A DNA stretch of 64,000 nt, taken from a virus (taxonomy: Duplodnaviria > Heunggongvirae > Uroviricota > Caudoviricetes). The stretch's first letter is position 1. The number at the start of each line of letters is the position of its first letter. The stretch covers positions 1 to 64,000 of the IMG/VR virus record IMGVR_UViG_3300037258_000931; one strand, given 5' to 3'. Of the stretch, positions 1-64,000 are shown in pieces. Both the position numbers and the translations under genes were made by a program. The notes under the pieces were generated by a model. It was given only the letters and a program-made list of their open reading frames with translations. It was not told the DNA's origin and did not search any database.

Positions 1-108
1 CTTCGCTCAGGATGACAACCGATTTAGGTGCTCAGGATGACAGTTTTTTTCTGATCCCTGATCTCTGATCCCTGATCTCTGATCCCTGATCTCTGATAAC
101 TGATCCCT
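1..108. repeat. GGGATCAG-family element, right half (core end plus CTGATCCC arm), truncated by the window edge
   Basis: gctcaggatgaca x2, T-run, then (CTGATCCC/CTGATCTC) x6. Confidence 0.8.
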
Positions 109-195
109 GGAAACCGGGAGAAGACGATGCACAGGATGATTTTGGTCACGCCAGATTTGAAGGTGATTTTCAGGGTGGCGGTGGCCGCGAAGAAG

Positions 196-271
196 GCTGG
201 CGTAGCTCAGGTGGGAGAGCGGCTGAATCGTAATCAGCAGGTCGGGGCTTCGAGCGCCTCCGCCAGCTCCA
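196..271 (+). tRNA. tRNA-Thr (anticodon CGT)
   Basis: Cloverleaf read by eye: acceptor GCTGGCG/CGCCAGC, D-arm TAGCTCAGGTGGGAGAGC, anticodon stem GCTGA/TCAGC with loop ATCGTAA, T-loop TTCGAGC, encoded CCA. Confidence 0.7.
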
Positions 272-340
272 AATGTACGCAGCGCAACGAAGAGGATACG
301 AATCGCGCTGGCAGCGGCGAGGGATGCGCTGCGTAACCGG

Positions 341-414
341 GCCGGGATAGCTCAGTGAAAGAGCCCACCCTTGGTACGGGTGAGACCGGAGTTCAATTCT
401 CCGTCCCGGCCCCA
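341..414 (+). tRNA. tRNA-Thr (anticodon GGT)
   Basis: Acceptor GCCGGGA/TCCCGGC, D-arm GCTCAGTGAAAGAGC, anticodon stem CACCC/GGGTG loop TTGGTAC, T-arm CGGAG-TTCAATT-CTCCG, encoded CCA. Confidence 0.7.
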
Positions 415-420
415 AAGACA

Positions 421-558
421 GGTTTCAGGGATCTGGGGTCAGGGATCAGTTAGAAGCAAGAGCAAGAGCCAATGTAGGTGCTTCGGCTTCCTTTGGACGC
501 TCAGGATGACAGGTTTTTACTGATCCCTGATCCCTGATCTCCGATCTCTGATCTCTGG
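421..558. repeat. GGGATCAG-family element, full (left arm, core, right arm)
   Basis: GGGATCAG-type units, core ttagaagcaagagcaagagc...gctcaggatgacaggttttt, CTGATCCC-type units. Confidence 0.85.
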
Positions 559-571
559 TACCATTGCGGGC

Positions 572-1006
572 ATGATCGACTCGTTCACGCGGGCGCATGA
601 TTACCTCTCCAACTTTTACGGGTGTCCGGTGTTCTATAACGGCCTCTTGTTTCGCAGCGCTGAAGCCGCCTACCAGGCGCAGAAGACGGCGGACGAAAAG
701 CTGCGGGTGCGGTTTACCTACCTCCGGTCCGGCATCGCCAAGCGGGATGGGCGGCGGTTGATTCTGCGGGCCGACTGGGAAGACGTCAAGATTCAGATCA
801 TGTCGGAAGTGGTGCATGCCAAGTTTGCCCAGAACAAAGACATCTGTAATAAGCTGGTGGAGACCGGGGTGGAACACCTGGTGGAAAACAACACTTGGGG
901 AGACTGCTTTTGGGGCGTGTGCAGGGACGTGGGGCAGAACTGGCTGGGCCGGTTGCTGATGGCCGAGCGAGTGTACTGGCGGCTGCTGATTCATGCCGCG
1001 GCGTGA
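572..1006 (+). CDS. NADAR-domain protein (YbiA/DUF1768-like)
   Basis: 144 aa; motifs DYLSNFY, SAEAAYQAQK, ADWEDVK, KFAQN, LVETG..LVE, WG.G as in the NADAR/YbiA family. Confidence 0.7.
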   Translation: MIDSFTRAHDYLSNFYGCPVFYNGLLFRSAEAAYQAQKTADEKLRVRFTYLRSGIAKRDGRRLILRADWEDVKIQIMSEVVHAKFAQNKDICNKLVETGVEHLVENNTWGDCFWGVCRDVGQNWLGRLLMAERVYWRLLIHAAA

Positions 1007-1017
1007 GCGGAGACCGG

Positions 1018-1093
1018 GCCGGCGTAGCTCAACTGGCAGAGCTGCTGTTTTGTGAACAGCCCGTTGCAGGTTCGACTCCTGCCGCCGGCTCCA
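1018..1093 (+). tRNA. tRNA-Thr (anticodon TGT)
   Basis: Acceptor GCCGGCG/CGCCGGC, TAGCTCAACTGGCAGAGC D-arm, anticodon stem GCTGT/ACAGC loop TTTGTGA (G37 unusual), T-arm GCAGG-TTCGACT-CCTGC, CCA. Confidence 0.6.
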
Positions 1094-1122
1094 AAAGTTT
1101 GATGGTGCTCTTAGGTTTTTAT

Positions 1123-1198
1123 GGTGCCCGTAGCTCAATGGTAGAGCGCTCGGCTGTGGCCCGAGTCGTTGAGGGTTCAACTCCCTCCGGGCACCCCA
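1123..1198 (+). tRNA. tRNA-His (anticodon GTG) with encoded G-1
   Basis: Extra 5' G before acceptor GTGCCCG/CGGGCAC (His hallmark), anticodon stem CTCGG/CCGAG loop CTGTGGC, T-arm GAGGG-TTCAACT-CCCTC, CCA. Confidence 0.7.
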
Positions 1199-1261
1199 AT
1201 TGGAAGGAGGATCATGCCATGCCGATCAAGTAGCACGCCGCACGAAGGGGGCGGCATCGAC

Positions 1262-1513
1262 ATGAAGCATCCTACCAATCGCGCCGCGCGCCGGCATGAG
1301 CGCGACCGAATCATCGCCCGCAGGACGTTTGTGGATTCTCACATCTTTTTCCGCTCCGGGATTCAGCGCATGGCAATGAATCCGGTTTCAGGGAAGTACG
1401 CGAAGTGGAATCTCGGTTGCGGCTGCATCGGATGCCATTTTGAGAAGATCTTCGCAAAGCATAAACGGCGCGCGCGGCTGAAGCGCGCAGATTTTGAAGA
1501 AGTGGGCCTTTAG
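1262..1513 (+). CDS. small basic hypothetical protein
   Basis: ATG just after tRNA-His; 83 aa; CGCIGC motif; 3' end overlaps tRNA-Ala by about 10 nt. Confidence 0.25.
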   Translation: MKHPTNRAARRHERDRIIARRTFVDSHIFFRSGIQRMAMNPVSGKYAKWNLGCGCIGCHFEKIFAKHKRRARLKRADFEEVGL

Positions 1514-1579
1514 CTCAGATGGGAGAGCGCCGGTTTTGCACTCCGGAGGCGGCGAGTTCGATTCTCGCAGGGTCCACCA
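1504..1579 (+). tRNA. tRNA-Ala (anticodon TGC)
   Basis: Acceptor GGGCCTT/AGGGTCC with G3:U70 wobble (Ala identity element), anticodon stem CCGGT... loop TTTGCAC, T-arm GCGAG-TTCGATT-CTCGC, CCA. Confidence 0.7.
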
Positions 1580-1598
1580 AAGTTTAAGGCGGTAAACC

Positions 1599-1889
1599 AT
1601 GACGCAGCGATGCCGGCAGACCACCAAAGACGAGAGGGTAGACGCTTTTGTGGTGCGGTGGTGGGTGCCGTATGGAGATGCCACCGCTGCGATTTTCTGC
1701 AACGAGTGCGGAGAAACTTTCTATACCCATCCGGCCAACCTAGAACTGGTCCGAGAACGGGGAATGTTAATTCTCTGCACGGTCTGCTTGGAGCGCGTGG
1801 TGGAAGAACAGCACGGCGGCGAGATGCGCGTGGGCGGCCGGGTCCGCGCGGGCCAGATTTTACCGGCGGAGCCAGGGGCAAAGTGGTAA
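1599..1889 (+). CDS. hypothetical zinc-ribbon protein
   Basis: 96 aa between tRNA-Ala and tRNA-Phe; CNECG and CTVC Cys pairs. Confidence 0.35.
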   Translation: MTQRCRQTTKDERVDAFVVRWWVPYGDATAAIFCNECGETFYTHPANLELVRERGMLILCTVCLERVVEEQHGGEMRVGGRVRAGQILPAEPGAKW

Positions 1890-2114
1890 GGCGGGAAGTG
1901 GGGATGCCATGGCCTGGAGAGCATACTTTAGTGAAAAGCGTTGGCGCATCGCCAGGTGGACAGGCATGGCGGAGGTAGTGATCTGGTATCTGACGCATCC
2001 TGGTCCGGGACACGCGTTGCGGGCGCTGGTGTGCGGGGAAGGCTGGCTGTGCTTCATCGGGCTGCTGATGCTGATTGAATTTTTGTGGCGATCGCGCCAG
2101 AAGAGGAAAGACAG

Positions 2115-2190
2115 GGCCCTGTAGCTCAGAGGGTAGAGCGTCACGTTGAAGGCGTGAGCGTCGCGGTCTCGAAAGCCGCCAGGGCCACCA
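2115..2190 (+). tRNA. tRNA-Phe (anticodon GAA)
   Basis: Acceptor GGCCCTG/CAGGGCC, TAGCTCAGAGGGTAGAGC, anticodon stem TCACG/CGTGA loop TTGAAGG, T-arm GCGGT-CTCGAAA-GCCGC (C54 unusual), CCA. Confidence 0.6.
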
Positions 2191-2210
2191 AAGTGAACCG
2201 AGGAGGAAGT

Positions 2211-2717
2211 ATGGTTTGTCCGGATTGCGGAAAAGCGGAGCTGACCGACCGGGAACAGGAAGTCGAGTTCGTGTTAGGTCGCCGCAAGCCGGTCACCCTG
2301 AAAGCTAAGGCGCCGGTGGCTAGCTGCCCGGAGTGCGGCCTGAGGCTGACCGATTGGCGGATGGAGCGGGCCCAGTGCCTGGCGATATCGGCTTACCTGC
2401 ACCGCGAGGAAAAGCCGGACGAGGTCCCGGAGCCGTATCGATCGGCGCACGCGCTTAGTTTGCGCCACAGGAAACAGCTCGAACGCGCCGGCCGCGCGGG
2501 CTGTTTCTATTGCCTGGCGGTCTTCGATATTGCGGCGATCAAGGATTGGACTGACGATGAGCAGACGGCCCTGTGCCCGAAGTGCGGAATTGACGCGGTG
2601 CTTCCTGCCGGCCAGATGCCGGAAGGTGACATTGAATTCCTGCCGGATCTCCCTGGGGCTGCGTCGTTTCTAAGAGCGATGCGCCAGGAGTGGTTTGCGA
2701 TTGCGAAGACTTTATAA
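2211..2717 (+). CDS. hypothetical zinc-ribbon protein (CPDCG, CPECG, CPKCG motifs)
   Basis: SD GAGGAGG then ATG at 2211 directly after tRNA-Phe; 168 aa. Confidence 0.4.
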   Translation: MVCPDCGKAELTDREQEVEFVLGRRKPVTLKAKAPVASCPECGLRLTDWRMERAQCLAISAYLHREEKPDEVPEPYRSAHALSLRHRKQLERAGRAGCFYCLAVFDIAAIKDWTDDEQTALCPKCGIDAVLPAGQMPEGDIEFLPDLPGAASFLRAMRQEWFAIAKTL

Positions 2718-2718
2718 A

Positions 2719-2794
2719 CGGGGCGTAGCCTAGTGGCTCAGGCACTGGTTTCGGGAACCAGATGACGTGAGTTCGATTCTCACCGTCCCGACCA
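2719..2794 (+). tRNA. tRNA-Pro (anticodon CGG)
   Basis: Acceptor CGGGGCG/CGTCCCG, anticodon stem CTGGT/ACCAG loop TTCGGGA, T-arm GTGAG-TTCGATT-CTCAC, CCA. Confidence 0.7.
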
Positions 2795-2809
2795 AAATTC
2801 TGACAGGGT

Positions 2810-3349
2810 GTGGCCATGATTCGGGTGATCGTATGGATGGCGATGTACGACCTGCGCTGCGATCTGAACTTGTCGCGCCTTCTGCTCTGGTGCGAGGAGT
2901 TCCTATCGCTCAGCCAGGCGAACGTGGAGCGGGCGCTGTGTGTTCTTTACGCGATCGGAGTGGAGATTCCTACCCTGTCGGAGCGCCGCGCGGCCGGAAC
3001 CGTGGCTGCGGTCCTGTTCCTGCTGCCGATCTATCTGGTGTGGCGGATGCACCGCACTCCGGTGGCGCGCCGCGGCGGACTCCATAAACACCCGATTCGA
3101 CGGCTGGGCCGTGTCCTGGTGCAATTCTGTTTTTTAGGATTGACTGTTTTGATTGTGGCGGAGCCTCCGCACCGCTGGGAAGACGGGTTTTTTGCCGCGG
3201 CGCAGTTGGCGTACGTCGTCCATTTGTACGTTACCGATCTGAAGATCGATGGGGAGAGAGGCCGGCGCAGGAAACTGGCCTGGGACAAGTTGAAGGCGTT
3301 GTTTGGACCGCTGGAGTGGATTCCGCGGCCGGTCCAGGTAGAGCGCTAG
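2810..3349 (+). CDS. hypothetical membrane protein
   Basis: 179 aa, several hydrophobic segments; lies between tRNA-Pro(CGG) and tRNA-Pro(TGG). Confidence 0.35.
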   Translation: MAMIRVIVWMAMYDLRCDLNLSRLLLWCEEFLSLSQANVERALCVLYAIGVEIPTLSERRAAGTVAAVLFLLPIYLVWRMHRTPVARRGGLHKHPIRRLGRVLVQFCFLGLTVLIVAEPPHRWEDGFFAAAQLAYVVHLYVTDLKIDGERGRRRKLAWDKLKALFGPLEWIPRPVQVER

Positions 3350-3457
3350 AAGCGGCTGAAGAAGCCAATCCGGACGGCATGGCGCATAGGGCCGTTCGGG
3401 CTAGGGGACACGGGGCGAGTGCGACGCAATCCGACTCCACCAAAATTTGAGTGTTAT

Positions 3458-3535
3458 CCGGGTGTAGCGTAGTCTGCTTAACGCACTCGCTTTGGGAGCG
3501 AGGGATCGCAGGTTGAAATCCTGCCACCCGGACCA
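3458..3535 (+). tRNA. tRNA-Pro (anticodon TGG)
   Basis: Acceptor CCGGGTG/CACCCGG, anticodon stem CTCGC/GCGAG loop TTTGGGA, T-arm GCAGG-TTGAAAT-CCTGC, CCA. Confidence 0.7.
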
Positions 3536-3544
3536 GAAAAGCCG

Positions 3545-3706
3545 GAGATCAGTAGTCAGGGATCAGTTGTCAGGGGTCAGGGATCAGTTAGAAGCAAGAG
3601 CAAGAGCAAGAGCAACCGCGGGTCCTTCGGCTTCGGTCGCTTTGCTCCCTGCGCTCAGGATGACAGGTTTTTTCTGATCCCTGATCTCTGATCTCTGATC
3701 TCTGAT
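3545..3706. repeat. GGGATCAG-family element, full
   Basis: Left arm x5, canonical core, right arm x5. Confidence 0.85.
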
Positions 3707-3717
3707 ATTATGCGCGC

Positions 3718-4005
3718 ATGGGACTTTTCAACGACAGCGCGGAAGACGAGATCCGGCGGCTGCGCGCGATGATTGCCAGGCTGGAGCAGGAAAAAGGCGT
3801 TCGCCTGGTGACGGTGGAGATCCAGCGTAAGCCGGGATATGGGTACCTGTTTTACATCACCGCGCCGACTACGGCCAGCGAAGCGGAGTTCGGCATGGCG
3901 ATGGCGGAGACGATCGCCCGATCGTTCAAGGTGATTGGGGCGGATATGACGCCCGGGGACGTTTCGATGAATCAGGTGGCGCCGCCGAAAGGTGGGGTTC
4001 ATTGA
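3718..4005 (+). CDS. hypothetical protein
   Basis: 95 aa ORF starting right after a repeat element; coding-like composition. Confidence 0.35.
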   Translation: MGLFNDSAEDEIRRLRAMIARLEQEKGVRLVTVEIQRKPGYGYLFYITAPTTASEAEFGMAMAETIARSFKVIGADMTPGDVSMNQVAPPKGGVH

Positions 4006-4229
4006 CAGAAGACGAGGGGATGTCCATTGAGAGCGCCGAGCAGAAGCTGGTGGAAAAAGCCGTAGAGGCGGCCGACCGGATGATCTGTACTGAGGCGGCC
4101 AACGAAGACCGGCTGCTGTTGCTGACGCTGCGGGTAGGCGAAGCGTTTATGGCCAAGGTCCGGATGATGGTGGAGGCCAAGGTGCAGCGGGATATCTTTC
4201 TCCGTGAATTCAAGAAGACGGGGCTGTAG
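4002..4229 (+). CDS. hypothetical protein
   Basis: 75 aa; ATGA start/stop overlap with the preceding ORF (operon-like). Confidence 0.35.
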   Translation: MTEDEGMSIESAEQKLVEKAVEAADRMICTEAANEDRLLLLTLRVGEAFMAKVRMMVEAKVQRDIFLREFKKTGL

Positions 4230-4331
4230 CTCAGCCGGATAGAGCAGTTGGCAGAGCGGGGCCCACCGACAGGATTTTACCGGTGGGGCGGCAATCAGCA
4301 GGCCGGGGTTCGACTGCCTTCGGCCCCTCCA
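4220..4331 (+). tRNA. atypical tRNA-like gene (about 112 nt; tRNA ends with an about 35-nt internal insertion)
   Basis: Acceptor GGGGCTG/CGGCCCC plus T-CCA, canonical TAGCTCAGCCGGATAGAGC D-arm and GGTTCGACT T-loop-like segment, but the interior (4247-4300) contains an extra 7-bp hairpin CCCACCG...CGGTGGG; anticodon not assignable. Confidence 0.3.
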
Positions 4332-4349
4332 GATTTAGGGTGATCCGCC

Positions 4350-4544
4350 ATGGAAAAATCCGCGACAAAGAGACGACCAGGGCGGCCAGCGATGGCGAAG
4401 AAAAACCTGAAGTGGAGGTTCATCATTACCCGGGTTACCGCCGGGGAACGGCGTAGAATTCTTGAAGCCGCTCGGAGATCGCGCCGGAGCGTGTCGCAAT
4501 GGATACGCGAATCTCTGGAGAAGGCGATGGAGAGTGGTTTTTGA
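4350..4544 (+). CDS. ribbon-helix-helix (CopG/Arc-like) DNA-binding protein
   Basis: 64 aa; basic N-terminus then pattern T..E...I..AA...G.S.S..IRE typical of RHH domains. Confidence 0.45.
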   Translation: MEKSATKRRPGRPAMAKKNLKWRFIITRVTAGERRRILEAARRSRRSVSQWIRESLEKAMESGF

Positions 4545-4894
4545 CGCCTAGAATCTGTACGACCAGGACCTCTTTGCGGAATGGGTTCTATCCGTTGATG
4601 CAGGTATGCTGGACCGAGGACGCGGATGGGTTGGGCTGGACCGGCGACGCGGTATTTTGGACCGACGGGAATACCCGGGAGCCGCCCGATCACACCCTTT
4701 CTCTTCGCCAGGGAATGCCGTTGGGGTCAATCAGCCTGGCGGTGGATGAAATTTCGCACGGGGCCTGGGCCTATACTCATTTTGAGGGCGCGGGGCTGAC
4801 CGAGCGAGACCTGCAGTGGGCCGCGGCCTATGCTTCAGAGGCGTTGAAGCGGAAGCGGGAGCTCAGCCGAGCGGAAAGCGGCACTCTTGATTGA
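4499..4894 (+). CDS. hypothetical protein
   Basis: 131 aa ORF overlapping the end of the RHH gene; weak support. Confidence 0.25.
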   Translation: MDTRISGEGDGEWFLTPRICTTRTSLRNGFYPLMQVCWTEDADGLGWTGDAVFWTDGNTREPPDHTLSLRQGMPLGSISLAVDEISHGAWAYTHFEGAGLTERDLQWAAAYASEALKRKRELSRAESGTLD

Positions 4895-5255
4895 GTCGCT
4901 GCCCTGCGGGTCGTGCACGGCTCTGTGCTGCGGCCCGGTTTCTCTGTCTCGCGATCGGCTGGTAAAGATCGAGACCTATATTGCGCAGATGCCGGCGCCG
5001 GAGCGCAACCGGTTGAGGAGGCAGAAGCGCGGACCGCTGGATTGCGGTTTCCTGGACATGAGCAACCATCGCTGTGCCATCTATCCGGTGCGGCCATGGG
5101 TGTGCGAAGCCTTCGGACGTGTGGAGGGGATGCGGTGCCCGAAGGTTGCGAAGCTGGTGCAGATTATTCCCGCGTTTCTGGCCGACCAGGCGGTAAGGGA
5201 TGAGGGCGCGAGTGGGATCGTCGGCAACTCCGGCGAATATCTGTGGCGTAAATAA
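4887..5255 (+). CDS. YkgJ/UPF0153-like Cys-rich (CxxCxxCC) metal-chelating domain protein
   Basis: 122 aa; CGSCTALCC motif near the N-terminus plus additional Cys/His. Confidence 0.45.
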   Translation: MIESLPCGSCTALCCGPVSLSRDRLVKIETYIAQMPAPERNRLRRQKRGPLDCGFLDMSNHRCAIYPVRPWVCEAFGRVEGMRCPKVAKLVQIIPAFLADQAVRDEGASGIVGNSGEYLWRK

Positions 5256-5343
5256 TTCTGCGGGCGTGGACCGAAATGGGTGCAGGCTGCCTAAGTTGAG
5301 TTTGAGTTTCCGCGAGCTGGCCGAGTTGGAGGCAGTCTAACCG

Positions 5344-5371
5344 TTGACAAACCTTCCGCAACCGATATAAG
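5344..5371 (+). promoter_or_regulatory. sigma70-like promoter (TTGACA, 16 nt, TATAAG) in lower-GC spacer upstream of the tRNA-Trp/Met/Lys cluster
   Basis: Read directly: cgTTGACAaaccttccgcaaccgaTATAAGgtgg; followed by two GC-rich hairpins. Confidence 0.4.
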
Positions 5372-5568
5372 GTGGTTGCATTCGACGAGTGTGTTATGCA
5401 GATAAGATCCCTTAAACCCGTTCCCCCGATTGCCGGCGTCAGGATGAACCTGAAGCGGGTATGGGGAAGCGTGTCTTAGGGGTCTCGTCTGAGTTTTGGC
5501 TCGACCAGACCCCCGGCTCAGGCTGGGGGTTTCTGTTTCTAGATCTTTGACAATCGAAATTGCGTTAC

Positions 5569-5644
5569 AGGGGCGTAAGCTCAGCGGCTAAACTGTCGGT
5601 CTCCAAAACCGAACTCGGGGGTTCGAATCCCTCCGCCCCTGCCA
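5569..5644 (+). tRNA. tRNA-Trp (anticodon CCA)
   Basis: Acceptor AGGGGCG/CGCCCCT, anticodon stem TCGGT/ACCGA loop CTCCAAA, T-loop TTCGAAT, CCA. Confidence 0.65.
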
Positions 5645-5649
5645 TTTGT

Positions 5650-5725
5650 CGCGCCGTAGCTCAGTTGGCAGAGCAAGCGGCTCATAATCGCTAGGTCGGA
5701 CGTTCGATCCGTCCCGGCGCGACCA
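5650..5725 (+). tRNA. tRNA-Met (anticodon CAT; elongator vs initiator vs Ile2 not resolved)
   Basis: Acceptor CGCGCCG/CGGCGCG, TAGCTCAGTTGGCAGAGC, anticodon stem AGCGG/TCGCT loop CTCATAA, T-arm GGACG-TTCGATC-CGTCC, CCA. Confidence 0.7.
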
Positions 5726-5767
5726 GAATGCGCTGCGTAAGCGCAGCGGGTGCAGGTAGCAGAGTGT

Positions 5768-5843
5768 GCGGGCGTAGCTCAGTTGGCAGAGCAAGTGACT
5801 CTTAATCACGAGGTCGGGGGTTCGATGCCCTCCGCCCGCACCA
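5768..5843 (+). tRNA. tRNA-Lys (anticodon CTT)
   Basis: Acceptor GCGGGCG/CGCCCGC, anticodon stem AGTGA/TCACG loop CTCTTAA, T-arm GGGGG-TTCGATG-CCCTC, CCA. Confidence 0.7.
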
Positions 5844-5851
5844 GAAAAGCA

Positions 5852-6020
5852 GAGATCAGGTTTCAGGGATCAGTAGTCAGGGATCAGGGATCAGTTAGAA
5901 GCAACGGCAAAAGCAAAAGCAACCGCAGGTCCTTCGGCTCCCTCCGGTCGCTCAGGATGACAGTCGAGGCAAGGATGACAGGTTTTTTCTGATCCCTGAT
6001 CTCTGACCCCTGATCCCTGT
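5852..6020. repeat. GGGATCAG-family element, full
   Basis: Canonical arms; core with gcaaaagcaaaagcaa and duplicated aggatgaca box. Confidence 0.85.
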
Positions 6021-6032
6021 TATTATGCGGGC

Positions 6033-6416
6033 ATGAGCGAGGATGTACATCAGAGCGGGAGCGAACCGATTTCGGACCGGCTCTGTTTTGTCTTTCGCAA
6101 CCCCTTGGGGCGCTGGGTGATCGGCAATGTTCTCCGGCCGGGGCTGGCCTGGAGCGGATCGCGATGGGTGCCACACCACGACGGGCTGCCCGCGGGGGAC
6201 GCGCAGGTGTCGAACTGGGAGAGCAGAGAGGCCGCCTGGAAGGCGGCCGACGCGTTGCGGTTGGCGATTGCGCTGTTCGGCTGTCATGTGGACGACTTGA
6301 GCATCACCTGTTTTCAGTGCGGGCTGATCAGCTTCCATCCCGAGGATGTGCACAACCGGTATTGCGGGAACTGTCATGTATTTCACGGAGACGAGCCGAC
6401 TCAAGTGTACGGGTAG
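6033..6416 (+). CDS. hypothetical Cys/His-rich protein
   Basis: 127 aa; starts right after a repeat element; ITCFQCG...HNRYCGNCHVFH. Confidence 0.35.
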   Translation: MSEDVHQSGSEPISDRLCFVFRNPLGRWVIGNVLRPGLAWSGSRWVPHHDGLPAGDAQVSNWESREAAWKAADALRLAIALFGCHVDDLSITCFQCGLISFHPEDVHNRYCGNCHVFHGDEPTQVYG

Positions 6417-6454
6417 GGATATGGGTGAGTCTAGAAACTGGACTGGCAGACTTA

Positions 6455-6530
6455 GGGAGCGTCGCATAGCGGCAACTGCACTCGACTTTTAATCGAAAAG
6501 ACGTGGGTTCAAATCCCACCGCTCCCACCA
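6455..6530 (+). tRNA. tRNA-Lys (anticodon TTT)
   Basis: Acceptor GGGAGCG/CGCTCCC, anticodon loop CTTTTAA between TCGA stems, T-arm GTGGG-TTCAAAT-CCCAC, CCA. Confidence 0.65.
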
Positions 6531-6536
6531 GGAAGG

Positions 6537-6751
6537 CAGGGGTCAGGGATCAGGGATCAGTTAAGTGCAACGGCAAAAGCAAAGGCAACCGCGGGTCCTT
6601 CGGCTCCCTCCGGTCGCTCAGGATGACAGCTCTGGGGCAGGTCGCTCGGGATGACAGCTTTTTGCTGGTCCCTGACCCCTGACCCGTGATCCCTGATCCC
6701 CGACCCCTGATCTCTGATCGCTGATCCCTGATCTCTGATCGCTGATCCCTG
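6537..6751. repeat. GGGATCAG-family element, full, extended right arm
   Basis: Core variant with gctcaggatgacagctctggggcaggtcgctcgggatgacagc; right arm about 10 units. Confidence 0.85.
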
Positions 6752-6755
6752 TTTT

Positions 6756-6832
6756 GGCCCCGTAGCTCAGGCGGATAGAGCAGTCGTTTCCTAAACGATT
6801 TGTCGGGAGTTCGAATCTTCCCGGGGCCACCA
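6756..6832 (+). tRNA. tRNA-Arg (anticodon CCT)
   Basis: Acceptor GGCCCCG/CGGGGCC, TAGCTCAGGCGGATAGAGC, anticodon stem GTCGT/ACGAT loop TTCCTAA, T-loop TTCGAAT, CCA. Confidence 0.65.
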
Positions 6833-6871
6833 GTTCTGTCGCCCGCTCTAAGGGGGCAGGCACCGGTTTCG

Positions 6872-6947
6872 GCGCGCGTAGCTCAAGCGGATAGAGTGCT
6901 GGCCTCCGAAGCCAGGGATTGCAGTTCGAGTCTGCACGCGCGCACCA
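6872..6947 (+). tRNA. tRNA-Arg (anticodon CCG)
   Basis: Acceptor GCGCGCG/CGCGCGC, anticodon stem CTGGC/GCCAG loop CTCCGAA, T-arm TGCAG-TTCGAGT-CTGCA, CCA. Confidence 0.7.
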
Positions 6948-6970
6948 TAAATGCTCTAGGATGGAGAGCT

Positions 6971-7159
6971 ATGATTGAGATTGTGTATTTGCGAAAGAAC
7001 CGGAAGGGTGAGGTTGTCTCCATGCGCCAGGGCCACTGGGAAAGCTGGCAGCAGATGATGGGCGAAGTCCAGAGGGCCGTCGACGGCGAGATAAAAAAGA
7101 CCTCAAGCGCAGTTAGAAAAAGCACAGTTAAAAAGCGAAGCTCAAAAAAGCGGAGTTAA
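6971..7159 (+). CDS. small lysine-rich hypothetical protein
   Basis: 62 aa after tRNA-Arg(CCG); basic C-terminal tail KKRSSKKRS. Confidence 0.3.
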   Translation: MIEIVYLRKNRKGEVVSMRQGHWESWQQMMGEVQRAVDGEIKKTSSAVRKSTVKKRSSKKRS

Positions 7160-7225
7160 TTCAGCGGCTAGAATGCTTGTCCTACACACAAGACGTCGGG
7201 GGTTCGAGTCCCTCACTCCGCACCA
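7150..7225 (+). tRNA. tRNA-Val (anticodon TAC)
   Basis: Acceptor GCGGAGT/ACTCCGC, anticodon stem CTTGT/ACAAG loop CCTACAC (C at position 33), T-loop TTCGAGT, CCA. Confidence 0.6.
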
Positions 7226-7237
7226 ATTCTGTTGTCG

Positions 7238-7290
7238 AGTTTCAGGGGTCAGTTGTCAGGGGTCAGTGGAAGCGAGAGCAAGAGCGCTCA
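7238..7290. repeat. GGGATCAG-family partial (left arm plus core start)
   Basis: gtttcaggggtcagttgtcaggggtcag...agcgagagcaagagc; lies just upstream of the 7300 GTG start. Confidence 0.6.
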
Positions 7291-7299
7291 GAGGGAGAC

Positions 7300-7503
7300 G
7301 TGATCTTGAAAGACGTTTATCTAGGGGACGGCCTGTATGCTCACTTTGACGGCTACCAGATTGAGTTGTATGCGTTCAACGGGGTAGGCAAGACGGCCAG
7401 CGTGTTTCTGGAACCGGCAGTGCTGAAGAGTTTTCTGGCGTACGTCGAAGACTTGAAGCGCCGGATTGCGGCCGACCCGGCGGGAAGTTTTTTGCAGCAG
7501 TGA
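7300..7503 (+). CDS. small hypothetical protein
   Basis: GTG start preceded by GAGGGAG; 67 aa. Confidence 0.35.
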   Translation: MILKDVYLGDGLYAHFDGYQIELYAFNGVGKTASVFLEPAVLKSFLAYVEDLKRRIAADPAGSFLQQ

Positions 7504-7510
7504 TTCACGA

Positions 7511-7585
7511 GCCGGTATAGCTCAAGCGCAGAGCACTCGACCGATAATCGAGAGGTTGCAGCCTCAGAAGCTGCTACCGGCACCA
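7511..7585 (+). tRNA. tRNA-Ile (anticodon GAT)
   Basis: Acceptor GCCGGTA/TACCGGC, anticodon stem CTCGA/TCGAG loop CCGATAA (C33), T-arm GCAGC-CTCAGAA-GCTGC, CCA. Confidence 0.6.
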
Positions 7586-7601
7586 GGTTTATAATGCTTT
7601 C

Positions 7602-7937
7602 ATGCTCTGGGAAGTAAGCGTCGAAGGGTCGCTCGTAAGCTATGGAGAAGATGAGGATGGCCGGGCGATTCCGTGTTTGTCTGAAGACACGATTGCGTTC
7701 ATCGAAGAGGGTCGAGACCTGATCGAGATCATGATGCTGGTGCAGGCGAAACTGGATGTTTTGAACGGAAAGCTCAAGCAAAAATATCCAGACCTGTACA
7801 AGGACGACCTGGACTGGGAGTACAAGATCGTGGGGATCGGGAGAACCGATCTGGTTCGCTTCGATGACCGGTGGATAGAGGAATTTGTGGACAAGGAAGT
7901 GATGACCTGGAACAGCAATGAGGAAGAAAATTCCTAA
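7602..7937 (+). CDS. hypothetical acidic protein (lower-GC segment)
   Basis: 111 aa; region 7.6-8.45 kb is visibly more AT-rich than its surroundings. Confidence 0.4.
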   Translation: MLWEVSVEGSLVSYGEDEDGRAIPCLSEDTIAFIEEGRDLIEIMMLVQAKLDVLNGKLKQKYPDLYKDDLDWEYKIVGIGRTDLVRFDDRWIEEFVDKEVMTWNSNEEENS

Positions 7938-8012
7938 GCGAGCGTGGTATAGCGGCTGGTGCCCTGGGCCTCCAACCCAGAGACGCGGGTTCGACTCCCG
8001 CCGCTCGCTCCA
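7938..8012 (+). tRNA. tRNA-Gly (anticodon TCC)
   Basis: Acceptor GCGAGCG/CGCTCGC, anticodon stem CTGGG/CCCAG loop CCTCCAA (C33), T-arm GCGGG-TTCGACT-CCCGC, CCA. Confidence 0.6.
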
Positions 8013-8027
8013 TCATTCGAGGTAGGG

Positions 8028-8405
8028 ATGACAAACAAACGCGCTCCTTCTGTATCGAGTTGGCATGATATCCCGGACTCGGTTGTAGATGAGTTTAGTA
8101 AAAAGGTTCGGCAGCTTCAGCGAGAGATGATTCCGCTCGATGGCGATGGAGATATAGCTGTCGAGATAATCATTGTCGACCGGAGGAAGTTTGAGCCACT
8201 TCACTTCCAACCTATACCCTATAACCACCCGCCTTACGGAACGAAATGGACGCCAGAAGAAGAGGCTGCTGTCCATGAGGAGCGATTGCGCTGGCTATCC
8301 TGCAACGCGGATATGGCAAATCGTTCGCTTGAGACTTTTCTGTCTCTGGAACTATATCGCCTGGCTTCTGAGCGTGAAAAAGGTGCCAAAAACTTTCAAA
8401 AATAG
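8028..8405 (+). CDS. hypothetical protein (lower-GC segment)
   Basis: ATG right after tRNA-Gly; 125 aa. Confidence 0.4.
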   Translation: MTNKRAPSVSSWHDIPDSVVDEFSKKVRQLQREMIPLDGDGDIAVEIIIVDRRKFEPLHFQPIPYNHPPYGTKWTPEEEAAVHEERLRWLSCNADMANRSLETFLSLELYRLASEREKGAKNFQK

Positions 8406-8645
8406 CGCGCATGATTTTACATAGGACTATGATATAGTCGTTTTCACGTGCCAGTTCTCCGCTTGAAAACCCCGCGTACCATCCCCCGCCTGCAACTCTC
8501 TCCTTCTTTCCCCAATCTGCCTCGCAAGCTGGCCCCCGGGCCGGGAGGAATCCCGGCCGCGTGTTTCCAAAGCAACAATTTGCGCCCGTGGGCCGCAAAG
8601 GGGTAGACTCGGCTTCGATTCCAAGTTCTATTTTGAGGAGCAACG

Positions 8646-9407
8646 ATGACCAAGATGCATGAGCTGCTGGCCGTACAGACGAACCTGAACGGCCAGGCAA
8701 CCAAGACCCGCACCGGCTTGATGGACACCTTCAGAACCAAGCGGCACCTGTTTGAGAAGAAGGTGAAGGCGTTTCAGCCTCTCGGCGAAGGCGCCGACCT
8801 GACCATCGAAGAGCAGTCCGATATCCAGACCACGGTGCCTAAGGAGATCGAGTGGCTGAAGGGCCACCTGGTGAAACAAATCGATGTGGGTTTGCGCGTA
8901 GACGTGGGCAACCGGATCGCCGAGGCTGACGTGGTGGACGAAGAAGACACCAAGATCCTGGCCAAAATGCCGGCCACCACGCTGCTGTGGCTGGAAAAAC
9001 GGGTGCAGGAGGTAAAGGAGCTGATCGAGGCCATTCACACCCTGGACCCGGCCAAGGGATTTACCGAGGACCGGGATGCGGGCGTGGGGTACTGGAAGGC
9101 GCGCGAAGTGAAGAAGGAGCGCACCAAGAAAAAGAAAGTGGTGATCGTGAAGTACGACGCTGTGGATAAGCACCCGGCGCAGACCGAGCTGGTGGACGAG
9201 GACGTGGTGGTAGGCACGATTCGCGAGCAGGAGTGGAGCGCGCTGATCACGCCGGCGATGAAAGCGGAGCTGTTGAACCGGGCGGAGATGCTGATTCGGG
9301 CGGTGGCCAAGGCTCGCTCCAAGGCCAACGAGCAGGAAGTGGACATCAAGGACGCCAAGATCGGAGACGTGCTGCTTGACTACGTCTTCAAGCCTCTGCT
9401 AGGGTAA
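8646..9407 (+). CDS. hypothetical protein
   Basis: 253 aa; upstream promoter-like TTGCGC..17..TAGACT and RBS GGAGGAG; charged, coiled-coil-like composition. Confidence 0.45.
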   Translation: MTKMHELLAVQTNLNGQATKTRTGLMDTFRTKRHLFEKKVKAFQPLGEGADLTIEEQSDIQTTVPKEIEWLKGHLVKQIDVGLRVDVGNRIAEADVVDEEDTKILAKMPATTLLWLEKRVQEVKELIEAIHTLDPAKGFTEDRDAGVGYWKAREVKKERTKKKKVVIVKYDAVDKHPAQTELVDEDVVVGTIREQEWSALITPAMKAELLNRAEMLIRAVAKARSKANEQEVDIKDAKIGDVLLDYVFKPLLG

Positions 9408-9558
9408 TCGCGGGTGGGGTCGGCCTTGACCGGCCGGCCCGATTCCAGGTTAAGGCTGAGGCTGAGATTCAGCGGACGCGCGAGCGCGAGCGTGAGGCTC
9501 AGGTTGACACCCCAGGCTTATCGCGGAGAACGATAGCTCGACAGACGAGACTCTTTTT

Positions 9559-9595
9559 ACGGTGGTCGTCGGTTCGAATCCGGCGGGAGCCCCCA
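9559..9595 (+). tRNA. orphan tRNA 3' half (anticodon-stem 3' strand, variable loop, T-arm, acceptor 3' strand, CCA)
   Basis: ACGGT-GGTC-GTCGG-TTCGAAT-CCGGC-GGGAGCC-C-CCA; no matching 5' half upstream; perfectly complementary to the 5' half found 11 nt downstream. Confidence 0.3.
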
Positions 9596-9605
9596 AAATA
9601 TTCAT

Positions 9606-9642
9606 GGCTCCCTAGCTCAGCGGTAGAGCAGCCGTCTCAGGT
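9606..9642 (+). tRNA. orphan tRNA 5' half (acceptor 5' strand, D-arm, anticodon-stem 5' strand and loop)
   Basis: GGCTCCC-TA-GCTC-AGCGGT-AGAGC-A-GCCGT-CTCAGGT; no T-arm or acceptor 3' strand downstream; GGCTCCC pairs with GGGAGCC of the upstream 3' half; candidate anticodon CAG (Leu) if the loop is CTCAGGT. Confidence 0.3.
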
Positions 9643-9683
9643 TAAAAGTTTCGGGTTGAAGAGCGAGGCGTTGCCGCACCGTA

Positions 9684-9757
9684 CTTGAGATAGCTCAGAT
9701 TGGTAGAGCATTCGACTTGTAATCGAAGGGTCTCTGGTTCAAATCCAGATCTCAAAC
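9684..9757 (+). tRNA. tRNA-Thr-like (anticodon TGT), C1:A72 mismatch, no encoded CCA
   Basis: Acceptor CTTGAGA/TCTCAAA (terminal C-A mismatch), TAGCTCAGATTGGTAGAGC, anticodon stem TTCGA/TCGAA loop CTTGTAA, T-arm TCTGG-TTCAAAT-CCAGA. Confidence 0.45.
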
Positions 9758-9821
9758 ATTGGGGCCGTCCGCGTGGTAGCGGGCGGCCCTTCATATTTTG
9801 GCAAGCAACCGAGGAGGCGCG

Positions 9822-10535
9822 ATGCTGAAAACTGTGACCATGACCGGGGCGGACGACGATACCCGCGTCGAAGATCTGGTGGGTTTGTCGAAGCGGTTTC
9901 CTTTTGTGGAGTGGGGGATTCTGGCCAGTCGGATGCAGATGGGCGCCAAGCGCTTTCCTACCGCTGAATGGGCTAATCGCTTTGCCGGTTTTGCGTCTGA
10001 AAATGAACTGAGGGTGAGCATGCACCTGTGCGGGGGGTGGGTGCGGGAGCTGCTGTTGGGAGAGTTGAAATGGTCGGAGCTACCGCACGTTTTGCTGGGG
10101 GTTGCGCAGCGAGTGCAGATCAACACCCACGCCGAGGCTCATGTGTCGCGTACGGCGATGATGGCTAATCTGATCGGCTGGCCGCTGAAGACCTTCATCT
10201 TCCAGTGGGATGGGGTGAACGACCATCTGGCCTATGCCGCGCAAGCCTACGGGATACGGGTGAACGCTTTATTCGACACCAGCCATGGGGCTGGCGCTCT
10301 GGCTGGCAGTTGGCCCCGCTCTGTGCTTTCTCTGCCTTGCGGCTATGCGGGGGGTCTGAGCGCTGACAACGTGGCCGAGCAGCTTGGGGAGATCGAAAAG
10401 GCGAGCGGAGGCTTAGACTACTGGATCGACATGGAGGGCCGGATTCGCGACCGCAACGGCTGCTTCGATCTGGAAAAGGTTGAACAGGTGTTGACGATCT
10501 GCGAACCTCTGGTGGCGAGGGAACCTCCCTTATAA
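9822..10535 (+). CDS. hypothetical protein
   Basis: about 238 aa from ATG after SD AGGAGG (the ORF track uses an upstream TTG); motifs VEWGILAS, DTSHGAG, CGYAGGLSADN; no family assigned. Confidence 0.4.
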   Translation: MLKTVTMTGADDDTRVEDLVGLSKRFPFVEWGILASRMQMGAKRFPTAEWANRFAGFASENELRVSMHLCGGWVRELLLGELKWSELPHVLLGVAQRVQINTHAEAHVSRTAMMANLIGWPLKTFIFQWDGVNDHLAYAAQAYGIRVNALFDTSHGAGALAGSWPRSVLSLPCGYAGGLSADNVAEQLGEIEKASGGLDYWIDMEGRIRDRNGCFDLEKVEQVLTICEPLVAREPPL

Positions 10536-10577
10536 AATATCTTGCGCCGAAAAGGGGCAATAGGATAAATTGCGCGC

Positions 10578-11387
10578 ATGGCGACACAGTCAACCTGGAT
10601 GGCGGTGCAGGAGCTGCACGAGGTGGCGCGACCCCGCGAGGATCTGGCTGACGTGCGCAATCCGGATGACTCGCACGATCCAGCTCAAGGCGACTTCAAG
10701 TTTGATCCGCCGCGCGGGGTGCGGACCGAGCTGATCTGCTCCTACGAGATTCCGCGGATGATGTACAAGGTGATGCCTCATCGTTCCGCGGCCAAGAAGC
10801 TGGAAACGTTAGGCATGCTGATCTGGTACGGGAATCTGCGGTGCTCGATGAGCCGCAAGCGGAGGACGCCGATGGATGTGGATGCTCTGGTGAAGCGCTG
10901 GCACGAGGTGGTGGTGGGGCTGGCGATTGCCCATGACAAGGACGCAGCCGACCGCTACGAGGCGGCCATCGAGGAGTGCCTGACCCCGATTCTGGCGGCG
11001 CCGATCAAGCAGGTGCGAGAGTTCTACCCGAAGCTGCTGGAGGCGCTCAAGCAAGACCAGCGGGTGCCGTTTCTGGTGTGGCGCAGCTATGAGGTTTGGG
11101 TGAACCAGGTGATTGCCAAGGCTCCGGATGAGGATATTAAACAGTTGAAGACCGACCTGGCCCGGGAGATTACCGAGATGGTGGAGCGGGAGGTCAAGGA
11201 CCAGCTTCCCCAGGCCATGATCCGGGCGCTGCAGTGGCGGTCGCCTTCGCAGCTTGAAGAGGTGAAAAAGGTGGTGGCGCGGGAGCAGGCGGCAGGGCGG
11301 GGGGTGCGGCTGAAGGGCAGGGAGAGCTGCCTGTTTCTGGAGGCCGGCGGGGAAGAGGGCGAGCCGGAAGTGTGCGTGCAGATCTGA
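10578..11387 (+). CDS. hypothetical protein
   Basis: 269 aa, coding-like composition, ends at a solo repeat arm. Confidence 0.45.
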   Translation: MATQSTWMAVQELHEVARPREDLADVRNPDDSHDPAQGDFKFDPPRGVRTELICSYEIPRMMYKVMPHRSAAKKLETLGMLIWYGNLRCSMSRKRRTPMDVDALVKRWHEVVVGLAIAHDKDAADRYEAAIEECLTPILAAPIKQVREFYPKLLEALKQDQRVPFLVWRSYEVWVNQVIAKAPDEDIKQLKTDLAREITEMVEREVKDQLPQAMIRALQWRSPSQLEEVKKVVAREQAAGRGVRLKGRESCLFLEAGGEEGEPEVCVQI

Positions 11388-11388
11388 G

Positions 11389-11450
11389 GAACAGGGGTCA
11401 GAGAACAGGTTTCAGAGAACAGAGAACAGAGATCAGAGATCAGTAGTCAG
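11389..11450. repeat. GGGATCAG-family solo left arm (degenerate)
   Basis: aacaggggtcagagaacaggtttcagagaacagagaacagagatcagagatcag. Confidence 0.6.
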
Positions 11451-11469
11451 AAAAAAACGAGGAGGGACG

Positions 11470-11712
11470 ATGGCGACGATGGAGATGGAAGGGACGCTGG
11501 CGGTGCTGGACAAATCGGGCGACAGCCGCATGCAATGGAACCCCAACAGCCCGGAAGAGGTGGCCAAGGCGCGGGCTCGCTTTGACGAATTCAGAAACAA
11601 GGGCTACCTGGCCTATAAAGTGAGCCCCTCCGGTGGCCAGGGGGAAGTGATCTCGGCCTTCGATGAGGCTGCGGCGCGAATCATTCTGCATAGCCCGATG
11701 GTAGGAGGATAA
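11470..11712 (+). CDS. hypothetical protein
   Basis: 80 aa; SD GAGGAGGGACG upstream. Confidence 0.35.
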   Translation: MATMEMEGTLAVLDKSGDSRMQWNPNSPEEVAKARARFDEFRNKGYLAYKVSPSGGQGEVISAFDEAAARIILHSPMVGG

Positions 11713-11715
11713 GCG

Positions 11716-12195
11716 ATGTGTCTTTCTTCCGTCACTGAGTTGTACGACCGGCCGTCGTCGCTGATTGTCGATGGTTGGAAGTCGATCGGCGCGGCGAAAC
11801 CATCCTTCCAGCTCAGCGTGAACGGTAAAACAGCGATCCCCTTCGATGAGTGGATTACCGCAACTACCGAGCATGCTAAAGGCGGCAAGATCCGGGCCGA
11901 CGACGGCAAACACTATCCCTGCGGCTTTCACTGCTACAGCGACGAGAAGGAGTTGAAGGAACTGCAGCCAAAGAGCCGGGTGTTTGTACGCGGCATCCTT
12001 GCCCTGGGCAAGCAGAACGGAAAAGCTGTGGTGATTGCGAGCGAGATCTATCTGCCGTCGAAGCAGGATGGGTGGCCGCCGCTGGAGGCGGCCGGAGTTC
12101 CGCCGGCCGATCCCGCGCCAGGCGCCGCTGCGGGCGGCGGTCCAGCACAGGCGAAAAACAAGCTGACCCGGTTATTGGGTGGAAAGAAGCAGTGA
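11716..12195 (+). CDS. hypothetical protein
   Basis: 159 aa; tightly packed after the previous ORF; Pro/Ala/Gly-rich C-terminus. Confidence 0.4.
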   Translation: MCLSSVTELYDRPSSLIVDGWKSIGAAKPSFQLSVNGKTAIPFDEWITATTEHAKGGKIRADDGKHYPCGFHCYSDEKELKELQPKSRVFVRGILALGKQNGKAVVIASEIYLPSKQDGWPPLEAAGVPPADPAPGAAAGGGPAQAKNKLTRLLGGKKQ

Positions 12196-13052
12196 TGCCT
12201 GACAACAAGACTATGGTCTGGACGGCGCGGCTTGGGGGCGGTCTCCAGCCGGCCGCCCAGGGTGTGCAGGCGGCGGGGACGGCCCGGGTGCTTTACGCGG
12301 GCAATCAAGCTGGTTGCAATCTAGCTGGTTCTGGCCTGACTGGTTCTAGCCTGACTGGTACTGACGCAACTGTTTTTGCTGTAACCGGAGGATCGGCGAG
12401 TATGAATTACTCGGAGCCAGTGGTTTGGTATGACGGGTGTCGGGCGCCAAAAATCGCCAATAAATATGCCTATGCGCAATGGTGCACGAGTTTGGGCTAC
12501 CTGAATCAGACGCCCAGCAGCTTGTGGGCCAGCAAGCCGTGGCACTGGTATACGGGGACGACGCAGAGTGACTCGATGGCATGGTCTGTTCTGCCGTCCA
12601 CTTCAGTGCCTCCATTCTATGTGAACACGCTCATCGACGCGCCTCTGGAAACCGAGGCACAGAAGGCAGAGCGGCAGCAGCGGCTGGACAAGCTGCGCGA
12701 AGCGGAGCGGGCGGCTGAGCTGCGCGCGGAAGAGGTTTTGCTGATGTGCCTGAATCCGGTGCAGGAAATGGAGTACAGGCAGCACGGCTGTTTCCATTTG
12801 CAGGTGAATGAGCGGCGCTATCGGATCAATAAAGGACGTACGGGCAACGTGGAGCTGATTCACGAAGGGCTGCCGGTCTATCGTTACTGCGCGCATCCGG
12901 ATCTGTGGACGCCGGACCAGGACGTAATGCTGGCGCAGATGTTGATGCTGCAGACCGACGAGAAACGGTTTCTGGCAACCGCCAATCGGACGGTGCTGAC
13001 GCGAAACCTGCCGGCATCAGGGAACGATGAATTACTGGAGCTGGCCGCATGA
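12195..13052 (+). CDS. hypothetical protein
   Basis: ATG at 12195 overlapping the upstream stop (TGATG); 285 aa; contains short tandem nt repeat encoding LAGSGLTGSSLTG. Confidence 0.4.
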   Translation: MPDNKTMVWTARLGGGLQPAAQGVQAAGTARVLYAGNQAGCNLAGSGLTGSSLTGTDATVFAVTGGSASMNYSEPVVWYDGCRAPKIANKYAYAQWCTSLGYLNQTPSSLWASKPWHWYTGTTQSDSMAWSVLPSTSVPPFYVNTLIDAPLETEAQKAERQQRLDKLREAERAAELRAEEVLLMCLNPVQEMEYRQHGCFHLQVNERRYRINKGRTGNVELIHEGLPVYRYCAHPDLWTPDQDVMLAQMLMLQTDEKRFLATANRTVLTRNLPASGNDELLELAA

Positions 13053-13348
13053 GCGACGAGAGCGAAAAGACGGGCCATTTTTGGGTCAACGGGGTGGTCG
13101 CCCAGCGCGACGAAAAGCCCTATGTGCAGCTTTCCAATGAGAAGGGCATGGTGGCTCAGTTCTCGATCAGCGAGGCACGGCAGGTGGCCATGGATATCCT
13201 GCAGATGAGTGCCCGCACGGAAGCCGACGCGATGATTCTGAAGTTTTTCAAAAAGGCGGAACTCCCGATGGGGGCCGCGGCGGCGCTGATGGCCGAGTTT
13301 CGGGATTTTCGGGCCGAACTGGATGCCGAGGAGGCGGAGCGGACATGA
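13049..13348 (+). CDS. hypothetical protein
   Basis: 99 aa; ATGA overlap with the upstream ORF; immediately upstream of the cas12-like gene. Confidence 0.35.
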   Translation: MSDESEKTGHFWVNGVVAQRDEKPYVQLSNEKGMVAQFSISEARQVAMDILQMSARTEADAMILKFFKKAELPMGAAAALMAEFRDFRAELDAEEAERT

Positions 13349-13449
13349 GCTTCGACGATTGGCTACCAGACCCCGGACGAGATCGAGGCGGAGCTTAGAA
13401 AACACATCGAAGACAAAATACCGGGGACAAAAAGACCGAGGTAAAAACC

Positions 13450-15687
13450 ATGATTGAGCGGTTGACGGTGGGCAAAGATGGCGCGGTGGAAGTGCATCTG
13501 ACTGGCATCTCTTTGCAGGCGACCAAGGCGTTTACGCATGGCACGCTGGGGTTCGATCTTCAGGCGCGCACCGTGACTTTCGGCAAGCTGGCGCCGGTGG
13601 CGCTCCCCGCAGAACTGCAGCCGTCGGCGGGCGCCGCAGTGCATTTGCGGCTGCTGGGCCCGGATGGAGAGCTGCGCAAGCAGACGCGATCTGGAACGTG
13701 GACGGCGGTGGGCAAGCAGCCGCATCTTTTGCGCATCGGCGGCCACGCGCAGACGGCGCGCAAGTTCCCGGCCGAGGAGGGCTGGAGCAACCGGACGTAC
13801 AAGTATCGCGCGTACTTCAGCCATCCCGGGGCCGAGACCGATGGGGAACTGCCGGAGTGGCTGCGCGGGTCGATCGCGCGGCAGCGGGCGTACTGGAATC
13901 GCCTGGCATGGCTGTGCCGGGATGCGCGCCGCAAGTGCTCGACGGAGTCTCCAGAGCAAGTGGCGGAGTTTGTAGGTCAAGTGATTGTGCCGGCGATCGA
14001 TGCGTTTAACGAGGCGATCGGGCCGGATCGGCGTCGCGCCAAGGAGCGGCTCAAGCATCCGCAGAAGCTGAAGGACCGGCCCGGGATCGACGGGTTGTGG
14101 GCCTTTGCCGGGCTGCTGCGCGCCTGGGAGGGGAAGGGGCATCCGGTTCCCGAGGGGCTGATGGACCGGGTGCTCGCGTTTGCCAAACAGTTCCAGCCCG
14201 ATTACGCTCCGCTGAACGAGTTTATGCGAGATCTGAGCCAGATTGCGGCGGCGGAGGCCGAGCGGCTGGAGCTGAAATGGTTCGAGGTGCGGCCGGAGCT
14301 GAGCAGCTTCAAAGCCACCCTTGACCGTCGCAGGACTGTGCAGGCGTCCTGGTCGGACGGCTGGCCGATGCTACGTTTTGCGCAGCTCGGGAAGGATCTC
14401 GACTGGGGGCTGCATTACTACCTCAGGAAGGCTGGGGTGGGCACGGAGTTACTGGAGACCGGCAAAGGGGTGCCGGGGCTCAGTCTCGGGGCGCCGCTGA
14501 GCCACGCTGAAACCGGCCATCCTCACCTTTGTGGGGCGGCGGCCAAGCGGGCGCTGCGCGAGGCCCGGATTTCGATTCCTGGGGAAGGGAAAGACCGCTG
14601 GATCTTCCGGTTTGCGGTGCTGGAACATCGGCCGCTGCCGGCCCATGCGCATGTGAAGGAGTGGAAGCTGGTGTTCAAGGGAGGCGAGCTGTGGCTGTGC
14701 CTGGTGGTGGAGATGCAGCAGCCGCTGCCGGAGCCCAGCGCCCAGGCCGCGGGGCTGGATATCGGCTGGCGGCGGACGGCGGAGGGCATTCGCTTCGGGA
14801 CTCTCTACGAGCCGTTGGCGGGGACGGTGCGGCTGCTGGAGATGGATTTCGGGCGCTCGCCGCGCGATCCTGCCGACAGGGTACCGTTCCGGATCGATCT
14901 GGGACCGAGCCGGTGGCAGAAGCGCAACCAGAAACGGCTGTTTCCGGAGCCGGTGGCTGAGGGGGAGAGCGCGGCGGCGCGCCCGCATGACGGGGCGGAA
15001 GTGCCAGGGCTTTTAGAGACTGGGATTCAACTGCAGACGCGGCGCGACTACGAGAAGGATACGGTGAAGATTCTGCTGCGGCGGTATCTGGGAGAACGAA
15101 CTCCGCCGTGGCTGGACAGGGCCGGACTCTCGGGATTGCGCAGGCTGCGGGAAGAGTTGAAAGACGATGCCGGCGCGTGGGCTATTTTAGAGGCGTGGCG
15201 GTTGAAGGACGACGAGATTGGGGCATTGACCGCTTTTTATTTTGCGCGCTCGACGCGGCGCATCGAGTACGGGCATCTGCAGGTGGCGCACGATGTCTGC
15301 CGGCACCTGCGCGACCAGGGAGTATCCCGGTTGGCAGTGGAAACCAGTTTTCTAGCCAAGCTGGCGCAGAACCAGAGCAGTGAGGTCCCGGTAGCCCTGA
15401 AGCGTTCGCAGAAATACCGGCAGGTTGCGGCACTGGGAAAGTTTGTGGCCGTGCTCCGGAATACGGCGATCAAGTACGGCGTGGCCGTGGATGAGCATGA
15501 CGCGGCCAATACAACCCGGATCTGCCGGTACTGCAACCATCTGAATGAGGCGACAGAGCGGGAGAAGTACAACTGCGCGGCCTGCGGCCGGGAGCTGAAG
15601 CAGGATGAAAATGCGGCGGTGAACCTGTCGCGGTTCGCGGCCGATCCGGAGCTTGCGGAGATGGCGTTGCAGGCGGGGAGGAAGTGA
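13450..15687 (+). CDS. cas12: Cas12/TnpB-family RuvC nuclease (745 aa), putative type V CRISPR effector
   Basis: The C-terminal third carries RuvC-I (AAGLDIGWRR, about aa 436), RuvC-II (RLAVETSF, about aa 629), a CxxC...CxxC zinc finger (CRYCNH...CAACG) and RuvC-III (DENAAVNL, about aa 718), in the order typical of Cas12/TnpB; a CRISPR array starts 56 nt downstream. Confidence 0.75.
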   Translation: MIERLTVGKDGAVEVHLTGISLQATKAFTHGTLGFDLQARTVTFGKLAPVALPAELQPSAGAAVHLRLLGPDGELRKQTRSGTWTAVGKQPHLLRIGGHAQTARKFPAEEGWSNRTYKYRAYFSHPGAETDGELPEWLRGSIARQRAYWNRLAWLCRDARRKCSTESPEQVAEFVGQVIVPAIDAFNEAIGPDRRRAKERLKHPQKLKDRPGIDGLWAFAGLLRAWEGKGHPVPEGLMDRVLAFAKQFQPDYAPLNEFMRDLSQIAAAEAERLELKWFEVRPELSSFKATLDRRRTVQASWSDGWPMLRFAQLGKDLDWGLHYYLRKAGVGTELLETGKGVPGLSLGAPLSHAETGHPHLCGAAAKRALREARISIPGEGKDRWIFRFAVLEHRPLPAHAHVKEWKLVFKGGELWLCLVVEMQQPLPEPSAQAAGLDIGWRRTAEGIRFGTLYEPLAGTVRLLEMDFGRSPRDPADRVPFRIDLGPSRWQKRNQKRLFPEPVAEGESAAARPHDGAEVPGLLETGIQLQTRRDYEKDTVKILLRRYLGERTPPWLDRAGLSGLRRLREELKDDAGAWAILEAWRLKDDEIGALTAFYFARSTRRIEYGHLQVAHDVCRHLRDQGVSRLAVETSFLAKLAQNQSSEVPVALKRSQKYRQVAALGKFVAVLRNTAIKYGVAVDEHDAANTTRICRYCNHLNEATEREKYNCAACGRELKQDENAAVNLSRFAADPELAEMALQAGRK

Positions 15688-15743
15688 AGCGCATCGGACC
15701 AGTGCAACAGATTTAGTCTCTACCGATTTCGCGGGGCGCAGTC

Positions 15744-16933
15744 GTCGCAACCGAGTTTGAGTGCACTGGGTAAGTGCAACCGGCGCCTTCACTCAGTCTT
15801 GCCTGCGCGGCAGACGTCGCCACGGGGCCAAGTGCACTGGGTAAGTGCAACGTGATGTTGTTCGTCATTTGGGCCTCGCCTCTTCCGTCGCAACGGGGTC
15901 CAAGTGCACTGCGTAAGTGCAACAATTTGGCTCGTACGTTCCACCCGAGGCAATCCGGTCGCAACCAGGACAAAGTGCACTGCGCAAGTGCAACTGCGAT
16001 TGTCTTCGCTAATGACTGTCAACAGCGCGTCACAACGGGAACCAAGTGCACTGAGCAAGTGCAACAGCTATACCTAAACTTTAGTGTCAAGCAAATGGAG
16101 TCGCAACGGGGTCCAAGTGCACTGAGTAAGTGCAACCTTATTGGCTGTCATGGAAGCACGCCGGAGGTTTAAGTCGAAACCGGGACCAAGTGCGCTGCGT
16201 AAGTGCAACGTTCCCCTCCAGCGTGTGAACACAAATTCGTGCGTCGCAACAAGGACGTAGTGCACTGGGCAAGTGCAACCGCAACCCTGGTGTTTATTGA
16301 ACCGCCGTTTGCCGTCGTCGCAACGGGCAAGTAGTGCGCTGAGTAAGTGCAACTCTACAGGACAGACGCGCAAGCTGAAGTCTGGCGGGTCGCAACGGGC
16401 GCCAAGTGCACTGGGCAAGTGCAACCTTGCACCGCCGCGCTATATGCCGCTCCAATACGTCGCAACGGGGTCCATGTGCACTGGATAAGTGCAACTTTTG
16501 CTTGGCACCGCAGAAAGCCCAAATCTCGTCGTCGCAACGGGGACCAAGTGCACTGAGTAAGTGCAACCACCATGTTATCGCAGGTTCTCGCCATACCGAT
16601 CAGTCGCAACGGGCGCCAAGTGCACTGGGCAAGTGCAACTTTGCCCCTTCGACTCGTACACGGTTGAGGTCGTGCCGCAACGGGGTCTAAGTGCACTGGA
16701 TAAGTGCAACGACTCCCCCACTCGCCGCCAGACCAATGTAATCTATCGTCGCAACGGGCGCCAAGTGCACTGGGCAAGTGCAACTCAAGTGAAATGGAAC
16801 AGCGAGCTATATCACTAGGTCGCGACGGCCGCGAAGTGCACTGGGTAAGTGCAACACCTAACCGCTGCGCCTATGCGGAAATTTAGAGTCGTCGCAACCG
16901 GAACGTAGTGTGCCGCGGAGGCGCAACTTTGCG
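15744..16933 (+). CRISPR. CRISPR array, about 17-18 repeats of 36-37 nt (consensus GTCGCAACGGGGTCCAAGTGCACTGGGTAAGTGCAAC) with unique 31-37 nt spacers
   Basis: Repeats share a 5' GTCGCAAC and 3' AGTGCACTGGGTAAGTGCAAC (hairpin TGCAC/GTGCA) but differ in the central about 9 nt; terminal repeats degenerate; an extra truncated repeat fragment (CCAGTGCAAC, 15700-15709) overlaps the cas12 stop region. Confidence 0.8.
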
Positions 16934-17344
16934 AGTTCGAAGTCGCCGCCGTTATGCCGGGCGGCCGTCTGCATGCAACGGCCGATTCAGGAGAACGCAT
17001 TGATCCGATTGATCCGATCGATCGATTGCTCGACCCGTCTGGCCAGATCGAGCCGCCCCATTTTTATGCAGAATCTATGCGCCTTTTGGGGAATGTCGAA
17101 AGATCCTTGCGACCGGTTGGCGGTATTTGTGGCGTTCGGCGCGCGCGGCGCCAACGCATGGCTGGATAAAGTAAAAATCTCCAACTCCGATGTGCACCTG
17201 CGATGGGCGCTGGTGCTTTACCGGATGCTGAACCATATTGCGAGGTTCGATGTGCTGCAGGAACCGCTGGGCGGCCTTAAAGAGACCCATCAGCTTTACA
17301 GGCGGCTGAAAGGCATTCTCGATCCCAACGGAAAACTTCGCTGA
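16910..17344 (+). CDS. hypothetical protein (true start probably downstream, near 17066)
   Basis: 144-aa ORF beginning inside the degenerate array end; the C-terminal half has normal composition. Confidence 0.25.
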   Translation: MPRRRNFASSKSPPLCRAAVCMQRPIQENALIRLIRSIDCSTRLARSSRPIFMQNLCAFWGMSKDPCDRLAVFVAFGARGANAWLDKVKISNSDVHLRWALVLYRMLNHIARFDVLQEPLGGLKETHQLYRRLKGILDPNGKLR

Positions 17345-17361
17345 GGCGCACGCGCCAGGTT

Positions 17362-17646
17362 TCACGGTTGCTTCTTCGGCCTTCCTCCATGGTACTCGGC
17401 GCGAGGATGGGACTTTTTGGCCAGCTTGGAAAAGTAGTCGGTGCCCTTTTTACGGGCCAGCTTCTGGCCGGCCAGTTTGGCGATCTTGGAATAAAATTCC
17501 GGATCGGCTTTGGTCAACTTTTCCGGTTCCCGTTTCTTGGGCTTATTGAGTTGAGTCACGCGCGCAGTATGGAGAATATCCGGCTGCGTGTCTAGTGCAA
17601 TTTTAGAGTTGACGCCGGACCAAAAGGGGGCTATCAGTGGAACCAC
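17362..17646 (-). CDS. possible KGG-repeat stress-protein-like small protein
   Basis: C-terminal DPEFYSKIAKLAGQKLARKKGTDYFSKLAKK resembles KGG-repeat stress-protein motifs; lone leftward gene; start uncertain (GTG near 17563 possible). Confidence 0.3.
   Translation of the reverse strand: MVPLIAPFWSGVNSKIALDTQPDILHTARVTQLNKPKKREPEKLTKADPEFYSKIAKLAGQKLARKKGTDYFSKLAKKSHPRAEYHGGRPKKQP
17609..17637 (+). promoter_or_regulatory. candidate promoter for the erf operon (TTGACG, 17 nt, TATCAG)
   Basis: Read directly 40 nt upstream of the ERF start codon. Confidence 0.3.
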
Positions 17647-17652
17647 TGACCT

Positions 17653-18864
17653 ATGTCCGACAGCCTGCGCTCACCCGACATTCCCGAAACACTTCCTGAC
17701 CGGCAGCCGAAGTTTCATCACTCGGCGGAGTTCGACCAGATATACGCCGCTTTCATCGACGCCCAGGCTGAATTTACGCCCGTGGCGAAGAACAAGACCG
17801 CTACCGTCTACAGCGCCAAAACCGGCAAGAGCTACACCTACAAGTTTGCCGACCTGGCCGACGTGCTCGGCATGGCGCTGCCGGTGCTGACCCGGCACAA
17901 GATCGGTCTGATGCAGCCGCACCTGATGGTGAGTGGCCGGCTGCGAGTGGTGACTCGGCTGATCCACGCCTCAGGCCAATGGATGATGAACGACGGTTTG
18001 GATATGGTGGAAGCTCAGGCGCGGCAGGATTTCGGCGGCGACTCCAGTTACAACCGGCGCTACGACGTGTGCAGTTTTCTGGGCATCGTGGCCGACGAGG
18101 ATACCGACGTTCAGCATCAGGGGATGGATTCCGACAAAGCTTCGGTACGGCAGCCAAAGCCGGTAACGCCGGCCCAGGCTCTGGCGCAGACCTCCGCGCA
18201 GACCTCCGCGCAGAATGGATCGGACAGCGCGGCCGGGAATTCGCGGGGCAATGCCTCTGCGAGCGATCGGAAGGGTTCGCCGGCAGCAGAGGAGCTGCTG
18301 GGGGCGCGCGCGGCGCTGGTGAACAAGCTGAAAGAGCTGGCGCCGGGGCCCGAACTTGGCAAGCGGGCCGGCGCCATGTTTCCGCAGCATAAGAGTACCC
18401 GGACGCTGACCGTGGCAGATCTGGAACAACTGCATGCGGTGCTGCTGCGCGAAAAACTGGACAACCAGAAACGGGAGCAGGAAAAGCTGGATCGGGAGAA
18501 GCGAGATCAGGAGAAGCTGGAAAGCGCGAAGCCGGAGCCGGCGGCTGCGAAGCCTGAGCAGCCAAAGCCGGGGCAAGCCGACGTGGTGCGCGATGCCGGC
18601 GACGAGGTGGCAGAGATGTTTGACGACGCAATGAAGAAACCGCAGACGCCGACCGCCGGAGAGACCATCGGCAAGGGTCTGGGACATCGGCTGCATAAGC
18701 TGATCGGGATTCACAAGATCCACACCGAGCAGGAACTCAAGGACGACTATCTGACGCCGTACGGTGTGGAACACGTATCGGATTTGCCGCGCGATCTCTA
18801 CGAGCGGTTATGCGCGTGGGCAGAGGGAACGCTGGAAGAAGGGAAGTCGATTGGCGATGCGTAG
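17653..18864 (+). CDS. erf: ERF-family single-strand annealing protein (recombinase)
   Basis: N-terminal AAFIDAQAEF..V.KNKTA...YKFADLADVL....PVLTRHKIGL matches the ERF signature; acidic and Lys/Glu-rich C-terminal extension. Confidence 0.7.
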   Translation: MSDSLRSPDIPETLPDRQPKFHHSAEFDQIYAAFIDAQAEFTPVAKNKTATVYSAKTGKSYTYKFADLADVLGMALPVLTRHKIGLMQPHLMVSGRLRVVTRLIHASGQWMMNDGLDMVEAQARQDFGGDSSYNRRYDVCSFLGIVADEDTDVQHQGMDSDKASVRQPKPVTPAQALAQTSAQTSAQNGSDSAAGNSRGNASASDRKGSPAAEELLGARAALVNKLKELAPGPELGKRAGAMFPQHKSTRTLTVADLEQLHAVLLREKLDNQKREQEKLDREKRDQEKLESAKPEPAAAKPEQPKPGQADVVRDAGDEVAEMFDDAMKKPQTPTAGETIGKGLGHRLHKLIGIHKIHTEQELKDDYLTPYGVEHVSDLPRDLYERLCAWAEGTLEEGKSIGDA

Positions 18865-19063
18865 AAAGCTGGTAGGCAATGTGGCGATGTCGAAGACTCC
18901 TTTAGATCGCTCCGCCGGGTCGAAACCGACGCCCGATGCGGAGACGGAGCCGGATTGGGAAGGCGAATGTGAAGTGTGCGGCGCCAGCCCGATAGTTCCG
19001 GCGACCGGTATGTGCGGCCCCTGCACCTTTGGCGAGGCGGACACCGCCGACGGGAACTGGTAG
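18857..19063 (+). CDS. small zinc-ribbon protein
   Basis: 68 aa; CEVCG...CGPC Cys pairs. Confidence 0.35.
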   Translation: MRRKLVGNVAMSKTPLDRSAGSKPTPDAETEPDWEGECEVCGASPIVPATGMCGPCTFGEADTADGNW

Positions 19064-19155
19064 CGGCCGGGAACCGGTAGAAATGTTCTTTCTTTCACAA
19101 GCGCGCGCAGGTTATCATCTCTTCCGTAGCAGAAATCCTACCGAGGAGATGATGT

Positions 19156-19530
19156 ATGAAGATGATGGACTGGTCCGAAGCGTTCCCGCGCAAGGTAAAC
19201 ATGGACCAATATCTGCCGCTGATCGAGAGCGCGCTGAAGGCGGCCACCGGCAAGGACAGTCGGCCTCGCGTGGTGTTTGAGGACTATCCCGATAAGAAGT
19301 CCGCGACCCGGGCCGCCAACGCGATGCGTAATCACGTCCGGCATAAGAAGCTGGAGCTGGTAGTAGCGCAACCCAACGAATCGACCCGGGTGTTTGTGTA
19401 CAAGGGCACGCCGGACGTACGGCCACGGAAGAAGAATGCACAGCAGCCTCTCAGCTCCGAAGCTCCTGAAGCCTCAGCCGGAGATGGCGCGGCCGGGGGA
19501 GACAGCGGAGAAACTGAGCCCACGGCTTGA
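19156..19530 (+). CDS. hypothetical protein
   Basis: 124 aa; SD GAGGAGATGATGT then ATG. Confidence 0.4.
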   Translation: MKMMDWSEAFPRKVNMDQYLPLIESALKAATGKDSRPRVVFEDYPDKKSATRAANAMRNHVRHKKLELVVAQPNESTRVFVYKGTPDVRPRKKNAQQPLSSEAPEASAGDGAAGGDSGETEPTA

Positions 19531-20167
19531 GATAGCCGGCGGATGGTTTGAGCCGGACGGCCATATTTATCGTGACGCTCTGGGCAATCGGGTCCTGAGC
19601 GTCACGCAGGTCTTGCAATCGATGGGGCTGGTGGATTATCGCGGCGTCCGCCCGGACGTGCTGCAGCATAAATCCGAGATCGGCATCGCAGTCCACAGGT
19701 CTGTGGAACTGCTTCTTCAAAAAAATCTGGACTGGGATACGGTGGACGAAGCCGCCATGAACTATGTGGTGGGCACCGAGCTATGGTTGCGCGATATGCG
19801 CTTTGAGTTGGAAAGCTGCGAGCAGCAGGGTGTTCTGGACGTGTATGGGATGAAGATCGGCTACCAATACGACCTGCTGGGCCGGATCTGGTATCAGGGA
19901 AATCTGCGACCGGTGATTGTGGACCTGAAGACGGCTGTGCAGACCAGCGTGTCCTGGGCGTTGCAGACCGCGGCCTATGCGCTGGCGGCGAGGCGCCGGG
20001 GTAGGATAAAGACCGGCGAAGCTTGTCTGCGGGTGGTGCTGCATCTGCAGAAAGACGGCCGTGTCAAGCCGCTTTACTACGACGACCCAGACGATGAACG
20101 GACATTTTTATATATGGCATATTGTGCGACCTGGAAGCAGAATCACGGGTATGAGGCGGCGGCATGA
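19484..20167 (+). CDS. RecB-family PD-(D/E)xK nuclease, likely recombination exonuclease partner of ERF
   Basis: Motifs EIGIAVHRSVE, GYQYDLLGRI, VIVDLKT ((D/E)xK) and QTAAYALA (QxxxY); no C-terminal 4-Cys cluster, so not Cas4-like. Confidence 0.55.
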   Translation: MARPGETAEKLSPRLEIAGGWFEPDGHIYRDALGNRVLSVTQVLQSMGLVDYRGVRPDVLQHKSEIGIAVHRSVELLLQKNLDWDTVDEAAMNYVVGTELWLRDMRFELESCEQQGVLDVYGMKIGYQYDLLGRIWYQGNLRPVIVDLKTAVQTSVSWALQTAAYALAARRRGRIKTGEACLRVVLHLQKDGRVKPLYYDDPDDERTFLYMAYCATWKQNHGYEAAA

Positions 20168-20334
20168 GTGAGAAACAGATCAAGGGACCATGCGGTCGCG
20201 GTGGAAAGGCAGCGCAGGTGGCTCGCACTGCTTACTCCTTTGGCCAGCAGTCGAAGAATTGCGGCTAGAAGCGGTATAGCGCCGCAGGCGCAGTTGCCCG
20301 TGCGGCCAGCACCCGAGGGGAAAGTGACGGGAGT

Positions 20335-21048
20335 GTGGAGGAGATTGATTTTGAACCGGCGCCGGCAAGTGAGTTATCGGAGCTGACGCAGTTGGAGATT
20401 ATCGAACCGGATCTGGTAATGCCTTCCAGCTTTGACCGGCGGGCGGCCAGCTTGCGCGCCGGCGTCGCCATGGTGCTGCGCCACGCGGAAATGGTGCTGG
20501 CGTCCGAGATGATTACGGCCGAAGATCAGCAGCGGGCGATCGAGGCTGGACAGCTCCTGCAGGCTACGACCAAGGCAGTCGCTGAGTTCTACAAGCCGGT
20601 CAAACAGCGGATCGATCAGATCAAGCAGCCGATCCTGGACGCAGAACGAAGCGAGACCGAGTCGCTGAAGAGCGCCAAAGACCGGTTGGGGGCGGCAATC
20701 CTGGAGTTCGACCGGCGCCAGCAGGAGGCGCAGCAACTGGCCCAGGAGTTGGCCCGGGATCGCGCGCAGGACGACGGGATGACGATCGAAGGCGAGCTGC
20801 CGCTGCCGGTGATCGTGCCAATCCAGGCGCCGGGAAAGACGCGAGGGAAGGTCCCGCGGGCGACCTGGCGTGCGGAGGTAACCGATTTCATGAAGCTGGT
20901 ACAGGCGGTGGCCGCCGGCCACGTCCTGCCTAAGGCGCTGCTGCCGAACGGAAGCTGGCTCGACAAGCGTGCCGACACGGATCGGGAGGGGATGAGTATT
21001 CCCGGTGTGGAGGCCCGCGAAACCAAGAAGGTCCATTTTCGCACTTGA
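20335..21048 (+). CDS. hypothetical protein
   Basis: 237 aa, charged and helical composition; the 232-aa opposite-strand ORF is Arg/Leu-rich and rejected. Confidence 0.4.
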   Translation: MEEIDFEPAPASELSELTQLEIIEPDLVMPSSFDRRAASLRAGVAMVLRHAEMVLASEMITAEDQQRAIEAGQLLQATTKAVAEFYKPVKQRIDQIKQPILDAERSETESLKSAKDRLGAAILEFDRRQQEAQQLAQELARDRAQDDGMTIEGELPLPVIVPIQAPGKTRGKVPRATWRAEVTDFMKLVQAVAAGHVLPKALLPNGSWLDKRADTDREGMSIPGVEARETKKVHFRT

Positions 21049-21057
21049 GGAGAAGCT

Positions 21058-21396
21058 ATGAAGCTGAAACATACGCTGTTGCTGATTTGTCTGTTGGCCG
21101 GCTGCGAAGCAGCGGCGTCCCGGGCGCGGGGCCAGTCGGCGGCCGCCCCGCAGCTAGTGCCTGTGGCCGTAGCCCCGGAGCAGCAGAGTCAGATCGACCT
21201 GGCCTGGAAGGATGTCCAGATCGCGCAGCTTGAGCTGCAGATGGCGGTTCAGCAAGCATTGGCGGGGCTGGGCAAGGATGCCGAGTACGACGCCAGTCGC
21301 CGCCAGTTCTTTCGTAAGGTAACCCCTGCGGCGCCGCCTAAAACAGCGGCCGGAGGAGCGGCTCCGAAAACAGAACCGGGAGCGAAACGGAACTAA
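21058..21396 (+). CDS. putative lipoprotein
   Basis: Signal peptide with lipobox LLAGC; 112 aa. Confidence 0.45.
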   Translation: MKLKHTLLLICLLAGCEAAASRARGQSAAAPQLVPVAVAPEQQSQIDLAWKDVQIAQLELQMAVQQALAGLGKDAEYDASRRQFFRKVTPAAPPKTAAGGAAPKTEPGAKRN

Positions 21397-21551
21397 CCTG
21401 CTTGCTGGGTTAGTCCAGAATCTGGATCGCGGGCAGCAGGCCCCGGGGGCGCCCGAGGCGCTGATCCAAAAAGGGGCTTGACAGGGAGAGCCGGCCGCCG
21501 TAGGAATGCGAGTGGCGCCCGTAGGCAGGAGTTCGCCGCGGGAGCCGCTCT

Positions 21552-21595
21552 GCGGCGGCTCGTTTCCTCCTCGGTTTCCGAGCCGCCGTTTTATT
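21552..21595 (+). terminator. rho-independent terminator candidate
   Basis: 9-bp perfect stem GGCGGCTCG...CGAGCCGCC followed by GTTTTATT. Confidence 0.45.
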
Positions 21596-21697
21596 CCGGC
21601 GAAACCGGGCGGTCTGGGACTTTTCCACATTTTGCACCGCCAACTTTCTGGCAATTCTAAAAAACGGTCATTGCGCTCTGGTCCAAAAAGGGGTACA

Positions 21698-21727
21698 TTG
21701 CGGAAATTGATTCACCACGCATATTTA
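21698..21727 (+). promoter_or_regulatory. candidate promoter for xis-int (TTGCGG, 17-18 nt, TATTTA)
   Basis: Located about 30 nt upstream of the xis ATG; duplicated CCAAAAAGGGG motif at 21467 and 21683. Confidence 0.35.
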
Positions 21728-21755
21728 AGTTTTGATGTCTCCACAAAGGGTGTGT

Positions 21756-22022
21756 ATGAAGACTGTTTACATTGATCGACCGATGGAGCCTTTGATTGGG
21801 GCCGACGAGGCCGCAGATTACCTTGGATTCTCCGCAAGCACAGTGCGCAAGATGGCGCGGAAGGGGAGCCTTCCGTCCTACGCTTATCCTCGCGGGAAGG
21901 GTAAATTTCTCCACCGCTACAAGGTCTCCGAGCTGAAGCAATATCTGACCTCGATTCAACGCAAGCCGGTTGGCGGCGAAGATGCCGATCCGCAGGAACC
22001 TCTTGCCATGCGGGCGGGTTAG
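21756..22022 (+). CDS. xis: excisionase / AlpA-like helix-turn-helix protein
   Basis: 88 aa; LIGADEAADYLGFSASTVRKMARKG helix-turn-helix; immediately upstream of the integrase. Confidence 0.5.
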   Translation: MKTVYIDRPMEPLIGADEAADYLGFSASTVRKMARKGSLPSYAYPRGKGKFLHRYKVSELKQYLTSIQRKPVGGEDADPQEPLAMRAG

Positions 22023-22075
22023 CCCTAGAGTTAGATTATGGCGCATTGCGCCAATTTAACTGTGAGGGGGAGTCC

Positions 22076-23263
22076 GTGAAGAGACCGAGGAAGCGGGTAG
22101 AGCAGTTTGGGTACGTGGAAGGACCTAAAAACGGGTCGTATTTTCTGCGTTATTGGGGCTCGCCGGATGGTGAGGGAAAGAGAAGCCGGTGCGCGATTGA
22201 AATTGGCTTGAAGGGGCAGTTCAACAGCAAAGAGGAAGCTTCTTATTCGATCGAAGCAGCGAAACTGCGGCGTCGCATCAACGCCGGAGCGATTGGCCGC
22301 ACCGTGGGCCAGATTGCGGCGGAGTTTGAGCGCGACGCGATGCCAAAACGGGCTAATACTCGCGCTACCGATCTGACCTGCCTGCGGCATATCGTGAAGA
22401 AGTGGGATACAGAGCCCATTGCCGGGCTGACCGAGACCACGGAATCGAAGCGGCTGGAGGGCTGGCTGGACCGCATGCGCAGGTTCGATGGCTCGCAGGA
22501 GCTGAGCTATTCGGCCAAGAAGAATGTGCGCCAGCAGATGGCGACTCTGTTTGATTTTGCGATGAAGCAGGGTTACATTCCTACCAACGTAAACCCCATG
22601 GAACGGGTTCACCTGGTGCAGCGGGAAGAGCCCCGGCGCCGGCAAAAGTTATCGCCTAAGCTGCTGGATCTGTTTTTTGCCAGCCCGGATATCCCGGAGT
22701 ACGTAAAGGTCATCGCGCACGTCGCCAAACGCACCGGGTTCCGCATCAGCGAAATTCTAGGACTGAAAAAAGAGGATTTTGATCTGGACAGCAATTTGGT
22801 AACGGTGCGGCGTCGGATCTATCGGGAGGAGATCGCGGGACCTAAAAGCAAGAAGTCCGGAGACCCGGTGCCCTTCGACGAGGAGCTGTTTCGGATTCTA
22901 AGCGCGTGGCTGAAGTCGCCGGGCAACTACCCCAACTTCGAAGGCTGGCTGTTTTGTTCACCCATGACGCGCCGCCCCTACTCCGCCGATGGGATGCAGT
23001 TGAGCCACCTCCGCCCCTTCGGGCTACGGCACGGGATCGAGAAGTTCGGCTGGCACAGTTTCCGGCACGGCTTTAAGGACTACCTGAAAGAAGCGGAGAC
23101 GCCGCTCGATGAGATCAAGCGCCTGATGCGGCACTCCAAGATCCAGACCACTGACGGGTATGGCTCTGAAAGCAGTATGGAGACGTTGCGCCGGCGCCAG
23201 GCCGCTGCGATTGCGCTGATGGAACGGCCAGCGGTTGAACCGAAGAAGCGGAAGTGGGCGTGA
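22076..23263 (+). CDS. int: tyrosine integrase (site-specific recombinase)
   Basis: GTG start after GAGGGGGAG; C-terminal catalytic region with RISEILGL, HSFRHGF, RLMRHS...TDGYG (R..H..R..Y). Confidence 0.8.
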   Translation: MKRPRKRVEQFGYVEGPKNGSYFLRYWGSPDGEGKRSRCAIEIGLKGQFNSKEEASYSIEAAKLRRRINAGAIGRTVGQIAAEFERDAMPKRANTRATDLTCLRHIVKKWDTEPIAGLTETTESKRLEGWLDRMRRFDGSQELSYSAKKNVRQQMATLFDFAMKQGYIPTNVNPMERVHLVQREEPRRRQKLSPKLLDLFFASPDIPEYVKVIAHVAKRTGFRISEILGLKKEDFDLDSNLVTVRRRIYREEIAGPKSKKSGDPVPFDEELFRILSAWLKSPGNYPNFEGWLFCSPMTRRPYSADGMQLSHLRPFGLRHGIEKFGWHSFRHGFKDYLKEAETPLDEIKRLMRHSKIQTTDGYGSESSMETLRRRQAAAIALMERPAVEPKKRKWA

Positions 23264-23800
23264 AGCGGTTCAGCATGATTTTATTTTTTGGACACCAACG
23301 TGGACTACATGGATTGGTAAGTTGTAGAAAAATTAGGAGTTGTTTGATGTCTTGTTAGAGCGCCTGAATAACCATGTTTTGATAACACTGGATTTAATTG
23401 CTCAGTAACGACTTTTTTGGTCGTTTGTTATCAGTGGTTTAGAGGGTGGCCGCTGGGCGGTGGACTATAACTGGACTCTGGGATTTATAGGCTGGAGTCT
23501 GGTTGCAGGTCCACCGAACACCTGGCGGCGCGGATGGGGAATGGCTCGATTTGCTTCCCCTGCCGGGCTCTGACCGGACCTCTCTCCTTCCTGTTTTCTC
23601 CCCTTCCTTTCCACTCCGAATTCATACCGGCCGGCGCGCGGTTGCGCCGGTCTCAAGGGAAGATCTTTGCGCTGTTTTTATGCCGTTTTTCATTCGCTGG
23701 GCGATTACCGGGTGAGCCCGGAGCTGGCCCGGGGCTGTATGGGGCCTGCATAAAACCGGAACAAAATTTGAACGAAATTTGAACGAGGCTCGGACGAGGC
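23264..23800. other. AT-rich non-coding region downstream of int, candidate attP and regulatory region
   Basis: Lowest GC in the window; direct repeats GTGGACTA (x2) and AAATTTGAACG (x2), GAGGCTC (x2); no ORF. Confidence 0.3.
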
Positions 23801-23809
23801 TCATGAGAC

Positions 23810-24841
23810 TTGATGGAACCCAAGGTCGATATCTGGATGCCGCTCGCGATTGGAGATTACCTGGCGGACACCTCGCATTTAGACACCACCCAGCACGGAG
23901 CCTACCTGCTCATGCTGATGCACTACTGGCGGAAAGGTCCGTTGCCTAACGACATGAAGCAGCTCGCCTCCATCTCGAAATTGCCCCCCGATGCCTGGAG
24001 CATCAACCAGGCAGTGCTTATGCAGTTCTTCGGCGTAGGAGACGACGGGATGCTGCACCAGAAGCGCTGCGACCTGGAACGCGAAAGATGGATGCAGAAA
24101 AGAACCAATGCCCAGGGCAAAGCCCTGCGCGCCGCGGAGACCCGGTGGGCTAAAACGCGAAGCATTCTCCCGATCCATGCTCCAAGCATTCCTTTAAGCA
24201 AAGCTTCAAGTCTTACTCCTGGCATTGCTTCAGGGATTGCTTCAGGTTTTGCCGCGAGCACTGCCGCGGGCATCGATCAAGCAATGCCTGGCTCATGCCC
24301 GTCACCATCACCGTTACCAATACCTGCACCACTACCTGCATCGGCACCGATGCCGATAGCCGCGGCGGCAACCGGAGCCAAGGCGCCGGAATCAGCACAG
24401 AACGCTGATTCCTCGTCCAGCTTGCCGCTGGACGGTCTGAGACTCGACGGCCTGAGACTGGACGGTCTGGAGCCGGCCGAGGAAGCCAACGGGCGGCCGG
24501 AGCGGCTGCGCACGGTGCGCGGGATCTTTGCCTACTACTGCGAGCAGATGGGGCGCAACGCAAAGATCTACACCCTGACTCCGCTGCGTACCAAAAAAGC
24601 CATGGCGCGGCTGGAAGAGACGCTGCGCATCACCGACGGCGATCTGGGGCGGGCCGCGGTGCTGGTGAAGGCAGTGATCGACCAGGTGGCGGCCTCGGAC
24701 TTTCACATGGGTCTCGATCCCAAAACCGGGGGCAAGAGCTATTGCGACTGGGAAGACCACATCTTTCGCAGCCCCGAACAGTTCCAGAAATGGCTGCAGC
24801 GGGTGCAGGAAGCGATTGCCCGGGAGGAACAGAATGCCTGA
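23810..24841 (+). CDS. DUF1376-domain protein (phage replication-associated) with low-complexity C-terminal half
   Basis: N-terminal IGDYLADTSHLDTTQHGAYLLMLMHYWRKGPLPND matches the DUF1376 signature; internal tandem repeat encoding LDGLRLDGLRLDGLE. Confidence 0.5.
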   Translation: MMEPKVDIWMPLAIGDYLADTSHLDTTQHGAYLLMLMHYWRKGPLPNDMKQLASISKLPPDAWSINQAVLMQFFGVGDDGMLHQKRCDLERERWMQKRTNAQGKALRAAETRWAKTRSILPIHAPSIPLSKASSLTPGIASGIASGFAASTAAGIDQAMPGSCPSPSPLPIPAPLPASAPMPIAAAATGAKAPESAQNADSSSSLPLDGLRLDGLRLDGLEPAEEANGRPERLRTVRGIFAYYCEQMGRNAKIYTLTPLRTKKAMARLEETLRITDGDLGRAAVLVKAVIDQVAASDFHMGLDPKTGGKSYCDWEDHIFRSPEQFQKWLQRVQEAIAREEQNA

Positions 24842-24844
24842 ACG

Positions 24845-24896
24845 CAGGGATCAGGAAACAGGGGTCAGAGATCAGAGATCAGGGGTCAGGGATCAG
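24845..24896. repeat. GGGATCAG-family solo left arm
   Basis: gggatcaggaaacaggggtcagagatcagagatcaggggtcagggatcag. Confidence 0.7.
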
Positions 24897-25030
24897 TCTT
24901 TGAGAGTTGTAGTCATCCACCGCCGATTTATCCCGGCGATGAACCGCACGCTGATCACCGAGACCGATCTAGATCCAGCACAGGTGCTGCCCGCGCTTGG
25001 CTTGCGCGGGCAGCCAGAGGGAGAAGTCGA

Positions 25031-25243
25031 ATGGCAGAAGTGAATGTGACGGTGACTCTCAATCCGCTGGAGCTGAAGCTGCTGCGCCGGGCGCTGGCTA
25101 AGGCTGTCGATGACGGCGATCTGGAAGTGCGGACCGCGGCTGCCCGGATCTGCGAGCTGGATATGCTGCGCTGGGCCGAGCAAGACAGGCAACAAGACCA
25201 GCTCAGCCAGGGCGGCCGGCTGCCGGTAGGGGAGGCCGCGTGA
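25031..25243 (+). CDS. small hypothetical protein
   Basis: 70 aa after a solo repeat arm. Confidence 0.3.
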   Translation: MAEVNVTVTLNPLELKLLRRALAKAVDDGDLEVRTAAARICELDMLRWAEQDRQQDQLSQGGRLPVGEAA

Positions 25244-25539
25244 GCCTGCCCGCCACCCTCTTCGGGTACGTGCATCGGAGGCCGTCAGGGGCGATGGACC
25301 CCGGCACGGAGCTGGCGGCCGTGCAGCCCGATCCGCGGCTGACGTTTCGCCTGGAGCGGCGCACGGTGGTGGGCTACATCTGCATGGACTGCCTGATGCG
25401 GGGGGCACACAAGGACGACTGCCGCAGTCCGGAGTGGGAATACGACGGCGGCGTGGAATACCGCCAGAGCGTGCCGGACGAAGTGATGGACTGGGTGAAC
25501 CGGCATGGGCGGCAGCATGCATTTTGGGGGGGGCGATGA
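25240..25539 (+). CDS. small hypothetical protein
   Basis: 99 aa; ATGA-type overlap with the upstream ORF. Confidence 0.35.
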   Translation: MSLPATLFGYVHRRPSGAMDPGTELAAVQPDPRLTFRLERRTVVGYICMDCLMRGAHKDDCRSPEWEYDGGVEYRQSVPDEVMDWVNRHGRQHAFWGGR

Positions 25540-25542
25540 AGG

Positions 25543-25738
25543 ACAGAGATCAGGGATCAGTTGTCAGGGGTCAGTTAAGGGCAAGGGCAAAAGCAAGAGC
25601 AACCGCTGGTTCTTTGGCTTCGGTCGCTCTGCTCCCTTCGCTCAGGATGACAACCGATTCAGACGCTCAGGATGACGGGTTTTTGCTGCTGCGCTCAAGG
25701 CTGGTTTTTTCTGACCCCTGTTCTCTGACCCCTGACCG
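25543..25738. repeat. GGGATCAG-family element, full
   Basis: Canonical arms; core with two gctcaggatgac boxes and a T-run. Confidence 0.85.
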
Positions 25739-25758
25739 CTGCGGCCGGAGGGAGCGTC

Positions 25759-27567
25759 ATGTCTGAATCGAGTTTCAATCCCGGCTTCGATGCTTGCTAC
25801 CGGTACTTTGCCTACCGTCTGCCGCTGGAACGGCTGACCAAGCAGGACGCACAGAATGTGCACTGTCCGTTCCACGGCGACAAACATGCATCGATGAGCC
25901 TGAACCTGGCCAAGGGGGTGTGGCACTGCCATGTGTGCGAACTGGCCGGGGGGATGCTGGACTTTGAAAAGCGGATGATGGCCTGCGATCAGGAGGCGGC
26001 CTGGGAGCAGATCTACCGCATTACGGGCCTCGAAAAGCCGAAACAGACGCGCCGGGTGATCGCCAGCTACGACTACACCGATGTGTCGGGCAAGGTGCTG
26101 TTCCAGAAGTTGAGATACGAGCCCAAGGAGTTCGCCAACCGCCAGCCGGACGGCAAGGGCGGCTGGTTTTACAACCTGCACGGGGTGAAGAAGGTTCTCT
26201 ACCGGCTGCCGGAACTGGTAACCGCCAAGCTGGTGTTTGTGGTGGAGGGCGAGAAGGACGCCGACAATCTCCGCGAGGCGCTTTTGGCTGCCGACGTAAA
26301 GCACTGCGCGACGACCTGCAACTTTGACGGCGCCGGGCACTGGAAGGCGGAGTATGCGCCCTACTTCACCGGCAAGCTGGTGGTGGTGCTGGCTGACAAC
26401 GACGCCAAGGGGCGCAGCCACCAGCAGACGGTTTGTGCCAACGTGAAGCCCTATGCGGAGAAGGTGAAGGCGGCGGAGCTGCCCGGGCTTAAAGAGAAGG
26501 ATGACGTCTCGGACTGGCTGGCGATCGCGGCCAACACGGTGAAAGCACTGCTGGCGCTGGTGAAGGCTACGCCGATCTGGGAGCCGGAGCAGACCGAGCA
26601 TGTGTTGCTGGAAGAGATGCGCGACTTTCTGGACCGGGCGCCGGTGGAGATCGAGTGGCTGGTGGAGGGACTGATACCGGCCCGGACGCGGGGCCTGATG
26701 GTGGCCGATCCCAAGGTGGGCAAGAGTCCCCTGTCGCTGGACCTGGCGCTGGCGCTGGCCTCGGGATCTTCGTTTCTGGGCCATGTGGTGCCGCTGCGCA
26801 GAAGAGTGGCGATCATCTCCCGCGAAGACTCGCCGCAGGAGACCGCCCGTAGACTGCGACTCTTCTCCGAGGGGAGCGCCGCACGCAGTGCCTACAACTG
26901 GGGGCAGATCTGGGTGAACACCATGACCCAGAGCGCGGTGCTGCATCTGGACAATCCGGAGCACCTGGAGGGGCTGATCCAGGAGCTGAAGATGGAGCAG
27001 TTCGATCTGGTGATCTTTGATGTGCTGCGCGAGATGCACACCCAGGACGAGAACGACAACACGGCGATTGCCAACACCGTGCTGGCGGCGACCAAACGGA
27101 TTCAGGTGGAGTGCCAGTGCGGGGTGCTGGTGCTGCACCACATCTCGAAGGCGCAGAGCACCAACATTTTTAGGGACGCGCGCGGGGCCGGTGCCATTCA
27201 CGGCTGGACGGAGTGGGGACTGGGCTTGACGGTGGTGGACGAGACCGCGCCGCGGCGGGAATGGGTGCGCAAGGTGACGGCGGAGTGCAAGTACGCCTGC
27301 CCGGCGGAGGATGTGTTTTTCCGCATCGTTTCAGACGACGCGGAAGGGGTCAGGGATCAGGGATCAGGGATCAGCCCGAGTGGCGGCGGCGTGCCCTGGC
27401 TGCGCATTGAGTTGACGGATGCTCCGGAGACGCCGCGCAAACGGAATTTGAGTGAGGCCAAGCAGGCGCTCTCACCCCGGGAACGAGGACCTGTTCCCGG
27501 GGACTCCGTCGCCGGCAAGGTGACTTCGATGCCGGCGCGGCACTGGTATGAGCGGGATGAGGGATAA
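25759..27567 (+). CDS. bifunctional DNA primase / helicase-like protein (zinc finger, toprim, RepA/DnaB-like P-loop)
   Basis: CPFHGDKHASM...HCHVCE zinc finger; toprim VVEGEKDADN and LADNDAKGR; P-loop MVADPKVGKS; a GGGATCAG-repeat tract is translated in frame near aa 533. Confidence 0.75.
   Translation: MSESSFNPGFDACYRYFAYRLPLERLTKQDAQNVHCPFHGDKHASMSLNLAKGVWHCHVCELAGGMLDFEKRMMACDQEAAWEQIYRITGLEKPKQTRRVIASYDYTDVSGKVLFQKLRYEPKEFANRQPDGKGGWFYNLHGVKKVLYRLPELVTAKLVFVVEGEKDADNLREALLAADVKHCATTCNFDGAGHWKAEYAPYFTGKLVVVLADNDAKGRSHQQTVCANVKPYAEKVKAAELPGLKEKDDVSDWLAIAANTVKALLALVKATPIWEPEQTEHVLLEEMRDFLDRAPVEIEWLVEGLIPARTRGLMVADPKVGKSPLSLDLALALASGSSFLGHVVPLRRRVAIISREDSPQETARRLRLFSEGSAARSAYNWGQIWVNTMTQSAVLHLDNPEHLEGLIQELKMEQFDLVIFDVLREMHTQDENDNTAIANTVLAATKRIQVECQCGVLVLHHISKAQSTNIFRDARGAGAIHGWTEWGLGLTVVDETAPRREWVRKVTAECKYACPAEDVFFRIVSDDAEGVRDQGSGISPSGGGVPWLRIELTDAPETPRKRNLSEAKQALSPRERGPVPGDSVAGKVTSMPARHWYERDEG
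27346..27374. repeat. GGGATCAG tract translated in frame inside the primase-helicase gene
   Basis: ggggtcagggatcagggatcagggatcag encodes GVRDQGSGIS. Confidence 0.8.
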
Positions 27568-27569
27568 AG

Positions 27570-27609
27570 GCAGGGATCAGGGGTCAGGGATCAGTAAAAA
27601 GCAGGGATG
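27570..27609. repeat. GGGATCAG-family solo left arm
   Basis: cagggatcaggggtcagggatcag then aaaaagcagggatgag. Confidence 0.65.
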
Positions 27610-27614
27610 AGTTT

Positions 27615-27905
27615 TTGGAGGCGAGGGTGAATAAGCCGATCTATATTGCGCGGGAGCTTGAGAGCAGCCTGGCGGAGGAGATCGATGACGAGCTTGTTCG
27701 AGCGCGCCGGCATGGCGCCGTTTTCGCCAGTCTGCATGAAGCCTACGCGGTGATCTTGGAAGAGCTGGACGAGATCTGGGAGATCGTGCGCGAGAAGCGG
27801 CGCGACCGGGATGGAGACAAGCTGCGCCGGGAGCTGGTGCAACTGGCGGCAATGGCGATCAAGGCGATTCATTCGATGGAGAACTTTACCGGCGGACAGG
27901 TCTAG
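27615..27905 (+). CDS. small helical protein, possibly MazG-like NTP pyrophosphohydrolase fold
   Basis: 96 aa; LHEAYAVILEELDEIWE resembles the EExxE motif of all-alpha NTP-PPases; weak. Confidence 0.3.
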   Translation: MEARVNKPIYIARELESSLAEEIDDELVRARRHGAVFASLHEAYAVILEELDEIWEIVREKRRDRDGDKLRRELVQLAAMAIKAIHSMENFTGGQV

Positions 27906-27935
27906 TGAGCTACCGATGCTGAATGAGGAACAGTC

Positions 27936-28415
27936 ATGCCGATCTTGAACTATTCAACCGAAGTGCCACCGGAGCGGACGATTGGGGAGATCACGTCTCT
28001 GCTGATTCGCAAGCAGGCGCGGTCTATCACCAGCGAGTTCGACGAGGGTGGCGAACTGACGGCGGTTTCGTTTGTGCTGCATGTGGGCGGCTTGCCGGTG
28101 CGGTTTCAGTTGCCGGCCAATGTGGAGGGCGTGGCGGGAGTGCTGCTGCGCGATGAGCCCTGGAACTCGCGCCGGGCGCCGCCCGGCCCGGAGGCTTACA
28201 AAGCCAAGCTGAAGGCGCGCGCCAAGTGGGTGGCGTGGCGAATTCTAAAAGATTGGGTAAGCGCCCAGATGGCGCTGATCGAGAGCGGGCAGGCCAATGT
28301 GGCGCAGGTGTTCATGCCCTACGCGCAGCACGGCAACGGGACCACGACCATGTACGAGTTATGGGTAGAGAACAACCAGCGGCAGTTGACGGCGGGGAGT
28401 TCCGATGCTGCATGA
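27936..28415 (+). CDS. hypothetical protein
   Basis: 159 aa; SD-like AGGAACAG upstream. Confidence 0.4.
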   Translation: MPILNYSTEVPPERTIGEITSLLIRKQARSITSEFDEGGELTAVSFVLHVGGLPVRFQLPANVEGVAGVLLRDEPWNSRRAPPGPEAYKAKLKARAKWVAWRILKDWVSAQMALIESGQANVAQVFMPYAQHGNGTTTMYELWVENNQRQLTAGSSDAA

Positions 28416-28641
28416 CGAGACGCACGAGAGTTTAAGCAACGAGGATGCGTGCAGCCAGATTGCGTTTCGGATTGTGGAGACCGCCGAGCAGATCGACCAA
28501 CTGCTGGTGTTGACCCTGCGCAAGGACGGAAGCGGCCGGTCGATGGACAACGGATTGACGGCGGACGAAGCGAAAAATCTGGTGATGAGTTTTCACTCCT
28601 GGGTGGACCAGAGCCTGGGCCGGGATATGGAGCGGAGCTAG
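28405..28641 (+). CDS. small hypothetical protein
   Basis: 78 aa overlapping the preceding stop. Confidence 0.35.
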   Translation: MLHDETHESLSNEDACSQIAFRIVETAEQIDQLLVLTLRKDGSGRSMDNGLTADEAKNLVMSFHSWVDQSLGRDMERS

Positions 28642-28648
28642 AAGCTGA

Positions 28649-28688
28649 GACAGAGAACAGGTTTCAGGGGTCAGTTGTCAGGGATCAG
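28649..28688. repeat. GGGATCAG-family solo left arm
   Basis: acagagaacaggtttcaggggtcagttgtcagggatcag. Confidence 0.65.
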
Positions 28689-28741
28689 AACGGATGGACA
28701 GGTAAAGGGGTCAAAGGAGAAATCGTGACGGGGGAGAAATC

Positions 28742-29593
28742 ATGACGGGACTGGTGTTGGTGGGGACGCGGCCGGAGCCTTTGGTTCCGGTGGACTTCGC
28801 AACGGCTGAAGAAGCCTTTAACCGAGCCGAGGCTGGGCAGGCAGAGGCTCAAGAAGAAACCGCTTCGCAGCCTGAGCCGGCGAATCTGGATGAGCGGCTG
28901 CGGGAGTGCGAGCAGGGCATCGACGAGGCGTGGACCGGGGTGAACCGGCTTTCCATGCAGATGGGCTGGGACGGGAACTTTATCAAGCGGCATGAGGGCT
29001 GGGCGCGGCTGGGGTACGAAGACGAGAAGGACTTTCGGGCCAAGAAACATATTGCCCGCTCGACCTGGTACAAGATGGTCGGCCTGGCGGAGCGGTTCCC
29101 GGATCTGACCCGGGCGCAGTTCTGTTCCATGCTGATCGAGAATGCGGTGAAGTTGGCGGAGGCGCCGCGCGAGGTGCGCCACGATCTGAAGCTGGTGGCG
29201 GCGGCGGCGGCCAGCAGCGAGCGCGAGTTTGAAGGCGAGCTGGTGCTGGAGCAGTCGGCCCGGGAGCAGAAGCCGGTGGGCGAGGTGTACGTGACCATGA
29301 AGTGGCGCATCAAGCAGGCCCAGCGCGAGGTGATTCAGCGCGGTCTTGAAGACTGGCAGCGGGAGCACGGCATCGACGACGAAGGCTATGCGCTGGAGCT
29401 GTTGATCGCCGAGTACCGGGAGCGGCCGACGCTGGTGGGATTCATGACCGAATCGATCAGCCGGCTTTCGCGGGAACTGACTCGGGCGCAGACCGCGGAG
29501 GATCTGGAGGAGCTGCGCAAGGGGATGGCGCAACACATTTTGGATATGGCCGAGATTTTGAAGATCTGCTGCGGGGAGGAACGAGCGGCGTAG
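28742..29593 (+). CDS. hypothetical protein
   Basis: 283 aa, Glu/Ala-rich helical; the opposite-strand 283-aa ORF is Arg/Leu/His-rich and rejected. Confidence 0.4.
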   Translation: MTGLVLVGTRPEPLVPVDFATAEEAFNRAEAGQAEAQEETASQPEPANLDERLRECEQGIDEAWTGVNRLSMQMGWDGNFIKRHEGWARLGYEDEKDFRAKKHIARSTWYKMVGLAERFPDLTRAQFCSMLIENAVKLAEAPREVRHDLKLVAAAAASSEREFEGELVLEQSAREQKPVGEVYVTMKWRIKQAQREVIQRGLEDWQREHGIDDEGYALELLIAEYRERPTLVGFMTESISRLSRELTRAQTAEDLEELRKGMAQHILDMAEILKICCGEERAA

Positions 29594-29599
29594 CGGCTT

Positions 29600-29700
29600 G
29601 TTTCAGGGGTCAGGTGTCAGTTGTCAGGGATCAGGGGTCAGTTAAAAGCAAGAACGAAGGCAGGCCCCTTCGGCTTCGTTCAGGATGACAGGTTGCTCGG
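29600..29700. repeat. GGGATCAG-family element, left arm plus short core, no right arm
   Basis: Left arm x5, core ttaaaagcaagaacgaaggcaggccccttcggcttcgttcaggatgacagg. Confidence 0.7.
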
Positions 29701-29701
29701 G

Positions 29702-29911
29702 ATGGCAAAGCAGAGGAGAAAGACGATGCGGGAGTTCAAGATTACCCCGGAGCGGGGCGAGTTGCAGACGGTGAAGGGCCACGAGCTGGTGGTGGATGAG
29801 GCCGGTTCTCAGGTCTACGTGGAGATTCAGGATGAAGACGAAGAGACCTTGTTCCTGATCCCGCTGGCCAATTTGAAATACGTGACGGCGCGGGAAGTTC
29901 AGGATCACTGA
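29702..29911 (+). CDS. small hypothetical protein
   Basis: 69 aa, ATG at 29702 right after a core-only repeat element. Confidence 0.35.
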   Translation: MAKQRRKTMREFKITPERGELQTVKGHELVVDEAGSQVYVEIQDEDEETLFLIPLANLKYVTAREVQDH

Positions 29912-30112
29912 GAAAGTGCTGTCTGGGCGGGTTGAGATCTGTGGTCTCCCGCACCCGGGTGCGTGTAGAAAGCTGATTTTTCTTTTCCTGCTCTGCATTT
30001 CTTTTCGCTGGAAGAGAACGGTACTGGGCGCTGCCGGCGGCCGGGTATCGCAGGAGCGGGGAAGCTCTGGGAGTTCTCGACTGAGTGGGAAAGAGCTCCC
30101 GGATTTTTTTAA

Positions 30113-30293
30113 CAGGGAACAGAGATCAGGGGTCAGGGGTCAGGGGTCAGGGGTCAGTTAGAAGCAAGAGCAAGAGCAACGGCAACCGCGGGTCCTTCGA
30201 CTTCGGTCGCTCTGCTCCCTTCGCTCAGGATGACAGTCGAGGTAAGGATGACAGGTTTTTTCTGATCCCTGATCCCTGACAACTGTTCTCTGA
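30113..30293. repeat. GGGATCAG-family element, full
   Basis: Canonical; immediately upstream of the flotillin-like gene. Confidence 0.85.
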
Positions 30294-30321
30294 AACCGGT
30301 CCCAACTGAAAGGAGCGAACC

Positions 30322-32352
30322 ATGACAACCGAGGTTTTATTGCATTACGCGTGGGTGATTCCGGTGGCGCTGGTGGTGGTGTTTCACAAGCTGGCGCTGC
30401 GGCTGTGCCTGGGCATGGTGATCATCAACCAGGACCAGGTGGGGATTGTGAACAAGAAGTGGGTGTTGCTGGGCAAGAACCGCACTCTGCCCGACGGCGC
30501 GATTGTGGCCATGAACGGCGAGGCCGGAATACAGGCCGACACGCTGGCGCCGGGCAGCCATTTTGGATTGTGGCCGTGGCAGTATGCGGTCAGCCGAGTT
30601 CCGTTTGTGACCATCGAGCGGAACAAGATCGGGCTGGTGCAGTCGCTCGACGGCCGTCCGCTGAAGAACGGCCGGGTGCTGGCCAAGACGGTGGACTCGA
30701 ACTCCTACCAGAACGCGCGCCAGTTTTTAACCAACGGCGGCGAGCGCGGGCCGCAGATCGGAATTATTCCGCCGGGAACCTATCGCATCAATACGCAGCT
30801 CTTTCAGGTGACGGCCGCCGACGTGCTGGACGTGGCGGACAACTCGGTAGGCATTGTGACCACCCGGGAAGGGGCGGCGCTGCCGGCCGGAGAGATCGCA
30901 GGCAAGAAGGTGGCGGGGCATAACGGCTTTCAGGACGGCGAAGCCTTTCTGGCTGCGGGGGGACAGAAGGGGCTGCAGGAGCAGGTGATTCTGGCCGGCC
31001 GGTACTTCATCAATCCCAGATTCGCATCGGTGGAAGTGAAGCCGATGACCGAGGTGCCGATCGCCAGCGTGGGGGTGGTGATTGCCTACGTGGGCGAGGA
31101 GGGCGTGGACCAGAGCGGAGACGGCTTCCAGCACGGCAACCTGGTGATGAAGGGCCAGAAAGGGGTATGGGTGAATCCTCTGGACCCGGGGCGGTATCCG
31201 ATCAACACCTATACCCACAAGGTGGAAGTGGTGCCGACCGCCAACATTGTGCTGAATTGGGCCAGCGGCAAGAGCGAGGCGCACCATCTGGACGAGCGGC
31301 TATCGACCATCACGGTGCGCTCCTCGGACGGGTTCACCTTCAACCTGGACGTGAGCCAGATTATTCACGTGCCCAGCAACGACGCGCCCAAAGTGATTGC
31401 CCGTTTTGGGACCATGGCCAACCTGGTAACTCAGGTGCTGGAGCCGACCATCGGCAACTACTTCCGCAACGCCGCCCAGGACTCCGACGTAATCGAGTTT
31501 TTGAAGGGCCGCACGGAGCGCCAGAAGCAGGCCAAGGAGGCCATTCAGGCGGAACTGGTGAAGTGCAATGTGAACGCGGTGGACACGCTGATCGGAGACA
31601 TTGTTCCGCCGGCGGATCTGATGAAGACCCTGACCGACCGCAAGATTGCCGAGCAGGAGCAGGTGACGTACAAGACTCAGGAGCTGGCCGAGAACACCCG
31701 CAAGGAGCTGCAGCAGGCCAAGGCCATGGCCGACACCCAGGCGACGGTGGTGGCCAGCGAGCGGCAGGTATCGATTGCCGAGTTCCAGGCCCAGGCGGCG
31801 GTGAAGAAGGCTGAAGGCGAGGCCCGGGCCAGCGTACAGAATGCCGATGGCGCCGCGCAGTCCAATGTGCTGAAGGCGGACGGTGAGGCCAAGGCGTCGA
31901 TTCGCAAGGCGGAGGGCGAGCGGCAGGCGCAGATCAACCTGGCCGAGGGGCAGAGACAGGCGCGCATCAACCTGGCCGAAGGCGAGGCGCGGGCCAACGT
32001 GGTGATGGCCGAAGCCGATGCCGAAGCCGCGGTGAAGAGCGCCACCGGGCAGGCCGAGGCCAAGAAGCTGAACGGCGAGGCCGACGCCAACGTGGTCATC
32101 ACGGTGGGCAAGGCGGAGGCCGACAAGACACTGGCCGTAGGCGAGGCGGAGGCGGCGGTGATCAAGAAGAAGATCGAGTCAATGGAAGCGGGCAACTATG
32201 CGGCCATCCAGGTGGCGCGGGAGCTGGCCACCAATCACACCAAGATGGTTCCGGACATCATGGTGGGCTCCGGCGCCGACTCCAACAACGGGCTGATGAA
32301 TGTGCTGCTGGCGCGGCTGGTGCAGTCGCCCAACGGAGTGGCGAAACCTTAA
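30322..32352 (+). CDS. flotillin/SPFH (band-7)-like membrane protein
   Basis: 676 aa; N-terminal transmembrane segment, central domain, and a long C-terminal coiled coil of AEGEA/KAEGE repeats as in bacterial flotillins (YqiK-like). Confidence 0.55.
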   Translation: MTTEVLLHYAWVIPVALVVVFHKLALRLCLGMVIINQDQVGIVNKKWVLLGKNRTLPDGAIVAMNGEAGIQADTLAPGSHFGLWPWQYAVSRVPFVTIERNKIGLVQSLDGRPLKNGRVLAKTVDSNSYQNARQFLTNGGERGPQIGIIPPGTYRINTQLFQVTAADVLDVADNSVGIVTTREGAALPAGEIAGKKVAGHNGFQDGEAFLAAGGQKGLQEQVILAGRYFINPRFASVEVKPMTEVPIASVGVVIAYVGEEGVDQSGDGFQHGNLVMKGQKGVWVNPLDPGRYPINTYTHKVEVVPTANIVLNWASGKSEAHHLDERLSTITVRSSDGFTFNLDVSQIIHVPSNDAPKVIARFGTMANLVTQVLEPTIGNYFRNAAQDSDVIEFLKGRTERQKQAKEAIQAELVKCNVNAVDTLIGDIVPPADLMKTLTDRKIAEQEQVTYKTQELAENTRKELQQAKAMADTQATVVASERQVSIAEFQAQAAVKKAEGEARASVQNADGAAQSNVLKADGEAKASIRKAEGERQAQINLAEGQRQARINLAEGEARANVVMAEADAEAAVKSATGQAEAKKLNGEADANVVITVGKAEADKTLAVGEAEAAVIKKKIESMEAGNYAAIQVARELATNHTKMVPDIMVGSGADSNNGLMNVLLARLVQSPNGVAKP

Positions 32353-32386
32353 CTTGCGATTCAACCAAATCTGAAACGAGGAATTC

Positions 32387-32809
32387 ATGGCAGATGAAAC
32401 GAAAAAAGGCTCGGTGGAGTTCTGGGCGTCGGTCCGCTCCCAGGTGGATGCGAAAAAAAACGGGGTAGCGGGCACGGTGATCGAGCACTATGTGGAGCGG
32501 GAGATCAACAGCCGGGTGGAGAAGACCATCCAGGCCATCGACATGCTCGACGATCTGGAGAAGCAGTTGCGGAAGCTCAAACCGGACCAGGAGCAGTGGG
32601 ATGCGGACGGCAAGCTGGTGAGCGCGTTCTACAGCAAGGCGAAGCTGGAAGAGCGCAAAAAGATTACCGACAAGTCGGACCGGATCGAAGCCGCGTTGCT
32701 GGACGTATTCGAGAAAGCGGACTTTGAAAAGTTCAAGAAGCTGGATCTGGGCAAGGGATCGGCCAGGGAGATGTCGAGCCGGGAAGAGGGGGAAGCGGGT
32801 GCTGCTTGA
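32387..32809 (+). CDS. hypothetical protein (flotillin-operon partner)
   Basis: 140 aa, 35 nt downstream of the flotillin-like gene. Confidence 0.4.
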   Translation: MADETKKGSVEFWASVRSQVDAKKNGVAGTVIEHYVEREINSRVEKTIQAIDMLDDLEKQLRKLKPDQEQWDADGKLVSAFYSKAKLEERKKITDKSDRIEAALLDVFEKADFEKFKKLDLGKGSAREMSSREEGEAGAA

Positions 32810-33227
32810 GCAGCTAGCGGCGCAGGTGGAAAGGGGAGTGGAGGCGGACTTCGACCGGTTCGTCCTCCGCTTTCTGCAGCGCGGCCAGGCGCATTGCAGC
32901 GGCAATGCCCGGCTGGTGGTGGAGTTCATGCGCGGGCACCTGGTGAGCACGATGCCGCGGTTGCGCAAGCTAGCGGCAGAAGTTCGAGACCCTCTGCTTA
33001 TGGCGGCGGTGGACCAATATGCGCAATGGATGCGGCGCGTGGGCTTTGACGAACAGGGCGGGGGCGGTCCTTGCCGGATGGCGAAGATGAGCCAGTGGGA
33101 GCTGGGGAGCCTGCTGGGGGAACTAGAGGAGCTGGCGCCGCGGCTGCAGGAGTTGGTAAACGCGGCGCGGCGCGCTCAACCGCGGTACGTGTACGCGATT
33201 TGGCGCCCTGGGGAAAAGCCATGGTAA
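32799..33227 (+). CDS. hypothetical protein
   Basis: GTG start overlapping the upstream stop; 142 aa. Confidence 0.3.
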   Translation: MLLEQLAAQVERGVEADFDRFVLRFLQRGQAHCSGNARLVVEFMRGHLVSTMPRLRKLAAEVRDPLLMAAVDQYAQWMRRVGFDEQGGGGPCRMAKMSQWELGSLLGELEELAPRLQELVNAARRAQPRYVYAIWRPGEKPW

Positions 33228-33286
33228 CTCGCTGATCAGAGCGCGGCGCAGGCGGCAGCATCGCGAACGGAATCTCAGGAGCGCAA

Positions 33287-33643
33287 TTGACCAGGAGCAC
33301 AATACCGGCGGTGAAGGTGCTTCGCGATGGGCGCGAGATCTGCAACCTGCTGATCAAGGCGGGACGCGATGAGTACGAGCGGCGCAAGCGGGCGATGTGG
33401 GAGAGACAGAAGCGGCGTTGCTGCCTGGAGGGAAAGATCAAAGAGTGTCCGGGGGCTTTGAAGATTGCCGAAGCGGTGTTTGAGCACCAGGACAGCCGGG
33501 GCATGAACGGCGGCCACCGGGATGACCGGATCGAGCGGCCGGACAAAGCGACCGGCGAGATGAAGCCGTACAACGGGGCGGCCCACCCGCGGTGCAATTT
33601 CTTAAAGGGCAGCAGGCGGATGGATTACCACGCGGTGCCGTGA
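33287..33643 (+). CDS. HNH endonuclease-like protein
   Basis: 118 aa; CCLEGKIKECPG...EHQDSRGMNGGHRDD...HPRCNFLKGS resembles HNH zinc-finger nuclease spacing. Confidence 0.4.
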   Translation: MTRSTIPAVKVLRDGREICNLLIKAGRDEYERRKRAMWERQKRRCCLEGKIKECPGALKIAEAVFEHQDSRGMNGGHRDDRIERPDKATGEMKPYNGAAHPRCNFLKGSRRMDYHAVP

Positions 33644-33646
33644 GGG

Positions 33647-33770
33647 CAGAGAGCAGGGATCAGGGGTCAGGGGTCAGTTAGAAGCAAGTGCAAGTGCAGG
33701 TGCTTCGGCTCCGCTGCGGCGGCCGGGTTTTTACTGATCCCTGACCCCTGATCTCTGATCCCTGATCTCT
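33647..33770. repeat. GGGATCAG-family element, full (short core variant)
   Basis: Core ttagaagcaagtgcaagtgcaggtgcttcggctccgctgcggcggccgggttttta; separates HNH and GIY-YIG genes. Confidence 0.8.
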
Positions 33771-33782
33771 GAATACTGGCAA

Positions 33783-34199
33783 ATGGAGCGAAGCAACATG
33801 ATTGTGTACCTGCTGCGGAACCGGATCAACGGGATGGGCTATGTGGGCAAGACGCGGCAGCCGTTGAAGGCGCGCTGGCGGCAGCACAAGACCGAGGCCC
33901 GGATCGGAAGGTTGACCGGGCTGCTGTATCGAGAGATGCGCAAGTACGGGGCTGAAGTTTTTGAAGTGACGGTGCTGGGGGAACGCAAGTGCGAGCGGGA
34001 TCTGAATCGGCTGGAGCGGCAGATGATCCGACACCACAACACCGTGGACCACGGATACAACCAGGCGGTAGCCGCGTTTGGGGGACGGCGTCGGCCCAAG
34101 CAGGCGTATCACCGGATGCACTCGGAGCAACACAAACAGAAGATTGCGGCCAGCGTGTGCGCGAGCTGGATAGCGAGAAGGGCAGCGAGCAGCGGTTAG
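33783..34199 (+). CDS. GIY-YIG endonuclease
   Basis: N-terminal MIVYLL.N..NGMGYVGKT.....R..QH matches the GIY-YIG motif. Confidence 0.6.
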   Translation: MERSNMIVYLLRNRINGMGYVGKTRQPLKARWRQHKTEARIGRLTGLLYREMRKYGAEVFEVTVLGERKCERDLNRLERQMIRHHNTVDHGYNQAVAAFGGRRRPKQAYHRMHSEQHKQKIAASVCASWIARRAASSG

Positions 34200-34225
34200 T
34201 GAACAGGGAGTAGTTTTCGTGCTGG

Positions 34226-34325
34226 GTTGCGGTTTGTGCTTTCCCACCCATCGCAGAAGACGCGATGGATGGGGCACCCAGAGGCTTGTTTTTGACTGAC
34301 CCCTGACCCCTGTTCCCTGATCTCC
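34226..34325. repeat. variant core (CCCACCCATC...GGATGGATGGGGCACCCAGAGG...TGTTTTTGAC) plus right arm
   Basis: Shares about 60 nt with the extended core at 40128-40190. Confidence 0.7.
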
Positions 34326-34336
34326 TAAGGAGATGT

Positions 34337-34609
34337 ATGGCGGTAAAGACGGCGTATACCTGCGATGTGTGCGGGGCGGAGCGGAAGGAAGCCAACCACT
34401 GGTTTGTGGCGTGCCAGACCCACGCGGGGCTGGACTTTCACACCTGGGGCTGGGCGTTGCGCGAGGAAATGTTGAACGAAGAGCGGTTGATGCACCTGTG
34501 CGGGCGATTGTGCGCGCACAAGAAGCTGGACCAGTTTTTGGCCAGCGTGAGTTTTACGACGACAGAGACAGAGACAGAGATCAGGGGTCAGGGGTCAGGG
34601 GTCAGTTAG
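34337..34609 (+). CDS. small zinc-ribbon protein; C-terminal residues encoded by a repeat arm
   Basis: CDVCG...CGRLC; ORF runs into the GGGATCAG tract. Confidence 0.35.
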   Translation: MAVKTAYTCDVCGAERKEANHWFVACQTHAGLDFHTWGWALREEMLNEERLMHLCGRLCAHKKLDQFLASVSFTTTETETEIRGQGSGVS

Positions 34610-34750
34610 AAGCAAGAGCAAAAGCAAGAGCAAGAGCAACCGCAGGTCCTTCGGCTCCGGTCGCTTTGCTCGCTTCGCTCAGGATGACAGGTTTTTGCTG
34701 ATCGCTGATCCCTGACCCCTGACCACTGTCTCTGAGTTCTGACCACTGTT
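34563..34750. repeat. GGGATCAG-family element, full
   Basis: Left arm is the coding tail of ORF 34337-34609; canonical core; right arm. Confidence 0.85.
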
Positions 34751-34765
34751 TTGAAGGAGAGAGAG

Positions 34766-34987
34766 ATGCCTAAGGGAAAGCTGTTTGAGTATGCGGTGAT
34801 TCACCATCCCAAACCGACCAAGGACGCGGCGGGCAACGAGACCGCGGGGAAGTCGAAGCTGGTGACGGACCTGAAGCGGGAGCTGGCTACGGAGCCTGGC
34901 GAGGTGTCGATTCTGGCGGCGCGCTCGATTCCGGAGGAGTATCTGGACAAGCTGGAAGAGATCGAGATCGTGGTGCGGTCTTTTTAG
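34766..34987 (+). CDS. small hypothetical protein
   Basis: SD GAAGGAGAGAGAG then ATG; 73 aa. Confidence 0.4.
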   Translation: MPKGKLFEYAVIHHPKPTKDAAGNETAGKSKLVTDLKRELATEPGEVSILAARSIPEEYLDKLEEIEIVVRSF

Positions 34988-35293
34988 GGTCCCACGAGCG
35001 AGGGCCTGCTCGTGGGGTTGAGACGAAGGCGACTCCGGCCGCACGAAGGTTGGACATTCCGGCCAAGGCGCTGCCCGGGGAGTTGAATCAAGCTGCGCTT
35101 ATCTACGGACGCCCGCAGGCTGGTTTGTCGATGCCCGGCTTTGAGGTTCAATCGTTGGCGAGCTGGGGATTGGGCAACGCGGTCACGGGAGTGAATACGA
35201 CGACCTCGCCTTACAACGTGACCTATACGACTTGCGCTTCTCCGGAGTCGGTGAGTTACAACGCGGCGCAGATTGGGAAGTGAGAAGGGCGGA

Positions 35294-35450
35294 GAACAGG
35301 GATCAGGGATCAGGGGTCAGGGATCAGTTAGAAGCAAAAGCAAGAGCAAGAGCAGCCGCGGGTCCTTCGACTCCCTGCGGTCGCTCAGGATGACAGGTTT
35401 TTTTCTGATCCCTGATCCCTGATCCCTGACAACTGATCTCCGACCCCTGC
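35294..35450. repeat. GGGATCAG-family element, full
   Basis: Canonical. Confidence 0.85.
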
Positions 35451-35507
35451 TTTTATAACCCCGGGCCGGCAGCCCGCAACCTTTTTTTGAGATTGAGGAG
35501 AACGAAT

Positions 35508-36059
35508 ATGTGTGAAAACGCAACCAAGACGGCGGCGGAGTTGATGGCGGCGATCGAGCCGACCCTGCAGTCGCTTTTGACCTTTACCGGATTGGCCAGC
35601 ACCCCGCAGGGCGAGGCGGCGGTGGCGGCCTACAATGCGGCGCTTACAGCTTTGCAGAACTGGCAGAGCGGCACAGCGGCTGAAAACGTGATTGCCCTGA
35701 TCGGAGACTTCCAGACCGTGTTTGCCACCCTGCCGGTGCCGGAGGAGGTAAGCACGCTGGTGGACCTGATTTCGGCCGGGGTGATTGTAGTCATCCGGGT
35801 GGTAACCGGCAACTCGCCTGCGCCCGCGGCCAGCGTGATGGAGGCGGTGGCGGCGGGGGCAACTCCGGAAGCGGCTCAGAAGGCTCATGAGGCGCACCAG
35901 ATTGCCGAGGCCACGGCCGAGGTGCAGAAGCTGGTTCCGGAGTTTAAGCCGAGTGTGTGGAAGAGCATTCTGCCCGGTCATTCCCCGGCCGACCAGTACC
36001 GCAAGGCATGGAAGCAGGCAGTGGAGAAGGGCGGCTTCCCGGAGACGATGGCGGCGTAA
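35508..36059 (+). CDS. hypothetical Ala-rich protein
   Basis: 183 aa; SD GAGGAGAACGAAT then ATG. Confidence 0.4.
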   Translation: MCENATKTAAELMAAIEPTLQSLLTFTGLASTPQGEAAVAAYNAALTALQNWQSGTAAENVIALIGDFQTVFATLPVPEEVSTLVDLISAGVIVVIRVVTGNSPAPAASVMEAVAAGATPEAAQKAHEAHQIAEATAEVQKLVPEFKPSVWKSILPGHSPADQYRKAWKQAVEKGGFPETMAA

Positions 36060-36063
36060 AGGC

Positions 36064-36285
36064 AGGGAACAGGGATCAGTTGTCAGGGGTCAGGGATCAG
36101 TTAAGGGCAAAAGCAAAAGCAAGTGCAACCGCGGGTTCTTCGACTTCGGTCGCTTTGCTCCCTTCGCTCAGAATGACAACCGATTTAGGTGCTCAGGATG
36201 ACAGGGGTTTTGTTTTTTCTGATCCCTGATCTCTGAAACCTGACCCCTGACCCCTGATCCCTGTTGCCCTGATCTCTGAAACGAA
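36064..36285. repeat. GGGATCAG-family element, full
   Basis: Core with duplicated gctcag(g/a)atgaca boxes; upstream of the AAA ATPase gene. Confidence 0.85.
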
Positions 36286-36299
36286 CGAAAGGGAACACG

Positions 36300-37271
36300 A
36301 TGGACGAAAACGAAGAGTTGAACCGGATTCTGGAGACCGAGCCGCCGCGGGCGCCGGCGACGTCCGCGCAGAGCGACCAGTCCATGCAGGCGCCGGTGCA
36401 GGTGGCCTCGCAGATGCCGGGCGGAGATTTCACGCAGTGGCGGATCGAGCCCAACGACTGTTTCCGGGCGAGCGGCCACACCACGCCGGAGCTGCCGGTG
36501 GGAGTGTACCGGTTCGCCGATGACCAGTACGGAACCATCCTGCAGCGGGTGAAGGTGGTGACCGATAAGCTGATGGAGTTGCCGGATATGGCCGGCGAGC
36601 GGCTGCTGGCGGGAATGCGGAAGTTCTGGAACAGCGAGCAGAGATATAAGGATCATGGGCTGCTGTACAAGCGTGGAGTGCTGATGTGGGGACCGCCGGG
36701 GGGCGGCAAGACGGCGACGCTGGGGCTGCTGATGAACGAGTTGATGGCCGCGGGCGGCATCGTGGTGCTGGTGGAGCATCCCAGGCTGGCAACCTGTGGG
36801 CTGGAGCAGTTGCGGCGCATCGAGCCCAAACGGCGGCTGATCTGCGTGCTCGAAGATATCGACGAGCTGATCGACCGGTACGGGGAGCATCTGATTCTGG
36901 CGTTGCTGGATGGCGAAAACCAGGTAGGCAATATTGTGAACATCGCAACCACGAACTATCCCTCGCGGCTGGGCGCGCGCATTGTGAATCGGCCTTCCCG
37001 GTTTGACGAACGCATTCTGGTGGGGATGCCTGCGGAACGGGCGCGGCGGGCGTATCTGGAACGGGCCCTGCCGGGCGATATGGCGTGGGACCTGGATGGA
37101 TGGGTGAAGGACACCGAGGGCCTGAGCATTGCGCACCTGCGCGAGCTGATTGCCGGAGTGTTCTGCCTGGAACAGGAGTACGGCGCGGTGCTGGCCAGGT
37201 TGAAGAGCATGCGGGTGGCTCCGCGAGAGCGGGACGGGGAAGGGCTGTTGGCGAGCGGCTTTGGGGCGTAA
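36300..37271 (+). CDS. AAA+ ATPase
   Basis: Walker A GPPGGGKT, Walker B LICVLEDID, sensor TTNYP, arginine finger region RPSRFDE. Confidence 0.8.
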   Translation: MDENEELNRILETEPPRAPATSAQSDQSMQAPVQVASQMPGGDFTQWRIEPNDCFRASGHTTPELPVGVYRFADDQYGTILQRVKVVTDKLMELPDMAGERLLAGMRKFWNSEQRYKDHGLLYKRGVLMWGPPGGGKTATLGLLMNELMAAGGIVVLVEHPRLATCGLEQLRRIEPKRRLICVLEDIDELIDRYGEHLILALLDGENQVGNIVNIATTNYPSRLGARIVNRPSRFDERILVGMPAERARRAYLERALPGDMAWDLDGWVKDTEGLSIAHLRELIAGVFCLEQEYGAVLARLKSMRVAPRERDGEGLLASGFGA

Positions 37272-37274
37272 AGG

Positions 37275-37490
37275 CAGAGATCAGGGGTCAGTTGTCAGGG
37301 GTCAGGGATCAGTTAGAAGCAAGTGCAAAAGCAAAAGCAAGAGCAACCGCAGGTGCTTCGACTTCGGTCGCTTTGCTCCCTTCGCTCAGGATGACAGCTC
37401 TGGGGCGGGTCGCTCAGGATGACAGGCTTTTGCTTTTCCCTGACCCCTGATCCCTGATCTCTGACCCCTGATCCCTGATCCGGTTCGTAC
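37275..37490. repeat. GGGATCAG-family element, full
   Basis: Core variant with gctctggggcgggtcgctcaggatgacagg. Confidence 0.85.
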
Positions 37491-37607
37491 GTGTAAAATT
37501 TACTAGACAATCCGGGATAGTGCTTTTAGAGTGTTCGCAGTCACCCTTTTTGAGCCGGAAAAGCCTGCGTGCTCATGGAACATGCGGGGTCCGGTTGCAG
37601 AAAGGAA

Positions 37608-37650
37608 AATCTTGAAGGAAATCTTCAACCCGAATCTTCAATCCAAATCG
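37608..37650. repeat. three direct AATCTT(C/G)AA iteron-like repeats in an AT-rich leader
   Basis: aaaatcttgaagg / aaatcttcaaccc / gaatcttcaatcc immediately upstream of the 37659 start codon. Confidence 0.3.
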
Positions 37651-37658
37651 AGGGACCT

Positions 37659-38942
37659 ATGAGAATTGCATCCGCAAAAAATTCGTTGCCGTCCAGCAAA
37701 AACCCGGTAATGAAAGATCAGTTAACCAAGTTGTTCGAAGCTCATCCGATGCCCGCGGAACTGGCTTTGGACAAGGCAATCCAGAGCGGCGCCCGATTGG
37801 GTGCTTATAACGCCGAGGCGTCGACTCGAACGCAGGGAAAGACTATCCGCAAGATAAAAGAATCGTTACTGACAAGAAACTCCTCTTCCATTTCCCCTTC
37901 CAATTCTCCTTCCGGTTCCGCTTCGGGCGCAAAGGCCAAGTTATCAGAGGCCGCCAACATCGCCGATTACGGGCCCCGTTATGTTCCTCCCCAGCGCCAG
38001 TCCAATCCCTTCTCGATTCGAGGCCATCACTTTGGCCCGGGAGTGATAGAGGACGAGACTGAGGCTCTGCCCCGGGAAGAAGAAACATCCGCGGCGGCGG
38101 CGGAGGCCCAAAAACAAATTGAGAACCAGATTGACAGCCAGATTGAGAACCAGATTGGTAACGGCGCGGTGCTTGAGTCCGGTGAATCAGTCTCCGCTGC
38201 GCCGGCGGTAGCAGCCGGGATTTCCTCGCCGTCTAGAGAGGTTTTAGAAGCGGTTGCGCCGGCCGCTGTTCCGGTGGCGTTGGCGACGTCGGACGCGGGG
38301 CCGATCGGGCTGGGCGCTGCGGGGGCTTCGCTTTCGCCGGCCCAGTTTCAGCAGCCGGGTTTGCCGCCCAGCCTGGCGTGGCTGGAGAAGCCGTCTCCCT
38401 TTTCTGTGAACCTGAACGCGATCGTGGAGAGCCTGAGGGATGCGCGAACGCGCGCCAATTTCACCTTAGGAGAGCATCTGGCGCGGGCTAAAGAGTATCG
38501 TGGCAGGCTGGAGGCGGAGGAGTTCGGAATCGAGACGCAACGGGAAAACCTGAAGGTTCTGGATGACACGATCTCAGCGTGCGCGCTGGTGGCCGAGCAG
38601 AGCCTGGGGATCGAGCCGGCGCTGCTTTCGACCGGACACGCGAAAGTGGCGTCGGCGCCGCGTGAGCATCGCTATCACCGGCCGGCTACCAACGATCCGA
38701 GCATTCTGCGCATCAAGGACGTGAGCAAATTTTTTGAGAACAACCGGGAGACCAACTGGACCGTGGCGGAGATTTTGCCGCTGCTGCCGGCAGCCAAGCG
38801 CCAGCATGCCAAGTCTTATCTGCCCAACGTGCTGAGCACCTTGTGCGACGCGAAGGAAATCCTCAGGGTGTCGCGAGGCATTTACCGGGCCAGCTCCGAG
38901 GCCCATGGGGCCGGAACCAATGGCGATGGCGTGAAGATTTGA
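37659..38942 (+). CDS. hypothetical low-complexity protein
   Basis: 427 aa; Ser/Ala/Pro-rich; internal tandem repeat encoding QIENQIDSQIENQIGN. Confidence 0.45.
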   Translation: MRIASAKNSLPSSKNPVMKDQLTKLFEAHPMPAELALDKAIQSGARLGAYNAEASTRTQGKTIRKIKESLLTRNSSSISPSNSPSGSASGAKAKLSEAANIADYGPRYVPPQRQSNPFSIRGHHFGPGVIEDETEALPREEETSAAAAEAQKQIENQIDSQIENQIGNGAVLESGESVSAAPAVAAGISSPSREVLEAVAPAAVPVALATSDAGPIGLGAAGASLSPAQFQQPGLPPSLAWLEKPSPFSVNLNAIVESLRDARTRANFTLGEHLARAKEYRGRLEAEEFGIETQRENLKVLDDTISACALVAEQSLGIEPALLSTGHAKVASAPREHRYHRPATNDPSILRIKDVSKFFENNRETNWTVAEILPLLPAAKRQHAKSYLPNVLSTLCDAKEILRVSRGIYRASSEAHGAGTNGDGVKI

Positions 38943-38943
38943 G

Positions 38944-39588
38944 ATGCGGGCGCATTTTTCCTGGTACGAAGACGAGATGCTGCGCCGCTTTTACCCCGAC
39001 CATCGGACCGACTGGCTGGCGGTCTGGCTGGGCTGGCCGGTGAACAGCTTGTATCGCCGGGCGAACTGGCTGGGGTTAAAGAAGTCGGTGGCATTTATGG
39101 CCAGCGATGAGGCATGCTATCTGCGCCGCCATCCCGAAGCGGGCCTGGCCGGGCGATTCCGGAAGGGCCAGCCGCCCTGGAACAAGGGCCTCAAGCATCC
39201 GCCGGGATGGGGGCCGGGGCGAATGCGGCGGACACAGTACAAGAAGGGCAACCATCCGCAGACCTGGCGCCCGCTGGGCACGACCCGTTTCAGCAAGGAT
39301 GGCTACCTGCAGCGCAAGGTGCGAGAGACCGGGCGTCCGGCGCGGGACTGGGTGGGGGAGCATGTACTGGCGTGGGAGAAGCGCAATGGCCCGGTGCCCG
39401 CCGGTCACGCGGTGGCATTCAGAGACGGAGACAAGAGCCACATCCGTATCGGCAACCTGGAACTGGTGAGCAGGAGCGAACTGATGCGGCGCAACTCGGT
39501 GCACAACCTGCCCAAGGATCTGCAGCTCGTGATTCAACTGGCGGGGGCGCTCAATCGGCAGATCCGAAAGCGCCGGAGGTTGATTTGA
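38944..39588 (+). CDS. HNH endonuclease (phage HNH_3-like)
   Basis: GHAVAFRDGDKSHIRIGNLELVSRSE core; Trp/Arg-rich N-terminal region. Confidence 0.6.
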   Translation: MRAHFSWYEDEMLRRFYPDHRTDWLAVWLGWPVNSLYRRANWLGLKKSVAFMASDEACYLRRHPEAGLAGRFRKGQPPWNKGLKHPPGWGPGRMRRTQYKKGNHPQTWRPLGTTRFSKDGYLQRKVRETGRPARDWVGEHVLAWEKRNGPVPAGHAVAFRDGDKSHIRIGNLELVSRSELMRRNSVHNLPKDLQLVIQLAGALNRQIRKRRRLI

Positions 39589-39592
39589 GAAT

Positions 39593-39690
39593 CCCTCAGG
39601 GGCTGAAGCCCCGCGTTTATTGCTGGCTGAATGTACGGGCTAAAGCCCGTACCCTTCACCTGAAGCCCGTGCCCTTCATCTGAAGCTGGA
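39593..39690. repeat. CCTCAGGGGCT(A/G)A(A/T)GCCC hairpin-cluster element, copy 1
   Basis: CCCTCAGGGGCTGAAGCCCC...ACGGGCTAAAGCCCGTACCCTTCACCTGAAGCCCGTGCCCTTCA. Confidence 0.5.
39599..39622 (+). terminator. rho-independent terminator candidate
   Basis: GGGGCTGAAGCCCC hairpin followed by GCGTTTATTG, 10 nt after the HNH stop. Confidence 0.4.
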
Positions 39691-39730
39691 TGTTTTAAGC
39701 TGAGCACTATTAGGAAACTGAGGGAGATGC

Positions 39731-40075
39731 ATGAAGCGTAATCTGGTGGATCTTTACGATGTGCTGTTCGACCAGTTGGAGAGTTTGAAGACGGTGAGCT
39801 ACACCGGGCTGGAGGCGACGATCAAGCGGTCCGAGTCGATTCGCAGGACCGCGCAGACGATTATCGATGCCGGCAAGTTGGAGGTAGCGATCCACAAGGC
39901 TCGGGGCAAAAACGGAGCGGTGGATGGGCTGCTGACGGAAAAGCAGTTGGCGGAAACCAGTGATCAGGGGTCGGGGAACAGGGATCAGGGTTCAGCGATC
40001 AGGGATCAGTCAAGTGCAAGTGCAAAAGCAAAGGCAACCGCGGGTCCTTCGGCTCCCTCCGGTCGCTCAGGATGA
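39731..40075 (+). CDS. hypothetical protein, C-terminal tail encoded by a repeat arm
   Basis: about 75 aa of ordinary sequence then SDQGSGNRDQGSAIRDQ translated from the GGGATCAG tract. Confidence 0.4.
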   Translation: MKRNLVDLYDVLFDQLESLKTVSYTGLEATIKRSESIRRTAQTIIDAGKLEVAIHKARGKNGAVDGLLTEKQLAETSDQGSGNRDQGSAIRDQSSASAKAKATAGPSAPSGRSG

Positions 40076-40207
40076 CAGCTCTGGGGTGGGTCGCTCAGGA
40101 TGACGGCGGGTTGAGATTTGTGGTCTCCCACCCATCCACGATGGAGCTGTGGATGGATGGGGCACCCAGAGGTTTGTTTTTGACTGATCCCTGATCCCTG
40201 ATCCCTG
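39960..40207. repeat. GGGATCAG-family element, full, with extended core
   Basis: Core includes GGCGGGTTGAGATTTGTGGTCTCCCACCCATCC...GGATGGATGGGGCACCCAGAGGTTTGTTTTTGAC; flanks the serine recombinase gene. Confidence 0.85.
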
Positions 40208-40210
40208 CCT

Positions 40211-40843
40211 TCACGACGCCATGGCCTTGCGGGGGATCTCTCTCTGGACCGTCCTTTTTTCTTTTGCCTTAAAGAAACGTACTATGACCGATTTAGAGGC
40301 GCTACAGGCGACGGCGATCTGGGCATACGACTTTCCCTCAGTGCGCAGGCGCAGAGCTTTGTTTTCGTTCCATTGCGCGCGCGGCCGGCCGGGGGGCGGC
40401 CCTCCTTCCATGCGTTGCAGGTTCATGGCGGCTTTGGTTCGCTGCGAGATGTGGTTATGCTGGCGGCGCGCCATGCGGGTGAGGGCCAGGTGCAGAGACT
40501 CGGTGAGCAGCTTGTAGGAGTCAACCCAGGGTTCCTCATAAGAGCGGAAGCCAATGCCTTGACAAGCAAGATCGCACAGCAGGGGATAGACTGCCTGGGG
40601 ACCTTCGACCGAAAGCCTTTTCACCTCCCAGAACAGCAACAGATCGAAACGGCGCGCCATAGCATCGGAGCGCACGCGCTCCAGCGCCGGGCGGCGATCG
40701 TTTTTGGCCGAGGCGCGGTCGCGGTAGATCTGGGTAATCTGCCAGCCTTCAGCCGGCGCGGCCTGCTGGATGGCGGCAAGCTGATCTTCCATGACCCGAT
40801 CGCCGGCGCGCTTGGAGACGTTGAGATAGACGGCGACCCGCAT
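40211..40843 (-). CDS. serine recombinase (resolvase/invertase family)
   Basis: N-terminal MRVAVYLNVSKRAGD...GWQI..IYRD...RP.L with catalytic Ser, C-terminal helix-turn-helix; lone leftward gene in a rightward block. Confidence 0.7.
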   Translation of the reverse strand: MRVAVYLNVSKRAGDRVMEDQLAAIQQAAPAEGWQITQIYRDRASAKNDRRPALERVRSDAMARRFDLLLFWEVKRLSVEGPQAVYPLLCDLACQGIGFRSYEEPWVDSYKLLTESLHLALTRMARRQHNHISQRTKAAMNLQRMEGGPPPGRPRAQWNENKALRLRTEGKSYAQIAVACSASKSVIVRFFKAKEKRTVQREIPRKAMAS

Positions 40844-40964
40844 GCGGCTTCTCCCTTATGGAGCTCCTGGCGGAGCTTCAACCATGTGGCACACTGTACC
40901 ATGTTTGCCACATTGCGCCAAGTTATTTTTGCAGGAAAGAAAGGCCGTAGGTTAGATTGGGGGG

Positions 40965-41195
40965 GTGATCATTCTGGGAAAGATCTGCATTTGCGATGTT
41001 TGCGGGAAGGACGACGCGCATGGGCGGTGGATTTATGACCCGTCCGCGCCGAAACCCAGACGGTGCAAAAACCGCAAATGCCGCAGCACCCGCTGGGATA
41101 CGGGGGGCATGGATAAGCGTACCTGGGAGCGGCTGCAGAAGGTTGCCGGCGCGGCGCCGCGCTCTCAAAAAAAGAGACCGGAGCCAGTCGGTTAG
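40965..41195 (+). CDS. small Cys-rich protein
   Basis: 76 aa; CICDVCG...CKNRKC. Confidence 0.3.
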   Translation: MIILGKICICDVCGKDDAHGRWIYDPSAPKPRRCKNRKCRSTRWDTGGMDKRTWERLQKVAGAAPRSQKKRPEPVG

Positions 41196-41299
41196 CGGGC
41201 CGGGACGGGCGCAATTATTTCCCTAGATTTTCCGTTTCTAAAAGGGTAAGGTGCGGGCAGGCGTTGCCTTGCCGGCGCCCGGTCTGAAAGGGAGATTTT

Positions 41300-41791
41300 A
41301 TGCCTGCAACCGTATTTACTCCCGAAGAAGTTTATTCCCTCAACGGATACCAGAACGCCGGAGTGATGCACCCGTTTACCTGTGGGGGCGGCCACCGCAC
41401 CGAGCATCCGGATGGAGAAGGATTACTGGTGGCGACCGTTTACGGCTGGGTGTGCCCTTACTGCGACTACCGGCAGGATTGGGCGCACCCGTTTATGACA
41501 AATGGCGGCTGGCGAAACAGCCCTCTGCTCAGAATTGAAAAAGACTTGCACAAGTTGGTGGTGTTGAAGGATGAGTTTTTCGAGCCTTTGGCGCTGGGCC
41601 TGGAGGCGGCTCTGGAGAGGATCGAGCTGCTGTATCAGGCGCTCGATCTCTATGCCCCCGGTCACCAGGTGCCCCCTTCGAAAGCCGTGTCTCATCTGAA
41701 AGCCACACTGGCGAATCTGCGGGGGCTGGGCATCATGCCGGCGCGAACGAGCATTGAAAAGGAGGGCGGGGATGCAGCCACGGAATCCTGA
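41300..41791 (+). CDS. hypothetical protein
   Basis: 163 aa; FTCGGGH...CPYCDY metal-binding-like motifs. Confidence 0.4.
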   Translation: MPATVFTPEEVYSLNGYQNAGVMHPFTCGGGHRTEHPDGEGLLVATVYGWVCPYCDYRQDWAHPFMTNGGWRNSPLLRIEKDLHKLVVLKDEFFEPLALGLEAALERIELLYQALDLYAPGHQVPPSKAVSHLKATLANLRGLGIMPARTSIEKEGGDAATES

Positions 41792-42128
41792 GATCACGGA
41801 CGGAGAGTGGATCGTCGAGCTGCGCCAGGAGCTGAGCGACAGCGAGGAGCTGGTGATCAAGCTGGGCGATCTGTTATCGAAGACTGCGATTGCGCTCCAT
41901 GGCGGCCGGCTCAAAAACGGCTTGTGGTCTACGCACGACCTGGCTGAGATTGCGGCCCGGCATCGCAGGCTGCTGGTAGCCGCGCTGCACGCGCTGCGCA
42001 GCTACCAGTATGAAAACGCTTCTACTGAGCTGGCCGAGGAGATGGCCGAAGAGCTGGAGCGAGTGTTGAACGGGCGACGGAGCGAGACGGAGCCGGTGGC
42101 GGAGTTGAAAGCGGATGGCAAGGGCTGA
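41754..42128 (+). CDS. hypothetical protein
   Basis: 124 aa overlapping the upstream gene end. Confidence 0.35.
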   Translation: MKRRAGMQPRNPEITDGEWIVELRQELSDSEELVIKLGDLLSKTAIALHGGRLKNGLWSTHDLAEIAARHRRLLVAALHALRSYQYENASTELAEEMAEELERVLNGRRSETEPVAELKADGKG

Positions 42129-42131
42129 GCG

Positions 42132-43241
42132 ATGAAGACGATTGTGGCGGGCAGCCGGACGGTGAAGGATCGAGCGATTGTGGACCGGGCGATTGAAGAG
42201 TCCGGTTTTGCGATTACCGAAGTGGTATCCGGCGGCGCGGTGGGTGTGGACCAGATGGGAGAGCAGTGGGCCGACGATCACCGGGTGGCCAAGAAGCGGT
42301 TTCTTCCCGACCGCCAGAAATATGGCTGGCCACGGGCGGCGTTTGTGCGCAACGAAGCCATGGGCGATTACGCCGGGGCGCTGATTGCGGTATGGGACGG
42401 GGCCAGTAACGGCACCCGGCACATGATCGAGTACGCGCGCCGCAGGGGATTGCGGGTGCACGTGCATCTGTGTGCTCCGGAGCAAGGGGCTCAGCAGAAT
42501 CTGTTTCAGAGCGGCGATGCGGTGAGCTGCCGCCCGCTGAGCTTTATCGGCGAAAATTGCGCCAGCATAGCCCGCGGCCTGAAGACTGAAACCCGCCGGG
42601 TAGCCTATCCGCAGCCGTTGAACGACGGCGTGTATGCGCGCGTGGCTGCGGGGAGTTCCTCTGGAAGCTGGGGCAACGGGCTGTTGTACGCTCTCGACGG
42701 GCAAGGGCCGCCCCACTGGCGCTGCCCCTATGGCAGACCGGGTGAGCAGATCTATGTGCGCGAGGTCTGGGCGCGGGTGGAACCGTTCCCGAGCGCGCAG
42801 GAGGATTACCGGATGCCGCTGGCACATCGGGTAGCGAAGAATCCGGTGCTGTTGAAATACTGGCTGCGGCGAGTGATTTTTCTGGCTGATTTTCCCGGCA
42901 AGCAACCCGAGCAGTGCGGCCGCGGGGCGACCGACAACCAGTGGCGCAGTCCGGTGACGATGCCGCGGTGGGCCTCGCGGCAGTTGCTGACGGTGCTCGA
43001 TGTAAGCCTGGAGCGACTGCAGGCGATCACCGAGGAAGGGGCGCATGCTGAAGGCGTGCTTGAACCTGCGCCGGTTCATGGACGCTGGTGCGATCTGAAG
43101 CTGGGGCGCGAGGGGCACTGGAGCTATCGCAAGCCGTTCAGCGAGCACTGGGACAAGTTGAATGGGGAGAAGCATCCATGGAGTTCCAACCCTTTTGTAT
43201 GGGTGGTGAAGTTTCGGAGGCTGGACACGGATGGACGATGA
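42132..43241 (+). CDS. SLOG/DUF2493-like (DprA/LOG-like Rossmann) N-domain protein with C-terminal extension
   Basis: IVAGSRT..DR..V...VVSGGAVGVDQ.GE.WA ... IAVWDGAS.GT pattern typical of SLOG/YspA-type domains; 369 aa. Confidence 0.4.
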   Translation: MKTIVAGSRTVKDRAIVDRAIEESGFAITEVVSGGAVGVDQMGEQWADDHRVAKKRFLPDRQKYGWPRAAFVRNEAMGDYAGALIAVWDGASNGTRHMIEYARRRGLRVHVHLCAPEQGAQQNLFQSGDAVSCRPLSFIGENCASIARGLKTETRRVAYPQPLNDGVYARVAAGSSSGSWGNGLLYALDGQGPPHWRCPYGRPGEQIYVREVWARVEPFPSAQEDYRMPLAHRVAKNPVLLKYWLRRVIFLADFPGKQPEQCGRGATDNQWRSPVTMPRWASRQLLTVLDVSLERLQAITEEGAHAEGVLEPAPVHGRWCDLKLGREGHWSYRKPFSEHWDKLNGEKHPWSSNPFVWVVKFRRLDTDGR

Positions 43242-43605
43242 GATCTTTTGTTTTGGCAGCAATCTGCGTGGAATTCACGGGAAAGGCTCGGCGCTCTATG
43301 CGCGCATGCATTACGGGGCCAAGATGGGCGTAGGCGAAGGCCGCTGCGGGCAAGCTTACGCGATCCCCACCAAGACCACTCCCTGGGAGCGGCGCGAGAT
43401 TGGCGCGATCGCCGCCAGCGTAAACCGGTTTTTGAGTTATGCGCGCCGCCATCCGGAGCTGCGCTTCAAGGTAGTGCGGATCGGCTGCATGAACGCCGGC
43501 TTCAGCGATGACCAGATGGCGCCCTTGTTTGAGGGAGCGCCGGAGAACTGTTTTTTCGATCCTTTATGGGAGCGCTTTGGATTGAAGTGCTGGGAGAATG
43601 GGTGA
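43231..43605 (+). CDS. hypothetical protein
   Basis: 124 aa; FGSNLRGIHGKGSALYA motif; no family assigned. Confidence 0.4.
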   Translation: MDDEIFCFGSNLRGIHGKGSALYARMHYGAKMGVGEGRCGQAYAIPTKTTPWERREIGAIAASVNRFLSYARRHPELRFKVVRIGCMNAGFSDDQMAPLFEGAPENCFFDPLWERFGLKCWENG

Positions 43606-43639
43606 TGGCCGGCAACGCGGCCGGAAACGGGGCTGAGGC

Positions 43640-44284
43640 ATGAAGATCGTGGCGCTGTCTGACACCCACGGCCAGCATCGCATGGTTTCGGTCCCGGACG
43701 GCGACATCCTTATTTTCTCCGGGGATATGACCATGGGCGGGGAACCATGGGCACTCAACGATTTCAGCGAATGGCTGGCGGCCCTGCCGCACGAACACAA
43801 GCTATGGACCTACGGCAATCACGAGTGGACCTGCGATCCGCGTAACGCGCACTACGTGCCTGGCTTCGATTGCATTGTGCAAAGCGGCCGCCGGCTGGGC
43901 GATCACCAGAGCGGAACCCTGGTGAAGGTGAACGGATTGCGCATCTGGGGTTCTCCCGTGCATCCGCGCTTCCATGGTTGGGCTTTCGGCCGCGAGAAAG
44001 GCTCCGACATTCGCCGCTATTGGGAACAGATTCCCCTTGACGCCGACGTGGTGGTAACCCATGGGCCGCCCCAGGGGATTCTGGACGCCAATGGCGCCGG
44101 GGAGCAATGTGGCTGTCCGGCGCTGCGGGACAGGCTGAGTGCGGTTCGGCCGGCCGTGCACATTTTCGGTCATATCCATACCCGCTACGGTGTGGAACAG
44201 AGAGGTGCGACGCGCTTTGTAAACGCGGCGCTGCTGGATGACAAGTACGAGCTGGTTCGAGAGCCGATTGTGCTGGAGGTCTGA
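43640..44284 (+). CDS. metallophosphoesterase (calcineurin-like)
   Basis: Motifs LSDTHG, GDMTMGG, GNHE, VVTHGPP, GHIH in canonical order. Confidence 0.8.
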   Translation: MKIVALSDTHGQHRMVSVPDGDILIFSGDMTMGGEPWALNDFSEWLAALPHEHKLWTYGNHEWTCDPRNAHYVPGFDCIVQSGRRLGDHQSGTLVKVNGLRIWGSPVHPRFHGWAFGREKGSDIRRYWEQIPLDADVVVTHGPPQGILDANGAGEQCGCPALRDRLSAVRPAVHIFGHIHTRYGVEQRGATRFVNAALLDDKYELVREPIVLEV

Positions 44285-44289
44285 GATCC

Positions 44290-44745
44290 ATGATCATCAA
44301 GATTGGCGAAGTGGAGTGGCACGATCTGCAGCGGCAGTTCACTTTTGCGCGGCCGGGCAGATGCGCACACGCACGGCTGCAATATATCGACCACGGGGAG
44401 CTGCTGAAGTGCCTGGACTGCAACGACCAGGTATCGGCGGTGTGGGCGCTCAAACATTTCTTTACTCAATACCAGCGTGAACAGGAGCGGTTGGATGGGG
44501 TCCGGGCCGGAATCAAAAAAGACGAGACTCGCTTAGTGATCCACCGGGCCGCGCTGGCGGTGCAGGACGCATGGCGAAAGCGGACGCTGGTGCCGACCTG
44601 TCCCCATTGCCACCAGGGGATTTTGCCGATGGACGGTTTTGGCAGGACGGGCGGAGTGAGCCGGGAGTATTACAAGACCGCGCCGCTGCGGCTCAAGCGG
44701 GTGATCGAACTGACGATACCGTTGAAGGACGAGAGCGGGGAATGA
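44290..44745 (+). CDS. hypothetical Cys/His-containing protein
   Basis: 151 aa; LKCLDCN...CPHCHQG. Confidence 0.4.
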   Translation: MIIKIGEVEWHDLQRQFTFARPGRCAHARLQYIDHGELLKCLDCNDQVSAVWALKHFFTQYQREQERLDGVRAGIKKDETRLVIHRAALAVQDAWRKRTLVPTCPHCHQGILPMDGFGRTGGVSREYYKTAPLRLKRVIELTIPLKDESGE

Positions 44746-44813
44746 GGCGGTCCGAATTCTGGCTCGCTGGGCGGTTCCGAAGCGCGGGTGATGGCTCGGT
44801 TGGAAGGGAGTAT

Positions 44814-44895
44814 TCCCTCAGGGGCTAATGCCCAACTTGTTTCCGGCTCTTTACGGCACGGCTGAAGCCGTGCCCTTTCAAAGCACGGGCAAATT
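44814..44895. repeat. CCTCAGGGGCTAA-type hairpin-cluster element, copy 2
   Basis: CCCTCAGGGGCTAATGCCC...CACGGCTGAAGCCGTGCCCTTTCAAAGCACGGGC. Confidence 0.5.
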
Positions 44896-45006
44896 AGGAC
44901 ACTGCTGACGCGCGCAATTTTTGACTTGGAGGCACCCGCAGCCTGTATGCTGCTGGTGACGTCTCGAAGCCGGATAGAAAGGCGCGGGCGCGGAGGAGAA
45001 AGCACG

Positions 45007-45498
45007 ATGCCAAGAAAAGCGACGACTAAAGGGAATCCGAAGACTGAGGGGAAATCAAAGAAAACTGCGAACGTTACCGAAGCGGAGAAAAAACTGATTT
45101 GTCCGGAGTGCGGCGCCGGGCCGTATCAAGACAAGCGTGGCTGGGCTACGCATCGCTTCAACGTGCATAAGATCCACGGAACATCGGCCTCGACAATCGC
45201 TTACCACAGAAAGCAGGACCGGGCCCGGCTGGCGGGGCTGGCAGGGAAGGATGTTGCGCCTGCGGCGCCTGAGCGTAAACCGCGAGCATCCGCTCCGGCC
45301 CGTGCCGCGGCTTCAGACGGGACGGCGGCCTACGATGTTCCAGCGAGCCTGGTGGGGTACACCGCGGCCAAGTTCGAGCTGGCCCTGCATGCAATAGCGA
45401 TCGAGCACTCGCTGCCGAAGCAGCAGTTTGTCCAGGCGGTGGCGTTCTACCTCTCCGCGATATCAAGGGAACAGAAGAGCTCTGAAGAGCAGAACTAG
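45007..45498 (+). CDS. hypothetical zinc-ribbon protein
   Basis: ATG at 45007; 163 aa; CPECG...HRFNVH. Confidence 0.4.
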   Translation: MPRKATTKGNPKTEGKSKKTANVTEAEKKLICPECGAGPYQDKRGWATHRFNVHKIHGTSASTIAYHRKQDRARLAGLAGKDVAPAAPERKPRASAPARAAASDGTAAYDVPASLVGYTAAKFELALHAIAIEHSLPKQQFVQAVAFYLSAISREQKSSEEQN

Positions 45499-45507
45499 GG
45501 CGTTGCG

Positions 45508-45753
45508 ATGGTTGATTCTTTTCATCCTCCTTCTGAGGTGCTCTCATTGTGGGTGGTCTACGCGCATCCGCTGGACTACCCACAGAACTTTGTGCTGCGG
45601 CGCTGGGAGTTGCGCGATAGGGTGTTACTGCCCACCAACGAGGTGTCGCTGGGAATGACTTTCGAAGAGATTCGCGCCGCGCTGCCGCCGGGGCTGTATT
45701 GGCTGCCCCGTTTCGCAGGCGACGATCCGTGTATTGTGGAGGTGTGGCTGTGA
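45508..45753 (+). CDS. small hypothetical protein
   Basis: 81 aa. Confidence 0.3.
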   Translation: MVDSFHPPSEVLSLWVVYAHPLDYPQNFVLRRWELRDRVLLPTNEVSLGMTFEEIRAALPPGLYWLPRFAGDDPCIVEVWL

Positions 45754-46001
45754 GCGACGATCGGCTGCAGGACCTTGAACTCTACGCCTGGGTGGGCGAA
45801 GATGAGTTCGGCAGCGGCGCGGTTGGGTTGAAGCAAGGCGTGGTGCCCGCTGGGACCATTCCCATGGTGGCCATCGAGCGGGAGAAGCTGGACCGGTACT
45901 GGGCAAACGCGGAGCGGCAAGCCGCGGCCTTTGGCAAGCGAATCTCGCTGGTGCGATTCAGGGCGGTAGAAGTGGTGAGGCGGACGGCTGCGGGGGACTA
46001 A
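45750..46001 (+). CDS. small hypothetical protein whose stop codon abuts the mini CRISPR array
   Basis: GTG overlapping the upstream stop (GTGA); 83 aa; TAA at 45999-46001. Confidence 0.3.
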   Translation: MSDDRLQDLELYAWVGEDEFGSGAVGLKQGVVPAGTIPMVAIEREKLDRYWANAERQAAAFGKRISLVRFRAVEVVRRTAAGD

Positions 46002-46163
46002 GTGCACTGGGCAAGTGCAACTCAACGGAGGCAGGTTTGCCCTCTTCGGCAAGCGTTGCAACGAAGACAAAGTGCGCTGGAGAAGTGCAACAGTTCATGG
46101 TGATATGAATTGCGGGCGAAGGCGGGGTTGCAACCAGCTCCGAGCGCACTACGCGCGTGCAAT
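46000..46163 (+). CRISPR. mini CRISPR array (3 repeats / 2 spacers) of the same repeat family, first and last repeats degenerate
   Basis: AAGTGCACTGGGCAAGTGCAAC (46000-46021), GTTGCAACGAAGACAAAGTGCGCTGGAGAAGTGCAAC (46055-46091), GTTGCAACCAGCTCCGAGCGCACTACGCGCGTGCAAT (46127-46163); spacers 31 and 34 nt. Confidence 0.55.
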
Positions 46164-46188
46164 GCAATTGATTGGAGAGCGGGGCGAT

Positions 46189-46665
46189 ATGCCGAACCGA
46201 TGGACCAAAACCGCTTCGAGGCTGATGACCGGCCGGGTAGCGCTGAGCCATGAAATTATGATTACGGTGTGGCCGTTTTTTCTGGGCGCGCTGTGCGCCT
46301 GGGACGTGGAGAGACATCTCTGGGTGATGGTGGCACTGAATGGCGCGCTGAGCGTGGTGCTGGCGGCGGCGGCGGTTTATTTGCACCGCGCGCGCCGGCT
46401 GGCGCTGGAGGTTGTGATGCACGTGCGGGAGGCGACGGAACAGCGGGCGCTGGCCGCGGAGGCGGAGCGGGGAAGATTGCGCCAGGTGGCGCTCTCGGCC
46501 CTGGCTTTGAAGCTGACGATCGAGCACGGATTTCCCCCCAATCTCGATGCGCTGACCCGGGACCTGGCCGCAGTGGTTGAAGTGCAGAGCGTGACAGTGA
46601 CTCGGGCCCCTGCCGGGCAGCCTGAAACCGGCTGGACCAAAACGGACCGGTCCAAAATAAACTAG
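46189..46665 (+). CDS. hypothetical membrane protein
   Basis: 158 aa from ATG 46189 (the ORF track N-terminal extension runs through the mini-array); two hydrophobic helices. Confidence 0.4.
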   Translation: MPNRWTKTASRLMTGRVALSHEIMITVWPFFLGALCAWDVERHLWVMVALNGALSVVLAAAAVYLHRARRLALEVVMHVREATEQRALAAEAERGRLRQVALSALALKLTIEHGFPPNLDALTRDLAAVVEVQSVTVTRAPAGQPETGWTKTDRSKIN

Positions 46666-46677
46666 AATGGCTGGACG

Positions 46678-46870
46678 GAGAACAGGGATCAGAGGTCAGA
46701 GATCAGGGGTCAGGGGTCAGTTAAGAGCAAAAGCAAAAGCAAAGGCAACCGCAGGTCCTTCGACTTCGGTCGCTTTGCTCCCTGCGCTCAGGATGACAGT
46801 CGAGGTAAAGGTGACAGGTTTTTTCTGACCCCTGATCTCTGATCCCTGAAAACTGACCCCTGACCCCTGT
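46678..46870. repeat. GGGATCAG-family element, full
   Basis: Canonical; immediately upstream of ssb. Confidence 0.85.
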
Positions 46871-46886
46871 TGTCTGAAGGAGAACC

Positions 46887-47390
46887 ATGGCCAAGAGCAT
46901 GAACAAAGCGATTCTGCTGGGCAACGTGGGCAAGGACCCCGAGATCCGCACCCTGAGCAACGGTACCAAGATAGCCACCCTGGCGCTGGCCACCAGCGAG
47001 CGCATCAAGGACAAGCAGGGCAACTGGGAGGACCGGACCGAATGGCACACGTTGGTGGCTTTTGCGCGGCTGGCCGAGGTGATCGAACAGTACGTGCGCA
47101 AGGGCAGCAAGCTGTGTATCGAGGGCCGGATCGCGACCCGGAGCTGGGACGACAAACAGTCGGGCGAGAAAAAATATGCGACCGAGATCAAGATCGACGA
47201 TCTGGTGCTTTGCGATGCCAGGGGTCAGAGATCAGAGGTCAGGGTTCAGGGATCAGGGATCAGAGATCAGGGATCAGTTGTCGGGGATCAGGGCCGCTCG
47301 GGTCAGCCCGCAGGTCAACTCGCGGGGGGGCGCGGGGGCAGCGTGGTGGATGAGCGCGACCCGACCGACGACTGGGCCGATTTCCGGTAA
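46887..47390 (+). CDS. ssb: single-stranded DNA-binding protein
   Basis: N-terminal OB fold MNKAILLGNVGKDPEIRTLSNG...WHTLVAFARLAE...ATRSW...KYATEIKIDD; linker contains an in-frame GGGATCAG tract; acidic tip DDWADF. Confidence 0.8.
   Translation: MAKSMNKAILLGNVGKDPEIRTLSNGTKIATLALATSERIKDKQGNWEDRTEWHTLVAFARLAEVIEQYVRKGSKLCIEGRIATRSWDDKQSGEKKYATEIKIDDLVLCDARGQRSEVRVQGSGIRDQGSVVGDQGRSGQPAGQLAGGRGGSVVDERDPTDDWADFR
47220..47292. repeat. GGGATCAG tract translated in frame inside ssb (linker region)
   Basis: About nine tandem units encoding RGQRSEVRVQGSGIRDQGSVVGDQG. Confidence 0.8.
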
Positions 47391-47402
47391 GGAGAGCGAA
47401 AG

Positions 47403-47627
47403 ATGCAAACGGGCGTCGATTATCCGACCGAAGAAGAACTGGCTGCGTGGCCAAACTGCGCAACGCCGGACTGCCCGCACAAATGCTGTCGCATCATGGA
47501 TTCGATCTACTGCTCGCCGTGCAATATGCACATGCGCCGTCTGACCCGAGACCAATGGAGCGCGCTGATCGCCCAACGGCGGAAGGAACTTTTTGGTGAG
47601 GAGCCATGCCGGCCGGCAGAGTCGTAG
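47403..47627 (+). CDS. small Cys-rich protein
   Basis: 74 aa; CATPDCPHKCC...CSPCNMH. Confidence 0.35.
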   Translation: MQTGVDYPTEEELAAWPNCATPDCPHKCCRIMDSIYCSPCNMHMRRLTRDQWSALIAQRRKELFGEEPCRPAES

Positions 47628-47737
47628 ACGGACATCTGACAACTGAAAATTAAAAAGAAACTGGACCGGCAGTCCAGCTTCTGGACCATCTTTGCGCGGC
47701 TGCGCCCACCGGGGCGGCCGGGACCTGGTGCGGAGCT

Positions 47738-48436
47738 ATGACTGACCGGATGGTGGCGGGACGTATTTCGAAGCGGGCTGAGGCGAAAGACATCCGCCCC
47801 TTTTTGGACAGGATCGCGCTGTACCGGCGGGAGCTGGCCGGCAAGCCCTGCCGGCGGGTGGCGCGGGGCGAGGATCTGAGCGGGCTGCTGGCGGAGCTGG
47901 AGCGGGTGGGCCGGGGGCTCGACGGAGTGGGCATTGCCGCGCCGCAGATCGGGGTGTTTCTGCAGGTGGCGCTGCTGTTTCCAGAGATCAGGGACCAGTT
48001 GTCAGGGATCAGGGGTCAGCGATCAGGGGTCAGGAAGGGCAGGAAGGGAGCGGTCCAGCCGTCATCCGTGGTGCTGGTGAATCCGGAGATTGAGAACCTG
48101 CGCGGGAAAGACATTCTGGAGTACGAGGGATGCTTGAGCCTGCCGCCTTTCCCGGGATGCGAGTCGCACCTGCAAGCATCCAGGCGCATGGCGGAGGCGC
48201 GGGTGTGGCGCAGCGAGGTGATCGAGATCCGCAGCGGCACGGTGGACGATCCCGCGGCCGGACTGAAGCACACCTTCCGCGGCTACCTGGCGCGGATTGT
48301 GCAGCACGAGATGGATCACCTCAAGGGAGTGTTCTTTATCGACCACTGCGGGCCGATCGGCCGGGAGCAGGTGTTAAAGCGGTTTGGGGAGTATTTGAAA
48401 GCCAGGGATCAGTTGTCAGGGGTCAGGGGTCAGTGA
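47738..48436 (+). CDS. def: peptide deformylase with an in-frame repeat insertion
   Basis: Motifs GIAAPQIGV (GxGxAAxQ), EGCLSLP, HEMDHL in order; about 16 aa translated from a GGGATCAG tract between motif 1 and the beta region; C-terminus also runs into a repeat arm. Confidence 0.65.
   Translation: MTDRMVAGRISKRAEAKDIRPFLDRIALYRRELAGKPCRRVARGEDLSGLLAELERVGRGLDGVGIAAPQIGVFLQVALLFPEIRDQLSGIRGQRSGVRKGRKGAVQPSSVVLVNPEIENLRGKDILEYEGCLSLPPFPGCESHLQASRRMAEARVWRSEVIEIRSGTVDDPAAGLKHTFRGYLARIVQHEMDHLKGVFFIDHCGPIGREQVLKRFGEYLKARDQLSGVRGQ
47983..48035. repeat. GGGATCAG tract translated in frame inside def
   Basis: gagatcagggaccagttgtcagggatcaggggtcagcgatcaggggtcagg encodes EIRDQLSGIRGQRSGVR. Confidence 0.8.
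48403..48434. repeat. GGGATCAG tract forming the C-terminal codons of def
   Basis: cagggatcagttgtcaggggtcaggggtcagtga. Confidence 0.75.
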
Positions 48437-48813
48437 AAGCCGCGTACTACAATGAGCCTGACCCGCAGAAGGCTGCGTGGCTTACTGAGCTGATGCGGCG
48501 TGACGTGGTGGCCGCGGGCGAGATGATCTGGCGAGTATTGGAACAGGGAGAAGCGGCGATGAGGCATGAGACGCAGATACGGAACCGGGAGCTGGGCAAT
48601 GAGATCCTGTTGCCCGTGACCATCGAGGTGGAACTGGAACGGCAGGAAGAGGAGAGCGCGATCCGCCTGGAACGCGTGCGCTGTCACCACTACCACTTTA
48701 CGGAGGAGTTCGGAGTAGATATTTTTCTGGTGGAGGCCGGCCGGCTGGTGCGGAAAGCAGCCTACAACGGAGTCTTAGGAGTGCGCGAGCTGGAACCCGA
48801 CGAGGGGGGGTAG
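48433..48813 (+). CDS. hypothetical protein
   Basis: GTG overlapping the def stop (GTGA); 126 aa. Confidence 0.35.
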   Translation: MKAAYYNEPDPQKAAWLTELMRRDVVAAGEMIWRVLEQGEAAMRHETQIRNRELGNEILLPVTIEVELERQEEESAIRLERVRCHHYHFTEEFGVDIFLVEAGRLVRKAAYNGVLGVRELEPDEGG

Positions 48814-48818
48814 CAAGC

Positions 48819-49058
48819 ATGTGGAGCAAACGGCCTAAGCTCGGCGCGAAGGGCTTGCGCTGCAAGATTCTGATTTTGGATGCAGGCAAGCGGGCTTATT
48901 TTTGCGAGCGACCGGCGCGCAGATATGCTTGCTCCAAAAAGGGGCTGGACGGTTCGGTGTATGATTTGGGCACCATCGATTGCTGCGTGAATCATGCCCG
49001 CAAGGTGGAGCGGCAAGGAGTGACTCTGATGCTCATGGACCGGCGCAGGAAGACGTAG
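48819..49058 (+). CDS. small hypothetical protein
   Basis: 79 aa; CERPARRYAC...CCVNH. Confidence 0.3.
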   Translation: MWSKRPKLGAKGLRCKILILDAGKRAYFCERPARRYACSKKGLDGSVYDLGTIDCCVNHARKVERQGVTLMLMDRRRKT

Positions 49059-49098
49059 GGCTGCGCGGGATGGGCGTGCGGCGATGAGGGGGGTCCGG

Positions 49099-49362
49099 AT
49101 GCAACACACGATTGAGTTCAAGCCTTCGGGGCGGGGCCAGGCGCGGGGGCGGCCCAACCCGGAGTACCCCCATGGAATGCGGATGCCGGCGCCGCCAGGA
49201 GTGGAGAAAACCTGCCGGATCGAGCTGCCCTATCCGGCGCCGGCGTGCGGAATGTTTCTGGTCCGCTGCGACATCTGTGGACGGAAGACAGCGGTCACCA
49301 CACTGGGCAGAGCGGACGACCTGGTGAGCTTTGAAATGCCCTGCGGCGAGGAACAGCCGTGA
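49099..49362 (+). CDS. small hypothetical protein
   Basis: 87 aa; CDICGRK...CGEE. Confidence 0.35.
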   Translation: MQHTIEFKPSGRGQARGRPNPEYPHGMRMPAPPGVEKTCRIELPYPAPACGMFLVRCDICGRKTAVTTLGRADDLVSFEMPCGEEQP

Positions 49363-49383
49363 GCTGCTTTCAGCCATGAGAAG

Positions 49384-49602
49384 GTGTCAGGCATGAACTG
49401 GTTTACGGAGCAGCGCCAGCACTGGATCGCGGAGACGGTGTGGATCTTCGGCTCGATCAACCGCGGGCATATCCAGCGCAAGTTCGGGGTGTCGCGGATG
49501 GTGGCCTCGACCGATCTGCGGCGGTTTATGGAGAGCCATCCCGGAGTGCTGGTGTACGACATGAGTGGGAAGCGGTATGTGGTCGACGAGGGAAAAAGCT
49601 AG
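49384..49602 (+). CDS. small winged-helix/helix-turn-helix-like DNA-binding protein
   Basis: 72 aa; GHIQRKFGVSRMVASTDLRRFME helix-turn-helix-like. Confidence 0.35.
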   Translation: MSGMNWFTEQRQHWIAETVWIFGSINRGHIQRKFGVSRMVASTDLRRFMESHPGVLVYDMSGKRYVVDEGKS

Positions 49603-49627
49603 GGCGCAGTGGAAACGGAGAGCAGAT

Positions 49628-49810
49628 ATGGACCTGAACGGTCTGAAATTTCTGGCGGCGGCCAGCCTTTTAAGCGGCTCGGTACGGGCCAAGCTGGCCG
49701 GTAAAAGCGATCGATGGACGGCATCGGAACCGTTGGATGTGGAGATTCAAGCGGCGGTGAAGGTGGCCGGACGCATCTGGGACGAGGTGGTGGAGCAAGA
49801 TCCGGACTGA
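49628..49810 (+). CDS. small hypothetical protein
   Basis: 60 aa. Confidence 0.3.
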   Translation: MDLNGLKFLAAASLLSGSVRAKLAGKSDRWTASEPLDVEIQAAVKVAGRIWDEVVEQDPD

Positions 49811-49838
49811 ACTGGGCCCGAGCGGGAGCGGGAATCTT

Positions 49839-50207
49839 ATGGCGATGGCATGCAAAACCGGAAGTCCGTACAAGCTGTTTGTGTGGCGTTGCCAGCCGCT
49901 CTACGTGGTGATGGCTCACGCCCGGACGGTGGCCGAGGCTCGCAAGCTGGCGCTGGAAGAGTGTCGCGGAACCGGAGACGAAAGCACCCCGGTGCGCCGG
50001 CGGGCGTATATCGCTGTCGAGACTACCACCCCGGAGATTCACTACCGGGAGAATGCCGAGTTTGTGCTGACCGACTCGGCGGAGCTGGAAGAGATGGAAG
50101 CCTATGCCCGGGTGCTGGCGGAGCGAATTAGAGAACTGACCGGGATAGCCGGCATCTCGATGGAGCAGTACCGGGAAACCGCTAAGGCAGTTTTCAGGGA
50201 ACGGTAG
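49839..50207 (+). CDS. hypothetical protein
   Basis: 122 aa; ends at a full repeat element. Confidence 0.4.
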   Translation: MAMACKTGSPYKLFVWRCQPLYVVMAHARTVAEARKLALEECRGTGDESTPVRRRAYIAVETTTPEIHYRENAEFVLTDSAELEEMEAYARVLAERIRELTGIAGISMEQYRETAKAVFRER

Positions 50208-50209
50208 CC

Positions 50210-50417
50210 AGAGATCAGGGGTCAGTTATCAGGGGTCAGGGATCAGTTAGAAGCAAGAGCAAAAGCAACGGCAACCGCGGGTCCTTCGACTTCGGTCGCT
50301 CTGCTCCCTGCGCTCAGGATGACAGCCGATTTAGGTGCTCAGGATGACAGGTTTTTACTGATCCCTGATCTCTGACCCCTGATCTCTGAAACCTGATCTC
50401 TGAAATCTGATCCCTGG
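50210..50417. repeat. GGGATCAG-family element, full
   Basis: Core with gctcaggatgacagccgatttaggtgctcaggatgacagg; long right arm. Confidence 0.85.
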
Positions 50418-50433
50418 TCCCCGTGGAGACTTT

Positions 50434-51123
50434 ATGCTGATTCAGTCGCGGTTCAAGGACTATTACGACTTTGTGGCGGCCCAATACGGGGGCGGCGACC
50501 CCAAGGTGCGCTACCTGCGCGGGGGGTTGCGGCGGACCGAAATCTTTGTGGACCGGTTCCCGCTGGCCGACCCGCTGAGCTGGCCGCACTTGGACGCGGA
50601 TTATGAGCTGGCTTATCTGATCGTCGCCGGGAAGGCGTATCTGCTGCGGCGGGATAAGAAGCCGGGGCGGAAGTTCTCCGATTTCCGGGTGGCGGATGCG
50701 GAAGCGGTAAGCGAGGCAGACCGAAAGACCCGGACCGCGGGCCGCCGGTATCTTGCCCAGCGCCGGGTCTTTGGCGGCCGCGACTTCGATTTCACATTCG
50801 GCAGGCAGTATGACTTTCTGGTGAGCTTGCACCGCGCCGCCGGAGCGCCCGCGCTGGTGATTGACCAGGTGTGGCGGCCGGCCAGCCGGGACCGGATGCA
50901 GGATCGCATTCAGATCGATCTGTGGGAGCGGTGTCCGGTGCTCAAGCATCTGGGCATGGCGGCGGTGGTTTCGCCCGAGCAGATGTACCAGGAGCTGGCC
51001 TATTTCGTGGGCAATCTGATGAAGGTTTCTCCGGATATCGCTCCGCCGGTGGAAGTGGACAACCAGCACAAGATTCTGGCCGCGGGGTTCGATCTGAAGA
51101 CTTCGTTCCGGCACCGGAAGTGA
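50434..51123 (+). CDS. hypothetical protein
   Basis: 229 aa, ordinary composition (Tyr/Phe/Asp/Arg-rich). Confidence 0.45.
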   Translation: MLIQSRFKDYYDFVAAQYGGGDPKVRYLRGGLRRTEIFVDRFPLADPLSWPHLDADYELAYLIVAGKAYLLRRDKKPGRKFSDFRVADAEAVSEADRKTRTAGRRYLAQRRVFGGRDFDFTFGRQYDFLVSLHRAAGAPALVIDQVWRPASRDRMQDRIQIDLWERCPVLKHLGMAAVVSPEQMYQELAYFVGNLMKVSPDIAPPVEVDNQHKILAAGFDLKTSFRHRK

Positions 51124-51181
51124 GGAACAGGGGTCAGAGAACAGTTATCAGGGATCAGTTGTCAGGGGTCAGTTGTCAGGG
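51124..51181. repeat. GGGATCAG-family solo left arm
   Basis: aacaggggtcagagaacagttatcagggatcagttgtcaggggtcagttgtcaggg. Confidence 0.7.
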
Positions 51182-51189
51182 AGGGCGTT

Positions 51190-51627
51190 GTGGCGGAGAA
51201 TCCGGCAACCTGGAATGAAGATGTGAGGGCCATCTTTGCGGTGATGAGCGAGGCGTCCCGGATGGTCCAGCCGGGCGGTGATTTAGTCTTCGGGCATTCG
51301 GTCTACGTGGAGATTGAGCAGGCGGTGGTGGCGCCGCTGCGGGCCCAGCTTGCAGCGGACGCAACTGAGATCGCCCAGTTGAAGGCGGAGATTACGGATC
51401 TGAAGCGGTTCGGACAGCAGTTGGTCGATTCGCCGATTGTTGCCGAGGCCGGGCGGCTGGTGGCTGGATGGAACGGAAAAGAGGGGCAGAAATATCCGCC
51501 GCACCCATTTGAACTGGGTTGCCGGATCGACACTGTGTGCGGCGAAGTCTATGCGCTCGATCTGTACGCAAGCAACTTCCAGCTAGTGCTGGTCAGGTTA
51601 CCGGGAAAAGTGAAGGAGGCCGAATGA
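51190..51627 (+). CDS. hypothetical protein
   Basis: 145 aa. Confidence 0.4.
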   Translation: MAENPATWNEDVRAIFAVMSEASRMVQPGGDLVFGHSVYVEIEQAVVAPLRAQLAADATEIAQLKAEITDLKRFGQQLVDSPIVAEAGRLVAGWNGKEGQKYPPHPFELGCRIDTVCGEVYALDLYASNFQLVLVRLPGKVKEAE

Positions 51628-51800
51628 GAGCCAAGGCACAGCGGACGCTGGAAGAGCGGGAACGGTTACGGAAGATCAAGCGAGACGAAAAACGCACCAC
51701 GGGCGATTGGGGCGGAAGTGCTCGGGACCGGCGTAAACAGCGGCGCGCCCGGGGTCCGGGACAGGCTGGGGTACAAGCTGAGACAGGGATGGTGGCATGA
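51624..51800 (+). CDS. small basic hypothetical protein
   Basis: ATGA overlap with the upstream gene; 58 aa. Confidence 0.3.
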   Translation: MRAKAQRTLEERERLRKIKRDEKRTTGDWGGSARDRRKQRRARGPGQAGVQAETGMVA

Positions 51801-51970
51801 CTCCCGAGGAGATTCGCGCGATCTATGTGGCGGTAGGTCCGGAGAGTACGCGCGTGGCGCAGAACGCGATCCTGCGGGAGTTTACCGCCCAGTTTGCGAC
51901 TCTTGTGGATTGCGTGCAGCGGCTGACCGGGCTGGTGGAAGCGGCGGCCGCGGAAGAGCGAAAAGCGTAA
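51797..51970 (+). CDS. small hypothetical protein
   Basis: ATGA overlap; 57 aa; last rightward gene before the strand switch. Confidence 0.35.
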   Translation: MTPEEIRAIYVAVGPESTRVAQNAILREFTAQFATLVDCVQRLTGLVEAAAAEERKA

Positions 51971-52016
51971 TCTAAGCGCATCTTGAGCGCAGGATATTTG
52001 CCGGGTGGTGGGGACC

Positions 52017-52240
52017 AGAGATCAGGGGTCAGGGGTCAGGGATCAGTTAAGAGCAAAAGCAAGTGCAAGTGCAAGAGCAAAAGCAACCGCGGGTCCTTCG
52101 GCTTCGGTCGCTTTGCTCCCTGCGCTCAGGATGACATCTCTGGGGTAGCTCGCTCAGGATGACATCTGATTTACGCGCTCAGGATGACAGGTTTTTGCTT
52201 TTCCCTGATCTCTGATCCCTGATCCCTGATCTCTGGTCCC
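52017..52240. repeat. GGGATCAG-family element, full, at the convergent strand-switch point
   Basis: Core with three gctcaggatgaca boxes; the right arm doubles as the C-terminal coding tail of the leftward serine recombinase gene. Confidence 0.85.
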
Positions 52241-52890
52241 AGCTTCCGGCTGAGAATTTTGGCGACTGTGGCATGGTGCCAGGGTTTGCCGCCGCGGCTG
52301 GGAATCCGGTCCTGGTTGAGCCAGTCGGCGATCTGGCGGGGGTTGAGACCGCCCTCGTAGACCCGGCGCATGCGGTTGAGTATCTCCAGCTCGCCAGGCT
52401 TTTCTCCATAGGCGTGGCGGCCCTCGGCGCGCTCGCCGCGGGCCTTTTTGCGCTGCCGGGCGCCGCGCAGCTTGAGCACGATCATGGCCTTGTCGTACTG
52501 GGCGATGGCGCCGAAGATCTGACGCATGAGCACTCGGGTGGGATCGGTGGAACAGAGATCCGGCTCGCAGGTGGAGATGAGCGCGTATCCGGATTTCTGA
52601 AAGTCGGCGATCATGGTTTCCTGCACCATGAGGTCGCGGGCCAGGCGATCGAGCCGCTCTATCAAAATGGTTTTTGTGCCGTTTTCTTCCAGAGCATTAA
52701 AAAGTTCGGCCAGCTTGGGACGATCTTCCAGCTCGGTACCGCCGGAGATCCCGCGCTCTTTGAAGATGCGTACGATGCGCAGATTGTGAGCGGCGCAGTA
52801 TTTGCGGATGGCGATGAACTGGCGGCGGAAGCCGTCGCCGTGGACCTGGGATTTTCCGGAGACGCGCAGGTAGGCGAAGACGGTGGTCAT
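52171..52890 (-). CDS. serine recombinase (resolvase family); C-terminal tail encoded by a repeat element
   Basis: N-terminal MTTVFAYLRVSGKSQ...with catalytic Ser, RLDRLARD, C-terminal helix-turn-helix; last about 20 aa EIRDQGSEIRE translated from a CTGATCCC tract. Confidence 0.7.
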   Translation of the reverse strand: MTTVFAYLRVSGKSQVHGDGFRRQFIAIRKYCAAHNLRIVRIFKERGISGGTELEDRPKLAELFNALEENGTKTILIERLDRLARDLMVQETMIADFQKSGYALISTCEPDLCSTDPTRVLMRQIFGAIAQYDKAMIVLKLRGARQRKKARGERAEGRHAYGEKPGELEILNRMRRVYEGGLNPRQIADWLNQDRIPSRGGKPWHHATVAKILSRKLGPEIRDQGSEIREKQKPVILSA

Positions 52891-52977
52891 GAGGTTTCTT
52901 TCTGGGCGATGCCCGGTTGGAGGGTTGATCGGTTGAGGTCTCCGATTTCCCGGTCGTAGTTGAGTCTTGAAGGGGCA

Positions 52978-53035
52978 TTGCCTCAGGGGCTAAAGCCCGT
53001 ACCCTTCACCTGAATCCCGTACCCTTCAAGCTGTA
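52978..53035. repeat. CCTCAGGGGCTAA-type hairpin-cluster element, copy 3
   Basis: GCCTCAGGGGCTAAAGCCCGTACCCTTCACCTGAATCCCGTACCCTTCAAG. Confidence 0.5.
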
Positions 53036-53065
53036 GCCGCTTTCGGTTCCCCATCTATTTTGGTG

Positions 53066-53281
53066 CTACTGCCCGGTGTCTGGCGGCTGGTCTATGTCTT
53101 CCGGGATTGCGTAGGGAATGAAGTTGGGGCTGCTGCGGCCGACGGCGTTGGCGATGCGTAGAAAGCTGCAGGCCAGCTTGCTGCCACCTTCTTTCATGGC
53201 GGCTCCGGTGGCGTAGCCCAGCAGCAGCAGCAGCCCCTCGTATTCTTCGCTGGTCAAGTTGACCTGAATGGTTTTAGTCAC
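53066..53281 (-). CDS. small hypothetical protein
   Basis: 71 aa, first of a run of short leftward ORFs. Confidence 0.3.
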   Translation of the reverse strand: MTKTIQVNLTSEEYEGLLLLLGYATGAAMKEGGSKLACSFLRIANAVGRSSPNFIPYAIPEDIDQPPDTGQ

Positions 53282-53531
53282 GGGGAAACCTCTTTTCGTT
53301 GTGCAGCCATCGGGTCCAGCTCTGGGGCTCGGTTACGCCGTCGTCTTCGGGGTCCCCGGCGACGGCTCCATGTTGCTGGGGTGGTGGGCCCGGCAGGTCA
53401 ATGTGCAGCTCGAAGCCGGGATCGTGGCGGGCCACGCTAAGGCCGAAATACTCGCTGCGGGTGCGGCAGGCTTTGAGCATCTTGTCGAAGTCGGCCAGGG
53501 GGAGCTGGCGAATGATGGGGGTGAGGTTCAT
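53274..53531 (-). CDS. small hypothetical protein
   Basis: 85 aa, overlapping neighbours. Confidence 0.3.
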   Translation of the reverse strand: MNLTPIIRQLPLADFDKMLKACRTRSEYFGLSVARHDPGFELHIDLPGPPPQQHGAVAGDPEDDGVTEPQSWTRWLHNEKRFPRD

Positions 53532-53533
53532 AG

Positions 53534-53773
53534 CTAAGCTCTCCGTTTCGATTTCGGTTGTTTGGCGCGGGCGGCGTGCACGGCTGCTTCGACTGCTTTT
53601 TTAGCCAAGCTCTCGGTCACGTAGTCGCCGATGTGAGGAACTTTGGCGCCGCGCAGAAAGGCTCCCCACTCGGCTCCGGGATCGTAGGTGGAACCATCGC
53701 AAACTACCTCCCCGACGATTTTGCCGGATGGATGCTCGACATAGCGATGCTCGGTGCGGAGGACTCGGCGCAT
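53534..53773 (-). CDS. small hypothetical protein
   Basis: 79 aa. Confidence 0.3.
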   Translation of the reverse strand: MRRVLRTEHRYVEHPSGKIVGEVVCDGSTYDPGAEWGAFLRGAKVPHIGDYVTESLAKKAVEAAVHAARAKQPKSKRRA

Positions 53774-53814
53774 CTGCTCCCATGTATGACTGCTGGTCGA
53801 AGTCTGGGTGCCGG

Positions 53815-54066
53815 TTATGATTCGAGGCTCCGTACCTGGTGAGGTTTGGGCAAGGTGAGTTTGCCGCCGGTGCCGGGCCGGTTGGCGGTATAGCGCTGGT
53901 CTTCATGGTTCCAGGTATAGCGCTTGCACCAGTTGCAGCGGGTGGGGAGGGTGGCGTCTTTAGACTCCCACGGGCGCGGCTTGCCGGTCTTGGGATCGCG
54001 GCCGGGGCAGCCGGGGAGCAGGCAGGTGCAGACCCATACGGTTTTCTTTTTCTTGAACGCAGGCAT
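53815..54066 (-). CDS. small Cys-rich zinc-ribbon protein
   Basis: 83 aa; CTCLLPGCPG...CNWCKRY. Confidence 0.35.
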   Translation of the reverse strand: MPAFKKKKTVWVCTCLLPGCPGRDPKTGKPRPWESKDATLPTRCNWCKRYTWNHEDQRYTANRPGTGGKLTLPKPHQVRSLES

Positions 54067-54094
54067 GATTTGGGGCTCCTATCAAAGCAGTTTT

Positions 54095-54152
54095 CAGAGA
54101 ACAGAGAACAGGGATCAGGTTTCAGGGAACAGGGGTCAGGGGTTAGAGATCG
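54095..54152. repeat. GGGATCAG-family solo left arm (degenerate)
   Basis: cagagaacagagaacagggatcaggtttcagggaacaggggtcaggggttagagatcgg. Confidence 0.6.
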
Positions 54153-54358
54153 GTTTTAGCATGCGCCGGGGGCAGGTATTGGCCGGAAGATTCGAGCAGT
54201 ACGGTAGCCTGCAAGGCGGTGGCGAGGTCGGGACGGAAACACATGACTTCGCCGCGCAGCCGGTCGCGCACCACGTAGCTTGCCCCCAGTGGTTCTACGG
54301 TGAAGTGAAGGGTGCCGGTTATGGGCGCGGATTCTGGGGAAGATCTGGGATTACTCAT
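54143..54358 (-). CDS. small hypothetical protein
   Basis: 72 aa from the internal ATG of the 113-aa track ORF. Confidence 0.3.
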   Translation of the reverse strand: MSNPRSSPESAPITGTLHFTVEPLGASYVVRDRLRGEVMCFRPDLATALQATVLLESSGQYLPPAHAKTDL

Positions 54359-54591
54359 TGGCTTTGATCCTTTCCGCTCCGGGCAGCGGCGGCGCCCTTG
54401 AAGCAGCCTTCGTGGGCGCGGGCTCCGTAGCCACGGTCGCGGAACTGCTGGCCAAGGGTGATGGGTTGGGCGCACAAGACGCACTCGTGCAGGGTGCGGC
54501 AGGTGCGCAGGGGAGCGAGCGCCAGGCGGTTGATCATCTTCTGGCGTTGGCGGCCGGCTTCACGGCTGGCGGACTGGGCGGCGTAGGGCAT
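54355..54591 (-). CDS. small hypothetical protein
   Basis: 79 aa from the second ATG; ATGA overlap with the downstream gene; lies just downstream of promoter motif P1. Confidence 0.3.
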   Translation of the reverse strand: MPYAAQSASREAGRQRQKMINRLALAPLRTCRTLHECVLCAQPITLGQQFRDRGYGARAHEGCFKGAAAARSGKDQSQ

Positions 54592-54601
54592 GGTGTCTCC
54601 T

Positions 54602-54630
54602 ATTGTCTCGTTTTGCCACTGCGGTGTCAA
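54602..54630 (-). promoter_or_regulatory. conserved leftward promoter/operator motif P1 (TTGACA-CCGCAGTGGCAAAACGA-GACAAT)
   Basis: The plus strand reads TTTTGCCACTGCGGTGTCAAT; one of three near-identical copies. Confidence 0.4.
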
Positions 54631-54694
54631 TGTGTCCAGTGCACAGCCGGCAGTGAACAGCGACCGGTTTCCGGTGTTGGTCCGGCTATCAAGC

Positions 54695-54741
54695 CAGGGG
54701 TCAGGGATCAGGTTTCAGGTTTCAGGGATCAGGGATCAGGC
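54695..54741. repeat. GGGATCAG-family solo left arm preceded by the GGTCCGGCTATCAAG motif
   Basis: ccaggggtcagggatcaggtttcaggtttcagggatcagggatcagg. Confidence 0.7.
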
Positions 54742-55506
54742 GTAGATGCCGCGCCAGCCGCGCGGGGATTGGATGCTGAGCATGCGGCTGCCGAGCGCCG
54801 GACACTCGCGGCGAATCTCCTGGGTATAGATTTCGTCACCGACCTGCCAGCGGGCGACCTGAACCGGCTGCTCGATGAGCGCGCTTCCCCACTTGGAGCG
54901 GAGAAACCGGCGTATCTCGACAAGACGTTTACCGGTGTGCCGAGTGGCCCAGAGGTGGCCGCATTTGTAGCCCAGCCGGCGCGCGCCTCCACTGCTTTCA
55001 AAGTGCCAGGCGCCGTGCAGGAGCCGGTCGAGTTCCGGCGCGCGATCGATCCAGCGGTAATCGCCGTCGCCCCAGGCGGCCATCCAGAAGACGGTCCACT
55101 GGGCCGGGATTACGGCGGGGATGTTCATGTCGGAATAGTTGCCACGAATGCGGCCGCTGAAGTCGAGCGCCAGGCCGTAACGGATCAAGGCCAGGTCATC
55201 GGCGTCGAACCGTTCGAGATCGCGGCGGCGGCGCAGGATGTGAGAGCTGTTGAACTGCTCGGGGCGCAGACCGGAGACGTGGATGTGAGGATTGTGGCGA
55301 CGGCGATAAAGGCCGTCTCCGATGACTCCGAGGCGGTCTACGGCGACGACGGCCCGGCGATTGTAGCCGTTGGCCTGGGCGTCGATGACCAGGGCGCAGG
55401 GAGCCGGGTAGTATTTGCTCTTGGAGCGCAGCTCGAAGACGCGGCCTTCTGCGATTTGAGAGCGCCAGGATGGACGATGCGGGATGGGGCTGATTGTGGA
55501 CGGCAT
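54736..55506 (-). CDS. hypothetical protein
   Basis: 256 aa, ordinary composition; the 439-aa opposite-strand ORF is Gly/Ala-rich and rejected. Confidence 0.4.
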   Translation of the reverse strand: MPSTISPIPHRPSWRSQIAEGRVFELRSKSKYYPAPCALVIDAQANGYNRRAVVAVDRLGVIGDGLYRRRHNPHIHVSGLRPEQFNSSHILRRRRDLERFDADDLALIRYGLALDFSGRIRGNYSDMNIPAVIPAQWTVFWMAAWGDGDYRWIDRAPELDRLLHGAWHFESSGGARRLGYKCGHLWATRHTGKRLVEIRRFLRSKWGSALIEQPVQVARWQVGDEIYTQEIRRECPALGSRMLSIQSPRGWRGIYA

Positions 55507-55540
55507 GATGGGCCTTTCTGGTTTTTGGTCCGGCTATCAA

Positions 55541-55690
55541 GACAGAGAACAGGGGTCAGGGGTCAGGGATCAGTTAAGGGCAAGTGCAAGAGCAAAAGCA
55601 ACCTCAGGTTCTTCGACTCCGGTCGCTTTGCTCCCTGCGCTCAGGATGACAGGCTTTTGCTTTTCTCTGACCCCTGACCCCTGATCCCTG
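55541..55690. repeat. GGGATCAG-family element, full (same orientation as all others although in the leftward gene block)
   Basis: Canonical arms and core; preceded by TTTTTGGTCCGGCTATCAAG. Confidence 0.85.
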
Positions 55691-55701
55691 CAAACTGCTT
55701 T

Positions 55702-56997
55702 TCAGATGCGCATGGGCATGAGCACGTAGCTGTAGCCGGGGATGGCCTCGGTTTCAAACAGGATGGCATTCTGGGCGTCTTTCATGCGCAGGGTGACCGG
55801 GTTTTTGCCGGCGGTTTTGAGAAAGTCGAGCACGTACTCGGAAGACAGGCCGGTGACGATCTCCGGGGCTGTCTGCGAATCGCTCTGCGGAGAAGTGGTT
55901 TTAGTGTCATGGGTGATGCTGGCCGGGACTTTGGCGGTGGCTTTGCCGGTCTCAGTGGATTGGGCGGAGAGAATGCAGGAGCCGTTGACCCGCCAGGTCA
56001 CAGCTCCGCTGCGCTCGTCGGCCATGCGCGCGACTTTGGCCAGGGATTTAGCCAGCTCATCGGCGGCGGGGAAGAGGGCGACGGTGTGCAGCGCATCGCG
56101 GCGGGGCATGACGGCTTCAAAGTTGGGGAACTGGCCAGCCAGCTTGCGGTTGATGAGGGTGGTACGGAGTTCGGGAACCTCCCAGAAAGCGGAGTCCTGC
56201 GTGAAGGCGATGGCCACGGGCTGCTTGCCTACGGATTTGGCCAGCCAGGCTAGGGCACAGGTGGGAATAAGGGTCTGGCAGTCGGGAGCGGCGATCTCGT
56301 GGCGGGCGAGGGCCAGGCGATTGCCGTCGGTGCCGACCAGGCTGAGTTCAGAGTTGGCCACGCGGAGCAGCGCGCCGTTGAGGGTGTAACGGGATTCCTC
56401 GTGGGAGATGGCGAAGCGGATACGGGCCAGCATCTCTTTGAGGGTGGTGCCGGAGACGGCGAAGGTTGGTTCGGGGATCTCGGGATGCTGGGGGAAGCTG
56501 TCCGGCTTCACGATGGGCAGGTCATAGAGGCAACCGCCGCCGCCTTCTTCAGGGCCGACCTGCATAGACAGAGTGGTTGTGACGCGCTGCTTTTCGATCT
56601 CGGGGCCGGGGACGTACTTGTCGTCGACGTACTGGCCGCGCTCCAACTCGGTATAAGTCTCGGTAGTTTCGACCAGCGAGAGCGTGACCAGGCCGGTTTC
56701 GCCCTTGAGCAGCATGAGCACGGTCTGGTGGGGAAGCAGGATGGGCTGGTCGGTTTCGAGGGCCGCCTCGACTTCGGTAATGGCCCACAGGTCAAGATCG
56801 GTGGAGAGCACGCGCAGGCCGGCGGGGCTGGGTTCGAGCTGGACGTGAGTCAAAACGGGGATGGTGGTTTTCTTTTCGGTGACGGCGATGTCGAGGGCGG
56901 CGCGCAGCGCGGCGGCCGGTACCAGGATGCGCTGCAGGATCGCGGTTTGGGAATTGGAGGTTTGGTTCGAGGCGGTGGTTTGGGTGCTGGAGGTCAT
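55702..56997 (-). CDS. dnaN: DNA polymerase III beta sliding clamp
   Basis: N-terminal ILQRILVPAAALRAALDIAV....IPVLTHVQLE...LRVLSTDLDL aligns with the DnaN N-terminal domain; about 370-aa core plus a Thr/Ser/Gln-rich N-terminal extension. Confidence 0.7.
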   Translation of the reverse strand: MTSSTQTTASNQTSNSQTAILQRILVPAAALRAALDIAVTEKKTTIPVLTHVQLEPSPAGLRVLSTDLDLWAITEVEAALETDQPILLPHQTVLMLLKGETGLVTLSLVETTETYTELERGQYVDDKYVPGPEIEKQRVTTTLSMQVGPEEGGGGCLYDLPIVKPDSFPQHPEIPEPTFAVSGTTLKEMLARIRFAISHEESRYTLNGALLRVANSELSLVGTDGNRLALARHEIAAPDCQTLIPTCALAWLAKSVGKQPVAIAFTQDSAFWEVPELRTTLINRKLAGQFPNFEAVMPRRDALHTVALFPAADELAKSLAKVARMADERSGAVTWRVNGSCILSAQSTETGKATAKVPASITHDTKTTSPQSDSQTAPEIVTGLSSEYVLDFLKTAGKNPVTLRMKDAQNAILFETEAIPGYSYVLMPMRI

Positions 56998-57043
56998 GGC
57001 GGGTCTCTTCTCTGCGGCGGGGCCGCGGTTGATGGGTTAGTAG

Positions 57044-57110
57044 TCAGAAATCAGGGTTCAGGGATCAGGGATCAGAGATCAGGGATCAGAGATCAGGGAT
57101 CAGAGATCAG
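57044..57110. repeat. GGGATCAG-family solo left arm (about 8 units)
   Basis: gggttcagggatcagggatcagagatcagggatcagagatcagggatcagagatcag; followed by GCGCGCTATCAAG. Confidence 0.75.
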
Positions 57111-57149
57111 AACCCCGAATTGGGCGCGCTATCAAGTAGTGAAGACCAG

Positions 57150-57497
57150 TTATCGCAAGACTAGGCAGTCGGTATATTGGCGCTGGGTTGCCGGATAGGG
57201 AGTGCCGAAGGCCCAGGCAAAGTCGTGAATGACCGACGCGTTGACAGCCGTGCCGGCGGCGAGGTCGGGGCCCATGAACACGTGGAGAGTGGTACTGCTG
57301 TGATTGGCCACGCACAGGGCCGACGCGGCCTGATCGGGAGCGGGCAGCGCGACGGTGGTGGAGGGTTGGGCCGGCGACTGCGAGCCGCGATGCGGCAACG
57401 CGATTCTAGGCAGCGACGGGAGAATGCAGATGGCCAGGAATATGGCCACGGTGAGGGCCGCCGCGCGGGGCGTTATGCGATTCAGGACGGGAGGCAT
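57150..57497 (-). CDS. small secreted protein (signal peptide)
   Basis: Hydrophobic N-terminal leader AAALTVAIFLAICILPSLP; 115 aa. Confidence 0.35.
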   Translation of the reverse strand: MPPVLNRITPRAAALTVAIFLAICILPSLPRIALPHRGSQSPAQPSTTVALPAPDQAASALCVANHSSTTLHVFMGPDLAAGTAVNASVIHDFAWAFGTPYPATQRQYTDCLVLR

Positions 57498-57764
57498 GGG
57501 TTTTTCTTTCTAGGCGCGGGGCGCCGGTTGATGGTGAGCGGTTGGGACTAGGCGAAGAATGCGGCCAGGTCAACGGGAGCGGGTGGGGGAGTTGGTCCTT
57601 ATGGGTTGATGGTTACAGCCTATTTGCGGGTCTGCCAGCAGACGCAGAAGCGACCGGACTCAGTTGGGGTTAAACGCGCCCACGGGACATCGGCTCCGAG
57701 CGTCCAGAAAAATTGCTCGGCATCCGCTCGGTTATCGAAGAATCGGGTTTGGCGAAGATGGCGA

Positions 57765-58007
57765 TTACTCATTCAGATTTTCCTGATGCGGCGTGGAACG
57801 GACGATTGCGAAGTCGCGGCGCACGATCACAGACGTAGTGCCGTCGCCGGGACCGTACAGATAGGTGTTGGGGAACGGGGAAGCGTAGCGAGAGTTTCCC
57901 GCATACTCTGCAGCGGCCTGCATGGCGGCCTCTTTAGACGGGAACTCCTTTTCAGTATCGCTATTCAGAAAATGGCAGCTCCAAGTATCTGCGTAGACGA
58001 CTGTCAA
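57765..58007 (-). CDS. small hypothetical protein
   Basis: 80 aa. Confidence 0.3.
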   Translation of the reverse strand: MTVVYADTWSCHFLNSDTEKEFPSKEAAMQAAAEYAGNSRYASPFPNTYLYGPGDGTTSVIVRRDFAIVRSTPHQENLNE

Positions 58008-58016
58008 GAGTCACCT

Positions 58017-58529
58017 CTACTTTCTGACCTGCAGAGCGCAGGCGGCGGATACGGCGTTGATGAAGACCAGCACGGCCAGTGCGGCCAGGGAGAGCGCGCG
58101 GGTGTGGCCAAAGGTAAGAATACCTTCCAGCAGGACGCAGAAGCCCGATGCTTTGAAGGCGTTGCCGAAGGCCGCTTGTCCCCACTGGAAGACGGTTAAA
58201 GCGCTGTACAGGAGACCGCCGCCGACCAGCAGCCACAGAGCGGGCATGGCCGCCACTTCAAGATGGACGATAGTCCAGGTGGCGACCGGGACAAAGCCGC
58301 CGATGACCAGGCCGATGAATCCGGCCAGCCGCGCTCCGGGAAGGAATGCGCGTTTGACCTGATGGATGACGGTCAGCCTATCAAACTGGGCAGTGCTGAT
58401 GGTGATCTGGGCGGGGCCGGGGCGGCGCGGGGAGTTGGCTGGCCGGGCCGAACCGGAGCGGCGTTTGGATCGGGGCCGCAGCGGGGCCGGGGCGGTGAGT
58501 TCGCGGGGAGCGGTGACAAGGGTTGCCAT
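58017..58529 (-). CDS. hypothetical membrane protein
   Basis: 170 aa; four predicted hydrophobic helices; preceded by the conserved leader CCAACCGGGCATCGCCCAGAAAGAA. Confidence 0.4.
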   Translation of the reverse strand: MATLVTAPRELTAPAPLRPRSKRRSGSARPANSPRRPGPAQITISTAQFDRLTVIHQVKRAFLPGARLAGFIGLVIGGFVPVATWTIVHLEVAAMPALWLLVGGGLLYSALTVFQWGQAAFGNAFKASGFCVLLEGILTFGHTRALSLAALAVLVFINAVSAACALQVRK

Positions 58530-58561
58530 AGAGCCGGTTCTTTCTGGGCGATGCCCGGTTG

Positions 58562-58622
58562 GGAGATCAGGGATCAGTTATCAGAGATCAGAGATCAGAG
58601 ATCAGGGGTCAGGGGTCAGGGA
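58562..58622. repeat. GGGATCAG-family solo left arm in the leader between P2 and the 58529 start codon
   Basis: gggagatcagggatcagttatcagagatcagagatcagagatcaggggtcaggggtcaggg. Confidence 0.75.
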
Positions 58623-58640
58623 AAAGCTACGACTGGAATC

Positions 58641-58669
58641 AGCGTAACGCATTGTCACTGCGGTGTCAA
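58641..58669 (-). promoter_or_regulatory. conserved leftward promoter/operator motif P2 (TTGACA-CCGCAGTGACAATGCGT-TACGCT)
   Basis: The plus strand reads CATTGTCACTGCGGTGTCAAT; good -35/-10 spacing of 17 nt. Confidence 0.45.
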
Positions 58670-58715
58670 TAGAATTCTGGTGATCTGGTTACCCTTTTTG
58701 GTCCGGCTATCAAGC

Positions 58716-58752
58716 CAGGGGTCACGGAACAGAGATCGGAGATCAGTTGTCG
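58716..58752. repeat. GGGATCAG-family solo left arm (degenerate) preceded by the GGTCCGGCTATCAAG motif
   Basis: ccaggggtcacggaacagagatcggagatcagttgtcgggg. Confidence 0.55.
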
Positions 58753-59105
58753 GGGCTGGGCTCCGGCGCTTGCTCGTCGGCAAAAAATCCGGGTGCGATC
58801 TGGTCCAGCTTGGCTTGCAGCTCGTCGGCAAAGGCGCTGGCGTCGTCTCCGGCCCAGTCCGCCGGGTTTTCGCCTGCCGCGCAAGCGTCACAATTGCAGG
58901 TACAGGAGCCGGTGCCGGTGCGATAGAGACTGGCCAGGCTGCCGTCGTCCCGTTGCAGCCAGGTATTGGAGTCGGGTTGAGCGTCCCAGAAGACATCGCC
59001 ATCGGAGTCGACGTACAGAGTCTCGATCATGCGCTCATGCTGCTTGATGGCGGCGGCGGCGGATTCCTCGGCGAGTTTTTCGCTGACTTGCTCACGGATG
59101 GTCAT
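58743..59105 (-). CDS. hypothetical acidic protein
   Basis: 120 aa; CTCNCDAC motif. Confidence 0.35.
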   Translation of the reverse strand: MTIREQVSEKLAEESAAAAIKQHERMIETLYVDSDGDVFWDAQPDSNTWLQRDDGSLASLYRTGTGSCTCNCDACAAGENPADWAGDDASAFADELQAKLDQIAPGFFADEQAPEPSPDN

Positions 59106-59157
59106 ACTGCTTTTCCTTTCCGGTGCGGTTGCGGGTTTTTGGTCCGGCTATCAAGAC

Positions 59158-59203
59158 GGGGATCAGAGAACAGGTTTCAGGGATCAGGGATCAGGGATCA
59201 GAG
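59158..59203. repeat. GGGATCAG-family solo left arm preceded by the GGTCCGGCTATCAAG motif
   Basis: gggatcagagaacaggtttcagggatcagggatcagggatcagagg. Confidence 0.7.
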
Positions 59204-59491
59204 GGCGGGGCGGGGCGCGTGGCGGATGGCCCAGCCATAGCCGCAGGTGAGGCTACAGAAACGGTTGTCGCCGTAACCGCCATAGGTGCCCTTGAACTGC
59301 TTCGGGTTGGCCTTGCTCCAGGCGCGTTTAGCCTGCGGGTTGCCGTAGACCGCGAAGGGCATTTCGGGGTTGCGGTAGTTGGGGCGGAGTTCTTTGCGGC
59401 AGAACAGGCAGAGCGGGCGCTGGCCGGTGGGCGCGGGGCCAGGCGCGGGGGAAGCCGTTTCGGGCATGTTTTCGGGCCGGTTTTCGGGCAT
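59198..59491 (-). CDS. small zinc-ribbon protein
   Basis: 97 aa; CLFC...CSLTC. Confidence 0.35.
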   Translation of the reverse strand: MPENRPENMPETASPAPGPAPTGQRPLCLFCRKELRPNYRNPEMPFAVYGNPQAKRAWSKANPKQFKGTYGGYGDNRFCSLTCGYGWAIRHAPRPAL

Positions 59492-59584
59492 GGGCGGGAT
59501 CTCCTGAAAAGCGTTTGCAGGGTGATAGGTTTGGCGCTCCGGAGTCTAGGTTCTGGACTCCGGAAGGGTTTGCAGTTTCGGGGT

Positions 59585-60106
59585 TCACTTACGCGAGCCA
59601 GCGGCTTCTTTTTCAGCGCAGGCCAGGCAGAGGCCGTCCCAGTCTTCGCTGCTTATAACCGGGGTGCGGCAATCGCGGCACAGGCCCGCGCGCTCGTTGC
59701 CGATGTAGACCCATGCGGCGACAAATACCCCTTCGTCTCCAACGCTTAGCAAGGGTGCGTCGTCAATCTCCAGCTCATTGTTGGAAGGGGCGGCGAAATC
59801 CTCGCGGGCGGCGGTGATGAAACGTTCGGCAACTTCCGGCGGCAGCCCGTGGGGGTTGGGTACTTCGATAGTGTGGGATTCGATGGAATAGGTGTCGATG
59901 GGATCATGGTCGACGCCTTCGATGTCGTCGAGATACAGCGGAAATTGTCCGGCGTCGATCTTAGTTTGGGTGGCGGCGCGCGCGGCGTCGAATCCGGAGC
60001 AGGCGTTGTCGGCCCAGGCTTCCCAGGCGGCTTTCTCGGTGGTAAAGACTTCGGTGCGGGTGCCGCAATTGTCGTCGGTAGAGAGTGTCCAGATGGTCAT
60101 TTGCAT
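59585..60106 (-). CDS. hypothetical acidic protein
   Basis: 173 aa; C-terminal CRDC...CLAC. Confidence 0.4.
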   Translation of the reverse strand: MQMTIWTLSTDDNCGTRTEVFTTEKAAWEAWADNACSGFDAARAATQTKIDAGQFPLYLDDIEGVDHDPIDTYSIESHTIEVPNPHGLPPEVAERFITAAREDFAAPSNNELEIDDAPLLSVGDEGVFVAAWVYIGNERAGLCRDCRTPVISSEDWDGLCLACAEKEAAGSRK

Positions 60107-60187
60107 GGGTGATCCTTTCGTGACCGGGAATGGGTGTGTGTGGCGCTGGGGTGGTGGAGAATGCTTGTGAACGGGGCGGGGCTGGGG

Positions 60188-61558
60188 CTAGGGCTGGGGC
60201 TGGGGCTTGGCTCTAGCAATGCAGTCTGAGCATACGTCGTTCTCGTCCAGGCTCTCGGAACACTTGCCGCACTCGGCACAGTTCATGCAGTCTTCTCCGG
60301 GCGCGTGCTGGCAGGTTGACCAGCCGGGGAGGTCCGCGGGCTCGCTCATGCCTTCCGGCCAGCCGGGGTTGTCGCCATCGGCGGTCAACAGGTCGTCGCC
60401 CAGGCCGGGATCGAAGTCCGGGCCTGCGTGGAGAGTGGTTTCTCCGTGTTGATCTTGGCTGGCGTAGGGTTCGATTTCGGCGTTGCAGACCGGGCAGCGG
60501 TCATTGTGCATGCTGTCTCCGTCCACTTCCCAGGTCTGGCGGCAGTGAACGTAATAGTTAGTGAAGCGGGTTTCGGATTCTTCGGCGGCGTCCTGCGCTT
60601 GCTCGATCTGCGCTTGCTCGATCTGTGCGCTTACCCAGTCGCGATAGCCGCGTTGGGTGTCGCCTGCGTTTACTTCGGCCTGCCAGTCGGCGCGGGTGTA
60701 CTTGGCGTGTTCGGCCCAGGCGTCGGCTGGCTCTTGGCTGGAGGCGGTTGGATTGCACGGATAAGCGGCGGCGAGTTGATCGATGAGATGGTCTACGTCT
60801 TCGGAGCCCAGCGGGGGGGCTTGCTGGCCGTTGACGGGGGGGAACAGATGCGGGAAGGCTTCGTATATGTCGCGGGCCTCGCAGTCTTCGAAGCGCTCTT
60901 TGAAACAGAGCAGCGCGGCCACAATGGTTTCGCGGTTGCTTTCGTCGGCCAGGATGGGATCGGAGATGGGCATCTTGGCAGCAGTGGTTTCCTGATGATT
61001 GGCAAGCGCAGCTTCCAGGCTGGCCAGGTCGCGCAGCATTTCGCAGTCGGGCTGAAAGGGATTGGAGCCGTCGCGGTCGGGGAACTTGGCGGCGTGCCGG
61101 ATGGAATCGCCATACGTGGCCAGGAATTGGACGGCCAGCGGGACGGCAGTGGGGATCGGGGGCGCGGCCTGCGCAGGTATGGACACGCCTTCGCAGTTGA
61201 GGCGCTCGCACAGCTCGTCGATCTCCTCATTGGCCATCTCGTCGACTTCGGCGAAGTGGTCACAGTCGCCGGCGGCGCAGCCTTCGATGCGGCCTTGGCA
61301 TTGGATCATACGCAGGCCGTGGAGCAGGATAGCGGTCTCGCGGTCATTGAGCGGCGCGCCGGTGTGGCTGAGGCTGGGGCGAGTCGGTATCTCGATACGC
61401 CGGTCTGCGCTGCGCAGAGCGTTGCCGTTTTTGCCACGCCGGTAAACCAGTAGGGGAACGGTGCGGCTAGCGTGAAGGATGGCCGCGACGCGCTGTGCGG
61501 CCTCGTCGGCGGTGGTGGCATTGTAGACGCTCTGTTCCCAGCAGATGTAATAATCCAT
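60188..61558 (-). CDS. hypothetical protein with Cys-rich C-terminus
   Basis: 456 aa from ATG 61558 (MDYYICW); the C-terminus CQHAPGEDCMNCAECGKCSE...CSDC; overlaps several rejected alternative-frame ORFs. Confidence 0.45.
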   Translation of the reverse strand: MDYYICWEQSVYNATTADEAAQRVAAILHASRTVPLLVYRRGKNGNALRSADRRIEIPTRPSLSHTGAPLNDRETAILLHGLRMIQCQGRIEGCAAGDCDHFAEVDEMANEEIDELCERLNCEGVSIPAQAAPPIPTAVPLAVQFLATYGDSIRHAAKFPDRDGSNPFQPDCEMLRDLASLEAALANHQETTAAKMPISDPILADESNRETIVAALLCFKERFEDCEARDIYEAFPHLFPPVNGQQAPPLGSEDVDHLIDQLAAAYPCNPTASSQEPADAWAEHAKYTRADWQAEVNAGDTQRGYRDWVSAQIEQAQIEQAQDAAEESETRFTNYYVHCRQTWEVDGDSMHNDRCPVCNAEIEPYASQDQHGETTLHAGPDFDPGLGDDLLTADGDNPGWPEGMSEPADLPGWSTCQHAPGEDCMNCAECGKCSESLDENDVCSDCIARAKPQPQP

Positions 61559-61616
61559 GGCGATTCTCGATTCTGTGGCGGGGCCACGGTTGTGGAGTTG
61601 ATCTTTGGGCGCGCTA

Positions 61617-62030
61617 TCAAATGCCTTCAATGACGGTAGGCGCGGCAGCGGCCAGGTCGGCAACGATTTGCAGCCACGCGCCGCATTGCGGGCAGCGACC
61701 CTCTTGGGTGATGTTAGCCAGGCCGTTGCTCCCATACTCGATACTGGCCGGTTCCCAGGTTATGGCCAGCTCGCCATCATGCGTGCATTGCTTTGGACGT
61801 GTTTCCGGATCGGGAAGCTCTTCGTCCAGGTCCAGCAGGTCTAGCAGGTCAATGCGTGCTGAAGGCTTGATGACGGCGGCGCGCGCGGAAACAATCTCGG
61901 TTACGTCAAAGACGGTTGCGGTGGTGCCGGGGCGGGTTTGATGTTCGCGGGCTTGCCGCGCGGCGGCTTGCGGCGAATCGGCATCCAGGTCGATCTCCCA
62001 GATGATGTGATATTGCGGCATGGCTTGTGT
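61617..62030 (-). CDS. small hypothetical protein
   Basis: 137 aa from ATG 62030 (SD GAGGAGA); CTHDG...CPQCG; the 298-aa track ORF N-terminus is Pro/Arg/Thr-rich and rejected. Confidence 0.35.
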   Translation of the reverse strand, partial: TQAMPQYHIIWEIDLDADSPQAAARQAREHQTRPGTTATVFDVTEIVSARAAVIKPSARIDLLDLLDLDEELPDPETRPKQCTHDGELAITWEPASIEYGSNGLANITQEGRCPQCGAWLQIVADLAAAAPTVIEGI

Positions 62031-62088
62031 CTCCTCGGTTGGGTTGCGGGTTTGGGTTCTTGTGGCGCGTGGTTTACGTGTGTTGGCG

Positions 62089-62598
62089 CTAGAATTCGGC
62101 GGATTGGGTGCCCTTGTGACTGGTCTCCTCGCGGTAGTGGGCGCGCGCGCGGATGAGCATGGCGGGGAAGCTGGTTTGATTGCGGTCGGCCCAGTGCATG
62201 AGGTCGCACAACAGGTCTCCCAGGGCGTCTTCCAGGTCGGTGCCGGTTTCGCGTTTGAATGCTGCCAGAGCGGCCCAGGCCCAGGCGGCGCGGGCGTCGT
62301 TCTGACTCTCGGGATCGGGCGGAAGGGCTTTCTGGTTGCGCTTGGCGGTTTGCTCTTGTAGCGGGTGGGCGGGGCGTGTTGCCGGGTGAGTGCCAGAGGT
62401 GCGGCGGATTTCGAGCAGGGCTTCATAGGCGAGTCGCGCGGTCTTGCGGAATTGGACTTTTGGTACCCAATCCAAGGTGGAGTGAAGAATATCGTGGCGC
62501 ATGATCTCTTCAATCTGGTAGAGGTCCGCGTCGGCGGCTTGGGGTACGGCTGCTTTAATGCTGGCGGCGTAGCCGGTTAATCCTCTGACTTCAGGCAT
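62089..62598 (-). CDS. hypothetical protein
   Basis: 169 aa, SD AGGAGAAACC then ATG. Confidence 0.45.
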   Translation of the reverse strand: MPEVRGLTGYAASIKAAVPQAADADLYQIEEIMRHDILHSTLDWVPKVQFRKTARLAYEALLEIRRTSGTHPATRPAHPLQEQTAKRNQKALPPDPESQNDARAAWAWAALAAFKRETGTDLEDALGDLLCDLMHWADRNQTSFPAMLIRARAHYREETSHKGTQSAEF

Positions 62599-62750
62599 GG
62601 TGGTTTCTCCTCAGTTGCTTATGGTCGGTCGGTTGAGTGCACGGGACTTCCAAAAAGTCATAGGGCCGCAAGTGTGGATGATGGCGCAGAACTCTCCACC
62701 GGCCACGTGGCAGCGGAAGGCGTGAGCTTCGGTTAAAGACATCGGGATCA

Positions 62751-63407
62751 TTAGGCGCTTTCGCCGTCTTCGTCGAATTCATATTCGTTGGTGCGGATGG
62801 ATTCGTCGACATTCTCATCGCTCATGCGGTAGTCGTATTCGGCCTCTAGGCCGTCGTATATCCATTGGGCGAAATCGCGCATGAGTTCGAGCAGGTTGTT
62901 AGAGATTTGAACGTCTTCAATCTCTTGACCGGTGGTTTCATCGGTGACTTCCACGCTCATGGTGAACTTGTGGACGTAATGACCGTCTTGGGTGACTTTG
63001 ACATCGAACCAATGGCCGGTGAGCAGCCGGTACTGTACGCGCAGCGCGTGTAAAGCATCGGCCAGGTCATGAAGGGTTTGATCTTGCGGGAATTCGGCGC
63101 GCAGGACTGCGGGCAATGGCTGCGTCTTGCTGGAATAGGTGCCCACAAACGATGCACCGTCGCCTTGCGAGCAGAATCCGGAGTAACGTATATCGGGTTC
63201 GGTGCGGGTTTTGCCGCCGTGGAGCGGGATTCGATTGTAGTCAAACGCTATGCCCAGGAGCGCGGCGGCGGTTTCGGCAGGCTCAAAGATTTCACCGAAT
63301 GCGCCAAACTCCTGTGACTCGGATTCCCTCCACCATTCGCGGGCGGTTTCTTTGGCGCGGTCGGATAGTTCATCGAACGTGAATACGGATGTTTCTACGG
63401 TTCGCAT
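62751..63407 (-). CDS. hypothetical acidic protein
   Basis: 218 aa from ATG 63407 (SD GAGGAGATGCC), directly downstream of promoter motif P3; very acidic C-terminus. Confidence 0.4.
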   Translation of the reverse strand: MRTVETSVFTFDELSDRAKETAREWWRESESQEFGAFGEIFEPAETAAALLGIAFDYNRIPLHGGKTRTEPDIRYSGFCSQGDGASFVGTYSSKTQPLPAVLRAEFPQDQTLHDLADALHALRVQYRLLTGHWFDVKVTQDGHYVHKFTMSVEVTDETTGQEIEDVQISNNLLELMRDFAQWIYDGLEAEYDYRMSDENVDESIRTNEYEFDEDGESA

Positions 63408-63443
63408 GGCATCTCCTCGGTTCGTTCCTATGGCTTGCTTGCC

Positions 63444-63472
63444 AGTATGCATCATTGTCACTGCGGTGTCAA
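63444..63472 (-). promoter_or_regulatory. conserved leftward promoter/operator motif P3 (TTGACA-CCGCAGTGACAATGATG-CATACT)
   Basis: The plus strand reads CATTGTCACTGCGGTGTCAAT; third copy. Confidence 0.45.
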
Positions 63473-63526
63473 TAGGACAATGCAGGAAACAGAAAGCGCG
63501 GCCCGGCGGGAAGCCGGGCGCGGGCT

Positions 63527-63877
63527 TTAGGCGCTGCGGCGCTTCTGGAATCCCAGCACTTCGCCGCTGGCGATGCGGGCTTGCATGCTGGTGCGGCTGG
63601 CTATGGACCGGCGGCGTTTGGTGAGCGCTTCTCTTTGGGACGCGATGAGGTTGGCGACTTTGGGCGGCAAAGCCAGGCGGGTAACGCCGGTTTCGTCCAT
63701 GACTTCGACAAAGACGTAATCGCCGTACTCCTCGTGGCGGCAAGTCTGAATGACAAATGTGTCAGTCTTGCCGGTGACCGGTTGCACGGTCTTGACGGTT
63801 GACGGTTTGGTGACCAGGCTCACGTCGAGAATGGAGCCATAGAGGCGGTCATATTTGCTGAGGGTTTCTTCAGGCAT
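63527..63877 (-). CDS. hypothetical protein
   Basis: 116 aa. Confidence 0.35.
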   Translation of the reverse strand: MPEETLSKYDRLYGSILDVSLVTKPSTVKTVQPVTGKTDTFVIQTCRHEEYGDYVFVEVMDETGVTRLALPPKVANLIASQREALTKRRRSIASRTSMQARIASGEVLGFQKRRSA

Positions 63878-64000
63878 GGTTGTTTCCTCCTGTCTCTATT
63901 GTTTCATCCGGGTTGGGCGAAAGCCGCTATTCATGCGGGTTTGGCGGGTTTCCAGTGCGGCAAGTGGCGCGCTGTCAATCGAAAATAAATTGCTTGACAC

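What the first reader, a model, noticed from the sequence alone, without database searches (positions are those of the whole stretch)
9513..9645. Candidate permuted or split tRNA: a 3' half (with CCA) lies 11 nt upstream of its matching 5' half
9559-9595 reads as a tRNA 3' half: anticodon-stem strand ACGGT, variable loop, T-arm GTCGG-TTCGAAT-CCGGC, acceptor GGGAGCC, C, CCA. 9606-9642 reads as a tRNA 5' half: acceptor GGCTCCC, TA, GCTC-AGCGGT-AGAGC, A, anticodon-stem strand GCCGT, loop CTCAGGT. Acceptor strands are perfectly complementary (7/7) and the anticodon-stem strands pair 5/5 with one G-U. Neither half has a partner in the normal position. Circularly permuted and split tRNA genes are known from a few algae and archaea; I know of none in bacteriophages. 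Alternatives are a rearranged relic of tandem tRNA copies, or an integration scar.
Basis: seen in the sequence. Interest (0 to 1): 0.6.

Follow-up and report, generated by a model that had tools for sequence, protein, structure and literature searches.

The report
Phage tRNA-mimic Y-like RNA, not tRNA
The "back-to-front tRNA" is real, but it is the tRNA-shaped head of a roughly 165-base non-coding RNA of the bacterial Y-RNA (YrlA) type, and in phages it almost always sits just after an uncharacterised gene (DUF7873), a pairing I found in no paper.

Summary
Window 9559-9642 holds a T arm, a 7-bp acceptor stem whose strands are joined by C-CCA plus 10 nt, a D arm and a short anticodon-like stem, in permuted order. 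It is neither a tRNA gene nor a relic. ARAGORN calls nothing here. Rfam's only match is YrlA, the Y-RNA-like tRNA mimic (36.9 bits, E 9e-6, below the gathering score).

The RNA extends to about 9517-9683 as a long helix formed by its 5' and 3' ends, capped by the tRNA-like head. There is no closed anticodon loop.

The element lies 110 nt after a DUF7873 gene (8646-9407). A covariance model finds it within 900 nt downstream of DUF7873 homologues in 72 of 80 IMG/VR phage loci. It also follows the gene in the four cultured phages examined (Rhizobium, Arthrobacter, Gordonia, Vibrio). All four helices covary. N-CCA follows the acceptor in 56 of 80 elements.

The usual YrlA partner, Ro60/TROVE, is absent from the window and from most carrier phages.

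Likely mechanism (inferred): RNase P and 3' trimming give a two-piece, CCA-ended tRNA mimic, as shown experimentally for Mycobacterium smegmatis YrlA. This mimic probably works with DUF7873.

Verdict: a new variant of a known kind, of moderate interest.

The parts
8646..9407 (+). DUF7873 protein gene (253 aa), the conserved upstream partner of the RNA
   Evidence: Pfam PF25283, E 3.6e-59. There are 697 homologous protein clusters. The homologue is followed by the RNA in 72 of 80 IMG/VR loci and in the four cultured phages examined. AF2 model pLDDT 85.8, with no informative fold match.
9408..9516 (+). Leader between the gene and the RNA: a GC-rich hairpin (about 9411-9441) and a cluster of YTNAGRYT repeats (9450, 9456, 9462, 9498)
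   Evidence: The hairpin is conserved with some covariation in six close relatives. The motif occurs 26 times in 64 kb, 6 of them within 250 nt here. No promoter-like or terminator-like site lies between the gene and the RNA.
9517..9683 (+). Whole Y-RNA-like transcript (approximate ends): a 5'/3' rod capped by a tRNA-like domain
   Evidence: RNAalifold on six close relatives, MFE fold, and a Rfam YrlA match covering the full model at 9545-9657. The 3' end is inferred from the start of tRNA-Thr at 9684.
9544..9551 (+). GACGAGAC, 5' strand of the rod helix, at the position of YrlA's GNCGAA (Ro60-binding) motif
   Evidence: The Rfam alignment puts the model's 5' motif here. Relatives L127 and L131 read GGCGAAAC at this place. 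The helix covaries with the 3' strand AAAAGUUUCG at about 9646-9655.
9560..9563 (+). Anticodon-like stem, 5'-proximal strand CGGU (pairs with 9631-9634)
   Evidence: Four pairs, all with compensatory changes, 90% of cells paired in 33 sequences. This stem was not a selection criterion of my scan.
9564..9567 (+). Variable-loop equivalent GGUC. C9567 is the C48 partner of G15 (Levitt pair).
   Evidence: C is nearly invariant at this column and G at the position-15 column.
9568..9584 (+). T arm GUCGG-UUCGAAU-CCGGC
   Evidence: TTC.A is fixed in the alignment because my scan's pattern required it, so it is not independent evidence of conservation. The stem covaries.
9585..9595 (+). Acceptor 3' strand GGGAGCC, discriminator C, encoded CCA
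   Evidence: 7/7 pairing with 9606-9612. N-CCA follows the acceptor in 56 of 80 unique family members (chance expectation 1/64).
9596..9605 (+). A/U-rich linker AAAUAUUCAU. It is at once the 3' trailer and the 5' leader. Predicted RNase P cut after U9605.
   Evidence: Median A+T of the linkers is 78%. Position -1 is U in 46 of 80 and G1:C72 occurs in 60 of 80. Cleavage is inferred by analogy with M. smegmatis YrlA (PMC4201824).
9606..9629 (+). Acceptor 5' strand GGCUCCC, U8 A9, D arm GCUC-AGCGGUA-GAGC
   Evidence: U8, A14 and G18 invariant, G19 nearly invariant. The D stem is 96% paired with compensatory changes and was not a selection criterion.
9631..9634 (+). Anticodon-like stem, 3'-proximal strand GCCG
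9635..9643 (+). UCUCAGGUU: conserved single-stranded motif (family consensus A-U-Y-A-R-R-N-U) in the internal loop after the stem
   Evidence: Column frequencies in 73 unique elements. The same 8-mer recurs at 9498-9505. Its role is unexplained.
9684..9757 (+). tRNA-Thr(UGU) directly downstream. Its 5' processing would set the 3' end of the RNA.
   Evidence: ARAGORN and Rfam. A tRNA follows the element directly in many relatives. tRNA-Thr(tgt) also lies downstream in RHph_TM30.
9761..9790 (+). Terminator-like hairpin plus T run that closes the transcription unit

Best explanation
Window 9517-9683 encodes a non-coding RNA of about 165 nt of the YrlA (bacterial Y-RNA-like) type. Its two ends pair into a long, interrupted helix. 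The far end of that helix opens into a tRNA-like domain: a 4-bp anticodon-like stem, a 4-nt variable loop, a T arm, a 7-bp acceptor stem and a D arm. Because the RNA's ends lie where the anticodon loop would be, the gene reads as a 3' half followed by a 5' half.

It is transcribed with the upstream DUF7873 gene and the downstream tRNA-Thr (inferred). RNase P cleavage at tRNA-Thr frees its 3' end (inferred). RNase P also cuts between U9605 and G9606, and 3' exonucleases trim the A/U-rich linker back to the encoded CCA (inferred by analogy with M. smegmatis YrlA, where this was shown). The product is a two-piece tRNA mimic held together by the acceptor stem and the rod.

This mimic does not decode. 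It acts as an RNA scaffold or decoy that presents a tRNA elbow and acceptor end to tRNA-binding proteins. Its stem is bound by a partner protein, most likely the product of the always-adjacent DUF7873 gene and possibly also Ro60 (inferred from gene linkage only).
For: - Rfam's only non-tRNA match with E below 0.9 in 8000-11000 is YrlA, covering the full model at 9545-9657 (36.9 bits, E 9e-6). Elements right next to a TROVE gene in Rhizobium phage RHph_TM30 score the same (36-37 bits).
- The MFE fold and RNAalifold give a rod plus four tRNA-like helices.
- In 33 sequences, 97% of cells pair and 20 of 20 pairs show compensatory changes. No shuffle out of 500 reaches this, and slid controls pair only 34-45%.
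- The tRNA tertiary nucleotides are kept: U8, A14, G18 and G19 are invariant or nearly so, and G15:C48 nearly invariant. T54, T55, C56 and A58 were required by the scan, so they are not independent evidence.
- Covariance model R1 scores the window at 90.2 bits. It finds a hit of at least 39 bits within 900 nt downstream of the DUF7873 gene, on the same strand, in 72 of 80 IMG/VR loci, at a median of 154 nt.
- The same pairing is seen in RHph_TM30, Arthrobacter phage Mimi, Gordonia phage Ziko and Vibrio phage D505.
- The other flanking genes are not conserved.
- N-CCA follows the acceptor in 56 of 80 elements, U is at -1 in 46 of 80, and G1:C72 occurs in 60 of 80. These are the features of an RNase P substrate.
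- M. smegmatis YrlA, which has a 7-bp acceptor stem, is cut by RNase P and carries CCA in vivo (PMC4201824).
- No terminator lies between the gene and the RNA, and one follows tRNA-Thr.
Against: - The Rfam score is below the gathering threshold (36.9 against 69).
- The window lacks an exact GNCGAA motif; it has GACGAGAC.
- No Ro60/TROVE gene is found in the 64-kb window. TROVE lies within 2.5 kb in only 2 of 80 related loci.
- DUF7873 has no recognisable RNA-binding fold, and its pI is 6.3.
- There are no expression or processing data. Cleavage, CCA exposure and protein binding are all inferred.
- The T and acceptor stems were selection criteria in my scan, so their covariation is partly built in.
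Confidence: 0.75

Rival explanations
1. It is a classical Ro60-bound YrlA. The RNA works only with a Ro60/Rsr protein, either phage-encoded outside the 64-kb window or supplied by the host, tethering it to an exoribonuclease such as PNPase. The DUF7873 linkage is accessory or unrelated.
For: - The architecture is YrlA-like, and the GNCGAA-like sequence sits at the right position (exact in relatives L127 and L131).
- A TROVE gene lies directly next to the pair in L147 and L148 and 5.7 kb away in RHph_TM30.
- The window covers only 64 kb of a 132.7-kb contig.
Against: - No TROVE gene is found in the window.
- Among complete phage genomes, those with DUF7873 (73 records) and those with TROVE (86 and 72 records from two different queries) overlap, by genus tally, essentially only for the Rhizobium phages.
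- Gordonia phage Ziko has no Ro-like gene annotated in the 58.7 kb of its 68.9-kb genome that I viewed, and it is not among the 8 Gordonia records hit by an actinophage Ro query.
- Linkage to DUF7873 is near-universal, while linkage to TROVE within 2.5 kb is about 3%.
Confidence: 0.3
2. It is a genuine circularly permuted tRNA gene. The transcript is circularised at its ends and opened at the acceptor linker to give a decoding tRNA with a CAG (Leu) anticodon.
For: - The permuted order is present, with encoded CCA and a full set of elbow nucleotides.
- The sequence after the stem reads CUCAGGU, and the family consensus U-Y-A-R gives only Leu anticodons.
Against: - The 3' part of an anticodon loop is missing. 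The stem runs on into a covarying rod of about 25 bp with internal loops, not a bulge-helix-bulge junction.
- The body is class I, with a 4-nt variable loop, and the discriminator is mostly C, which does not fit bacterial tRNA-Leu (established knowledge of tRNA identity).
- 24 of 80 family members lack N-CCA directly after the acceptor; about a dozen of these have long closed loops, often starting UCUGAG.
- The same YTNAGRYT motif is repeated in the leader, so it is not specific to an anticodon position.
- The splicing endonuclease needed in algae and archaea is not known in bacteria or phages (established knowledge).
Confidence: 0.03
3. It is a relic of rearranged tandem tRNA copies, or an integration (att) scar, without function.
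For: - The region is a tRNA array, and the contig encodes an integrase at 22046-23263.
- Junctions of tandem tRNAs do give weak matches to the model, at 20-38 bits.
Against: - The element is conserved with compensatory changes in all four helices and keeps a fixed position after DUF7873 in 72 of 80 diverse contigs. About half of the 60 loci scanned have no tRNA gene within 2.5 kb.
- It scores 90 bits, against 38 bits or less for true tRNA junctions.
Confidence: 0.01
4. It is a decoy that soaks up host tRNA-targeting defence nucleases or other tRNA-binding factors during infection. It acts alone or is loaded by DUF7873, independently of any Y-RNA-type tethering.
For: - The family is essentially phage-specific, with one hit in 185,579 genomes (the peptide patterns used came from the close subfamily, so distant homologues could be missed).
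- It often lies in phage tRNA arrays.
- It keeps the tRNA elbow, the CCA end and an anticodon-loop-like motif.
Against: - There is no direct evidence.
- PADLOC gives no hit for DUF7873 or its neighbours.
- About half of the carriers scanned have no tRNA genes nearby.
Confidence: 0.12
5. It is a permuted two-piece tmRNA-like RNA.
For: - The gene order (acceptor piece ending in CCA, short spacer, 5' acceptor strand) matches two-piece tmRNA genes.
- The Vibrio phage D505 homologue gives a weak partial match to beta_tmRNA.
Against: - ARAGORN, which detects permuted tmRNAs, finds none.
- No tmRNA family matches at E 10 or better in the window region.
- Only about 50 nt follow the D arm before the next tRNA, which leaves no room for a tag reading frame or pseudoknots.
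- A true D stem is present.
Confidence: 0.02

Closest known systems
YrlA, the bacterial Y-RNA-like tRNA mimic (Rfam RF02553; Chen et al. 2014, PMC4201824), especially the Mycobacterium smegmatis form
   Same: - The 5' and 3' ends form a stem.
- The tRNA-like domain runs in the order variable region, T arm, acceptor-like stem, D arm.
- The tRNA tertiary nucleotides, including the G15:C48 pair, are conserved.
- As in M. smegmatis YrlA, the acceptor stem is 7 bp, which is what makes that RNA an RNase P substrate that ends in CCA.
- A GNCGAA-like sequence lies on the 5' strand of the stem.
- The family was already known in 22 phages.
   Different: - It is not next to a Ro60/rsr gene, but next to DUF7873 in nearly every case.
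- CCA is genome-encoded rather than partly added after cleavage.
- The Ro-binding motif is degenerate in the window.
- The Rfam score is about half the gathering score.
- There is an extra conserved A-U-Y-A-R-R-N-U motif, with repeats of it in the leader.
Ro60-adjacent Y-RNA-like arrays in phages (for example Rhizobium phage RHph_TM30, Thermus phage phiLo Yrl1/Yrl2, PMC12135203)
   Same: - They are phage-borne and sit in or near tRNA regions.
- In RHph_TM30 the Ro-adjacent units have the same T arm, acceptor hairpin and D arm core, score up to 57 bits with my model, and two of them also carry N-CCA.
   Different: - Those units start with a GTTGCGA / CGAA motif and lie directly upstream of the TROVE gene.
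- In the same genome, the DUF7873-linked copy has a different 5' motif and lies 5.7 kb away.
Circularly permuted tRNA genes of Cyanidioschyzon merolae and some archaea
   Same: The 3' half lies upstream of the 5' half, joined by a short linker between the acceptor strands.
   Different: - Those have a bulge-helix-bulge junction that is spliced to close a normal anticodon loop, and they yield decoding tRNAs.
- Here there is a long rod, no closed anticodon loop and no known splicing endonuclease.
Two-piece (permuted) tmRNA of alpha- and beta-proteobacteria and cyanobacteria
   Same: - The gene is permuted so that the CCA-ending acceptor piece comes before the 5' acceptor strand.
- Processing gives a two-piece RNA with a tRNA-like domain.
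   Different: - There is no tag reading frame and there are no pseudoknots.
- A real D stem is present.
- It is about half the size.

Membership tests
YrlA / bacterial Y-RNA-like (RF02553) | A 5'/3' terminal stem that carries a tRNA-like domain in the order variable region, T arm, acceptor-like stem, D arm | tested here: met
   Rfam alignment over model positions 1-114, MFE folds, RNAalifold and pair counts with covariation in all four helices and in the rod.
YrlA / bacterial Y-RNA-like (RF02553) | Conserved tRNA tertiary nucleotides (U8, A14, G18 G19, T54 T55 C56, A58, Levitt pair 15:48) | tested here: met
   U8, A14 and G18 are invariant, and G19, G15 and C48 nearly invariant, in A5. T54, T55, C56 and A58 are also present, but the scan pattern required them.
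YrlA / bacterial Y-RNA-like (RF02553) | GNCGAAN0-1G motif near the 5' end (proposed Ro60 contact) | tested here: inconclusive
   The window has GACGAGAC at 9544-9551, where Rfam aligns the motif. That is one or two mismatches. Relatives L127 and L131 have GGCGAAAC; others differ, with compensating changes on the opposite strand.
YrlA / bacterial Y-RNA-like (RF02553) | Encoded within about 4 kb of a Ro60/rsr (TROVE) gene on the same strand | tested here: not met
   No TROVE domain in any ORF of 400 aa or more in the window, and no tblastn hit. TROVE lies within 2.5 kb in 2 of 80 relatives and 5.7 kb away in RHph_TM30. The remaining 68 kb of the source contig could not be read.
YrlA / bacterial Y-RNA-like (RF02553) | Score at or above Rfam's gathering threshold (69 bits) | tested here: not met
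   36.9 bits. Units directly upstream of the TROVE gene in RHph_TM30 also score only 36-37 bits, so the threshold misses phage members.
YrlA / bacterial Y-RNA-like (RF02553) | Bound by Ro60/Rsr in vivo | not testable with these tools
   This needs immunoprecipitation or EMSA.
Circularly permuted tRNA gene | The 3' half lies upstream of the 5' half, joined at the acceptor ends by a short linker | tested here: met
Circularly permuted tRNA gene | The transcript ends form a bulge-helix-bulge junction whose splicing closes a 7-nt anticodon loop and gives a complete tRNA | tested here: not met
   The ends form a covarying rod with asymmetric internal loops. No 3' part of an anticodon loop precedes 9559. 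ARAGORN calls no tRNA here in the window or at these elements in the 60 related loci scanned.
Two-piece tmRNA | A tag reading frame with resume codon and pseudoknots in the coding piece | tested here: not met
   ARAGORN finds no tmRNA. No tmRNA family matches at E 10 or better. Only about 50 nt lie between the D arm and the next tRNA.
DUF7873-linked tRNA-like RNA (grouping proposed here) | Lies within 900 nt downstream of a DUF7873 gene on the same strand | tested here: met
   The window RNA starts 110 nt after the stop codon. The same holds in 72 of 80 IMG/VR loci and in four cultured phages.

The most novel reading that the evidence does not exclude
DUF7873 and this RNA form a previously undescribed phage ribonucleoprotein that does not need Ro60. 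RNase P turns the RNA into a two-piece tRNA mimic with a free CCA end, which may even be aminoacylated. The DUF7873 protein uses it to capture or divert a host tRNA-binding machine (a nuclease, a modification or repair enzyme, a translation factor or a tRNA-targeting defence system). The repeated YUNAGRYU motifs would be its binding sites.
Probability: 0.3. Interest if true: 0.75.

Novelty: new variant of a known kind. Interest (0 to 1): 0.55.

Why it matters
Why bacterial Y RNAs carry a tRNA-like module is still an open question; Chen et al. 2014 say they do not know what it interacts with. This family keeps that module, together with an encoded CCA end and RNase P-substrate features. It is tied not to Ro60 but to one small protein of unknown fold, in hundreds of phage contigs and in cultured phages of Gordonia, Arthrobacter, Rhizobium, Vibrio, Klebsiella and Serratia.

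That offers genetically tractable systems (for example the SEA-PHAGES Gordonia phages) in which to ask what a tRNA mimic does during infection, and it names a candidate partner protein. It also shows that Rfam's YrlA threshold misses phage members, and that such elements can be mistaken for permuted or broken tRNA genes during annotation.

Tried and rejected
- Megablast of 8600-11400 against phage genomes: no match.
- A single-protein scan of IMG/VR with the window's DUF7873 protein: no confirmed relative. The alignment-based scan worked.
- Reading more of the 132.7-kb source contig: only a 4.8-kb Logan contig is on record, and two edge ORFs were not on record. Whether Ro60 is encoded outside the window therefore stays open.
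- The genome-contig scan found one MAG contig only.
- The folding-energy z-score is not significant. This is usual for tRNA-like RNAs, and I did not use it as evidence.
- The idea that CUCAGGU is a true Leu anticodon loop was dropped, because the same motif is repeated in the leader and sits in an internal loop.

Full report
**1. The observation**

- ACGGT and GGTC, then T arm GTCGG-TTCGAAT-CCGGC;
- acceptor strand GGGAGCC, C, CCA;
- a 10-nt linker AAATATTCAT;
- GGCTCCC, TA, D arm GCTC-AGCGGTA-GAGC, A, GCCGT, CTCAGGT.

ARAGORN finds 17 ordinary tRNA genes between 196 and 9757 but nothing at this site. So neither half has a partner in the normal position.

**2. What Rfam says**

An E-value scan of 8000-11000 gives, apart from tRNA-Thr at 9684-9757, only one match with E below 0.9. 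It is RF02553 YrlA ('Y RNA-like') at 9545-9657, covering the full model at 36.9 bits and E 9e-6, below the gathering score of 69.

YrlA RNAs are bacterial Y RNAs. Their 5' and 3' ends form a stem that binds Ro60/Rsr. The other end is a tRNA-like domain laid out as variable region, T arm, acceptor-like stem-loop, D arm (Chen et al. 2014, PMC4201824). That is the 'permuted' order seen here.

In M. smegmatis the acceptor stem has 7 bp. That RNA is cut by RNase P and ends in CCA in vivo.

**3. Extent and fold of the RNA**

The MFE fold of 9517-9683 gives a long, interrupted helix made by the two ends, capped by the four tRNA-like helices.

RNAalifold on the window plus five close relatives predicts the same rod, with compensatory changes in its helices. 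The outermost pairs are 9520-9526 with 9673-9678.

The RNA therefore runs from about 9517 to 9683. tRNA-Thr(UGU) starts at 9684, and a terminator-like hairpin follows at 9761-9790. No promoter-like or terminator-like site lies between the upstream gene and the RNA.

There is no closed anticodon loop. After the anticodon-like stem, the 3' strand reads UCUCAGGUU inside an internal loop.

**4. Relatives and gene linkage**

The gene just upstream (8646-9407) is a DUF7873 protein (Pfam E 3.6e-59). Its homologues occur in 73 phage records, from hosts in Vibrio, Rhizobium, Gordonia, Klebsiella, Serratia, Arthrobacter, Ralstonia and others.

I examined four cultured phages. In each, the gene is followed by the same kind of element:

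| Phage | Locus and position |
|---|---|
| Rhizobium phage RHph_TM30 | L121 6926-7065, acceptor CACCGCA + C + CCA, with tRNA-Thr(tgt) further downstream (7512-7585) |
| Arthrobacter phage Mimi | L123 4824 and 4978 |
| Gordonia phage Ziko | L124 about 5005 and 5153 |
| Vibrio phage D505 | L125 4968 |

An alignment-based scan of IMG/VR gave 345 relatives, of which 80 loci were kept. A plain structural scan finds the element just downstream of the gene, on the same strand, in 70 of the 80. The scan required a T arm, a 7-nt strand, a loop and a perfectly complementary 7-nt strand.

A covariance model of the 90-nt core (R1, built from A5) scores the window at 90.2 bits (the window's own element was among the 32 training sequences). 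It finds a hit of at least 39 bits within 900 nt downstream in 72 of 80 loci, at a median distance of 154 nt. Two of the eight misses have almost no downstream flank (about 110-135 nt). Junctions of ordinary tandem tRNAs score only 20-38 bits.

The window's other neighbouring genes have no homologues in any of these loci. About half of the 60 loci scanned have no tRNA gene within 2.5 kb. Only the protein gene and the RNA travel together.

DUF7873 is almost absent from 185,579 bacterial and archaeal genomes, with one MAG contig as the only hit (the patterns used came from the close subfamily, so distant homologues could be missed).

**5. Structure support**

On 33 family members, 97% of cells form standard pairs and all 20 pairs show compensatory changes. 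None of 500 shuffles reaches the observed values, and slid controls pair only 34-45%.

The T and acceptor stems were search criteria, so their figures are partly built in. The D stem (96% paired) and the anticodon-like stem (90% paired) were not.

U8, A14 and G18 are invariant, and G19 and the G15:C48 pair nearly invariant. T54, T55, C56 and A58 are also fixed, but my scan required them. The tRNA elbow is therefore preserved.

**6. The CCA end**

N-CCA follows the 7-bp acceptor directly in 56 of 80 unique elements, against a chance expectation of 1 in 64. The linker after it is A/U-rich (median 78%). The nucleotide before G+1 is U in 46 of 80, and pair 1:72 is G:C in 60 of 80.

By established knowledge of bacterial RNase P, these are the features of a good substrate. 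The remaining members mostly have longer, closed loops.

This pattern argues that most members are cut open to expose a CCA end, as shown for M. smegmatis YrlA. It also argues that decoding is not the shared function.

**7. Ro60**

No ORF of 400 aa or more in the window has a TROVE domain. tblastn with the RHph_TM30 TROVE protein finds nothing in the window.

Phage genomes with TROVE (86 records with a proteobacterial-phage query, 72 with an actinophage query) overlap the DUF7873 set, by genus tally, essentially only for the Rhizobium phages. Gordonia phage Ziko has no Ro-like gene annotated in the 58.7 kb of its 68.9-kb genome that I viewed, and it is not among the 8 Gordonia records hit by an actinophage Ro query.

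The link to the Ro system is still not zero. A TROVE gene lies directly next to the pair in L147 and L148 and 5.7 kb away in RHph_TM30. In RHph_TM30 it is preceded by about eight Y-like units that share the same core; two of them also carry N-CCA.

The window's GACGAGAC (9544-9551) sits where Rfam aligns the GNCGAA Ro-binding motif. Two close relatives read GGCGAAAC there.

**8. The protein**

Its pI is 6.3. No paper in the searched library mentions DUF7873, and none links YrlA to such a gene.

**9. Interpretation**

The element is a YrlA-type tRNA-mimic RNA. It is not a permuted tRNA gene, a tmRNA or a relic.

It fails two of the family's operational criteria, namely adjacency to rsr and the Rfam threshold. 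However, Ro-adjacent phage units fail the threshold too. I therefore file it as a new variant of a known kind: a DUF7873-linked, CCA-encoding subfamily.

Shown here:
- the sequence;
- the fold, supported by covariation;
- the gene linkage;
- conservation of the CCA end and of the RNase P-substrate features.

Inferred:
- co-transcription with DUF7873 and tRNA-Thr;
- RNase P cleavage and 3' trimming;
- binding by DUF7873 and/or Ro60;
- the scaffold or decoy role.

**10. Unexplained**

The motif YTNAGRYT is strongly clustered here, with 6 of its 26 + strand copies in the 64-kb window lying within 250 nt. Relatives carry similar repeats in the leader.

The copy after the anticodon-like stem corresponds to a family-wide A-U-Y-A-R-R-N-U. 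It may be a protein-binding site or a remnant of an anticodon loop.

Noticed in passing
window 13450-15687 (+): A 745-aa ORF with a C-terminal Cas12f1-like TNB domain (PF07282, E 1.4e-10). This is a TnpB/Cas12-like protein on a phage-like contig.
   Followed up: no
window 7511-7582 (+): Rfam calls a tRNA here (51.5 bits) that ARAGORN did not list.
   Followed up: no
window 9450-9505 and 9636-9643: A cluster of YTNAGRYT repeats (TTAAGGCT, CTGAGGCT, CTGAGATT, CTCAGGTT twice). Six of the 26 copies in 64 kb lie within 250 nt. Similar repeats sit in the leaders of close relatives (A7).
   Followed up: partly
L121 11300-12450 (Rhizobium phage RHph_TM30, MN988521.1 about 139226-140376): About eight tandem Y-RNA-like units, each starting with GTTGCGA, lie directly upstream of the TROVE gene. 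Several have the T arm, acceptor hairpin and D arm core, and two carry N-CCA.
   Followed up: partly
L123 4824-4895 and 4964-5071; L124 about 4995-5076 and 5140-5253: Arthrobacter phage Mimi and Gordonia phage Ziko carry two tRNA-like elements in tandem after DUF7873. The first has N-CCA and a short linker. The second has a long closed loop.
   Followed up: partly
L147 1062-2372; L148 4606-5739: A TROVE/Ro60 gene lies immediately next to the DUF7873-RNA pair in two IMG/VR contigs, which hints at a functional tie between the two systems.
   Followed up: partly
L159 4086-4158; L183 5005-5395; L196 1658-2025: A tRNA with anticodon tta (suppressor-like) and two phage tmRNA genes lie close to DUF7873-RNA pairs.
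   Followed up: no
window 1018-1093 and 9684-9757: There are two tRNA-Thr(tgt) genes in the same array. The second has no encoded CCA, unlike most tRNAs of the array.
   Followed up: no

Follow-up and report, generated by a model that had tools for sequence, protein, structure and literature searches.

We analysed a 64-kb window, which is part of a 132.7-kb contig. An intact open reading frame encoding a protein of 745 aa was found exactly where the earlier note had placed it, and its stop codon is separated by 56 nt from the first full repeat of a CRISPR array. A mini-array built from the same repeat family lies approximately 30 kb away. The positions of all features are summarized in Table 1.

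Table 1 Features of the type V locus and of the mini-array in the 64-kb window.
Feature	Position	Strand	Remark
Effector gene, 745 aa, Cas12m-related type V protein	13450..15687	+	ATG start
N-terminal domain (aa 1-108), without a counterpart in Cas12m	13450..13773	+	
RuvC-I codon, D437 (GLDIGWRR)	14758..14760	+	Aligns with the Cas12m G-x-D-x-G-W-R motif
RuvC-II codon, E631 (LAVETSF)	15340..15342	+	Aligned to the Cas12m RuvC-II position
Zinc ribbon (TNB) CxxC...CxxC, C692/C695/C709/C712	15523..15585	+	Pfam PF07282, E 1.4e-10
RuvC-III codon, D719 (QDENAAVNL)	15604..15606	+	Aligned with D-x-N-A-A-x-N of Cas12m and TnpB
Degenerate repeat 0, overlapping the effector stop codon	15672..15708	+	72 nt upstream of repeat 1, in register
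CRISPR array with 17 repeats (36-37 nt; consensus GTCGCAACGGGGNCCAAGTGCACTGGGTAAGTGCAAC) and 16 unique spacers (33-37 nt)	15744..16927	+	
Mini-array, same repeat family as the main array, 2 spacers	45985..46163	+	Pattern search and sequence
Mini-array repeat A	45985-46021	+	Degenerate 5' end; overlaps the end of the upstream ORF
Mini-array first spacer	46022-46054	+	
Mini-array repeat B	46055-46091	+	Also found by PWM-plus-hairpin scan at 46055
Mini-array second spacer	46092-46126	+	
Mini-array repeat C, degenerate	46127-46163	+	

The effector consists of a family-specific N-terminal domain followed by a Cas12m-like body (aa 109-745) with the order WED-REC-WED-RuvC-TNB(Zn)-RuvC. The N-terminal domain has an alpha/beta fold, which matched no known fold, and carries the conserved motif K23-x-T25-K26-x-x-T29-H30-G31. 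The RuvC and zinc-ribbon motifs were located where the earlier note had reported them and in the TnpB/Cas12-like order that it described, and D437, E631, and D719 aligned to Cas12m. In an alignment of 51 family members, the column of D437 contained aspartate in 35 and glutamate in 14, that of E631 contained glutamate in 50, and that of D719 contained aspartate in 48; each of the zinc-ribbon cysteines was kept in 49-50 members. Structural matches to the RuvC domains of both Cas12 and TnpB were obtained with the effector RuvC. Thus, the protein has the split RuvC (D-E-D), interrupted by a zinc ribbon/TNB on the C-terminal side, that is general to type V effectors.

In the main array, 16 repeats are 37 nt and one is 36 nt in length, with a period of 70-74 nt. 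The 17 full repeats and repeat 0 agree with the previous estimate of about 18. The 3' half of repeat 0, AAGCGCATCGGACCAGTGCAAC, resembles the array repeat and is followed by a spacer-like stretch of 35 nt (15709-15743); its weakened hairpin does not correspond to the MFE fold. The last repeat of the array is also degenerate in sequence, with its hairpin kept via compensatory changes. The 3' half of the repeat (AGTGCNCTGNNNAAGTGCAAC) occurred 18 times in the window, versus 0 expected from shuffles, and a search for the repeat pattern outside the main array yielded two perfect matches, versus 0 expected. The mini-array keeps the same conserved repeat core. Neither a sigma-70-like promoter nor a leader was found near the main array.

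A hairpin directly 5' of each spacer had been suggested previously, and the pairing of repeat positions 19-24 with 30-35 was indeed the MFE fold. The 37-nt repeat forms a 6-bp stem and a 5-nt loop, followed by AC immediately 5' of the spacer. The hairpin was 100% paired across 13 related arrays and five of its six pairs showed compensatory changes on both sides, a level of covariation reached by none of 500 shuffles; its thermodynamic stability was unexceptional (z about 0). A covariance model produced 378 hits, which had the same orientation as the effector except in one lineage. These hits and the G-U pairs fix the transcribed strand. Positions 17-21 and 32-37 were nearly invariant among 220 distinct family repeats, in which only the simple hairpin covaried and no covariation indicative of a pseudoknot, as in Cas12m crRNAs, was detected. 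No candidate for an anti-repeat or tracrRNA was found in the window.

The surrounding genes are phage-like, as noted before: 17 tRNAs, ERF, a PD-(D/E)XK nuclease, an integrase, SSB, a sliding clamp, a primase-helicase, and HNH are present. No virion proteins were detected among the ORFs scanned in the window; thus, the element may be a plasmid or a phage-plasmid rather than a phage. The reported absence of cas1, cas2, and cas4 from the 64 kb was confirmed, as tblastn with the family's own Cas1, Cas2, and Cas4 gave no match and the PADLOC models detected no such Cas proteins among the 80 window ORFs. The window therefore carries, within a phage-like element, a genuine minimal type V locus that is made up of an effector and an array and is devoid of adaptation genes.

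The effector belongs to a family of 92 homologous clusters with 40-62% identity and a length of approximately 730-770 aa, of which 61 representatives were collected at E<=1e-30. Peat or bog metagenomes were the source of nearly all clusters. Where relatives carry an organism name at all, it is that of an Acidobacteriota MAG; these names belong to the relatives and not to this element. In 23 of 35 distinct family loci, an array was located at most 4.5 kb downstream of the effector gene, which is the recurrent adjacency to a unique-spacer array general to type V systems. In four of the 35, cas4-cas1-cas2 was located between the effector and the array, and the effectors of these close relatives were 51-59% identical to that of the window. 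Hence, the lack of acquisition genes claimed for this minimal locus holds for the present copy but is not an inherent trait of the system. The gene order (DUF7873 ... orf99 - effector - [cas4-cas1-cas2 in some relatives] - array - orf94 - ERF - PD-(D/E)XK - integrase - primase) was kept across family loci, including the adaptation-positive ones, and the effector holds this fixed syntenic place in phage-like elements, several of which lie on contigs of about 130 kb.

Cas12m (subtype V-M, formerly V-U1) was the first-ranked relative of the effector by all methods used. The best four Foldseek matches were all Cas12m, a PDB profile search matched Cas12m with an E-value of 1.9e-19, and the PADLOC Cas12u1 model matched with an E-value of 1.5e-29. 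Using hhalign, residues 109-732 were aligned with positions 5-569 of a Cas12m-like profile (probability 100%, E 1.5e-54, 529 columns); the homology is collinear across the whole length of Cas12m from aa 109 onward. The earlier note recognised no match for the N-terminal 430 aa; this holds for residues 1-108 but not for residues 109-430, which this profile-profile alignment assigns to the WED/REC region of Cas12m. We compared the effector with MmCas12m2, GoCas12m, MsCas12m, and PmCas12m (PDB 8hhl, 8pm4, 23vw, 23vu); its identity to Cas12m was 16-25%, and about 19-25% for the body (aa 109-745). The effector is best regarded as an uncharacterised protein that is distantly related to Cas12m and larger than it, rather than as Cas12j, and "divergent or undescribed Cas12 subtype" is still a fair description of it.

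These results raise the question of whether the effector is simply an ordinary V-M member, that is, a long variant of the characterised family that silences its targets by binding without cutting. Every method ranks Cas12m first, the 5' motif, length, and 3' end of the repeat fit Cas12m repeats, and no tracrRNA candidate was found; location on a mobile element is usual for V-M (PMC11656645), and the D-E-D triad is also retained in Cas12m clades 3 and 4 (PMC10442227). The catalytic constraint may be relaxed, as hinted by the D-to-E change at RuvC-I in 14 of the 51 aligned family members. However, the curated Cas12u1 (V-U1) HMM used by PADLOC/CCTyper was not matched over its whole length: the effector scored 101 bits at model positions 212-530 of 533, whereas P0165, a bona fide Cas12m representative, scored 226 bits at positions 3-529. 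Membership in V-M proper is doubtful because of this partial match. Low identity also weighs against it, as does size, since Cas12m proteins are approximately 540-610 aa and start directly at the WED strand, whereas the 745-aa effector has 108 extra residues at the N-terminus. V-M has been described as associated with arrays and no other cas genes (PMC10691335), which is true of the window locus but not of the family, and the Cas12m-type pseudoknot did not covary in the repeat. We therefore consider ordinary V-M membership unlikely.

We searched for targets of the spacers. Comparison of the window spacers with phage and plasmid databases, a check proposed in the earlier note, yielded zero protospacers. 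Exact searches of IMG/VR with window spacers 1 and 2 and the first mini-array spacer gave no match, and neither did a comparison of 244 distinct family spacers with the family loci. Spacer 1 of a relative (L068) was identical at 37 of 37 positions to an IMG/VR contig (L100), with TTC as the 5' flank; this contig is that of a tailed phage and encodes TerL (3.8e-157), a portal protein, and a head protease. The candidate 5'-TTC PAM is thus derived from a single protospacer of an adaptation-competent relative, not from the window locus.

The repeats of the main array were heterogeneous, with 13 distinct sequences among the 15 scored and a mean pairwise identity of 0.84. The variation was concentrated at positions 9-16 and 26-28, and positions 17-25 and 29-37 were invariant. 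Other adaptation-less arrays were likewise strongly diverged (19 of 19 repeats distinct in both L001 and L041), whereas two of the three adaptation-positive arrays scored had identical repeats (11/11 and 22/22) and the third had four variants in 14. Diverged arrays had spacers in common that carried point mutations and adjoined mutated repeats. The repeats have diverged except at RNA-relevant positions, indicating that they represent a long-inherited, selected guide set that is not actively adapting. The window arrays no longer acquire spacers.

The same heterogeneity might be expected of a decaying relic that has lost its adaptation genes and whose repeats are degenerating in non-functional arrays, and the degenerate first and last repeats, the lack of a detected promoter, and the absence of targets for any window spacer in the databases searched are compatible with this. 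We regard such decay as improbable, because the ORF is intact with all catalytic and zinc residues present, the divergence in the window array spares positions 17-25 and 29-37, and the terminal repeat keeps its hairpin through compensatory substitutions. In addition, the same pattern of divergence occurs in many independent adaptation-less arrays, and the conserved core is also kept in the mini-array 30 kb away.

The earlier note had likened the effector to Cas12j (CasPhi), a class of hypercompact phage nucleases. Its size, the phage-like context, the lack of adaptation genes in this copy, and the lack of a tracrRNA are similar to those of Cas12j, and the start that the note gave for the Cas12j repeat was accurate: the 36-nt Cas12j-2 repeat starts with GTCGGAACG (PMC11048056), compared with GTCGCAACG for the effector-associated repeat. 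However, the latter shares 5' GUNGCAAYG, a length of 36-37 nt, and 3' ...AC with the Cas12m repeats (Ms/Tf/Un/Ap), a better match than that with Cas12j-2. Cas12m was closer to the effector by Foldseek, PDB profile, PADLOC, and hhalign; no relationship to Cas12j was detectable in the sequence and PDB profile searches, and the structural match was far weaker than those to Cas12m, Cas12f, or TnpB. Membership in Cas12j was therefore rejected and is effectively refuted. It is scarcely credible that the effector is an IS200/IS605-type TnpB beside unrelated repeats or omega-RNA-derived debris, as it scored far below the curated NCBIfam cut-offs (guided_TnpB, 43 vs 100 bits; IS607_TnpB, 26 vs 350; IS200_TnpB, 20 vs 425), is twice the size of TnpB, and holds a fixed syntenic place, with no transposase seen, rather than occurring as scattered copies, and as the family has adjoining unique-spacer arrays in 23 of 35 loci, cas4-cas1-cas2 in four, and a perfect phage protospacer for one relative's spacer.

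Thus, the locus probably represents an uncharacterised type V system in a copy that lacks adaptation genes, carried by a phage-like element and with a single effector that is an enlarged protein distantly related to Cas12m. The array would be transcribed on the + strand, probably by read-through of the effector mRNA, given the overlap of repeat 0 with the stop codon and the lack of a detected promoter or leader. Covariation shows that each repeat forms the hairpin, with AC after it, immediately 5' of the spacer. By analogy with Cas12m, and given that no anti-repeat was found, the effector may need no tracrRNA to bind this 5' handle and may trim the pre-crRNA. As suggested by the one relative's spacer, the complex may recognise double-stranded DNA of competing phages at a 5'-TTC-type PAM. 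It would then either use its acidic RuvC triad to cleave the target or bind tightly and block transcription or replication, as Cas12m does; the two outcomes appear about equally probable, and the sequence cannot decide between them because D-E-D variants of Cas12m also fail to cut (PMC11013384).

Among known systems, Cas12m is the best neighbour of the effector in sequence, profile, and structure. Both have the WED-REC-RuvC-TNB zinc-ribbon architecture, 36-37-nt repeats that start with GUNGCAAYG and end with AC, no apparent tracrRNA, a T-rich or C-rich 5' PAM (for the family a candidate, the TTC seen once, for a relative's spacer), a location on mobile elements, and, in Cas12m clades 3 and 4, the D-E-D triad. 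Unlike Cas12m, the effector has the additional 108-aa domain, family relatives encode cas4-cas1-cas2, and the repeat is a simple hairpin without covariation for the Cas12m pseudoknot/triplex. Cas12j (V-J) of huge phages resembles the locus in its single 700-800-aa effector and compact array in a phage-like genome, and in the lack of adaptation genes and tracrRNA in the window copy, but those phages exceed 200 kb and have no adaptation module, in contrast to the present contig and the adaptation-positive relatives. TnpB of IS200/IS605, a protein of about 350-450 aa, uses an omega-RNA, whereas the window effector is paired with a unique-spacer CRISPR array and lacks transposon features. MvCas12m of myxophage MV-1 (610 aa) was reported as the first phage-encoded Cas12m (bioRxiv 10.64898/2026.09.14.751636). 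It is similarly a virus-borne Cas12m-type effector beside an array, without cas1/2/4 or a tracrRNA, with the RuvC D-E-D triad kept and spacer targets not found; however, it is of canonical size and comes from a single phage, whereas the present effector belongs to a large separate clade of 720-770-aa proteins with an extra domain, found on dozens of peat contigs. The main array and the 2-spacer mini-array at 46 kb are also reminiscent of virus-borne mini-arrays and adaptation-less viral CRISPR-Cas systems (PMC11656645), with which a family relative shares documented inter-virus targeting. Classical viral mini-arrays borrow host Cas proteins and have repeats identical to those of the host, whereas the mini-array at 46 kb uses the element's own effector-specific repeat.

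The 745-aa effector carries the RuvC motifs GLDIGWRR (D437), LAVETSF (E631), and QDENAAVNL (D719) and the zinc-ribbon cysteines C692, C695, C709, and C712, just as the earlier note had read them. In an alignment of 51 family members, the catalytic columns held D in 35 and E in 14 sequences (RuvC-I), E in 50, and D in 48, and the zinc cysteines were kept in 49-50. In these 14 members (27%), Glu stands in place of Asp at residue 437; for RuvC nucleases that are active this is unusual, and it may hint at catalysis that is relaxed or altered.

Curated libraries recognized the C-terminal part alone. Pfam matched Cas12f1-like_TNB at aa 663-726, every NCBIfam TnpB and Cas12 model scored far below its cut-off, and the top named PADLOC model was Cas12u1 (V-U1, equal to Cas12m; E = 1.5e-29, aa 364-730). 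Among PDB sequences, the best matches to the single-sequence query were Cas12m chains, UnCas12m4a 23vu (4e-9) and 23vw (8e-8). With the family profile as query, 23vw reached 1.9e-19 over three collinear stretches, and Cas12m2 (2.5e-7) and GoCas12m (7e-7) matched more weakly. An AlphaFold model predicted from the family alignment was rated good (pLDDT 85.5, pTM 0.71), and its top four Foldseek matches in the PDB were Cas12m structures (8hhl, 9.8e-21; 8pm4, 1e-17), followed by Cas12f (3e-12) and Cas12o1 (2e-10). We also aligned the family profile using hhalign with a Cas12m/V-U1-like profile of 30 representatives, including P0165, which matched the Cas12u1 model over its full length (226 bits). 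The alignment (probability 100%, E = 1.5e-54, 529 columns) paired window effector residues 109-732 with Cas12m profile positions 5-569. By these comparisons, the effector is judged homologous to Cas12m along the entire Cas12m length.

Two other identities were rejected. TnpB or an IS element is dismissed by the NCBIfam scores and by the conserved syntenic position of the gene. Cas12j, which the earlier note had brought up, is dismissed because no Cas12j chain was among the PDB sequence or profile matches and CasPhi-2 ranked only 47th by structure (7.5e-6); the Cas12j-2 repeat does begin as given there (GTCGGAACG).

A large protein collection held 92 family clusters of 40-62% identity, nearly all of 720-770 aa, with public annotations of hypothetical, transposase, or zinc-ribbon protein. 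An exhaustive representative search yielded 61 proteins at E<=1e-30, after which the list graded into Cas12m-like proteins of 500-690 aa. Related loci were collected from IMG/VR (7), GTDB genomes (6), and JGI metagenomes (79). All six GTDB loci were in Acidobacteriota MAGs (Terracidiphilus, Acidobacteriaceae, and one 476-kb contig), the JGI loci came almost exclusively from peat or bog samples, and GenBank phages gave no tblastn match to the effector. De-replication at 97% nucleotide identity left 35 distinct loci with at least 700 nt 3' of the effector gene, 23 of which had an array within 4.5 kb downstream.

The gene order DUF7873 ... orf99 - effector - array - orf94 was kept in many loci, followed by ERF or RecT, PD-(D/E)XK, orf237, integrase, primosomal protein, and primase-helicase. 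The neighbor genes orf94 and orf99 flank the CRISPR locus in nearly every related locus, and orf99, located about 100 nt from the effector gene in the window and 0.7-1 kb away in most relatives, is more strongly conserved than the effector. Pfam detected no families in orf94, orf99, or the flanks of a second, small array (mini-array). The two ORFs may have an accessory or regulatory role. The most divergent full-length relative (L017, 42% identity) is on a 211-kb contig, where the effector gene lies directly 3' of a PRTRC-like cassette (PRTRC_E, Prok_Ub, Prok-E2_D, ThiF) and 5' of SSB and DnaB, a context more plasmid- or ICE-like than phage-like.

Four independent effector-bearing contigs were 129.4-130.2 kb long, compared with 132.7 kb for the contig that contains the window. 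Because the independent contigs converge in size, an element, or complete genomes, of about 130 kb is suggested. The window also contains a cluster of 17 tRNA genes, a typical feature of large phages; an Rfam scan found tRNAs only. No virion proteins were detected among the ORFs scanned in the 64-kb window; the element is phage-like, a putative phage.

Coordinates of features in the window and in related loci
Feature	Sequence	Position	Strand	Remarks
tRNA cluster	window	196-9757	+	Thr x4, Pro x2, Lys x2, Arg x2; His, Ala, Phe, Trp, Met, Val, Gly once each; small ORFs in between
orf99	window	13049-13348	+	5' of effector; 71-84% identity across loci
Effector gene	window	13450-15687	+	745-aa product
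RuvC-I residue 437	window	14758-14760		
Repeat 0	window	15672-15708		degenerate, over effector stop codon
Main array	window	15744-16927		17 repeats (16 x 37 nt, 1 x 36 nt)
orf94	window	17362-17646	-	directly 3' of array, convergent with it; 50-83% identity across loci
Mini-array	window	45985-46163	+	same repeat family; two full spacers, 33 and 35 nt
Effector and context	L017	5091-8898		
Leader inverted repeat	L017	12210-12245		
Leader inverted repeat	L031	7305-7350		
Leader inverted repeat	L068	12160-12290		
Inverted array	L021	10299-10549		
Duplicated repeat-spacer unit	L005	14825-14968		
Half repeats	L010	12300-12460		
Distant relative	L007	11065-11607		
Protospacer	L100	2548-2584	-	37/37 match

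The main array has a period of 70-74 nt and 16 spacers, all unique and 33-37 nt long; the earlier count of about 18 repeats is reached if the in-register repeat 0 is included. The conserved 3' half of the repeat occurred 18 times in the window versus 0 expected. Two of these occurrences, at 46001-46091, revealed the mini-array, which was absent from the earlier note. It lies 30 kb from the effector gene; the first of its repeats lies over the point where an upstream ORF ends, and the last one is degenerate. Neither spacer matched anything.

We analyzed the repeat RNA using a gap-free alignment of 13 array consensus sequences. Positions 19-24 paired with 30-35 in 100% of cells, and five of the six pairs varied on both sides, which was reached by none of 500 shuffles; slid hairpin controls paired in only 20-49% of cells. 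The transcribed strand is the + strand, as G-U pairs occur on it. The 378 repeats that a covariance model detected came from 66 sources and ran in the effector's direction everywhere but in the L021/L022/L069 lineage. The arrays of this lineage (L021, L022, L025, and L069) are inverted relative to the effector gene. Among 220 distinct repeats, positions 17-21 and 32-37 were almost invariant and positions 10-16 and 26-28 nearly free, and mutual information supported the hairpin plus a G25/A29 loop-closing pair. Support for the hairpin comes from covariation and not from energy, because its thermodynamic z-score was about 0. The anti-repeat (tracrRNA) search gave matches of 8-10 nt at most, and the promoter and terminator scan around the locus was at or below shuffled expectation. 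The leaders of several related arrays share an inverted repeat, CGCGAACCTC...GAGGTTCGCG, just 3' of the preceding gene (CGCTAACCTC/GAGGTTAGCG in L068). A conserved hairpin occurs there in relatives whose leader is 150-250 nt long, but not in the window, with its 56-nt gap.

Neither tblastn for Cas1, Cas2, and Cas4 with the family's own proteins nor PADLOC for Cas proteins among the 80 window ORFs gave a match. This agrees with the earlier note, which had found no cas1, cas2, or cas4, and the nuclease at 19.4 kb is a generic PD-(D/E)XK protein adjoining ERF. Four distinct relatives (L005/L033, L006/L075, L068, and L078) encode Cas4 (211 aa), Cas1 (346 aa), and Cas2 (96 aa) between the effector gene and the array, with Pfam E-values of 6.5e-23, 2.1e-95, and 2.2e-23, respectively. 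Their effectors are 51-59% identical to that of the window, and the syntenic context is identical. V-M has been described as associated with arrays but without other cas genes (Altae-Tran et al. 2023, PMC10691335); the family departs from this description because four relatives carry cas4-cas1-cas2.

Repeats of the adaptation-positive arrays were all identical in L005 (11 of 11) and L068 (22 of 22), and L006 had four variants among 14. In the adaptation-less arrays, 13 of 15 repeats were distinct in the window (mean identity 0.84), as were 19 of 19 in both L001 and L041 (mean identity 0.76 in L041). Variation in the window array was restricted to repeat positions 9-16 and 26-28, and the terminal repeat retained the hairpin via compensatory substitutions. 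Of the eight spacers common to L020 and L066, half carry one mismatch, and the repeats beside these eight differ at 0-5 positions; one identical spacer is common to L001 and L045, with 6 differing positions in the adjoining repeats. Since drift tracks the missing adaptation genes and diverged arrays share spacers, we infer that acquisition ended in the distant past in the adaptation-less arrays, which selection on RNA-critical positions now maintains. On the 476-kb Acidobacteria MAG contig (L010), merely three half repeats are left, with the spacing shortened to 59-65 nt. They share the 3' hairpin GTGGCTC..GAGTCAAC and have unrelated 5' halves; this may be a decayed array within an integrated copy. 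In the adaptation-competent L005 array, one repeat-spacer unit is exactly duplicated, giving two identical consecutive spacers.

We searched for spacer targets. The whole array, compared in distant mode with GenBank phages and PLSDB plasmids, gave no protospacer, the sole match being a chance one of 51 nt (E = 0.3). Exact scans of an IMG/VR collection from which the window's own contig was absent gave no match to spacer 1 (24 nt), spacer 2 (22 nt), or mini-array spacer 1 (22 nt). No self- or cross-targeting was found among the related loci collected, where matches were chance ones of 12-16 nt, and spacers 2 and 3 of L068 and spacer 1 of L005 recovered their own arrays only. The leader-proximal spacer of L068 matched IMGVR_UViG_3300048040_000027 (L100) over its full length. 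This contig is a tailed-phage fragment (TerL, 3.8e-157; portal, head protease, and replication initiator), and the protospacer covers the start codon of a 98-aa ORF. This single protospacer, of a spacer from an adaptation-competent relative, indicates that the family may target other phages. The sequence 5' of it, ...GTCG-TTC, suggests, as one observation from that relative, a 5'-TTC (TTN-like) PAM.

The functional statements on this locus are predictions. Since repeat 0 lies over the stop codon and the array region yielded no sigma-70-like promoter, the array would be co-transcribed with the effector gene. The effector itself would process the pre-crRNA, and DNA recognition would be PAM-dependent. 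The effector may also be catalytic, in DNA cleavage or RNA processing, as conservation of the acidic triad in the family would suggest. However, Cas12m variants bearing D-E-D leave DNA uncut (PMC11013384), Cas12m2 with D-E-D restored did not recover cleavage (PMC10442227), and RuvC-I is Glu in 27% of the family; the predicted activity could go either way.

One joint reading, offered tentatively and somewhat improbable as a whole, is that the family forms a distinct unnamed type V subtype. It would descend from Cas12m/V-U1, to which a new N-terminal domain and a Cas4-Cas1-Cas2 module of its own were added, and would reside at one fixed site in phage-like elements linked to Acidobacteriota, several of them on contigs near 130 kb in length. 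Window-type guide sets would be vertically inherited, with selection keeping the spacers and RNA-critical repeat positions and the remainder of the repeat drifting by 15-25%. The adaptation-less arrays would then be hard-wired guides, and the effector a repressor or weapon, programmable and possibly non-cutting, against specific competitors or host functions, not adaptive immunity.

The family adds a populated yet unannotated branch to the TnpB-to-Cas12 series, with a Cas12m-like core, an accreted, new N-terminal domain, and an adaptation module captured in some lineages. Because V-M proper is reported without such a module, the family is a natural comparison for minimal type V systems turning fully adaptive, or reverting. 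One syntenic element family holds both adaptation-positive arrays, whose repeats are mostly identical, and adaptation-negative ones, whose repeats drift while their RNA-critical positions stay conserved, and thus provides an unusually clean natural experiment on arrays after acquisition stops. The 745-aa, single-RNA effector is a candidate compact editing or silencing tool because of its intact acidic triad, likely TTC PAM, and simple hairpin handle.

We compared the family with known systems. Its repeats share the 5' GUNGCAAYG, the 36-37-nt length, and the 3' AC with published Cas12m crRNAs (Bigelyte et al., SI Table S5), whose repeats are GUAGCAACGCCUAGCUCAGGGGCUCGAAAACUGAGAC (MsCas12m), GUUGCAAUGCC...CUGAGAC (TfCas12m), and GUGACAAAGCCC...GCUGCGAC (ApCas12m). 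The family consensus opens with GTAGCAAC, exactly as the MsCas12m repeat does. Cas12m repeats carry an additional pairing segment forming a pseudoknot, whereas mutual information in the 220 family repeats gave no pseudoknot signal. The system is predicted to work like type V-M; the family differs from V-M in its partial match to the curated V-U1 model, in its larger size and extra domain, in the adaptation modules of relatives, and possibly in this repeat. The 2025 classification notes about 50 independent origins of type V from TnpB and many V-U variants without a name (PMC12669027), and the family could be among V-U6 to V-U45. We found no published description of it in the literature. A study of huge phages in glacier-foreland soil placed Cas12 proteins of about 700 aa with proximal arrays near 'Cas14u/Cas12f', using no Cas12m references; these proteins may be related to the family. 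A distant relative on an IMG/VR contig (L007) matches query residues 362-726 only, at 32% identity. Its array repeat, GTGACAACCCCCGCGGAACGGGGAAGAAGTTCCGAC, has CCCC/GGGG and GGAAC/GTTCC segments that interleave as in the Cas12m pseudoknot and resembles the published ApCas12m repeat, so that L007 looks like a further virus-borne classical Cas12m. A September 2026 preprint (bioRxiv 10.64898/2026.09.14.751636) claims the first phage Cas12m, of 610 aa. The present family bears on this 'first', since viral-like contigs from peat soils apparently often carry Cas12m-type effectors.
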